In this document: piece by piece, positions 1-24,825 of the stretch
How the letters are laid out: every line of letters starts with the position of its first letter
How positions within the stretch are numbered: position 1 is the stretch's first letter
Assembly (NCBI GenBank): GCA_009702945.1
Contig: WLGZ01000001.1
Coordinates: 1 to 24,825 of the forward strand
Length of the DNA stretch: 24,825 nt
Direction: 5' to 3'
Source: Actinomycetota bacterium
Lineage (GTDB): Bacteria > Actinomycetota > Actinomycetes > S36-B12 > UBA5976
The notes under the pieces: generated by a model
Seen by the model: the letters and a program-made list of their open reading frames with translations, nothing else
Databases searched by the model: none
Told to the model about the DNA's origin: nothing
Translations under genes and position numbers: made by a program

Positions 1-5
1 GACAA

Positions 6-11
6 CACCTC
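6..11 (-). promoter_or_regulatory. Shine-Dalgarno-like GAGGTG for the next minus-strand gene, starting just outside the window (prfA expected by synteny)
   Basis: Plus-strand cacctc at 6-11, 10 nt past the rpmE stop. prfA usually follows rpmE in Actinobacteria, but its coding sequence is not in the window. Confidence 0.35.
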
Positions 12-21
12 ATTTAGAAAG

Positions 22-231
22 CTAGGACTGCTTACCGAAGCGCTTCTCGAACTTGGCAACGCGGCCACCGGTATCAAGAATCTTTTGCTTGCCGGTGTAG
101 AACGGGTGGCAAGCGCTGCAAACGTCAGCGTGGATAACACCATTCTTTTGGGTGCTACGAGTTGTGAATGTATTTCCGCAACCACATGTAACTGTGGTGT
201 CTACGTACTCTGGATGAATGCCAGTCTGCAC
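22..231 (-). CDS. rpmE: 50S ribosomal protein L31, zinc-binding (C+) type A
   Basis: [37 protein letters not shown] motifs; four Cys (CxC...CxxC); GTG start with AAGGAG SD. Confidence 0.98.
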
Positions 232-254
232 GGATTTCTCCTTATTAATACTGT

Positions 255-293
255 GATCGGGTCGTGGGCTCGGATGCCTTACGTGAACCGACC
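255..293 (-). ncRNA. Structured rpmE 5' leader hairpin, candidate L31 ribosomal leader (actinobacterial type)
   Basis: mRNA GGUCGG-UUCA-CGU-AA-GGC-AUCCGA-GCC-C-ACG-AC-CCGAUC folds by eye into a three-helix stem-loop starting at the predicted TSS. L31 leader candidates have been described upstream of actinobacterial rpmE. No covariance model was run. Confidence 0.5.
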
Positions 294-302
294 AACCCCT
301 TG

Positions 303-331
303 ATTCTGCCAGTTTTCGGGGATTCCCACAA
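303..331 (-). promoter_or_regulatory. Putative sigmaA promoter of rpmE (TTGTGG-17 bp-CAGAAT with TG extension)
   Basis: -35 at 331-326, -10 at 308-303, exact 17-bp spacer, TGG immediately upstream of the -10. Confidence 0.45.
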
Positions 332-377
332 AACGCCTAGGTAATGGCTCAAGTTCAAGGAATCCAACCCGTGGGAA

Positions 378-383
378 TAGCCT
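378..383 (+). promoter_or_regulatory. -10 element TAGCCT of a probable leaderless kynU transcript
   Basis: TAnnnT 7 nt upstream of the ATG at 391; no SD. Confidence 0.55.
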
Positions 384-390
384 AAGTTTC

Positions 391-1674
391 ATGTTTACCC
401 AGCAAGATGCCCTCGACCTAGATGCCAAGGATCCACTGGCAAAGTACCGAGATCTGTTTGTTTTCACCGATCCCGAAGTTTGTTACTTGGATGGCAATTC
501 GCTGGGCCGACTACCTAAATCAACTGTGGAAACCATTAACAAGTTTCTCATCGAAGGCTGGGGAACCAAGATCGTCGATGGTTGGGGCGAGTGGATCGAT
601 AAAGCAGAAACTACTGGCGACTTAATTGGCCGAGCAGCACTTGGTGCGGCCGCTGGGCAAACGTTAGCAATGGACACCACGAGCGTTAACTTTTATCGTC
701 TGGTTCGGGCTGCAATTTCAGCGCGACCTGGACGAAAAACGATTATTACAGATGAGGCCAACTTCCCTACTGATCGATACATCATGCAAGGAATTGCTGA
801 TGAGCTTGGCTTAAATCTTGTGGTGATTCCAAATGACTTGCAAGAACATTCCGCTGGAGAAACCTTTAGCGATGAATTGGTTACGCCAGAGATTCTCAAG
901 CCTTACTTAAATGATGACGTCGCTCTCGTCACGATTTCAGTGGTTGCCTACCGTTCCGGTGCACTTCATAACATCAAGGAACTAACTGATCTAGTACGTG
1001 CCAGTGGTGCCTTAATGGTTTGGGATGCCAGCCATGCCGTAGGCGCAGTCGATATGCAGTTTGATCGCGACGGCGTAGACCTAGCTGTTGGTTGCACATA
1101 TAAGTATGGAAACTCTGGACCGGGCTCCCCTGCTTGGCTGTATGCGAGCAAGAGAATTCAGTCAGAGTTGCAAATGCCGATTCAAGGTTGGTTTGCGCAA
1201 CGTAATCAATTCTTAATGGGATCTAAGTTCGATCAAATAGAAGGTATGCGCGGATTCCAAATTGCAAGCCCTTCAATTATTGGCTTGCTCTGTATCGATG
1301 AAGGTTTTGGCATGATCGAAGACGCAACGATTGCTCAGATCAATGCCAAAGCCTCAAAGGGCACTGACATGATGATCGAACTATTTGATCAGTGGTTAGT
1401 TCCGCTTGGATTTGAACTAGTTACTCCACGGGATTCAAAACTTCGTGGTGGACACATCAGTATCTATCACCCAGATGCTGCGCAAATCGCTCGAGGCTTA
1501 CGCGATGACATGAAAGTGATCCCAGATTACCGAGCCCCAAATAGCATTCGCGTTGCGATTTCACCACTTCCAACCTCTTATGTTGAAGTTTTCGATGGCT
1601 TTGAGCGGATTCGGGACTACACCAAATCTGGAAAATACAAAGACTTGGACCTCAGCAGTGTCAAAGTTTCCTAA
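391..1674 (+). CDS. kynU: Kynureninase (PLP, class V aminotransferase fold)
   Basis: YLDGNSLG, DASHAVG, GCTYKYGNSGPG (PLP lysine), GWFAQ, RGGHISI, DYRAPNSIR motifs typical of bacterial kynureninase. Confidence 0.92.
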   Translation: MFTQQDALDLDAKDPLAKYRDLFVFTDPEVCYLDGNSLGRLPKSTVETINKFLIEGWGTKIVDGWGEWIDKAETTGDLIGRAALGAAAGQTLAMDTTSVNFYRLVRAAISARPGRKTIITDEANFPTDRYIMQGIADELGLNLVVIPNDLQEHSAGETFSDELVTPEILKPYLNDDVALVTISVVAYRSGALHNIKELTDLVRASGALMVWDASHAVGAVDMQFDRDGVDLAVGCTYKYGNSGPGSPAWLYASKRIQSELQMPIQGWFAQRNQFLMGSKFDQIEGMRGFQIASPSIIGLLCIDEGFGMIEDATIAQINAKASKGTDMMIELFDQWLVPLGFELVTPRDSKLRGGHISIYHPDAAQIARGLRDDMKVIPDYRAPNSIRVAISPLPTSYVEVFDGFERIRDYTKSGKYKDLDLSSVKVS

Positions 1675-1684
1675 CTCTTAGGTC

Positions 1685-1690
1685 TACTCT
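1685..1690 (+). promoter_or_regulatory. -10 element TACTCT of a probable leaderless transcript
   Basis: TAnnnT 6 nt upstream of the ATG at 1697; no SD. Confidence 0.5.
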
Positions 1691-1696
1691 GTAAAT

Positions 1697-2293
1697 ATGA
1701 GTAACCAAATTGAAACTGCAATCACTGTTCAGCTAGATAATCGCGATCGTAAATCTGTTTTACTACGCATTTTCCTGGTCGTACCTATGGCAATCTTCAT
1801 TAGTGCCTTTACAGCTTGGTCGGGTTCTACCGAAGCCTCAACATTCCTTTCAGGTCTTTTGTTCCTGCCAGTGCTACTAGCGCTGGTATTCCGTGGCATC
1901 TATCCGTCTTACATCCTGGATTTCAATCGTTCACTTCTAGCTTTGTCTACTCGCGTTACTGCATACATTCTTTTGCTTAATGACAAATACCCGTCAATTG
2001 AAGAAAGTGCTGACGTAAAAATCACGTTCCCAGATGTTGAAGGTGGCGCAAAACTTAATCGCTATATGCCACTTGTTAAATGGCTGCTGGCCGTGCCGCT
2101 TTACTTAGTTGGCCTGGTCTACACGATTTACGGTATTGCAGTTTTGATCTTTACTTGGTTCACCATCTTGTTCACTGGAAAGATGCCAGCATTCAGCGGT
2201 GACGTTCTATTGGGAGTAACTAAATACTGGAACCGGGTTTATGGCTATGCATTCTTACTAGTTACAGATGAGTACCCAAGCTTTTCGCTCTAA
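1697..2293 (+). CDS. DUF4389-family membrane protein with two internal repeats
   Basis: Two hydrophobic halves, each ending in a similar motif (RVTAYILLLNDKYPS; RVYGYAFLLVTDEYPSF), plus LNRYMPLVKWLLAVP. Confidence 0.75.
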   Translation: MSNQIETAITVQLDNRDRKSVLLRIFLVVPMAIFISAFTAWSGSTEASTFLSGLLFLPVLLALVFRGIYPSYILDFNRSLLALSTRVTAYILLLNDKYPSIEESADVKITFPDVEGGAKLNRYMPLVKWLLAVPLYLVGLVYTIYGIAVLIFTWFTILFTGKMPAFSGDVLLGVTKYWNRVYGYAFLLVTDEYPSFSL

Positions 2294-2296
2294 CTA

Positions 2297-3091
2297 TTAA
2301 TAGCTCGGGTCTGCGGCCAAGGCTCTAAGTGCATTAGCAATCGTTTCGATCTTGGCTTGCATTGTTGTTAAGCCAAGTTCGAATGTGACGGCTGTCGCTT
2401 CAGGAAATGATGAGTTAACCCAAATCGTAAATGTTCCGGTGTAGGAGTTAGTTGGTGAGCCTGATTTTTCTCCGGGAATACATTCGGATTTGAATCCCGT
2501 TAATTGTGAAAGTCGGTCACTAATTGTTGCTGGTCGCTCAGGCGGGCAATCTATCTGTGCATAGGGCTGATGAAAAACCACGATTCGTTTTGGTTTTATG
2601 GTTTCAACGGCGTTCATTAAAGCTAACGTTTCAGGTTCACTTGCTGGACTCGGTCCGCTATAGGTTCTTGCCATTGGATCTGAAGCAACCCACTTAACTG
2701 GAAAGTTTCGATTCAGGTCAACGCCATTTGCATTGCGGCGGGTGACCAGTTCGGCGCCATCCGGATTGGCATCCCGAAGCACCCAGATTTCCGTATCGCT
2801 GGCAACAGATTGAGTCATGAGTTCATCAACTACGCGTTTGCCATCTGGTTCATCACCGTGGACTGTACCCACAACTAGCAAGGCATTATTTGAGTCGATT
2901 GCCGAGCCAATCAGTCTGCAAGCTGTAATGTCTACGCCATTGACGGATTTGCCAACAGAGATAGTTTCTTGGCAACCACCAGGTTTTATACCTTCAGGTT
3001 CCTGCCAAATTTGAAATGCCCAAACCCCAGCTACTACAGCGATAGTTAGCAATGCGCCTTCGATCAAGAACAACCAAAATTTCATGCGCAC
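2297..3091 (-). CDS. M14 zinc carboxypeptidase/amidase, MpaA-like, with an N-terminal membrane anchor
   Basis: HGDE (HxxE), NPDG, NANGVDLNRNFP, SEPET, FH (third Zn ligand), FELG (catalytic Glu); hydrophobic residues ~5-26. Confidence 0.8.
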   Translation of the reverse strand: MRMKFWLFLIEGALLTIAVVAGVWAFQIWQEPEGIKPGGCQETISVGKSVNGVDITACRLIGSAIDSNNALLVVGTVHGDEPDGKRVVDELMTQSVASDTEIWVLRDANPDGAELVTRRNANGVDLNRNFPVKWVASDPMARTYSGPSPASEPETLALMNAVETIKPKRIVVFHQPYAQIDCPPERPATISDRLSQLTGFKSECIPGEKSGSPTNSYTGTFTIWVNSSFPEATAVTFELGLTTMQAKIETIANALRALAADPSY

Positions 3092-3097
3092 GAGATG

Positions 3098-3103
3098 AAT
3101 CTA
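3098..3103 (-). promoter_or_regulatory. -10 element TAGATT of a probable leaderless transcript of the M14 peptidase gene
   Basis: TAnnnT 6 nt upstream of the GTG at 3091; no SD. Confidence 0.5.
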
Positions 3104-3114
3104 CCTGATTCAAT

Positions 3115-4452
3115 TCACCAGCCTGTGAAAGCCGCAATCATTTCATCAGTTACTAGGCCCGATTTAGCGTCTGCAATTGCTTGAGCAATGATCCGGATGC
3201 CTTGCTCGATTTCATTTACCCGCACCGTAAGCGGTGGCGTTACTTCCAATACATTTGCGCCAACGTAATAGACAACGACTCCAAGTTCCCAAGCGCGATA
3301 CACCGTTTTCCGAGCTAGATCATGGTTTCGATTATTAGTTTCACGATCGGTGACTAGGTCAATTCCGATGGCAAGGCCGTGTCCACGGACATCGCCAACT
3401 ACATCAGCAATATCAAATTCAGTTACAAGATCACTGAATAACTCTCGAAGTTTTTGCCCCGAATTTTTGGCAAGGCTTGCAAGGTCTTGCGAAATAATAA
3501 CCTCCAGCGCAGCAATTCCCGCAGCAACACAAATTGGGTTTCCAGCAGCAGTCATCAATGCCGAACCTGTTGGACCATCAAGAATTCTTGCTGGTCCAAC
3601 CGCTGCCGATAACGGCAAGCCGCCACCGAGCATCTTGCCAAAAGTCACAATGTCAGGCACGACGTCATCGAGAAGGAAAGCGTGCAGTAAGCCAGTTCGA
3701 CCAAGGCCCACTTTTACTTCATCGCAGATAAACAAAACGTCGTAAGTCTTACAAAGGGCTGCGACTCCTTTCATAAATCCAGGTGGTGGCACGATTAAGC
3801 CACCGTCAGATTGGATTGGCTCCATGATCAAGCAGGCAACATCGCCAGCCTCAAATTCGCTTTGGATTCGCTGCAATGAATCTGCAACAGAATCTGCGAT
3901 GCTTCCCAGATGTGGTCGGAAAGGATCAGGATAGGGAATAAATGTCGCACCATCTGCGGCAGTGGTATTTGTCCCAACGTGCACACCTGAAACCCCCATG
4001 GCAAATCCGACTCCACCGTGGTAACTGTTTTCAAAAGTGATTACACGAGACTTTCCGGTGTTGAACCTGCAGGATCTCAGCACAACATCGTTCGCATCAG
4101 AGCCAGTGTTTCCAATGTAAACCCGTCGATTTTCCTCACCAGGAACTATTGATAACAGAAGTTCTGCAAACTTCACCAAATCTGGGTGGATTGCTGAAAT
4201 GCCTCCAAAGCCTGGTGGATTTGTGGCGGCTTCAACTATGGCTTTGGTAACTGTCGGGTTCCCATAACCAAGTCCACCTGCCGTCCAGCTGCTGGAAAAG
4301 TCCAGAAGTTCGCGACCTCCCGGCTCGACCAAAACAGTGCCGTTACCAGACTCTGCAACCAGCGGGAAAAATCTTAACTTCTCAACTCCAGCAACACTGG
4401 CTGCGTCACGGGTAAGTAAGTCTTGAACCAACGGATGAATAGTTGAGGCCAT
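3115..4452 (-). CDS. Class III aminotransferase-fold PLP enzyme; alpha-amino-epsilon-caprolactam / amino-acid amide racemase homolog
   Basis: KLRFFPL, W56, SYHG (Y144), EPIQSDGGLIVPP (D216), CDEVKVGL (K247), FGKMLGGGLPLSA (PLP K273), YRAWELGVVVYYVG, C-terminal FTGW. These match the recalled Achromobacter obae ACL racemase. SD AGGGAG. Confidence 0.8.
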   Translation of the reverse strand: MASTIHPLVQDLLTRDAASVAGVEKLRFFPLVAESGNGTVLVEPGGRELLDFSSSWTAGGLGYGNPTVTKAIVEAATNPPGFGGISAIHPDLVKFAELLLSIVPGEENRRVYIGNTGSDANDVVLRSCRFNTGKSRVITFENSYHGGVGFAMGVSGVHVGTNTTAADGATFIPYPDPFRPHLGSIADSVADSLQRIQSEFEAGDVACLIMEPIQSDGGLIVPPPGFMKGVAALCKTYDVLFICDEVKVGLGRTGLLHAFLLDDVVPDIVTFGKMLGGGLPLSAAVGPARILDGPTGSALMTAAGNPICVAAGIAALEVIISQDLASLAKNSGQKLRELFSDLVTEFDIADVVGDVRGHGLAIGIDLVTDRETNNRNHDLARKTVYRAWELGVVVYYVGANVLEVTPPLTVRVNEIEQGIRIIAQAIADAKSGLVTDEMIAAFTGW

Positions 4453-4461
4453 AAGTACTCC

Positions 4462-5601
4462 CTAGTTAAGTTCGTAAGCGAGTTTGGCATTTGCATAACC
4501 GATGCTATCGGTTACGTGCTTTGCGTCGGCTAAACTCCAAAGTCCTTGGTCAACCCACTCTGCCAGAACTCTGCCGAAGCCATATCTAAACATTGCTGCA
4601 CCCATATACGTCAGCTCTGATAGACCCCAAGCATCTGAACTAAACAAAATTTTGTGAAAGGGTGCGAGTTCTAATGACTCAGCAATTATCGCTTCGCTGC
4701 GAGCACCGGTGTAGTTGATTGCTAATCCAACATCGAGATAGACATTTTCAAACATTTGGGCCAAGTAGCCTGCGTTGCGATGGAACGGGTATGTGTGCAA
4801 CAACATAACTGGAACTTTTCGCGACTCGGCATGCTTAATAAAATTTGTCATCAATAGCGGATCGCATAAATGTAGATACAAGTCTGGATCACCGTAACCA
4901 ATATGAAATTGGATCGGAAGATTAAGTTCTAGCCCAGCAAAAATAAGGTGCCTTAACAAGATTGGATCATCGATTCTGGCTGGTGCCCCAGAATCCACTT
5001 GTCGAAGCACTGGTTCGATTGCTTTCTGCACCTCTTGTTGACTTGGAGGACACGGTTCAAAATGTAATCCGTACCGATAAGCCACAATGCTTTTCAGGCC
5101 AACTGCACCTTTGGCGGCAATTGCAAGTTCACGCGCAAAATCACTTACAAAAGATTCGGAAGTTACCGTCCCGGAATCCAATAGTTTCTCGGCCGTGGTT
5201 TCGAGGCGAATGACTTTATCTACTTTGTGACCAGCTAACTTTGCCATTCCTTCTGGTCCATGAATTTCAGTGCCCCTAAAGCCAGTTTCGATTAACGAGT
5301 GGGTTACACCACACGCTGTTAGAAATCGACGATTGACTTCGGAGGCGCCGAGTTCAATGCGCCTAGCGAAATAACTTTGTGGATTGCAGTGAGCTGGCAA
5401 ATCAAGTAATGGAGCACACCATTTTCTGGTTGTAAAACCAACTTGACTATTCATGGCAATATCTAAAGTCTTTGGCTGCCGATCTGATTCAGTAATCATG
5501 TTTGAAAACTCATCTACGGTTGGGTTGTTTTCATAAACCCCATGTACGTGATGATCGACTAATCCAACGTGATTAACATAATCTTGAATTTCTGAACTCA
5601 T
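4462..5601 (-). CDS. Metal-dependent amidohydrolase, FluG/NodGS N-terminal-domain type (start refined to ATG 5601)
   Basis: DHHVHG, LKSIVAYRYGL, QFHIGYGDPDL, LLHTYPF, VYLDVG, KILFSSDA motifs. TAAGGT SD 5 nt before ATG 5601. Confidence 0.8.
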   Translation of the reverse strand: MSSEIQDYVNHVGLVDHHVHGVYENNPTVDEFSNMITESDRQPKTLDIAMNSQVGFTTRKWCAPLLDLPAHCNPQSYFARRIELGASEVNRRFLTACGVTHSLIETGFRGTEIHGPEGMAKLAGHKVDKVIRLETTAEKLLDSGTVTSESFVSDFARELAIAAKGAVGLKSIVAYRYGLHFEPCPPSQQEVQKAIEPVLRQVDSGAPARIDDPILLRHLIFAGLELNLPIQFHIGYGDPDLYLHLCDPLLMTNFIKHAESRKVPVMLLHTYPFHRNAGYLAQMFENVYLDVGLAINYTGARSEAIIAESLELAPFHKILFSSDAWGLSELTYMGAAMFRYGFGRVLAEWVDQGLWSLADAKHVTDSIGYANAKLAYELN

Positions 5602-5609
5602 CAAAGACC

Positions 5610-6902
5610 TTAATAAGCTTCGTTGTATCGAGCGCACTTTGCAGCACCATCAAGGCCAGCCAAAGTTTTTTCCTCGCTTGCTCGGATTCCCAAGTGGGTA
5701 TCAATTAGATCTTTTGCAAACCAGGTTTGCATAACACTGTTGGCGTTAAATGCTGCAATTGCCTCATTTAAGGTCGCAGGTAATTGTGGAACATCGACGT
5801 TATCCACGTGATCATCCACGATTTGATCAATTTTCAAATCTCGATCCAGGCCATCGGACATGGCATTGATGAGACAAGACATAACCAAATATGGGTTTGC
5901 AGTTGCGTCTGCAGCTCTATATTCAACATTGAAAATCTTGTTAGGGTCTGAGCCACTTGGAATTGGGCAAATACGAAGTAAGGCCTCACGATTTTGTCGC
6001 CCGATGCAAATTCCCCCAGCACTCCAGCGATGTGGAGTCAGGCGCAATGCAGAAATCTGACTTGGAGCAGTCCAAGCCAAAATTCCCTCAGCATGATCCA
6101 AAACTCCAGCAAAAGCCGACTCAGCGACACTCGATAGCCCAGCTTTTCCTTTCGGATCGTAAGTGAATGGCTTGCCATTTTTAGTCAAGGAGATATGAAC
6201 GTGCACCCCGTTACCGACTGCATCAGGGTGTGGAATTGGCACAAATGTTGCGTGCAGCTTATTCTCACGTGCCACATGTCTGATTAATTCTTTGAGAATT
6301 ACTGCGTGATCGCATGCAGTAAGGGCGCCTTGCGGTGTCATAGTTACTTCAAATTGACCTGCACCATATTCTGGAAGCCAGTTTTCCAATTCAATTCCCG
6401 CAGCAATGCAAGCATCCCAAACTTCACTACCGAATGGCTCCGATGCCAACATGGCATCGAGACCAAACGGTGATCCCGGGAGCGATGAGCCATCCTCTCG
6501 CTTTGTCACAAACTCATGTTCAAAAGATGCAACTACTTCTAATCCATGGTCGTTGCGAAGTCGTTCGATAGCAATCTTCAAGTTACTTCTTGGGCAGCAC
6601 TCCCAAGGCTTGCCGTCCATCGTGTACTGATCAGCTAAATAGATCTCTACGTCACGACCATATTCCTTACCCCGAAATACCGCTTTCGTTGTTAAATCCG
6701 GAATCAGTCTCAAGTCACCTAATGCGCCAAATGGGTTTGGATCAGCAAGGGCACCAAAGGCATTAAGTGCTAGATCTGCTGGGACCCATCCCACGCCTGA
6801 TGTTGGATTTAGTTCGGATTTAGGCAACGACCTGCCGCGCGTAATGGCAACTAAATCATTGACTGCAATGAATGCAAAAGGTTCGACGCTATCCGATTTC
6901 AT
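5610..6902 (-). CDS. Glutamine synthetase-like gamma-glutamyl-amine ligase (PA5508/PauA7-like), not a true GS
   Basis: GS catalytic motifs FEHEF, PEYGAGQFEV, NGVHVHISL, NREALLRI, EYRAADATANPY. Subfamily motifs ITRGRSLP, GWVPA, GDLRLIPD. The flap reads PHRWSA instead of PGYEAP. Confidence 0.85.
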   Translation of the reverse strand: MKSDSVEPFAFIAVNDLVAITRGRSLPKSELNPTSGVGWVPADLALNAFGALADPNPFGALGDLRLIPDLTTKAVFRGKEYGRDVEIYLADQYTMDGKPWECCPRSNLKIAIERLRNDHGLEVVASFEHEFVTKREDGSSLPGSPFGLDAMLASEPFGSEVWDACIAAGIELENWLPEYGAGQFEVTMTPQGALTACDHAVILKELIRHVARENKLHATFVPIPHPDAVGNGVHVHISLTKNGKPFTYDPKGKAGLSSVAESAFAGVLDHAEGILAWTAPSQISALRLTPHRWSAGGICIGRQNREALLRICPIPSGSDPNKIFNVEYRAADATANPYLVMSCLINAMSDGLDRDLKIDQIVDDHVDNVDVPQLPATLNEAIAAFNANSVMQTWFAKDLIDTHLGIRASEEKTLAGLDGAAKCARYNEAY

Positions 6903-7647
6903 GAGTTGTTACATCTCCTGTGTTTCTGTTTATTCTCAGTAGTGATCCGTTCTTAAGCTCATTAAAGTTGTTAGGGTTCGGCCTAACACCGGATGACCAG
7001 GCAGAAGTTACACCTTCAACTGATTGCCAAAACAGATCGTAATAATCTGGCTGCAATTCTGGACTCCGATTTTCAGGCTTATGTTGGCACACAATAACAA
7101 GTTCGGTTTCCGTCAGGATCATGGCGTTAATCGACGTGTAATGTATCGGCGCAAAATCCTTTACAAGTGCCTGATAAGCCGCGACTAAATCTCCGTCAGA
7201 TTTTCGCAACTGAGTTAGTAACGCAGCAAAGTACTGTTCGCTATCAGTATCGCCTTCTAGTTCGGCCAGGTAATCAGCATCGATTAATGCATTTAAGGAA
7301 TCACCTCTGGCAACTCCCCCATTGTGAATGAAAGCGATTTCTCCCATAGAGCTTTTCTTAACAAATGGATGGGTGTTTGGAATGCAAACCGCAAGTTCCT
7401 CGGTTGCCCACCGCAAATGTGCAATGGCATCAGTCGATTTCATTTGCGTAACAAGATCTGAATAAACCTTGGATTTATGAGCTGGGCTAGTGTCTCTCAC
7501 TAATTTGATTTCATCGGCTTCGCCATAGGCAATGCCCCAGCCATCGCGGTGGATCGTGCTTAGTTCTGTAAAGGCTGGAAGATCTGAACCAAGAGCCGCA
7601 TCAACACTCAATGGGTTGGTGCTATGCCAAGCAAACAATCGGCACAA
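6889..7647 (-). CDS. Class II (Ntn) glutamine amidotransferase-like protein, EgtC/YafJ-like; probable gamma-glutamyl hydrolase
   Basis: TTG start giving M-C-R-L-F (Cys2 nucleophile); HRDGWG, AHLRWAT, NTHPF, FIHNG, GDTDSE motifs. The 3' end overlaps the GS-like start by 14 bp. Confidence 0.82.
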   Translation of the reverse strand: MCRLFAWHSTNPLSVDAALGSDLPAFTELSTIHRDGWGIAYGEADEIKLVRDTSPAHKSKVYSDLVTQMKSTDAIAHLRWATEELAVCIPNTHPFVKKSSMGEIAFIHNGGVARGDSLNALIDADYLAELEGDTDSEQYFAALLTQLRKSDGDLVAAYQALVKDFAPIHYTSINAMILTETELVIVCQHKPENRSPELQPDYYDLFWQSVEGVTSAWSSGVRPNPNNFNELKNGSLLRINRNTGDVTTHEIG

Positions 7648-7649
7648 AG

Positions 7650-8537
7650 TTACACCTTTTCCTGAGTACGTTTCCCAAAAATACCATTGGGGAAAATTGA
7701 CAAGATGATAACCACGATCGTGTAAGTGATCGCATCACGATATGGCATTACATTCGGTGGCAACCAAGTCTGTAGCGCGATTTCAATTGCGCTCAATATG
7801 AATCCGCCTGCTACTGCTCCAGTTAGGCTTCCAAGTCCACCAATTACTGCCACAATAAATGCCGCTAACACTGGCTTGAATCCCATTAAGGGGTCAACTG
7901 AACCTCTTTGGATTACCCAAAGCACGCCAGCGACACCAGCTAGTAATCCAGACAACAAAAAGGCAAACGAAATCAATCTAGATGCCTTAACGCCCATTAA
8001 GCCAACAATTTCAAAGTCATCGGCCGCAGCTCTAATTGCCCAGCCCCAATAACTTCGGTCGAAAAAGAACTTAAGGGCTAACAGCGCAAGAACACCAACT
8101 GTGATCGACATGATTTGTACTTTTGAAATCTGAGAATTACCAATCGAAAGCGAAGTAGTTAACCAAGTTGGTACCGGGACTGCTTGACCTCTAGGTGAGA
8201 TTCCATTTTGAAACAAAACTTGGAGCAACATCGAAACTGCGAAGCTTGTCATAAGTAGAGTTGCGCCACTGGCATTCCGAACAGGTCTGAAAGCGGCAAA
8301 TTCCATCAAGGCCGCAGAAATGCCACCTGCAATTACAGCCACGAAAACCGCCAACCAGAACGGCTGTCCCGTCAAGATTCCAGCGAGAAGAACATAACCG
8401 GTTAGGGTCATTAATTCACCGTGTGCAAAGTTAATAAGTCCCAGCACACTGAATATGACTGCCAAACCAAGTGCTAATAGTGCATAAGTGCCACCTAGCG
8501 AGATGACATTTACAAGGTAGGAAATTAGAGCATCCAC
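7650..8537 (-). CDS. Branched-chain amino acid/amide-type ABC permease (LivH-like)
   Basis: YALLALGLAVIFSVLGLINFAHGE, GWAIRAAADD, MGV, VIGGLGS motifs; multiple TM segments; GTG start overlaps the upstream TAG. Confidence 0.9.
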   Translation of the reverse strand: MDALISYLVNVISLGGTYALLALGLAVIFSVLGLINFAHGELMTLTGYVLLAGILTGQPFWLAVFVAVIAGGISAALMEFAAFRPVRNASGATLLMTSFAVSMLLQVLFQNGISPRGQAVPVPTWLTTSLSIGNSQISKVQIMSITVGVLALLALKFFFDRSYWGWAIRAAADDFEIVGLMGVKASRLISFAFLLSGLLAGVAGVLWVIQRGSVDPLMGFKPVLAAFIVAVIGGLGSLTGAVAGGFILSAIEIALQTWLPPNVMPYRDAITYTIVVIILSIFPNGIFGKRTQEKV

Positions 8538-9247
8538 TACTCAGCACCTCCTAAGTAAACCTTTTTAACTTCGTCGGAAGTTCTTAAGTCTGCAGCTAGG
8601 CCTTCAAGTGCAATCTCTCCAGTAGACATTGCATATGCGCGATCGGCGAATTTAAGAACTCGCATTACTTCTTGTTCCACAATGACCATGGCAAGGCCAG
8701 TCTTGCGCAAGTCGGACAACAACTGATAAACCGCATCAACAATTGTCGGGGCTAAGCCAAGAGATGGCTCATCAATTAATAAAAGTTTTGGTCGAGACAT
8801 TAATGCTCGAGCGATTGCAACTTGCTGTTGTTCGCCACCGGACAAAGTTCCGGAAACTTGTTGGAGTCTTTCCCGAAGAATCGGAAGGCGATTTAATAAA
8901 TCATCGAATAAGTCATCGGACTTGGCTTTACGTGGTGCACCTAGCATCAGATTTTCGCGCACTGTTAGATGAGGAAAAAGTCGACGCCCTTCGGGCACTA
9001 ACGACAGTCCCAACGAAACAATTCGTTCAGTTGGCGCACCGGTGATATCTTGACCCGCAAAATTTACCGCGCCTTGGGATTTAATCAAACCCACAATTGC
9101 TCGTAAAGTTGAAGATTTGCCCGCACCATTAGGGCCAAGGAGGGCGACTACTTCGCCCTCCTTGACCTCAAGGTTGCTGCCGCGCACAGCCTTAACCGCT
9201 CCATATGAAATGGAAAGGTCTGTGGTTGTCAGCAGTGTGTTACTCAT
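8537..9247 (-). CDS. ABC ATPase (LivF-like)
   Basis: Walker A GPNGAGKS, VPEGRRLF, signature LSGGEQQ, Walker B LLLIDEPSLGLAP. Confidence 0.93.
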   Translation of the reverse strand: MSNTLLTTTDLSISYGAVKAVRGSNLEVKEGEVVALLGPNGAGKSSTLRAIVGLIKSQGAVNFAGQDITGAPTERIVSLGLSLVPEGRRLFPHLTVRENLMLGAPRKAKSDDLFDDLLNRLPILRERLQQVSGTLSGGEQQQVAIARALMSRPKLLLIDEPSLGLAPTIVDAVYQLLSDLRKTGLAMVIVEQEVMRVLKFADRAYAMSTGEIALEGLAADLRTSDEVKKVYLGGAE

Positions 9248-9249
9248 TT

Positions 9250-10482
9250 CTACAACTGAGCCTTTGGCACGGTTGCAGGATCTGGAGAGAACGTTCCAAC
9301 AAGTGAACGTTCGCTGTTCTTGATTTCAACCAAGGCAACTTCACGAATAGCCATGCGATCGCCACCCTTGTAGCTGATTGCTCCAGTTATGCCTTGAGCG
9401 CCTTCAAGATTTGACCATGCTTGCCAAATCGCATCTGCGTCACAGCTCTGTGCCTGCTTAACAACAGCGTCAAGGGTAAGTCCTAGTTCATAACCTGTTA
9501 CCGCATAGATGGTCTCAGGATCTTTACCGTACTTACCGTTGTAGTCAGTGAAGAAAGTGCTCATTGCGCCTTCATTCTTCAATACACCAGCAGTTGTGTA
9601 GGTAACACCTTCAGCAATATCTGCAAGCGCCAATGTTGTAGGTGAATCGATACCATCTGTTCCAAGAACAGCGGCAGTGATTCCTGCGCCACGTAGTGCC
9701 TTAATGAAGGTTGGGAAATCAGGCTCATACGCAGGAGTCATGATGACATCTGGCGCTGGACTTAGTGCCTTGATTTCATCAACAATCACGCTGAAGCTTG
9801 CTTGTCCCATTGAGAAGGTGCCTTCTCCGACAACTTTGCCACCGTTAGCTTCAAATGCTTCTTTGAAATAGCCTGGCAACAAGTTTGTGTAGGCACTATC
9901 AGGTGATCCAAGTGTGTATGCATTCTTGTAACCCATTTCGGTTGCATGGTCTGCAAGAACCTTGGCTTGTGTGTTGTCACCAAATGCATTTGAGAACATG
10001 TGGTCGCCAACTGCAAGCGGCAAAATTGGCGAGGAGCCAAACCAAGATACGGCAGCAATGCCAGCATCCTGAGCCAACTGACCGGCTGCGATTGATGGGT
10101 CAGCATCGCCAGGAGTGATCAGGATACTGATTTCCTCAGCTACCAATTCAGCTGCCACGGTTGCGGATTGTGCCGCATCCGAGCGAGTGTCCTTGACTAC
10201 TGTTTCAATCGTAAACTTTCCGTCTACTCCACCAGCGGCATTAACTTGCTCTGCCCATAGTTCAAATCCCTCAAGATTTGGTACGTCAATGTATGCAAGG
10301 CCACCAGTCTGGCTTCCCGCTACACCAACTTTTACCGTGCAGGCCGCACCAGCTGCAGGAGCAGTTGCTTCGCCGCTCGCTGTGGCTTCTCCGTCACCAC
10401 TAGCACAAGCAGACAAAAGCATGATTGCACTTAGGCTCACGGCCATCTTTGTGACCTTAGAAGGTCCAGACTTTCGTTGCAT
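9250..10482 (-). CDS. ABC substrate-binding lipoprotein, LivK/Leu-binding type I periplasmic-binding fold (start refined to ATG 10482)
   Basis: Lipobox LLSAC after a basic N-terminus; GSQTGGLA, DTRSDA, VLGTDG motifs. SD AAAGGT 8-9 nt before ATG 10482, which removes the overlap with the upstream gene. Confidence 0.88.
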   Translation of the reverse strand: MQRKSGPSKVTKMAVSLSAIMLLSACASGDGEATASGEATAPAAGAACTVKVGVAGSQTGGLAYIDVPNLEGFELWAEQVNAAGGVDGKFTIETVVKDTRSDAAQSATVAAELVAEEISILITPGDADPSIAAGQLAQDAGIAAVSWFGSSPILPLAVGDHMFSNAFGDNTQAKVLADHATEMGYKNAYTLGSPDSAYTNLLPGYFKEAFEANGGKVVGEGTFSMGQASFSVIVDEIKALSPAPDVIMTPAYEPDFPTFIKALRGAGITAAVLGTDGIDSPTTLALADIAEGVTYTTAGVLKNEGAMSTFFTDYNGKYGKDPETIYAVTGYELGLTLDAVVKQAQSCDADAIWQAWSNLEGAQGITGAISYKGGDRMAIREVALVEIKNSERSLVGTFSPDPATVPKAQL

Positions 10483-10489
10483 TAGTTCA

Positions 10490-12319
10490 CTACCTTTCGT
10501 TATTTGTTGTTGTTTTTTCATCAACTGATGATTCTTCTCCCCAGCCTAAATATGCAGCATGCACTTCGGGTAGAGATAAGATTGTTTCTGGATCTCCCTG
10601 GGCAATTACCCGGCCGTGATCCAAGACGGTTAGCGAATCGCAGGCTGATCTAATCAACGTCACATCGTGATCGATCAGTAGCATGCCAGCGTTTGCTTGC
10701 TTCATGATTTGGCGAAATTGAGCCAAGAGTTCAGCTGATTCTGCTGGATTCATTCCAGCAGCTGGTTCATCAAGAAGAAGAACGGAAGGCTTAAGCGCAA
10801 GAGCTCTAGCAATTTCTACGCGTCGCTGATCGCCGAATGAAAGTTCGCCGGCAAATCGATACGCGTGATGCATAACGCCAACTTGATTAAGTAGGGATAG
10901 TGCAGATTTATCAGAATCCTTAACTGATTCACCAGCAGAGATGCAAGCAACAACGACGTTGTCCAATACTGTCAACTCTTTAAACAGTCTGATGTTCTGG
11001 AAAGTGCGACCGAGACCAGACCTAGCGCGCTTCCAAGTTTTTTCCTTGCTGATCTTTAGGTCGCCAAGGTGAATTTCCGCAGAATCGGCCTTAGAAATGC
11101 CAGTGATGCAGTTGACCATAGTTGACTTGCCTGAGCCATTTGGTCCAATCAATCCGGAGATTTTGCCTCGCTCGACAAACATGCTGGCATCATCAAGGGC
11201 GACTAAACCTGAGAATCGCTTGGTGATGTTAGTTGCAGTTAAAACTGGCTTACCGGACGGGAGTTGTTCGGCAACTGGAATTGTTGCATCAAGATTCGGT
11301 GAGTCCCCACGATACGCAGAAATTTCCTCAGGTTCATGGAAGCCCATAATTCCCTTTGGCCTCAGATACAGAGTCAATAAAATAATGATTGCAAGGCCTG
11401 CATTGGTTAAACCAAACAAGCCAATGCTGTCGCCAATCTTTCGCAAGTTTTCTATAACGGCCATTACAAGAACAACCCCAACGACTGCGCCGGCTACCGA
11501 ACCTGAGCCACCCACAATCAGCATTGTTAAAAGTGTCAAAGTTAATGTGAAGTAGAAATCTTTCGGCGAAAATGCACCAAGAAGACCGGCATAACATGCA
11601 CCCATTCCACCCGCGACAGCTGCCGAAAGCACCCAGGCTTTGAATTGACTTCGTTGGATGCGCACACCAGCGCTCGAAGCTGCAATAACGTCATCACGTG
11701 AAGCCCTGACATGGATTCCAGTTTTTGAATCTCTAAACCATCGAGCAATAATCAATGCGATTATTGCAACTGTTGCCGCAACCGGAACGCTGGTAAAGCG
11801 CTTAACGCCATAAAACGTCTGACTACCTCTGGTGAAATCTTCAGCACCAACAAGCGTGCTGTGAATAATGATTAGAATTCCAACCGTAGCAATCGATGCA
11901 GAATCCCGAAGTCTGGCAATTACTAAACCTGATAGCGCTCCCACAAGCGTTGCTGCTAGCACTCCGCACAACATGGCAATTGGAAAGATAAATGTTGTAT
12001 CTTGCAAGAACACTGGGAGCGTTGAAAGCGATGTCTGCTTAACAATTGGAGTCATGGACAAGATGCCAGTTGTATAAGCCGAAACGCCAACAAAACCGAC
12101 GTGACCGAAACTTAGAATGCCACTATTGCCACTAAATATTTGAAGCGCTAACACGCCAATTAAAAGCGTCAAAGCATTTGCCAAAAGTAGTTGAGGTGCC
12201 TTCGACATGCCGTTTCCGAAGAGGCCCACCAAGGCAATCAAAAGTGACCAAAAAACCATGGACGTATAGCGTCTGGACAATCGGGATTTAGTCAGGGCTT
12301 CAGGAATAAGTTTCAACAC
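10490..12319 (-). CDS. Fused ABC permease (LivM-like) and ATPase (LivG-like)
   Basis: N-terminal TM domain with GILSFGHVGFVG and IVGGSGS; C-terminal GPNGSGKS, RTFQNIRLF, LSFGDQRR, LLLDEPAAG, LIDHD. Confidence 0.92.
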   Translation of the reverse strand: MLKLIPEALTKSRLSRRYTSMVFWSLLIALVGLFGNGMSKAPQLLLANALTLLIGVLALQIFSGNSGILSFGHVGFVGVSAYTTGILSMTPIVKQTSLSTLPVFLQDTTFIFPIAMLCGVLAATLVGALSGLVIARLRDSASIATVGILIIIHSTLVGAEDFTRGSQTFYGVKRFTSVPVAATVAIIALIIARWFRDSKTGIHVRASRDDVIAASSAGVRIQRSQFKAWVLSAAVAGGMGACYAGLLGAFSPKDFYFTLTLTLLTMLIVGGSGSVAGAVVGVVLVMAVIENLRKIGDSIGLFGLTNAGLAIIILLTLYLRPKGIMGFHEPEEISAYRGDSPNLDATIPVAEQLPSGKPVLTATNITKRFSGLVALDDASMFVERGKISGLIGPNGSGKSTMVNCITGISKADSAEIHLGDLKISKEKTWKRARSGLGRTFQNIRLFKELTVLDNVVVACISAGESVKDSDKSALSLLNQVGVMHHAYRFAGELSFGDQRRVEIARALALKPSVLLLDEPAAGMNPAESAELLAQFRQIMKQANAGMLLIDHDVTLIRSACDSLTVLDHGRVIAQGDPETILSLPEVHAAYLGWGEESSVDEKTTTNNER

Positions 12320-12418
12320 CGCACCCCATTCCCCTCATACAGGCTTTCTTTGAATCAAACCCTAGGAAGTAAGGGGCGTCAAGGGAAACGGGGAAACAGG
12401 TGCAATTGGTTACGTTCG

Positions 12419-13231
12419 CTATTCCTCGGTCTTTATGTAAGGGGTGCCGTTATCCCATAATTGGCAAGTTAACTTCAGGTTTGCAGTCAGATTTCGGATT
12501 ATCCCTTCATGTGATGGGTTTATCACAATAAAGACCCCTCCTGAGAATTCACTATCATCGCGCCTTAAAGAATCGGCAATTCGATCAAGTGGCTGGAAAT
12601 GCATGCCTTCCCAGCCGATGCTTCGGTAGGTGTCGGCACAAATTGCAAGCTTGTTTTTGCCACCCTGGGCCCAGCCCATGATTCCGATGTAGTGGCCTAC
12701 ATTCCAATCGGCTGGTGGCTCTTGAACCTTATGTCCAGATAGGAATCCAAAAGCCGTTGCCGGTTCGGATTTACCACCCCACAAGAAGCGTGTGGCACTA
12801 TTTGCAATCAATAATGCAGGTTGATTTAGGTCAACTAATGCTTCGAGGAGGTTTTCTATAATTTCTGCAGTCCACTCGCCTCGCAACGGTATTGCAACAA
12901 GTTTTGAATCAGCTAGTTCATTAGTTGCAACCAAAAGACCTTCAGGTGAAGTACCAGTTATGTTGCTGTCATCAATACGCGGCAATTCAAGAATGTAGTC
13001 AGACCGACCAGCATCATTTGGAGGTAGTGATTCATTAGTTTGAATCTTGCTTAGGATTGAGCCCGCAGCGAGGCCAACGTGATCTTGTTCAACTTTTACT
13101 GAGGCCAGCGCACGAAGCGCAAGAGTGATCCAAAATGCACCGCACAACTCATTTTTTTGCGGCATTTCACTTGCATGTTCAGCAAGTAAAAGTTCAGATC
13201 CGGGCAACATTTGGATTGTGTATTGACTCAT
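12419..13231 (-). CDS. Hypothetical protein with papain-like (phytochelatin synthase / C39-like) Cys-His-Asp motifs
   Basis: PQKNELCG (Q25, C30), VGHY (H180), CADTY (D200); no signal peptide. The fold is inferred from motif order only. Confidence 0.6.
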   Translation of the reverse strand: MSQYTIQMLPGSELLLAEHASEMPQKNELCGAFWITLALRALASVKVEQDHVGLAAGSILSKIQTNESLPPNDAGRSDYILELPRIDDSNITGTSPEGLLVATNELADSKLVAIPLRGEWTAEIIENLLEALVDLNQPALLIANSATRFLWGGKSEPATAFGFLSGHKVQEPPADWNVGHYIGIMGWAQGGKNKLAICADTYRSIGWEGMHFQPLDRIADSLRRDDSEFSGGVFIVINPSHEGIIRNLTANLKLTCQLWDNGTPYIKTEE

Positions 13232-13238
13232 GTCGCCA

Positions 13239-13244
13239 AGGCTA
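13239..13244 (-). promoter_or_regulatory. -10 element TAGCCT of a probable leaderless transcript starting the accessory cluster
   Basis: TAGCCT 7 nt upstream of ATG 13231, the same hexamer and spacing as at kynU; no SD. Confidence 0.55.
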
Positions 13245-13287
13245 ACAGGGTCACACCCAAATTTTGTCGGGGTATCTGAATGAATTT

Positions 13288-14913
13288 TTAGTCCACATTG
13301 TCCATTGAGTCAGAACCCATTCCACCTGGTGCTTCAGGTGTGGTCTTTTGAACCTGCATCAAGAAGTCAAGGTTGCTCTTGGTTTCGCGAAGCTTAGTTA
13401 GCAAAAGTTCAAGAGCTTGCTGGGAATCAAGTGCGTGAAGCACGCGACGAAGCTTCCAGATGACCTTAAGTTCATCAGCAGCAAGAAGAATTTCTTCGCG
13501 ACGAGTTCCGGATGCTTCAACATCAACCGCTGGGAAGATACGACGATCTGCCAGGCGACGATCCAGCTTAAGTTCCATGTTGCCAGTTCCCTTGAATTCT
13601 TCGAAGATAACTTCGTCCATTCGAGATCCGGTATCAACAAGAGCTGTAGCCAAGATTGTTAGTGAGCCACCCTCTTCGATGTTGCGAGCAGCACCGAAGA
13701 ACTTCTTTGGTGGATACAACGCAGCTGAGTCAACACCACCGGAAAGAATACGGCCGGATGCTGGCGCCGATAGGTTGTACGCACGACCAAGACGAGTCAT
13801 TGAGTCCAAAAGAACTACAACGTCATGTCCCATTTCAACCAAACGCTTTGCGCGCTCAATGGCAAGTTCAGCAATTGTGGTGTGGTCTTCAGCTGGACGG
13901 TCGAAAGTTGAAGCAATAACTTCACCCTTAACTGAGCGCTGCATGTCGGTAACTTCTTCAGGTCGTTCATCTACCAAAACAACCATCAAGTGAACTTCAG
14001 GATTGTTTTCAGCAATCGCATTTGCAATGTTCTGCAAAATCATGGTCTTGCCCGCCTTTGGTGGCGAAACAATCAGACCGCGCTGACCCTTACCAATCGG
14101 TGCAACCAAGTCAATTACACGAGTAACTAAGTTGTTTGGCACGGTTTCAAGGCGCAAGCGATCCTGTGGGTAAAGCGGAGTTAGCTTGCCGAAATCAACG
14201 CGCTTAATTGCTTCGTCTGGTTCAAGTCCATTAATGGACTCGATGCGAACAAGTGGGTTGAACTTCTGTGGGCGATCACCTTCGCGTGGCTGCTTAACCT
14301 GACCAGTTACTGCATCACCCTTACGAAGTGAGAAACGTTTAACTAATCCCATTGACACATAAACGTCGTTTGGACCTGGCAAGTAGCCAGAAGTACGAAC
14401 GAATGCGTAATTGTCGAGAATGTCGATGATTCCAGCCACTGGCAAAAGAACATCGTCATCAGAAACTTCTAAATCGTAATCGCGATCTCCACCACGGGCG
14501 CCACGATTGTTACGACCATTGCTGTTGCGATCATTGCGATCACGTCCACGGCGGTTACGTCCGTTGCGATCATTACGATCGCTACGATCGTTGCGGTCAC
14601 CACGATCATTGCGATCGTTGCCTTCAGATTCGCCATCGTTGTTACGAGGCGCGCGCTCTTCACGTTCTTCACGTGGTGCACGTTCTTCACGTGGTGCGCG
14701 CTCTTCTTTTGCTGATTCGCTCTTAGCAGCGCCAGCTGGGCGGGATGCAGAACGACTGCCTCTACCGCCACCTTGCTTGGCACCAATTGCCTTAACAAGT
14801 TCGGCTTTGCGCATTCCAGAAGCGCCATCAATTCCCAGACCGGCAGCCATTGTCTTTAGTTCTGGAAGAAGTTTTGAGTTCAGCCCTTTATCTTGGGCAG
14901 TTGTCTCGGTCAC
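13288..14913 (-). CDS. rho: Transcription termination factor Rho with an actinobacterial N-terminal insertion
   Basis: LPELKTMA...MRKAEL N-terminal helix, [61 protein letters not shown] start with AAAGGA SD. Confidence 0.99.
14510..14706 (-). repeat. Low-complexity repeats in the Rho insertion: EERAPR repeats, including an exact 18-bp tandem duplication at 14662-14697, and RND/RNG tripeptide repeats
   Basis: acgttcttcacgtggtgc occurs twice in tandem. The protein reads [21 protein letters not shown]...[32 protein letters not shown]. Confidence 0.9.
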
Positions 14914-14961
14914 GTATGTGTCCTTTATGTTTTGAGTGGTTTTAGATCCAGCAGTAATGCA

Positions 14962-14995
14962 CGGAATTTTCGCGAGAATTTTTGCGGGATTTTCG
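14962..14995. repeat. Three imperfect 11-12 bp tandem repeats in the rho 5' leader
   Basis: CGGAATTTTCG / CGAGAATTTTTG / CGGGATTTTCG. Confidence 0.65.
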
Positions 14996-15021
14996 GTGAA
15001 AGAGATTCAACCGATGTCTTA

Positions 15022-15030
15022 AGACTAGCA
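15022..15030 (-). promoter_or_regulatory. Extended -10 (TGC-TAGTCT) of rho, giving a ~100-nt leader
   Basis: TGn plus TAnnnT, followed by a 5' hairpin at 15014-14993. The same hexamer occurs before argS. Confidence 0.55.
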
Positions 15031-15073
15031 GGTCCAGCACTTTGACGCGAAATTGCCTTCAAATCTTGAGGTT

Positions 15074-15988
15074 TTAATCCGCTTCGGGTGCAACGTCATT
15101 GTTGTCAGGAATCGCGCCTTCGTCCGCGACGCCCACAGGAGCTGCAGTAAACCCAGATTTAGCAATGATTTCCGAAGCCTGGGTAACCTGATCACTGGTA
15201 CTTAAGGCAATTACAGTCGGGCCTGCCCCGCTGATGCAGGCAGCAATTTGTGCCTCACGCAGTTGGGCAACTAGTTCCATAGATTCTGGATAAGCCTGGG
15301 CGCGAAATGGTTGATGCAACTTATCTTCAGTTGCTTCCAACAAGAAATCTGGATCACCAATCATGGCAGCAACTAGCAGTGCTGATCTACCGGCATTAAA
15401 TGCTGCATCGACATGAGGGATTGATTCTGGAATTAATCCTCGTGCCTTGTGAGTATCTAACTCAGTCTGCGGGATACCCAGTACTGGGCAAACATCTGGA
15501 TGAACATTCATTGAAACTGAATTTGCTTTGCCATCATCTTCCAGCCAAGCAATAGTCATGGCGCCTAGTAAGCAAGCAGCAACATTGTCTGGATGTCCTT
15601 CGATGGTATTAGCCATCTGCAACAATTCGTCTTCGCTAGCACGTGCATAAGTTAACTCGCTAGCCAGAACTAGACCGGCAACAATTGCCGCGGCACTCGA
15701 CCCCAGGCCTCGACCTTGCGGAATTGCGTTCTTGCATTCAACATGCAGCCCGGTGACATCCGTGCCGAATGCTTTGCAGGCATCAATGATTGTTTTGGCA
15801 ATCAAGTGAGTGCCATCAGTTGGAAGTTTGCCAGCACCTTGGCCCGTTACTTCAACAGTGATCTTGTTGTCGTCAGTAAATTGCGCAGTGACAAAGTCGC
15901 GAATCTCAAGAGCTAATCCAAGGGCGTCATAACCAGGTCCAAGATTGGCGCTGGTTGCCGGAACTGAAACCGAAACTATGCGTGACAT
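15074..15988 (-). CDS. thrB: Homoserine kinase
   Basis: VPATSANLGPGYD, IPQGRGLGSSAAA (GHMP motif), EGHPDNVA, ISGAGPT. The start overlaps the thrC stop (TAATG). Confidence 0.97.
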   Translation of the reverse strand: MSRIVSVSVPATSANLGPGYDALGLALEIRDFVTAQFTDDNKITVEVTGQGAGKLPTDGTHLIAKTIIDACKAFGTDVTGLHVECKNAIPQGRGLGSSAAAIVAGLVLASELTYARASEDELLQMANTIEGHPDNVAACLLGAMTIAWLEDDGKANSVSMNVHPDVCPVLGIPQTELDTHKARGLIPESIPHVDAAFNAGRSALLVAAMIGDPDFLLEATEDKLHQPFRAQAYPESMELVAQLREAQIAACISGAGPTVIALSTSDQVTQASEIIAKSGFTAAPVGVADEGAIPDNNDVAPEAD

Positions 15989-17046
15989 TAGGCAAGACCT
16001 AAGGCTGCTGCGGCGGCTTTTACGTCAACTGGAACCACGACTGGATCCTTGGCACTTTCCAATGCCCACTGGGTATCTTTCAAACCATTACCTGTAACTG
16101 TGCAAACGATTGTTGATCCCGCATCAACTAATCCACGTTGAGCCTGCTGGATCAAACCTGCTACTGATGCCGCACTTGATGGCTCAACAAAGAATCCTTC
16201 TTTATCTGCCAGTACTCGATAAGCAGCCAAAATTTGATCATCAGTAACCGCGTCAATTAGGCCACCGGAGTCATCACGTGCTTCAACTGCCAAATCCCAT
16301 GACGCTGGCTTACCAATTCGAATTGCAGTTGCAATTGTTTCTGGCTTTTCGATTGGATGACCTGCAACAAACGGCGCTGCGCCTGCCGCCTGGAACCCCC
16401 ACATGACTGGACGTTGCGTTGAAACTTTGTCGTGGTAGTACTCGGTAAAGCCCATCCAATAGGCAGAGATGTTTCCAGCATTGCCAACTGGCAGGCAGTG
16501 AATATCTGGGGCATCGCCAAGGGCATCAACAATTTCAAAGGCGGCAGTTTTTTGGCCTTGTAGTCGAGTTGGGTTAACTGAGTTAACAAGCGCAATCGGA
16601 TAGTTCTCGGCTAAGTCACGTGCAATGTCCAAGCAATCATCGAAGTTGCCATCAACCTGCAAAATAGTTGCGCCATGAATTACGGCTTGAGCTAATTTGC
16701 CCATGGCAATCTTGCCTTGCGGAACTAGAACCGCACTTTTCATTCCGGCTTTAGTTGCATATGCCGCTGCTGAGGCGCTGGTGTTTCCAGTTGATGCGCA
16801 AACCACAGCTTTGGCGCCATTGCGCGCCGCATCAGTAATTGCCATTGTCATGCCGCGATCTTTAAACGAACCGGTTGGGTTCATGCCTTCGACTTTTAGG
16901 TAAACCTTGGCGCCCGTTAGTTCGGAAAGAGTGCATGCATAAACAAGTGGAGTTCCACCTTCACCCAAAGAAATAACGATGTCATTTGGGGCGATCGGTA
17001 ATCTGTCACGATATTCCTCAATGACACCGCGCCAAATATGGGCCAT
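15988..17046 (-). CDS. thrC: Threonine synthase
   Basis: [19 protein letters not shown] (PLP Lys), [25 protein letters not shown]; lies between hom and thrB. Confidence 0.97.
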
Positions 17047-17048
17047 AA

Positions 17049-18338
17049 CTATGCGCCCGCACCTTCAACACGCATAACACCTAGAACTTCGCGAACTGCA
17101 GTCATACTTTCTAAGGCTTCAACAGTTGCCCGCAAGCGACTCTCTGGTGCTTCGTGAGTTCTGATAATCAAACTCGCGGCATCGCCTTCACCGTCTTGGC
17201 GAACTGCCTGGATTGAAACATCATGCTTGGCGAATTCATTCGAAATTGCAGCCAGCACGCCTGATTCATCCGAAACCTTGAGATTCAAATAGTAGGAAGT
17301 CTTAGCCTCGCCAATTGAACGCACTTCAAGGTCTGCGTAAATACTTTGCGCCGGACCAACTGAACCGGTGATTCGGTGGCGAGCAGCGGCCACAACGTCA
17401 CCGACGACGGAGCTGGCTGTTGGTGCGCCACCGGCGCCACGACCGTAGAACATAACTTGACCGGCAGCATCAGCTTCCACGAATACGGCATTGAATGCAT
17501 CGCGAACACTTGCCAATGGATGCGTTACCGGAATCATTGCTGGATGAACGCGAACGATTACACCCTTGTCATCGTCAGTTAGTTCTGCGATAGCAAGCAA
17601 CTTAATTACATAGCCAAGTGACTTAGCTGCTGCGATGTCATCGGCAGTAACTTTTGTCATGCCTTCGCGGTAAACATCATCTGAAGTCACGTTGGTGTGG
17701 AATGCCAGGCCAGCAAGAATTGCAGCTTTAGCCGCGCTGTCGAAACCTTCAACATCTGCAGTTGGATCGGCTTCGGCGTAACCCAAGTCTTGAGCTTCTT
17801 TTAGTACAACTGAATAGTCAGCGCCATCGTTATACATTTTCGACAAAATGAAGTTTGTAGTGCCATTAACGATTCCAAGAATCTTTGTAACTTTGTCGCC
17901 AGCTAAAGATTCACGTAATGGGCGAAGCAATGGAATCGCGCCAGCTACAGCTGCTTCGTAGTAAAGATCAACGCCAGCTTCTTCTGCCAATTTATGAAGG
18001 TGAGCGCCGTGGGCGGCAAGTAAAGCTTTGTTTGCAGTAACAATGGATGAACCATTTGCGATTGCAGATTCAATTAATGTTTTAGCAGGTTCAATTCCAC
18101 CGATAACTTCGATCACAATGTCTGCGCCGGATGCCGCAAGCCCTGCAGCATCTTCGGTAAGAAGTTTGGAATCAACACCTGGGCGTGGTTTCGAGGCATC
18201 ACGAACTGCGATTCCAGTTAATTTGAGTTCCCGACCAATTCGGGCCGTTAAATCGTCAGCGCTTTCGGAGATAAGTTGGGCAACCGATGCGCCCACAGTT
18301 CCGCCACCAAGTAATGCAACAGTTAGCGGGGAACTCAT
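17049..18338 (-). CDS. hom: Homoserine dehydrogenase with C-terminal ACT domain (start refined to ATG 18338)
   Basis: [62 protein letters not shown] before ATG 18338. Confidence 0.97.
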
Positions 18339-18425
18339 GTTTTTCTCCTTATTTACTTCTGGTATCAATTGCTGTTATTAATACTGTGCAGAAACCAAGA
18401 AAATCCCGTACTCCTGCGTGCTCTA

Positions 18426-18455
18426 AGTCTGGCAGAAACCCTTGAAACAAGCCAA
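18426..18455 (-). promoter_or_regulatory. Putative hom promoter (TTGGCT-18 bp-CAGACT with TG extension)
   Basis: -10 at 18431-18426, -35 at 18455-18450; same architecture as the rpmE promoter. A promoter here is plausible because an antisense gene separates hom from lysA. Confidence 0.4.
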
Positions 18456-18520
18456 AAGAAGCAGTTAAGGGCGCATAATCGAATAGGGTTTAGTCAAGAA
18501 TTCGAAAAACGGGGTAATAA

Positions 18521-19567
18521 ATGAGAAATACAAAGTCTTTACGAGTGCTGTCCAAAGTCCTAATAGTTCTGGGCACTTTTGCCCTAACTCTCGGAGCTTT
18601 TGCTGGAATCGTAAACAATAATCTGCTCAATGGTCCGAAGTTAGCTGACCATATTGAGAGCATTCGCCAGGACCCGGCCGTAATCGCCAAAATGAGTGTC
18701 CAGTTGACTGATGTGTTAATCGAGAAGGCGCCAAATGCCGCCCCGTTTCGCCCGGTCATCGAGAATGCTGCTGCCAAGATTCTTTCTAGCGATGCCCTCT
18801 CCGAACCAATTCGTGGCGCTGCCGTTCAATTGCGTGATGCATTTGTAAAGGGTCAAGCGCTAAAACTTGAATTTACTGAGACAGCAAACGTTGCAATTGA
18901 AAAAGTAAACATGTTTGCGCCGCAACTTGGGATCGAACCGATTGCTGCGTTAAGTCTTGAGCCACCAGCTGGCAGCATTTTGGCAACTATTAATACGCTG
19001 CAAAAGGTATTGAAGATTTCTGACACGTTATCTATGGCCTTGCCGATTGCAGCCGCAGTTATGTTCATTGCAGTTATCTTGCTTGCACCATATCGTCGTC
19101 AAGGTGCGCAGCGAGTTGCTAAGTCAGTAATGATTTCAGGTGGCATCCTTGCCGGAATCAGTGGTGCGATTTGGATTGCAACGAACATCTTCGGTCGCGA
19201 TCCTGATATCGGAATCTACCTAATTGCTTCATGGAATCAATTTGATGCTGCTTTCTGGATCCCAGCTGCGATCTTGATCGTGGCGGGTGGCATGGCTTAC
19301 ACCTTGCTAGGCGGAGTTTTACCTGACGTTGATGTACCAAGCGAAGTTGCGAAAACTTGGAAAAAGATTTGGGCACGACCAGCAAATGTTTGGATTTCAT
19401 TTGCTCGGGCCATCATTTTCGTAGCGCTAGGTGCGTTCATAGTAATGAATACTCAAGTTGCGTTGCGTGGCTTGCTGTTCATAGCTTCGGCATTAATGAT
19501 TGCAACTGCAATTTTCGAATTCAATCGACTACTAGTTAGGTCGATTGAAAAAGAAAAGGCTAGTTAA
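18521..19567 (+). CDS. Hypothetical polytopic membrane protein (one N-terminal TM, ~135-aa soluble domain, ~5 C-terminal TMs)
   Basis: 348-aa ORF fills the gap between hom and lysA with a clear hydrophobicity pattern; no catalytic motif recognised. Confidence 0.75.
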   Translation: MRNTKSLRVLSKVLIVLGTFALTLGAFAGIVNNNLLNGPKLADHIESIRQDPAVIAKMSVQLTDVLIEKAPNAAPFRPVIENAAAKILSSDALSEPIRGAAVQLRDAFVKGQALKLEFTETANVAIEKVNMFAPQLGIEPIAALSLEPPAGSILATINTLQKVLKISDTLSMALPIAAAVMFIAVILLAPYRRQGAQRVAKSVMISGGILAGISGAIWIATNIFGRDPDIGIYLIASWNQFDAAFWIPAAILIVAGGMAYTLLGGVLPDVDVPSEVAKTWKKIWARPANVWISFARAIIFVALGAFIVMNTQVALRGLLFIASALMIATAIFEFNRLLVRSIEKEKAS

Positions 19568-20900
19568 CTCCAGCATCGAAGATCATTAAATCTTCGATTG
19601 TTTCTCTGCGCAGAAGTACTTGGGATTTACCAGCGGCAACACTTACGGCTGCTGGGCGTGGGATGTGGTTGTAATTGCTTGCCATCGATCGGCAATAAGC
19701 CCCAGTAGCTGCAACGGCAATCAAGTCCCCTGGTCGAGTGTCAGCTGGTAATTCAATGTCGCGGACAACGATGTCACCGCTTTCGCAATGCTTGCCAACA
19801 ACACGAGATAAAACCTTTTTGGCATCGGAATCACGATTTGCAATAACAGCGGTGTACTCAGCGTCATAAAGAGCAGTTCGAATGTTGTCGCTCATGCCAC
19901 CATCTACAGAAATGTAATGGCGAGTAGTTCCACTATCTAATTCAACAGGCTTAACGGTTCCAACTTCATAAAGCGTGATGCCAGGATTGCCAATAATTGC
20001 GCGGCCTGGTTCAACGCTGATTTTTGGAACTGAAATCTTTACTCGAGCACATTCCGTGCGAACGATGTCCAAAATTGATTTAGCCATTGCAGTGACATTA
20101 AGCGGGTCATCACCATCTACATATGCAATGCCCATGCCGCCACCAACATCTAGTTCGCTAACTGAAATACCATGGCGCTCTTTGATTTGAACTGCGAAGT
20201 CGACAACTCGATGAGTGGCTAATTCAAAACCTGTGGCATCGAATATTTGAGATCCAATGTGCGAGTGAAGTCCGGCTAGTGATAGTGCATCACATTCCAA
20301 AACGTTGTCTACTGCAGCCATTGCCATTCCAGAGGCAGTTGAGAGTCCAAACTTTTGATCTTCATGAGCTGTTGAGATCGCTTCGTGAGTATGGGCCTCA
20401 ACACCAACAGTTAGGCGTAGTAAAACCTGCTGAACGATTCCAGCCGAGGCGGCAACTGCATTTAAGCGTTCAATTTCAATCAAGCTGTCAATGACTACTC
20501 GGCCAACGCCAACTTCAACGGCTCGCTCTAAGTCCTTAACGCTCTTGTTGTTGCCGTGCATAACTATCTGTGTTGGGTCAATGCCAGCGCGAAGTGCAAC
20601 TTCTAATTCCCCAGCACTTGCGACATCAATTCCAAGGCCTTCTTGATTTACCCACTGGGCAACTTTTGTTGTTATGAAAGCCTTGCCGGCATAGTGAACG
20701 CTGGTTTCGATATCTGAAACAGTAAATGCAGCCAAATAGTCTCGGGCACGTTTACGAACATCTGCTTCGTCAAAAATATAAAGCGGAGTTCCATATTGTT
20801 TTGCCAGTTCAGTAACCGCTACATTACCGATTGAGATTTCTCCCTGGCTATTTCGGGTCGCAGATGCGGGCCATATCAATGGGTTTAAATCCGAAGCCAT
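19560..20900 (-). CDS. lysA: Diaminopimelate decarboxylase
   Basis: YGTPLYIFDE, HYAGKAF (PLP Lys), HGNNKS, HSHIGSQ, EPGRAI, GKHCESGD, TGAYCRSMASNYN. Confidence 0.98.
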   Translation of the reverse strand: MASDLNPLIWPASATRNSQGEISIGNVAVTELAKQYGTPLYIFDEADVRKRARDYLAAFTVSDIETSVHYAGKAFITTKVAQWVNQEGLGIDVASAGELEVALRAGIDPTQIVMHGNNKSVKDLERAVEVGVGRVVIDSLIEIERLNAVAASAGIVQQVLLRLTVGVEAHTHEAISTAHEDQKFGLSTASGMAMAAVDNVLECDALSLAGLHSHIGSQIFDATGFELATHRVVDFAVQIKERHGISVSELDVGGGMGIAYVDGDDPLNVTAMAKSILDIVRTECARVKISVPKISVEPGRAIIGNPGITLYEVGTVKPVELDSGTTRHYISVDGGMSDNIRTALYDAEYTAVIANRDSDAKKVLSRVVGKHCESGDIVVRDIELPADTRPGDLIAVAATGAYCRSMASNYNHIPRPAAVSVAAGKSQVLLRRETIEDLMIFDAGVN

Positions 20901-20902
20901 GG

Positions 20903-22588
20903 TTACATCCTGTCGGGTGCGCTAACACCCAGCAATTCAAGACCATTGAAAATCACTTGACGCGTTGCAGCGCATAGCCAAAGCCTTGCAATGTTTAGCT
21001 CAGTAACTGGTTCTTCACCTTGCGGCAAAACTCGGCAAGCAGCATAGAACGAGTGGTAACTCGTGGCTACTTCTTCGATGTATCGCGCAATTCGATGTGG
21101 CTCACGAAGTTCGGCTGCTGATGCAACTACGCGTGGGTAGTCAGCAAGTAGTCCAAGCAGAGCACCCTCACGATCATCCGTTAATTGCGATGGATCAAAT
21201 GTTGCCGGATCCCAATCTGAAGTATTCGCCGGGATCAATCCAAGTTCAGCAGCATTTCTAACAACCGATGCAATTCGGGCGTGTGCGTATTGCACGTAAT
21301 AAACCGGATTGTCGTTTGTACTGGACACCAATAGATCAAGATCCAGAACCAACGGAGATTCCACTGGATATCGAATCAATGAATAACGCGCAGCATCCAC
21401 ACCAACTTCATCTACAAGATCTTCAAGTGTGATGATATTGCCAGCGCGTTTTGAAAGTCGAACTTCTTCGCCATTCTTGAGCATCTTTACCATTTGCCCA
21501 ATCAGGAGCTGAATATTTACATCTGGATTATCTCCAGCACAAGCTGCAACTGCGCGAAGTCGGTTCACATACCCATGGTGGTCGGCACCCAATAAATAGA
21601 TACATAGGTCGTAACCTCGATTGCGCTTATCTACATAATAGGCAGTATCGGATGCGAAGTAAGTTAATGCGCCATCAGCCTTGATTAGGACACGATCTTT
21701 ATCATCATCGAAATCACTGGTTCGAAGCCAAGTTGCGCCTTCTTCGACAAACATATGTCCCTGAGACTTTAGCTTCTCAAACCCGCGATTTACCGCGCCT
21801 GAAGTGTGAAGTGATTTTTCAGAAGTCCAAACATCAAAATGAGTATTGAAGTTATCTAGAACTCGCTTTTGATCCGCAAGCTGTAATGCATAGGCAGCAT
21901 CGCGAAACGCTTCGCTGCGCTGCGGTTCTGGTAATTCTGAAATTCCTGGATTTTGCGAAACCACTTGCTTAGCAAGCTCTGGAATGTAGGCGCCGTGATA
22001 ACCATCTTCTGGAATTGCTTCGCCTAATGCAGCAGCCTTTACCGAATTTCCAAATTTATCCATTTGAACGCCAAGGTCGTTAATGTAAAACTCGCGCGCA
22101 GATTCTGCGCCTTCAGCTTCAAGAACGCGGGCTATCGCATCACCGACTGCAGCCCAACGAGTATGACCTAAGTGGAGTGGCCCAGTTGGGTTCGCAGAAA
22201 TGAATTCCACATTGATCTTTTTGCCCACTAGCTGAGTGCCACGGCCAAAACTATTTCCTTTAGCAATGATGTCGCGCGCTAATTCGCCTTGACTTGCAGC
22301 ATCCAGCCGAATGTTTATAAATCCTGGGCCAGCAATTTCAACACCTTCAACTCCCGGAAGTTCTTGAAGGATTAGTTGCAGAATTTCTGCTGCTGCACGC
22401 GGATTTAACCCAGCTTTTTTACCCACTTGCATTGCGACATTGGTTGCCCAATCGCCATGATCCAAATTTTTTGGCCGTTCCACCACAATTTCAGCAGGGA
22501 TGTCCTCAGCAGATAAATTCAATTGACCGCTGGAAATTGCACTAAGCAAGGCGGCCCTAATGTGGCCAGCTAATTCCTGTGGGGTCAT
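20903..22588 (-). CDS. argS: Arginine--tRNA ligase
   Basis: EFISANPTGPLHLGH (HIGH), GADHHGY, RLSKRAG (KMSKS-like), NPVYYVQYAHAR, LGVSAPDRM. Confidence 0.99.
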   Translation of the reverse strand: MTPQELAGHIRAALLSAISSGQLNLSAEDIPAEIVVERPKNLDHGDWATNVAMQVGKKAGLNPRAAAEILQLILQELPGVEGVEIAGPGFINIRLDAASQGELARDIIAKGNSFGRGTQLVGKKINVEFISANPTGPLHLGHTRWAAVGDAIARVLEAEGAESAREFYINDLGVQMDKFGNSVKAAALGEAIPEDGYHGAYIPELAKQVVSQNPGISELPEPQRSEAFRDAAYALQLADQKRVLDNFNTHFDVWTSEKSLHTSGAVNRGFEKLKSQGHMFVEEGATWLRTSDFDDDKDRVLIKADGALTYFASDTAYYVDKRNRGYDLCIYLLGADHHGYVNRLRAVAACAGDNPDVNIQLLIGQMVKMLKNGEEVRLSKRAGNIITLEDLVDEVGVDAARYSLIRYPVESPLVLDLDLLVSSTNDNPVYYVQYAHARIASVVRNAAELGLIPANTSDWDPATFDPSQLTDDREGALLGLLADYPRVVASAAELREPHRIARYIEEVATSYHSFYAACRVLPQGEEPVTELNIARLWLCAATRQVIFNGLELLGVSAPDRM

Positions 22589-22596
22589 ACAAAGTA

Positions 22597-22602
22597 AGAC
22601 TA
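22597..22602 (-). promoter_or_regulatory. -10 element TAGTCT of argS (leaderless or very short leader)
   Basis: TAnnnT 8 nt upstream of ATG 22588; no SD. Confidence 0.45.
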
Positions 22603-22645
22603 GCGAAAGCCTTGCAAATTAAGGAAATCCCCCACCAATGAATGG

Positions 22646-23293
22646 CTAAGGTTTCTTGATGACCTGACTCACAACAGATACCGAATTCTCGCGATGAGCC
22701 GCCTGAAGCGCAATGGATTTTTCCACGTCTCTGGCCTTAAGGGCTGCCACCATAGTCCGGTGTTCTTGATTCATGTGGGCAAGATTTGCAGGTGCTGCGA
22801 AGTAAACCCCGCGGTAGGCATCAGTTGCATCCCACTGGTTCTTAATGAGTCTGACCAGCCGAGGCATGTTACTCGCTTCAAATAATGCGAAATGGAATCT
22901 GCGGTTTGCTGCAGTAACAGCTGATACGTCTTGTGACTTAGCCGCTGCTTCCACATCATTCAAGATGTCATCGAGGTACTCAATGTCCTCGTCGGTCAGT
23001 AGCGGAACGCCAACTCGAATTGCTTCATCTTCTAGCAAGGAGCGAATTCGATAAACCTCTACTAAATCTTCAACACTCAAGTCAGCGACAAAGTATCCGC
23101 GGTGTGGGTGATATGTGACTTGACCTTCACCTTCGAGAACTTTAAGAGCTTCCCGTAATGGAACTCGACTCACTCCAAGGCTGGCAGCTAATGAATCTTG
23201 AACAACTTGCTGACCAGGTTCAAGTTGCCCAGATGCAATTAGGACTCGAAGTTCGCGAAGCACACCTTCTTGGGCGGTTACGTTCTCGCTCAT
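22646..23293 (-). CDS. GntR-family regulator, FadR/VanR type with FCD domain
   Basis: HTH GVSRVPLREALKVLEGEG; FCD histidines in NRRFH, EH and AAH. ATGA overlap with the CoA-transferase stop. Confidence 0.92.
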   Translation of the reverse strand: MSENVTAQEGVLRELRVLIASGQLEPGQQVVQDSLAASLGVSRVPLREALKVLEGEGQVTYHPHRGYFVADLSVEDLVEVYRIRSLLEDEAIRVGVPLLTDEDIEYLDDILNDVEAAAKSQDVSAVTAANRRFHFALFEASNMPRLVRLIKNQWDATDAYRGVYFAAPANLAHMNQEHRTMVAALKARDVEKSIALQAAHRENSVSVVSQVIKKP

Positions 23294-24399
23294 GCTTCAT
23301 CCAAACTTGGTGGGGCTACCGCATATCGAACTGGAGTTTGAGAAAACGTAATAGGGTTTGCAACTTGCTTTCGTTCTTCGCCTTCTTGATTAATTGTGAT
23401 GATTGGATTTAGCTCCAAAGATTCAGCCAGTGCGAAGGCTTCGGAGATTGAATTGATTGGCCCACACGGCACTCCAGCATCAGAAAGCAACTTCCACCAA
23501 TAATCAGCGCCATTTCCCAGGAACTGTTTTACCAACAACTCATTTAGTTCGACTCGATTTGCAACTCGATCTGGGTTGGTTACAAATTTTGGATCACTTG
23601 CAATCGCTGGAATTCCCAGTTCTTGGCACAGCTTTGCAAACTGCCCATCGTTACCTACTGCAACGACAATGGGTCGATCTGAAGTTTGATAAACCTCGTA
23701 TGGGCTAATGGATGGGTGAGCATTGCCAAGAATTCCCGGTACAACATCACCAGAAACATAAGAGCTAGCCTGATTGACCATTGCCGATAGCAACGAGGAC
23801 AAAAGGTTAACTTCGATTTGTTGGCCTTCGCCCGTTACATTTCGATGATTCAACGCAGCCAGTAAACCGATGGTGGCATGCATTCCGGTAATAACGTCAA
23901 CAAGTGCAACACCAACTTTGGTTGGTTCGCCTGGCGCAGGGCCCGTAACACTCATCAAGCCACCCATGGCCTGAACCAATAAGTCATAACCTGGCATCGC
24001 TGCACCGACGCCAGAGCCAAATCCAGTAATTGAGCAGTAAATAACTTCTGGCTTTAACTTCTTTACCGCCTCGTAATCCAATCCAAACTTTTCACTATTG
24101 CTTGGTGGGAAGTTATGAATGACAATGTCAGCGCGCTTGATCAGTTCATGGGCTTCAGCTAAACCAGCTGGGTTTGTCATATCTATTGCAACGGATGTCT
24201 TGTTTCGATTTACCGACTCAAAATAAGTGGCCCGTCCAGCTGCGTCATAAGGCGGACCCCAGTGGCGAGTATCGTCACCGACCTCGGGGCGCTCGACTTT
24301 AACAACAGTTGCGCCCATGTCACCAAGCAACATAGTGGCGTATGGGCCAGCCAAAACTCGAGTGAAGTCGGCAACAACGATTCCGTCTAATGGGCCCAT
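23290..24399 (-). CDS. CaiB/BaiF family III CoA-transferase (start refined to ATG 24399)
   Basis: MGPLDGIVVADFTRVLAGP, LGDMGATVVKVE, GDDTR, NRNK, GYDLLVQAMGGLM motifs. Confidence 0.92.
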   Translation of the reverse strand: MGPLDGIVVADFTRVLAGPYATMLLGDMGATVVKVERPEVGDDTRHWGPPYDAAGRATYFESVNRNKTSVAIDMTNPAGLAEAHELIKRADIVIHNFPPSNSEKFGLDYEAVKKLKPEVIYCSITGFGSGVGAAMPGYDLLVQAMGGLMSVTGPAPGEPTKVGVALVDVITGMHATIGLLAALNHRNVTGEGQQIEVNLLSSLLSAMVNQASSYVSGDVVPGILGNAHPSISPYEVYQTSDRPIVVAVGNDGQFAKLCQELGIPAIASDPKFVTNPDRVANRVELNELLVKQFLGNGADYWWKLLSDAGVPCGPINSISEAFALAESLELNPIITINQEGEERKQVANPITFSQTPVRYAVAPPSLDEA

Positions 24400-24402
24400 A
24401 TG

Positions 24403-24420
24403 AAGATTGTATCCAATCTT
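24403..24420. promoter_or_regulatory. Palindromic operator AAGATTG-TATC-CAATCTT overlapping the -10 (TACAAT, 24411-24406, minus) of the leaderless CoA-transferase operon
   Basis: Perfect 7-bp inverted arms; the core TTGTATCCAA resembles GntR/FadR-type operators; the -10 lies 6 nt upstream of ATG 24399. Confidence 0.7.
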
Positions 24421-24450
24421 GTTGGGGAGATTTGATGGCAAAACTGTCAG

Positions 24451-24825
24451 CTAAAACTCTTTTAATTCAACCGTTCTGCCACGCTCGCCAGGTTGGTCTG
24501 GCGTCGCTGGTCGTCCCTTGGTGCGAACCGTGATTCGAGTTCGGTCCCCACGAAATAGATCATGTGAGTATTCAATCTTGCGACCTTTGGTATCCATAGT
24601 CGTTCGGGTGACGGCTAGCAGTGGTGCGCCGAGTGGAACTTCAAGGATTCTGGCTTCATCCAAAGTTGCATTCACTAAGTCGATCTGTTCAACCGCTTCA
24701 TCTGGCGTTGTCTCGTAGTGCTTACTTAACAATTCATATAAAGAGTTACCCAACGGGCGCTCCAACAACCCAGGGAAAAACTCTGCGGGAAATCTTGCAT
24801 GTTCTAACGAAATTGGAATGCTGTC
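24451..24825 (-). CDS. GntR-family (HutC/YvoA) regulator, UTRA domain, 5'-truncated by the window edge
   Basis: The frame is open to the window end (DSIPISLEHARFPAEFFPGLLE...). Motifs SLYELL, LEVPLGAPLLAVTR, EYSHDLFRGDR. Confidence 0.88.
   Translation of the reverse strand, partial: DSIPISLEHARFPAEFFPGLLERPLGNSLYELLSKHYETTPDEAVEQIDLVNATLDEARILEVPLGAPLLAVTRTTMDTKGRKIEYSHDLFRGDRTRITVRTKGRPATPDQPGERGRTVELKEF

Follow-up and report, generated by a model that had tools for sequence, protein, structure and literature searches.

Among the known systems closest to the locus analyzed here are the gamma-glutamylation pathways, namely Puu of E. coli, Pau of P. aeruginosa, GlnA2/GlnA3/GlnA4 of Streptomyces and Mycobacterium, and the pathways for aniline, 1-naphthylamine, and isopropylamine. 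Here, a glutamine synthetase (GS)-like ATP-dependent ligase puts glutamate on an amine, a dedicated hydrolase later frees the glutamate, and a transporter is encoded in the same gene cluster. The same scheme can be recognized in the window, i.e. the whole stretch of 24,825 nucleotides under analysis, which stems from a freshwater actinobacterium. However, oxidases, dioxygenases, and aldehyde dehydrogenases are absent between ligation and glutamate release. Their place is taken by a racemase of the PLP type and a metal amidohydrolase of the binuclear type, and the deglutamylase candidate belongs to the class-II Ntn type rather than the class-I PuuD type.

Ligase and amidohydrolase resemble the two parts of fungal FluG and plant NodGS, in which Amidohydro_2 is fused to a GS-like domain; the best structural relatives are 2QPX and PA5508 (4HPP), and the catalytic residues are conserved. 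Unlike these fusions, the window has two adjacent genes, ligase then hydrolase, in a cluster that also encodes racemase, Ntn hydrolase, and importer. PA5508 (PauA7), the closest solved homologue of the ligase, is part of PA5506-PA5510 of P. aeruginosa, where FGase and isochorismatase hydrolases are found instead of GATase_4 and Amidohydro_2; transport in the window is of the ABC and not the APC type, and an RpiR gene is absent. The racemase aligns over its full length with the alpha-amino-epsilon-caprolactam (ACL) racemase of A. obae (2ZUK, 385 bits) and the amino-acid-amide racemase of O. anthropi (6GIO, 342 bits). While those enzymes are known from biocatalysis, and no physiological pathway for them was found in the literature searched, their homologue in the window sits in a conserved operon. 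The likeness to glnA3-SCO6961-SCO6960 of S. coelicolor is at the family level: the gene of a GS-like ligase shares a transcript with that of an Amidohydro_2 protein, but the operon is induced by polyamines, and its description includes no racemase, Ntn hydrolase, or neighboring importer (PMC5403932). For the enzyme set as a whole, no characterized pathway was found in the literature searched, in agreement with an earlier note on this DNA.

As that note had described, nine co-directional genes occupy positions 3115-13231 of the minus strand in the ORF list. Eight are tightly coupled, with overlaps or gaps of at most 9 bp, and a papain-like DUF6885 gene lies 99 bp upstream of the first of these, LivMG. 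The gap from LivMG to the substrate-binding protein (SBP) is 7 bp with the SBP start at Met15 (10482), just before the lipobox LLSAC, while the longest SBP ORF (9250-10524) would instead overlap LivMG by 35 bp. The following junctions are SBP to LivF (2 bp), LivF to LivH (1 bp overlap), LivH to GATase_4 (2 bp), and GATase_4 to the GS-like gene (14 bp overlap). The Amidohydro_2 gene follows after 8 bp if started at 5601, as in 379-aa homologues, whereas its longest ORF (4462-5637) would overlap the GS-like gene by 28 bp; the racemase gene then follows after 9 bp. A tenth co-directional gene, encoding an M14 peptidase, starts 23 bp past the racemase stop. Every family named in the earlier note was matched with Pfam and NCBIfam, and the same annotation of the window placed no oxidoreductase within the cluster, as had been claimed. 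Since nearly the whole window runs on the minus strand, including argS-lysA-hom-thrC-thrB-rho, co-directionality alone is weak evidence, and the weight rests on the tight coupling and on conservation in other genomes. The operon is covered by contigs of four riverine metatranscriptomes, each from a different study; in these four RNA libraries, the contigs of the SBP gene reached a word depth approximately tenfold that of the rest.

All features below are on the minus strand. The importer comprises a fused LivM-type permease and LivG-type ATPase of the HAAT family (10490-12319), with BPD_transp_2 at residues 45-290 and ABC_tran at 375-520 (Pfam) and a LivG score of 209 bits, under the NCBIfam cut-off. 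It is followed by a lipoprotein SBP of the LivJ/UrtA superfamily (9250-10482; Peripla_BP_6, 168 bits), which matches the LivJ and UrtA models and PDB 4GNR weakly (65, 57, and 90 bits, respectively). A LivF/UrtE-type ATPase (8537-9247; ABC_tran, 117 bits; UrtE 209 and LivF 200 bits, both under the NCBIfam cut-off) and a LivH-type permease (7650-8537; BPD_transp_2, 136 bits) complete the system. As the SBP is a lipoprotein and the ABC system SBP-dependent, transport is predicted to be inward.

The racemase (3115-4452) is a fold-type-I class-III PLP enzyme placed by PDB sequence matches in the ACL/amino-acid-amide racemase clade. Compared with its score to 2ZUK, to which it is about 45-50% identical as judged by eye on the full-length alignment, the scores were 233 bits for Ile 2-epimerase, 184 for GABA-AT, 157-160 for PuuE, and 143 for putrescine aminotransferase. 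Residues W56, Y144, D216, K247, and K273 align with W49, Y137, D210, K241, and K267 of ACLR, which we take to be catalytic or substrate-contact residues, and the C-terminal GW is kept. A Glu aligns with the Arg of GABA-AT that presumably binds the substrate carboxylate. Judged by its sequence, the enzyme is a homologue of these racemases, as had been proposed, and not a typical transaminase. Known substrates of characterized ACLR-clade enzymes are amino-lactams and the amides and esters of amino acids (PMC7431475).

The ligase (5610-6902; Gln-synt_C, 233 bits) is a GS-like protein of the PA5508 type, predicted to form gamma-glutamyl bonds at the expense of ATP. Its top PDB match was 4HPP with 288 bits, true GS reached at most 124 bits, and its top NCBIfam match was gamma-glutamylputrescine synthetase with 264 bits (cut-off 650). 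All Glu, His, and Arg ligands of 4HPP, taken from Table 3 of PMC6478659, are shared, and Trp replaces the catalytic Glu of GS. With its ATP, metal, and glutamate ligands intact, the protein fits the gamma-glutamyl ligase function assigned to it earlier. The adjacent Amidohydro_2 protein (4462-5601) is a predicted amide or lactam hydrolase of the 2QPX/FluG-N type, with 2QPX as the only PDB sequence match (143 bits). The HxH, carbamylatable Lys, Tyr, His, His, and Asp of 2QPX are retained (residue roles from PMC6478659). Its AF2 model (pLDDT 94) matched 2QPX in Foldseek with a TM of 0.84, followed by uronate isomerases with a TM of approximately 0.65, so a non-hydrolytic reaction is possible. 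A PA5508-type ligase gene adjoins the amidohydrolase gene in every homologous locus found; given the types of the two proteins, the pair corresponds to a split FluG.

The stand-alone class-II glutamine-amidotransferase-like protein (6889-7647; GATase_4, 74 bits) is EgtC/YafJ-like (EgtC model 52 bits in NCBIfam; 1TE5 as the only PDB match). Its N-terminus (M)CRLFAWHS and the motifs RWAT, HNGG, and DTDSE, i.e. a Met-Cys start with the glutamine site retained, point to a Cys2 Ntn hydrolase, predicted to be a gamma-glutamyl-amide hydrolase and thereby the deglutamylase of the earlier note. DUF6885 (12419-13231; PF21819, 226 bits) is a cytoplasmic papain-fold Cys enzyme in which a signal peptide was looked for and not found. 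All of 42 homologues share Q25, C30, H180, and D200, and a Foldseek search of the PDB with its AF2 model (pLDDT 97) returned the primitive phytochelatin synthase Alr0975 of Nostoc at rank 2 (E 4e-5) among papain-fold proteases. This agrees with the papain-like designation, and as its gene adjoins GS-like ligases and amino-acid permeases in other genomes, DUF6885 probably serves as an accessory hydrolase or transferase of gamma-glutamyl peptides. The possible tenth operon gene (2297-3091; Peptidase_M14, 81 bits) encodes a membrane-anchored zinc peptidase with a hydrophobic N-terminus, distantly MpaA-like (73 bits, cut-off 157), which might liberate the substrate extracellularly. It is preserved in the closest relatives, staying after the racemase in the loci L011-L014 (64-77% identity); in L016, a decarboxylase and an FmdA-like amidase take its place.

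Co-occurrence outside this genome was evaluated on 60 ACLR-homologue loci with sufficient flank. The Ntn hydrolase co-localizes with the racemase in 38, and Ntn hydrolase, GS-like ligase, and Amidohydro_2 all lie within 6 kb of it in 36, across two actinobacterial classes (Mycobacteriaceae, Microbacteriaceae, Nocardioidaceae, Jatrophihabitans, Acidimicrobiales, Nanopelagicales). A lack of co-occurrence in other genomes would have refuted the proposal of the earlier note, but the genes do occur together widely. Within the order, the distribution is patchy: of 121 genomes searched, including that of the window, 9 gave a match. Mycobacterial clusters read RpiR, GATase_4 | GS-like, APC permease, racemase, Amidohydro_2; the transporter type is thus exchangeable (ABC or APC), and the ligases share only about 30% identity with that of the window. 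In Proteobacteria, the order is RpiR, FGase-family hydrolase, isochorismatase-family amidase | GS-like, APC permease, racemase, of which the first five presumably match the gene set of PA5506-10. Ligase, racemase, and transporter are retained there and both hydrolases are swapped for unrelated amide hydrolases, which fits a pathway of one ligation and two amide hydrolyses. This module was found in 45 Klebsiella plasmid records, among others, as an IS-flanked accessory island, and no published pathway explaining it was found in the literature searched. A racemase operon of Desulfovibrionaceae combines a Liv ABC system, creatininase, racemase, and asparaginase without a ligase, and FmdA/AmdA amidases with an M20 peptidase surround some racemases; these are again amide or lactam hydrolases. 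In 27 loci, the cluster has an Orn/Lys/Arg decarboxylase gene as a neighbor, which would suit a basic amino acid as product but does not prove it.

The cluster is modular, since either both ligase and amidohydrolase or only the amidohydrolase can be absent in close relatives, and a single linear pathway through all nine genes is therefore not required. L013 (racemase 84% identical) retains the importer along with Ntn hydrolase, racemase, and M14 gene, while DUF6885, ligase, and amidohydrolase are all absent; its genome holds only a 42% paralogue elsewhere. Its Ntn hydrolase is more diverged (65% identity) than the neighboring genes (81-91%). In L062, only the amidohydrolase is absent. Sister clusters (50-66% identity) carry the ligase/amidohydrolase pair without any racemase, next to an APC permease and a cyclase, or next to GATase_4, a t3LHyp dehydratase, and a P450. 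In L094, DUF6885 is translationally coupled to a GS-like ligase.

Our preferred reading, held tentatively at just under an even chance, is that the operon serves the uptake and catabolism, as nitrogen scavenging, of a small chiral compound whose free alpha-amine neighbors the carbonyl of an amide, lactam, or ester. Alpha-amino-acid amides and alpha-amino lactams are the likely candidates; lysine or ornithine lactam would be one, and peptidoglycan-derived D-amino-acid amides another. SBP and Liv-type ABC system would bring the compound in, possibly after extracellular liberation by the M14 ectopeptidase, and the ACLR-type racemase would interconvert its D and L forms. The PA5508-type ligase would then use ATP to join the gamma-carboxyl of glutamate to the free amine, the 2QPX-type amidohydrolase would cut the substrate's own amide or lactam bond, and the Ntn hydrolase would take off the glutamyl group to give glutamate and an L-amino acid, with DUF6885 as a putative accessory enzyme on gamma-glutamyl peptides. 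We infer the substrate class, each reaction, and this order of racemization, glutamylation, hydrolysis, and deglutamylation. The reading is favored by the enzyme identities and intact active sites, the co-conservation with exchange of transporter and hydrolases, the amide and lactam hydrolases near other racemases, the substrates of the ACLR clade, the Glu of the racemase, the inward transport, and the coverage of the operon in RNA libraries. On the other side, glutamylating an amino-amide ahead of hydrolysis would have no evident chemical need, and a pure deglutamylase would find no substrate in L013. The gene absences in L013 and L062, the racemase-free pairs, glnA3-SCO6961, the low ligase identity to mycobacteria, and the likeness to uronate isomerases also speak against this reading.

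Alternatively, and in our view unlikely, the locus holds two separable modules. Importer, racemase, and Ntn hydrolase (with M14) would form a self-sufficient unit that imports, racemizes, and directly hydrolyzes a D/L amino-amide or glutamine-like amide, beside an inserted split-FluG cassette of ligase and amidohydrolase (with DUF6885) handling a product or a related amine, e.g. a released amine trapped as gamma-glutamyl amide. The joint absence of three genes from L013, the paired travel of ligase and amidohydrolase into other contexts, the coupling in L094, and the ligase-free operon of Desulfovibrionaceae all suit this view. It is opposed by the 36 loci with all four enzymes, by the proteobacterial ligase that remains with the racemase while the hydrolases change, by the glutamine-site motifs of the Ntn hydrolase, expected for a gamma-glutamyl substrate, and by the divergence of that enzyme in L013. 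Even less probable is polyamine or monoamine gamma-glutamylation of the GlnA3/PuuA kind, with the ligase acting on putrescine, cadaverine, or a monoamine, the class-III enzyme as a PuuE/SpuC-like omega-transaminase, and amidohydrolase or Ntn hydrolase in the role of PuuD. The top NCBIfam match of the ligase, the polyamine induction of SCO6961 together with glnA3 (PMC5403932), and the adjoining decarboxylase, a diamine maker, point this way. However, the class-III enzyme scores far higher to ACL racemase than to the transaminases and shows the set of Asp, Lys, Tyr, and Trp residues specific to ACLR as well as the Glu noted above, oxidase and aldehyde dehydrogenase are missing, the SBP is Liv-type and not PotD/PotF-type, and PA5508 is, according to a passage of PMC6478659 citing Yao 2011, uninduced by polyamines.

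A similarly low probability is given to a peptidoglycan source with the chemistry of the preferred reading. D-Isoglutamine and amidated meso-diaminopimelate (DAP) are natural D-configured alpha-amino-acid amides in actinobacterial peptidoglycan; freed by the M14 ectopeptidase and imported, they would be epimerized at the D-amide center and converted to glutamate or DAP. The distant likeness of M14 to MpaA, a gamma-D-Glu-DAP amidase, the MurR/RpiR-family regulators of homologous clusters, the annotated action of the FGase family, the proteobacterial replacement of the Ntn hydrolase, on N-acyl-L-glutamate, and polysaccharide-deacetylase, NagA/NagB, and L,D-transpeptidase genes near some relatives are in line with such a source. 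Yet all of this is circumstantial: M14 scores under the MpaA cut-off and is missing from most homologous clusters, the nearby cell-wall genes may be chance neighbors, and the decarboxylase is left unexplained. Very improbable is a role in biosynthesis or signaling, in which a gamma-glutamylated metabolite would be made, as proposed for fungal FluG, and the transporter would export the product or import a precursor. According to passages of PMC6478659, FluG, with the same two domains fused, is required for a developmental signal and can be complemented by bacterial halves. However, SBP-dependent ABC systems import, the gene set is rich in hydrolases, PA5508 and PA5510 of P. aeruginosa appear in a Crc (catabolite-repression) regulon table, the Klebsiella module is an accessory island, and the occurrence within the order is patchy. 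Whichever substrate it serves, the operon is a real, expressed, widespread, and uncharacterized variant of gamma-glutamylation catabolism.

The window corresponds to contig C1 of a 66%-complete metagenome-assembled genome (MAG) of 1.06 Mb, and the ORF list with its Pfam and NCBIfam assignments bore out the nine-gene layout proposed in the earlier note for 3115-13231. All on the minus strand, the genes encode DUF6885 (12419-13231), a LivM-LivG fusion (10490-12319), a lipoprotein substrate-binding protein (SBP) of the Liv/Urt superfamily, recognized by the scans and its lipobox (9250-10482), a LivF-type ATPase (8537-9247), a LivH-type permease (7650-8537), a stand-alone class-II amidotransferase-like protein (6889-7647, referred to below as the Ntn hydrolase), a glutamine synthetase (GS)-like ligase (5610-6902), an Amidohydro_2 protein (4462-5601), and a class-III PLP enzyme (3115-4452). 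A gap of 99 bp follows DUF6885, and the remaining junctions overlap or span at most 9 bp. A membrane-anchored M14 peptidase (2297-3091, minus strand) begins 23 bp past the PLP enzyme gene and is likely one extra member of the operon. As the entire region lies on the minus strand, coupling and conservation carry weight, while co-direction does not. Between 2297 and 13231, Pfam and NCBIfam revealed no oxidoreductase, as had been read from the sequence before, and no class-I GATase of the PuuD kind.

Directly upstream lies the housekeeping block argS-lysA-hom-thrC-thrB-rho (13288-24441, minus strand). The DUF6885 start follows the rho stop after only 56 bp, an interval without a conspicuous terminator-like site, so that read-through from rho is possible. 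The rho product is long (541 aa), with an RNA-binding domain that starts only at residue 159, and a 348-aa ORF with no Pfam match (18521-19567, plus strand) lies opposite between hom and lysA. Rfam returned no RNA elements in the window, and promoter and terminator scans of the window gave sites no more numerous than in shuffled sequence. At the 3' end, a kynureninase (TIGR01814, 217 bits, slightly below the cut-off of 246) and a DUF4389 protein (391-2293, plus strand) converge on the operon. In L013, a homologous locus from another genome, ORFs of 427 aa and 198 aa after the M14 gene match this pair in length and orientation, and synteny 3' of the operon thus appears conserved.

The class-III PLP enzyme reached 385 bits against the alpha-amino-epsilon-caprolactam (ACL) racemase of A. 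obae (2ZUK) and 342 bits against an amino-acid-amide racemase (6GIO), compared with 233 bits for isoleucine 2-epimerase and approximately 184 bits for GABA aminotransferase. By these bit scores its nearest solved relatives are the ACL and amino-acid-amide racemases, ahead of transaminases and of other class-III racemases. In the 2ZUK alignment, W56, Y144, D216, K247, and K273 match W49, Y137, D210, K241, and K267 column for column; in the A. obae enzyme we take Lys267 to form the Schiff base, Tyr137 to be the second base, and Asp210, Lys241, and Trp49 to contact the substrate. The C-terminal Gly-Trp is retained in the same alignment, and a Glu occupies the position of what is presumably the carboxylate-binding Arg of GABA aminotransferase. 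All of the positions named are invariant across 18 homologues. By sequence the enzyme thus belongs to the ACL/amino-acid-amide racemase clade, with a predicted activity like EC 5.1.1.15. Characterized enzymes of this clade use amino-lactams, amino-acid amides, and amino-acid esters (PMC7431475).

For the ligase, the best and sole strong solved relative was PA5508 of P. aeruginosa (4HPP, 288 bits), with true GS at 124 bits or less. It stayed under every cut-off of the true-GS models in NCBIfam and scored 264 bits with the gamma-glutamylputrescine synthetase (PuuA) equivalog NF045547, against a cut-off of 650. Equivalents of 4HPP E131, E133, E180, E187, H236, H238, R290, R308, R313, and E332 are kept, where the metal, ATP, and Glu ligand set was taken from Table 3 of PMC6478659, and a Trp at the 4HPP W296 position replaces the catalytic flap Glu of GS (E304). 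The only PDB sequence match of the amidohydrolase was 2QPX (143 bits), whose seven metal and substrate residues (HxH, the carbamylatable Lys, Tyr, two His, and Asp) are all kept. Across 32 homologues, the matching His, Lys, Tyr, and Asp vary little or not at all. Its structural model (pLDDT 94) matched 2QPX in Foldseek with a TM of 0.84 and an E of 1e-24, followed by uronate isomerases at a TM of approximately 0.65. The two halves of fungal FluG are modeled on the bacterial proteins 2QPX and PA5508, which can also stand in for them functionally (PMC6478659), so that the neighboring ligase and amidohydrolase amount to a split FluG. In FluG and NodGS both domains share one polypeptide, whereas here they are encoded by two separate genes (5610-6902 and 4462-5601). 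A complex prediction for the two proteins, following the Rosetta-stone idea from FluG, gave a score of 0.00 and hence no call either way.

The Ntn hydrolase begins with (M)CRLF, so that a candidate nucleophile Cys is the first residue behind the initiator Met, and matches GATase_4 with 74 bits. It carries RWAT, HNGG, and DTDSE motifs, which we take to be class-II glutamine-site motifs with roles as in GlmS and PurF. With the EgtC equivalog TIGR03442 it scored 52 bits against a cut-off of 219. DUF6885 shows Gln, Cys, His, and Asp in papain order (Q25, C30, H180, and D200, all invariant) and gave a confident papain-fold model. The best Foldseek matches include Alr0975, a primitive phytochelatin synthase of Nostoc (E 4e-5, TM 0.41-0.57), and the likeness to papain and phytochelatin-synthase enzymes is at fold level only (11-14% identity). 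A language-model comparison agreed with the fold match, naming the Pfam family Phytochelatin as look-alike (score 0.94). In other loci, the partner coupled to DUF6885 is a GS-like ligase or an amino-acid permease. In L062 (1111-3251) and L095 (5206-7313), two other loci, DUF6885 is directly followed by a cysteine-desulfurase-like class-V PLP enzyme of the TIGR01976 family. An EgtC-like Ntn hydrolase and a class-V PLP enzyme beside DUF6885 loosely recall EgtC and EgtE of ergothioneine metabolism. A thiol-containing gamma-glutamyl compound is a conceivable substrate of DUF6885. Within the representative library, approximately 31 stretches of the DUF6885 C-terminal region were matched in a protein of 6326 residues (P0242), possibly a giant protein built of repeats, possibly an artefact of assembly.

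The importer set of the HAAT family is complete, with two BPD_transp_2 permeases, two ATPases, and the Peripla_BP_6 lipoprotein. The SBP did not reach the LivJ and UrtA equivalog cut-offs, so these models do not name its ligand, and its PDB matches were too weak for naming one. Taken over Pfam/NCBIfam, the PDB alignments, the active-site residues, and the DUF6885 model, all family calls of the earlier note proved correct.

To follow the gene association across genomes, an alignment of racemase homologues was scanned against one genome per prokaryotic species, yielding 515 relatives. The best 80 loci among these 515 relatives were searched with the window proteins by tblastn and counted if they offered at least 5 kb upstream and at least 3 kb downstream. 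Among the 60 loci with sufficient flank, 36 had all three partners (Ntn hydrolase, GS-like ligase, and Amidohydro_2 protein) no more than 6 kb from the racemase; many of these 36 loci are mycobacterial and mutually non-independent. In 16 loci, none of the three lay near the racemase. Positive loci came from Mycobacterium/Mycolicibacterium, Microbacteriaceae, Nocardioidaceae, Jatrophihabitans, Acidimicrobiales, Ferrimicrobium, and Nanopelagicales. A MAG from Lac Pavin (L011) holds the same operon, with a racemase 99% identical to that of the window. In Mycolicibacterium litorale (L036), RpiR and GATase_4 genes lie on one strand and GS-like, APC permease, racemase, and Amidohydro_2 genes on the other. 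The mycobacterial-type cluster is often followed by an Orn/Lys/Arg-type decarboxylase (27 loci); when a closer solved relative of its ligase was sought, for example GlnA3 of M. tuberculosis, the sole PDB match under 1e-30 was again 4HPP.

Alpha- and Gammaproteobacteria show a related arrangement, in which RpiR, an FGase-family hydrolase, and an isochorismatase-family amidase are divergent from a GS-like gene, a transporter, and the racemase. Racemase homologues occur on 45 Klebsiella plasmid records and further on plasmids of Sinorhizobium, Ensifer, and Shinella. On the IncFIB plasmid NZ_CP056223.1 of K. pneumoniae, a six-gene module (61879-68582) of an isochorismatase-family hydrolase, FGase, MurR/RpiR, a GS-family protein, an APC permease, and an ACL racemase-like enzyme adjoins IS5, IS1, and IS21 transposases. 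No substrate-specific equivalog was found in NCBIfam for the APC permeases, the RpiR regulator, or the isochorismatase homologue. Ligase, racemase, and a transporter form the constant core, in which the transporter may be of ABC or APC type; it and both hydrolases are swapped for unrelated, chemically similar proteins, as would be expected if the pathway is real. The genes thus do co-occur in other genomes, the point on which the earlier note had staked its proposal, in the 36 of 60 loci as well as in the proteobacterial and plasmid modules. Other racemase neighborhoods contain a Liv ABC system with creatininase and asparaginase, an M20 peptidase, or FmdA/AmdA amidases; the hydrolases there differ from those of the window but again act on amides or lactams.

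The composition of the cluster varies. L013 (4494-12162) has rho, the ABC genes, GATase_4, a racemase 84% identical to that of the window, and M14 in the same flanking synteny. It lacks DUF6885, the ligase, and the amidohydrolase, and the rest of that genome holds only a 42% amidohydrolase paralogue; its GATase_4 is more diverged (65% identity) than its neighbors (81-91%). This locus suggests the strongest rival reading, in which importer, racemase, and Ntn hydrolase are self-sufficient and the ligase and amidohydrolase, possibly with DUF6885, form a separate cassette. In L062, RpiR is followed across a strand switch by DUF6885, the cysteine-desulfurase-like PLP enzyme, the ABC genes, GATase_4, the ligase, and the racemase; a search of its genome with the window query found no amidohydrolase. 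Adjacent pairs of ligase (50-59% identical) and amidohydrolase (57-66%) recur in two other contexts on freshwater metagenome or MAG contigs, whose names point to Nanopelagicaceae. One context joins the pair to an APC permease and a PF04199 cyclase/arylformamidase-like gene (L002, 6426-12543; L006, 5083-11182), with a second GS-like gene that lies past the pair in L002 but ahead of the permease in L006. The second context (L004, 6542-13387) comprises GS-like, GATase_4, ligase, amidohydrolase, trans-3-hydroxy-L-proline dehydratase, and P450 genes. The dehydratase had been considered as a proline racemase standing in for the racemase, which was rejected on its assignment (618 bits with NF047722, whose cut-off is 550); it has Ser/Thr in place of both catalytic Cys. 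A racemase homologue was present in 9 of the 121 genomes searched in the order, the window's own included, which marks the operon as accessory, and in 4 of 12 other genomes of the genus.

Logan contigs from four riverine metatranscriptomes (four studies) span most of the operon at 92-100% identity. Word depths were 26-70 for the contigs over the SBP gene (stretch 9052-10700) against 1-6 over the other operon genes, in coverage from assembled contigs, which alone show neither transcription nor a single transcript. The rho depths in these four libraries resemble those over the SBP gene. SBP mRNAs typically show such uneven depth, for which DNA carry-over would be a poor explanation.

From these enzyme identities, active sites, and gene associations we infer a substrate class and an order of steps, and the best-supported reading is a generalized form of the scheme in the earlier note, to which we give somewhat less than an even chance. 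A small compound with a free alpha-amine beside an amide, lactam, or ester carbonyl would be taken up, and the racemase would equilibrate its D and L forms. The ligase would then spend ATP to glutamylate the compound, the metal amidohydrolase would cut the compound's own amide bond, and the Ntn hydrolase would free the product from glutamate. Lysine or ornithine lactam fits as a candidate substrate, matching the recurring decarboxylase, and metabolomics papers list 3-amino-2-piperidone among metabolites. D-isoglutamine or amidated DAP from peptidoglycan would also fit, in keeping with the M14 ectopeptidase, with regulators of the MurR/RpiR family, and with the replacement by FGase. A polyamine pathway of the GlnA3 type has a precedent in the glnA3-SCO6961 operon of S. 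coelicolor, where related pairs can serve polyamine metabolism (PMC5403932). However, the racemase signature, the missing oxidative enzymes, and the Liv-type SBP make it unlikely here. In Puu and Pau pathways, the glutamylated intermediate is the substrate of an oxidase or dehydrogenase, and a class-I hydrolase (PuuD) takes part; the window operon has neither.

Gamma-glutamylation pathways are established, as are the gene associations in the PA5506-PA5509 unit and glnA3-SCO6961. The association of GS-like ligases with Amidohydro_2 genes was likewise noted in earlier work (PMC6478659, citing Iyer et al. 2009, Mol Biosyst 5:1636). In the literature searched, we found no account of a conserved ACL-type racemase with a class-II Ntn hydrolase and a dedicated importer, of which Iyer et al. 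2009 may contain a partial bioinformatic description, no characterized pathway for this enzyme set, and no in vivo substrate assignment for PA5508, 2QPX, FluG, or the ACL racemase. A wider and more doubtful proposal is that the operon is an unfused bacterial FluG/NodGS which, together with the PA5506-10-type and plasmid modules, may represent a widespread ATP-driven gamma-glutamyl tagging route from D/L alpha-amino amides, lactams, and esters to L-amino acids.

ACL racemase, PA5508-type ligase, 2QPX-type amidohydrolase, and FluG have structures or industrial uses, but their physiological role is not known, and finding these families together in one conserved operon alongside a dedicated importer opens their function to direct tests. 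Many environmental mycobacteria carry related modules, as do IS-flanked islands of Klebsiella IncF plasmids, which indicates a mobile and ecologically selected trait. With a host among the freshwater acI/Nanopelagicales Actinomycetota, as judged from homologue names, the substrate would form part of the dissolved organic nitrogen in lakes. If true, the tagging route would be the first physiological role for ACL racemases, PA5508, 2QPX-type amidohydrolases, and DUF6885, and would hint at the class of compounds on which FluG acts.

Follow-up and report, generated by a model that had tools for sequence, protein, structure and literature searches.

An aminotransferase-like gene of a freshwater actinobacterium is a likely amino-amide or lactam racemase of the ACL racemase family

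A row of ten genes in one direction

The window, that is, the whole stretch of 24,825 nucleotides that was analysed (GCA_009702945.1, WLGZ01000001.1:1-24825), comes from a metagenome-assembled genome (MAG) of 1.06 Mb that is 66% complete. It has a GC content of 47% and carries on its minus strand an argS-lysA-hom-thrC-thrB-rho row of actinobacterial type. A near-identical contig is found in an Actinomycetota MAG from Lake Pavin, and relatives with 80-92% identity carry the label Candidatus Nanopelagicales. The host is a streamlined freshwater actinobacterium, whereas the characterised members of the enzyme family to which the gene discussed below is assigned are proteobacterial.

Beyond the argS-rho row, ten genes run in one direction, all on the minus strand, from position 13231 to 2297. 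The row is headed by a gene for a DUF6885 protein (12419..13231; 226 bits), followed by the four genes of a Liv-type (HAAT) ABC importer (7650..12319), which encode a fused permease/ATPase (10490-12319), a binding protein (9250-10524), an ATPase (8537-9247) and a permease (7650-8537). Searches with the binding protein returned generic HAAT-family matches alone, with no clue to the ligand. Three enzyme genes come next: an EgtC-like hydrolase that resembles class II (Ntn, Cys2) amidotransferases and has the N-terminus MCRLFAW (6889..7647); a PA5508-type glutamine synthetase-like (GS-like) gamma-glutamyl ligase (5610..6902), which among solved structures matches PA5508 itself best (4hpp, 288 bits, vs ~124 bits to true glutamine synthetases); and a metal-dependent TIM-barrel amidohydrolase of the 2QPX / FluG N-terminal type (4462..5637; 143 bits to 2qpx).

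The gene under study, whose product is here called P0001, is the ninth of the row (3115..4452, minus strand). The open reading frame that the original prediction had placed at this site proved intact, with 445 codons for amino acids, and its strand, which the prediction had not given, is now added as minus. Its ATG lies 9 nt past the stop of the upstream amidohydrolase gene and is preceded, at a distance of 6 nt, by the Shine-Dalgarno sequence AGGGAG. The last gene, 23 nt downstream, encodes an M14 zinc peptidase-like protein, MpaA-like and with an N-terminal membrane anchor (2297..3091), whose presence at this position is conserved in close relatives only. Promoter and terminator scans of the window gave signals at or below shuffle expectation.

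Family assignment by scores, fold and trees

Automatic annotation gives P0001 the label of a class III aminotransferase, as the original prediction had anticipated. Aminotran_3 is its sole Pfam assignment, and the names borne by homologues in JGI and NCBI are 4-aminobutyrate or aspartate aminotransferase. Both labels, together with the adjoining PuuA-like GS-like ligase, speak for an ordinary class III transaminase (of GABA, ornithine or an omega-amine), which would serve an amine-catabolic cluster as PuuE serves the Puu pathway, whose final enzyme is a class III transaminase. The scores, however, leave this reading a very slim chance. No NCBIfam model reached its cut-off with P0001, the best transaminase model giving 333 bits vs 608 and the GabT models 195-236 bits vs cut-offs of 507-713 (TIGR00700, 215 vs 507; PRK06058, 236 vs 639); the LeuMetRace model likewise gave 263 bits vs a cut-off of 800. 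In addition, contig C92 of the same genome carries a second class III gene that is a bona fide GabT (746 bits vs a cut-off of 639; 569 vs 507 for TIGR00700), and the window gene is, thus, not the GabT of the organism.

The PDB sequence search pointed instead to alpha-amino-epsilon-caprolactam (ACL) racemase (ACLR; EC 5.1.1.15). Against Achromobacter obae ACLR (2zuk) P0001 scores 385 bits over the full length, against Rhizobium freirei ACLR 381-385 bits, and against the amino acid amide racemase of Ochrobactrum anthropi (6GIO) 342 bits, the latter with 42% identity. The top seven distinct PDB sequences are all ACL racemases or the O. anthropi enzyme, matched end to end, and the identity of P0001 to characterised ACLR and amide racemase sequences amounts to 42-44%. 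The next scores belong to isoleucine 2-epimerase and related racemases (220-233 bits), and GabT comes to ~186 bits. The comparison with A. obae ACLR and isoleucine 2-epimerase that had been proposed at the outset is therein answered in favour of ACLR (385 bits, vs 233 for the epimerase and ~186 for GabT).

The predicted structure gives the same order of relatives. For an AF2 model of P0001 derived from 19 family members (pLDDT 89.9, pTM 0.91), the best Foldseek matches are 6gio, 3dxv and 2zuk (TM 0.92-0.95, rmsd 1.7-1.8 Å), with the amide racemase 6gio at the top (TM 0.92/0.95, rmsd 1.8); free-amino-acid racemases (TM ~0.9) and GabTs come next. Membership of P0001 in the ACL racemase / amino acid amide racemase family, a family of class III PLP enzymes with fold type I, is supported.

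Three trees were computed, two of them quick (100 and 111 rows) and one careful (52 rows, with ultrafast bootstrap / SH-aLRT supports). The careful tree gathers the ACLR family, P0001 included, in a clade with 100/100 support, and Ile-2-epimerase-like and GabT-like sequences fall outside it; the separation of P0001 from GabT has full support. In all three trees P0001 lies within the ACLR clade and apart from true transaminases, the position that the original prediction had claimed for it. Within the family, a 98/87 clade of the careful tree splits into two groups. The first (100/96), here called the prototype group, is proteobacterial and includes, from Brucella anthropi, the gene of A. obae type carried on pOANT01. 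Its sister (100/97), to which the query belongs, is mostly actinobacterial, with Mycolicibacterium, Nocardioides, Microbacterium, Streptomyces and Acidimicrobiia, and a branch of Klebsiella/Pantoea plasmids and Rhizobiales is nested in it.

The R. freirei enzyme is a row in none of the trees, and the gene for the O. anthropi amide racemase was not found among the fetched loci. The 6GIO sequence scores 487-497 bits against prototype-group proteins vs 342-356 bits against query-group proteins, a difference that, by bit scores alone, assigns the amide racemase to the prototype side of the family split. The structurally characterised members are, thus, all in the sister group, and the query is not bracketed by characterised enzymes.

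To our knowledge, every characterised member of the ACLR family is proteobacterial. Reference lists name A. obae, O. anthropi, R. freirei and Citreicella sp. SE45, in line with the premise of the original prediction, and in the reviews and reference lists searched no enzyme assay of any member of the mostly actinobacterial subgroup was found. An actinobacterial member such as P0001 is uncharacterised, but not rare. Actinobacterial homologues with 50-62% identity are abundant in databases, and nearly all are labelled aminotransferase; the homologue in plasmid record OW969657.1 already bears the label 2-aminohexano-6-lactam racemase. With thousands of homologues, many of them from Actinomycetota, labelled as GABA or aspartate aminotransferases, metabolic reconstructions of abundant freshwater bacteria are misled. 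For biocatalysis, the mostly actinobacterial sister group represents an untapped and diverse source.

Active-site and signature residues

Residues were mapped by HMMER alignment to PDB 2zuk, whose chain numbering equals the native one plus 3, and query residues 10-445 were covered. The motifs and residues from which the original prediction had argued are all present in the translation, EPIQSDGG at 211-218, DEVKVG at 244-249, Trp56 within SSSWTAGG, Tyr144 within NSYHGG and Trp445 within the C-terminal FTGW, and each of the residues it had named aligns with its counterpart in the A. obae ACLR set. In this alignment Trp56 (codon 4285..4287, minus strand, as for all codons given here) corresponds to ACLR Trp49, Tyr144 (4021..4023) to Tyr137, Asp216 (3805..3807) to Asp210, Asp244 to Asp238 and Lys247 (3712..3714) to Lys241. 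Lys273 (3634..3636) is the PLP Schiff-base lysine (ACLR Lys267, GabT Lys268), and the C-terminal Trp445 (3118..3120), invariant in alignment A1, corresponds to Trp436. The same Trp/Tyr/Asp/Asp/Lys/Lys/C-terminal-Trp set is found in the ACLR of A. obae (2ZUK/3DXV/3DXW) and of R. freirei (5M46/5M49).

In ACLR, Asp210 and Lys267 reportedly act as the two bases of the reaction, and Lys241 is also said to have a role in it. The PDB includes mutant structures of R. freirei ACLR that are, by their entry titles, D210A (5m4b) and K241A (5m4d), which identifies Asp210 and Lys241 as residues studied for catalysis. Asp238 is described as protonating the PLP pyridine nitrogen, and Tyr137 as packing against the PLP ring (review, PMC6424897).

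The distribution of these residues was surveyed in an alignment of 96 ACLR-clade, 13 Ile-2-epimerase-like and 14 GabT-like sequences. Within the ACLR clade, Asp at the Asp216 site, Lys at the Lys247 site and the Schiff-base lysine are invariant (96/96 each), and Trp occupies the Trp56 site in 90 of the 96 members. All 14 GabT-like sequences have instead Ile, Glu and Gln at the Trp56, Asp216 and Lys247 sites (Ile50, Glu211 and Gln242 in E. coli GabT), which bears out the earlier statement that GABA aminotransferases carry Glu and Gln at the latter two. Ile-2-epimerase-like sequences show Ala at the Trp56 site (13/13), Asp at the Asp216 site, and Gln (12) or Asn (1) at the Lys247 site. The Lys247 site, consequently, is the one that distinguishes the ACLR clade from GabT-like and Ile-2-epimerase-like enzymes alike. 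At the level of the aligned sequences, this group-specific pattern is beyond chance.

In E. coli GabT, Arg141 binds the omega-carboxylate and Arg398 the alpha-carboxylate of substrates. P0001 has neither of these arginines, but Gly147 (codon 4012..4014) and Glu403 (codon 3244..3246) at their sites. Gly is found at the first site in 90/96 clade members, vs Arg in 12/14 GabT-like sequences. At the second, Glu is found in 93/96 members of the ACLR clade, whereas Arg is kept by all GabT-like (14/14) and all Ile-2-epimerase-like (13/13) sequences. The loss of both arginines is as expected for an enzyme whose substrates have the free carboxylate masked. Free amino acids and 2-oxoglutarate should, accordingly, bind poorly with Gly147 and Glu403 in place of the arginines, and this pattern argues both against a 2-oxoglutarate-dependent transaminase and against a free-amino-acid racemase.

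GabT (E. coli 1SF2 and the host's own copy on C92) has in common with P0001 the Pfam family, the PLP lysine and the Asp to the pyridine nitrogen, but all of its Ile50, Arg141, Glu211, Gln242 and Arg398 differ in P0001, it has no C-terminal Trp and it forms a separate clade. More closely related is the group of fold-type I free amino-acid racemases and epimerases, to which Lactobacillus isoleucine 2-epimerase, the Pyrococcus broad-specificity racemase and Ala/Ser racemase belong. That P0001 is one of these is suggested by the Asp at the 216 site and the C-terminal Trp common to both, and by their being its next-best PDB relatives (220-233 bits, TM ~0.9). Isoleucine 2-epimerase of Lactobacillus buchneri and the related fold-type I racemases (5WYA, 4YSN, 5LL2, 9WRF, 9WQZ) indeed share with it the class III fold and racemase chemistry. 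Nevertheless, they act on free amino acids and retain the carboxylate-binding Arg where P0001 has Glu403, and in this group the Trp56 site is occupied by Ala and the Lys247 site by Gln/Asn. They also lie ~150 bits below ACLR, and well-supported branches stand between them and the query. This alternative is, on these grounds, highly unlikely. Residues, score cut-offs and tree led to both the GabT and the free-amino-acid-racemase readings being discarded. For annotation, a residue rule can be proposed, in which members of the ACLR family are recognised by Asp216 and Lys247 being present and by Glu, not Arg, at the site of GabT Arg398.

Linkage with a GS-like ligase and predicted role

The clusters around the characterised enzymes allow the neighbourhood in the window to be compared. 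The ACLR gene of R. freirei PRF 81 scores 962 bits to 5m46 and is that of the crystallised protein, and the ACLR gene of B. anthropi pOANT01 scores 823 bits to 2zuk. Each of these clusters combines ACLR and a GS-like ligase with an RpiR regulator, two hydrolases (one isochorismatase-like, the other FGase-like) and a Liv-type importer that includes a fused permease/ATPase. The PA5508-like ligase and the importer with its fused permease/ATPase are, thus, neighbours in both settings. The window ligase is 41% identical, over its full length, to the GS-like gene adjoining the prototype ACLR, and the importer 42-56% identical to that adjoining it; over both crystallised-ACLR loci, ligase and importer together span 40-56% identity. 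On the contrary, the hydrolases of the window are of the 2QPX-like and Cys2 Ntn types, as opposed to isochorismatase-like and FGase-like in the prototype cluster, and no RpiR regulator is adjacent. The M14 protein of the window was considered as a counterpart of the prototype FGase-like gene and rejected, no similarity between the two being found. The partner hydrolases of window and prototype differ, and therefore their substrates may differ as well.

The linkage with the ligase extends across genomes. For 66 loci of the ACLR family the flanks extended 5 kb or more in both directions; a PA5508-like GS gene lies within 10 kb in 50 of them, compared with 0 of 11 loci of other class III genes. 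The median gap between the two genes is 1.6 kb, and they are on the same strand in 40 of the 50 cases, while the hydrolase partners vary between lineages. When loci were seeded by the ligase, an ACLR-like gene was present in 32 of 61, which suggests that the racemase often joins, as an extra gene, a core of ligase, hydrolase and transporter. The linkage, found in 50/66 loci including those of the crystallised enzymes, offers a testable handle on the natural role of both families. P0001 itself is an uncharacterised new member of a known family, and the cross-phylum linkage with the ligase cluster is the more interesting point.

Considering (i) the PDB scores, (ii) the trees, (iii) the fold (TM 0.92-0.95), (iv) the loss of the carboxylate-binding arginines, (v) the separate GabT and (vi) the neighbourhood, the interpretation of the apparent GABA aminotransferase as an amino-lactam/amino-amide racemase, put forward in the original prediction, finds computational support. 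Sequence, tree, fold and synteny taken together give a probability of roughly 0.75 that P0001 racemises amino-acid amides or lactams, as a member of the ACLR family and not a transaminase. ACLR enzymes are known for a broad substrate range among small amides, lactams and esters, accepting ACL and many amino-acid amides and esters (PMC7431475), and homocysteine thiolactone is mentioned as a further accepted compound in PMC11391342. Alpha-amino-epsilon-caprolactam is probably a surrogate rather than the natural substrate.

From this evidence we infer the reaction, the class of substrate and the order of steps. The substrate of P0001 would be an alpha-amino compound in which an amide or lactam, possibly an ester, masks the carboxyl group, and an external aldimine would form on Lys273. 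The L and D forms would then be interconverted by taking and returning the alpha-proton on opposite faces, one served by Lys273 and the other by Asp216, in a pocket predicted to be shaped by Lys247, Trp56, Tyr144 and the C-terminal Trp445. In the cell, the enzyme may act as a stereochemical funnel within an accessory nutrient-scavenging cluster. The Liv-type ABC importer would take up a chiral amino-amide or lactam, and the racemase would render both of its enantiomers usable, so that one of them could pass to a ligase or hydrolase specific for it. Processing of the compound would fall to the PA5508-like GS-like ligase together with the Cys2 Ntn hydrolase and the 2QPX-like amidohydrolase, the adjacent hydrolases presumably taking off glutamyl or amide groups.

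The ligase linkage (50/66 loci) also lends itself to a narrower reading, in which an ACLR-family protein acts on a pathway-specific intermediate, either by epimerising a gamma-glutamylated or peptide-bound amino-amide or by another PLP reaction at C-alpha, e.g. of retro-aldol type or an elimination. The subgroup of the query, which has no characterised member, and the hydrolase partners that differ by lineage would fit such a specialised function. Nonetheless, P0001 keeps all the residues that form the catalytic set and the pocket in ACLR, the model superposes on ACLR and amide racemase with an rmsd of ~1.8 Å, and the promiscuity of ACLR towards small amides, lactams and esters (PMC7431475) also speaks against it, so that it seems unlikely, if less remote than a transaminase or a free-amino-acid racemase.

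A broader role of the family can be outlined, tentatively and with less than even odds. The ACLR family might provide the enantiomer-funnelling step of a widespread catabolic cluster whose core combines an amide hydrolase and an amino-acid-type importer with a PA5508/FluG-type gamma-glutamyl ligase, and which targets a natural chiral amino-amide or lactam. Ornithine lactam, lysine lactam, an amino-acid amide or D-isoglutamine released in cell-wall turnover would be candidate substrates. In its Nanopelagicales version, to which a membrane-anchored MpaA-like M14 peptidase is added, the cluster might then represent a streamlined form for scavenging such compounds from lake water.

Gene content varies even among close relatives. 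At the same chromosomal site, an 84%-identical relative has the importer, the Ntn hydrolase, the racemase and the M14 peptidase, without the ligase, the amidohydrolase and the DUF6885 gene, which indicates that the racemase is not strictly dependent on these three. The racemase gene is itself patchy in the lineage: among other genomes of the genus 5 of 15 have it, and among those sampled from the order 10 of 150.

The ligase and amidohydrolase pair

The glutamine synthetase (GS)-like ligase gene and the amidohydrolase gene adjoining it (window 4462-6902, minus strand) encode proteins that match, respectively, PA5508 (4hpp; 288 bits) and LSEI_0440 (2qpx; 143 bits). The two halves of fungal FluG have been reported to be replaceable by these same bacterial proteins (PMC6478659), and the two genes together have the appearance of a split FluG/NodGS.

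In loci of Nanopelagicales and other freshwater actinobacterial MAGs (L106-L116), a GS-like ligase (48-51% identical) and a 2QPX-like amidohydrolase (57-62%) are found together with an APC permease, and no racemase gene lies near them; these loci represent the ligase-hydrolase core without the racemase. In the 84%-identical relative, the cluster at the same rho...DUF4389 site (L003:4494-12162) consists of genes for the importer, the Ntn hydrolase, the racemase and the M14 peptidase; it has no DUF6885 gene and neither a GS-like ligase nor an amidohydrolase. The ligase/amidohydrolase pair behaves like an indel.

Plasmid-borne relatives and accompanying genes

An ACLR-like gene whose product shares 52% identity with the window racemase is carried by IncF-type plasmids of Klebsiella (K. 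pneumoniae pSJ25_1 and 44 further Klebsiella plasmid records), Pluralibacter and Pantoea. It is accompanied there by genes for RpiR, an APC permease, a GS-like ligase and two hydrolases, one FGase-like and the other a cysteine hydrolase, and IS elements flank the set.

Homologues of the DUF6885 protein (window 12419-13231, minus strand), 36-41% identical, were found among loci L141, L149, L157, L178 and L065. In Solirubrobacteraceae and Rubrobacter the homologue lies within 10 kb of a PA5508-like ligase, and in a Rubrobacteraceae MAG near an ACLR-like gene. DUF6885 is possibly part of the same functional set.

The M14 zinc peptidase-like protein (window 2297-3091, minus strand) has the zinc motif HGDE and, at its N-terminus, a hydrophobic anchor; it resembles MpaA with a score of 73 bits, which does not reach the cut-off of 157. 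Its gene is found 3' of the racemase in close relatives only, and has no relationship to the FGase-like gene in the prototype ACLR cluster.

Other genes of the window and genome

The true 4-aminobutyrate aminotransferase of this genome is encoded on contig C92 (2339-3529, minus strand; 746 bits, cut-off 639), and there are two further class III enzymes, one omega-aminotransferase-like (C82) and one resembling ArgD/putrescine aminotransferase (C63).

Genes for a kynureninase-like class V PLP enzyme (window 391-1674) and a DUF4389 protein (1697-2293), both on the plus strand, run convergently with the racemase cluster, and the same pair also borders the L003 cluster. Between hom and lysA, a 348-aa ORF (18521-19567, plus strand) without any Pfam match lies on the strand opposite to the neighbouring biosynthetic genes.
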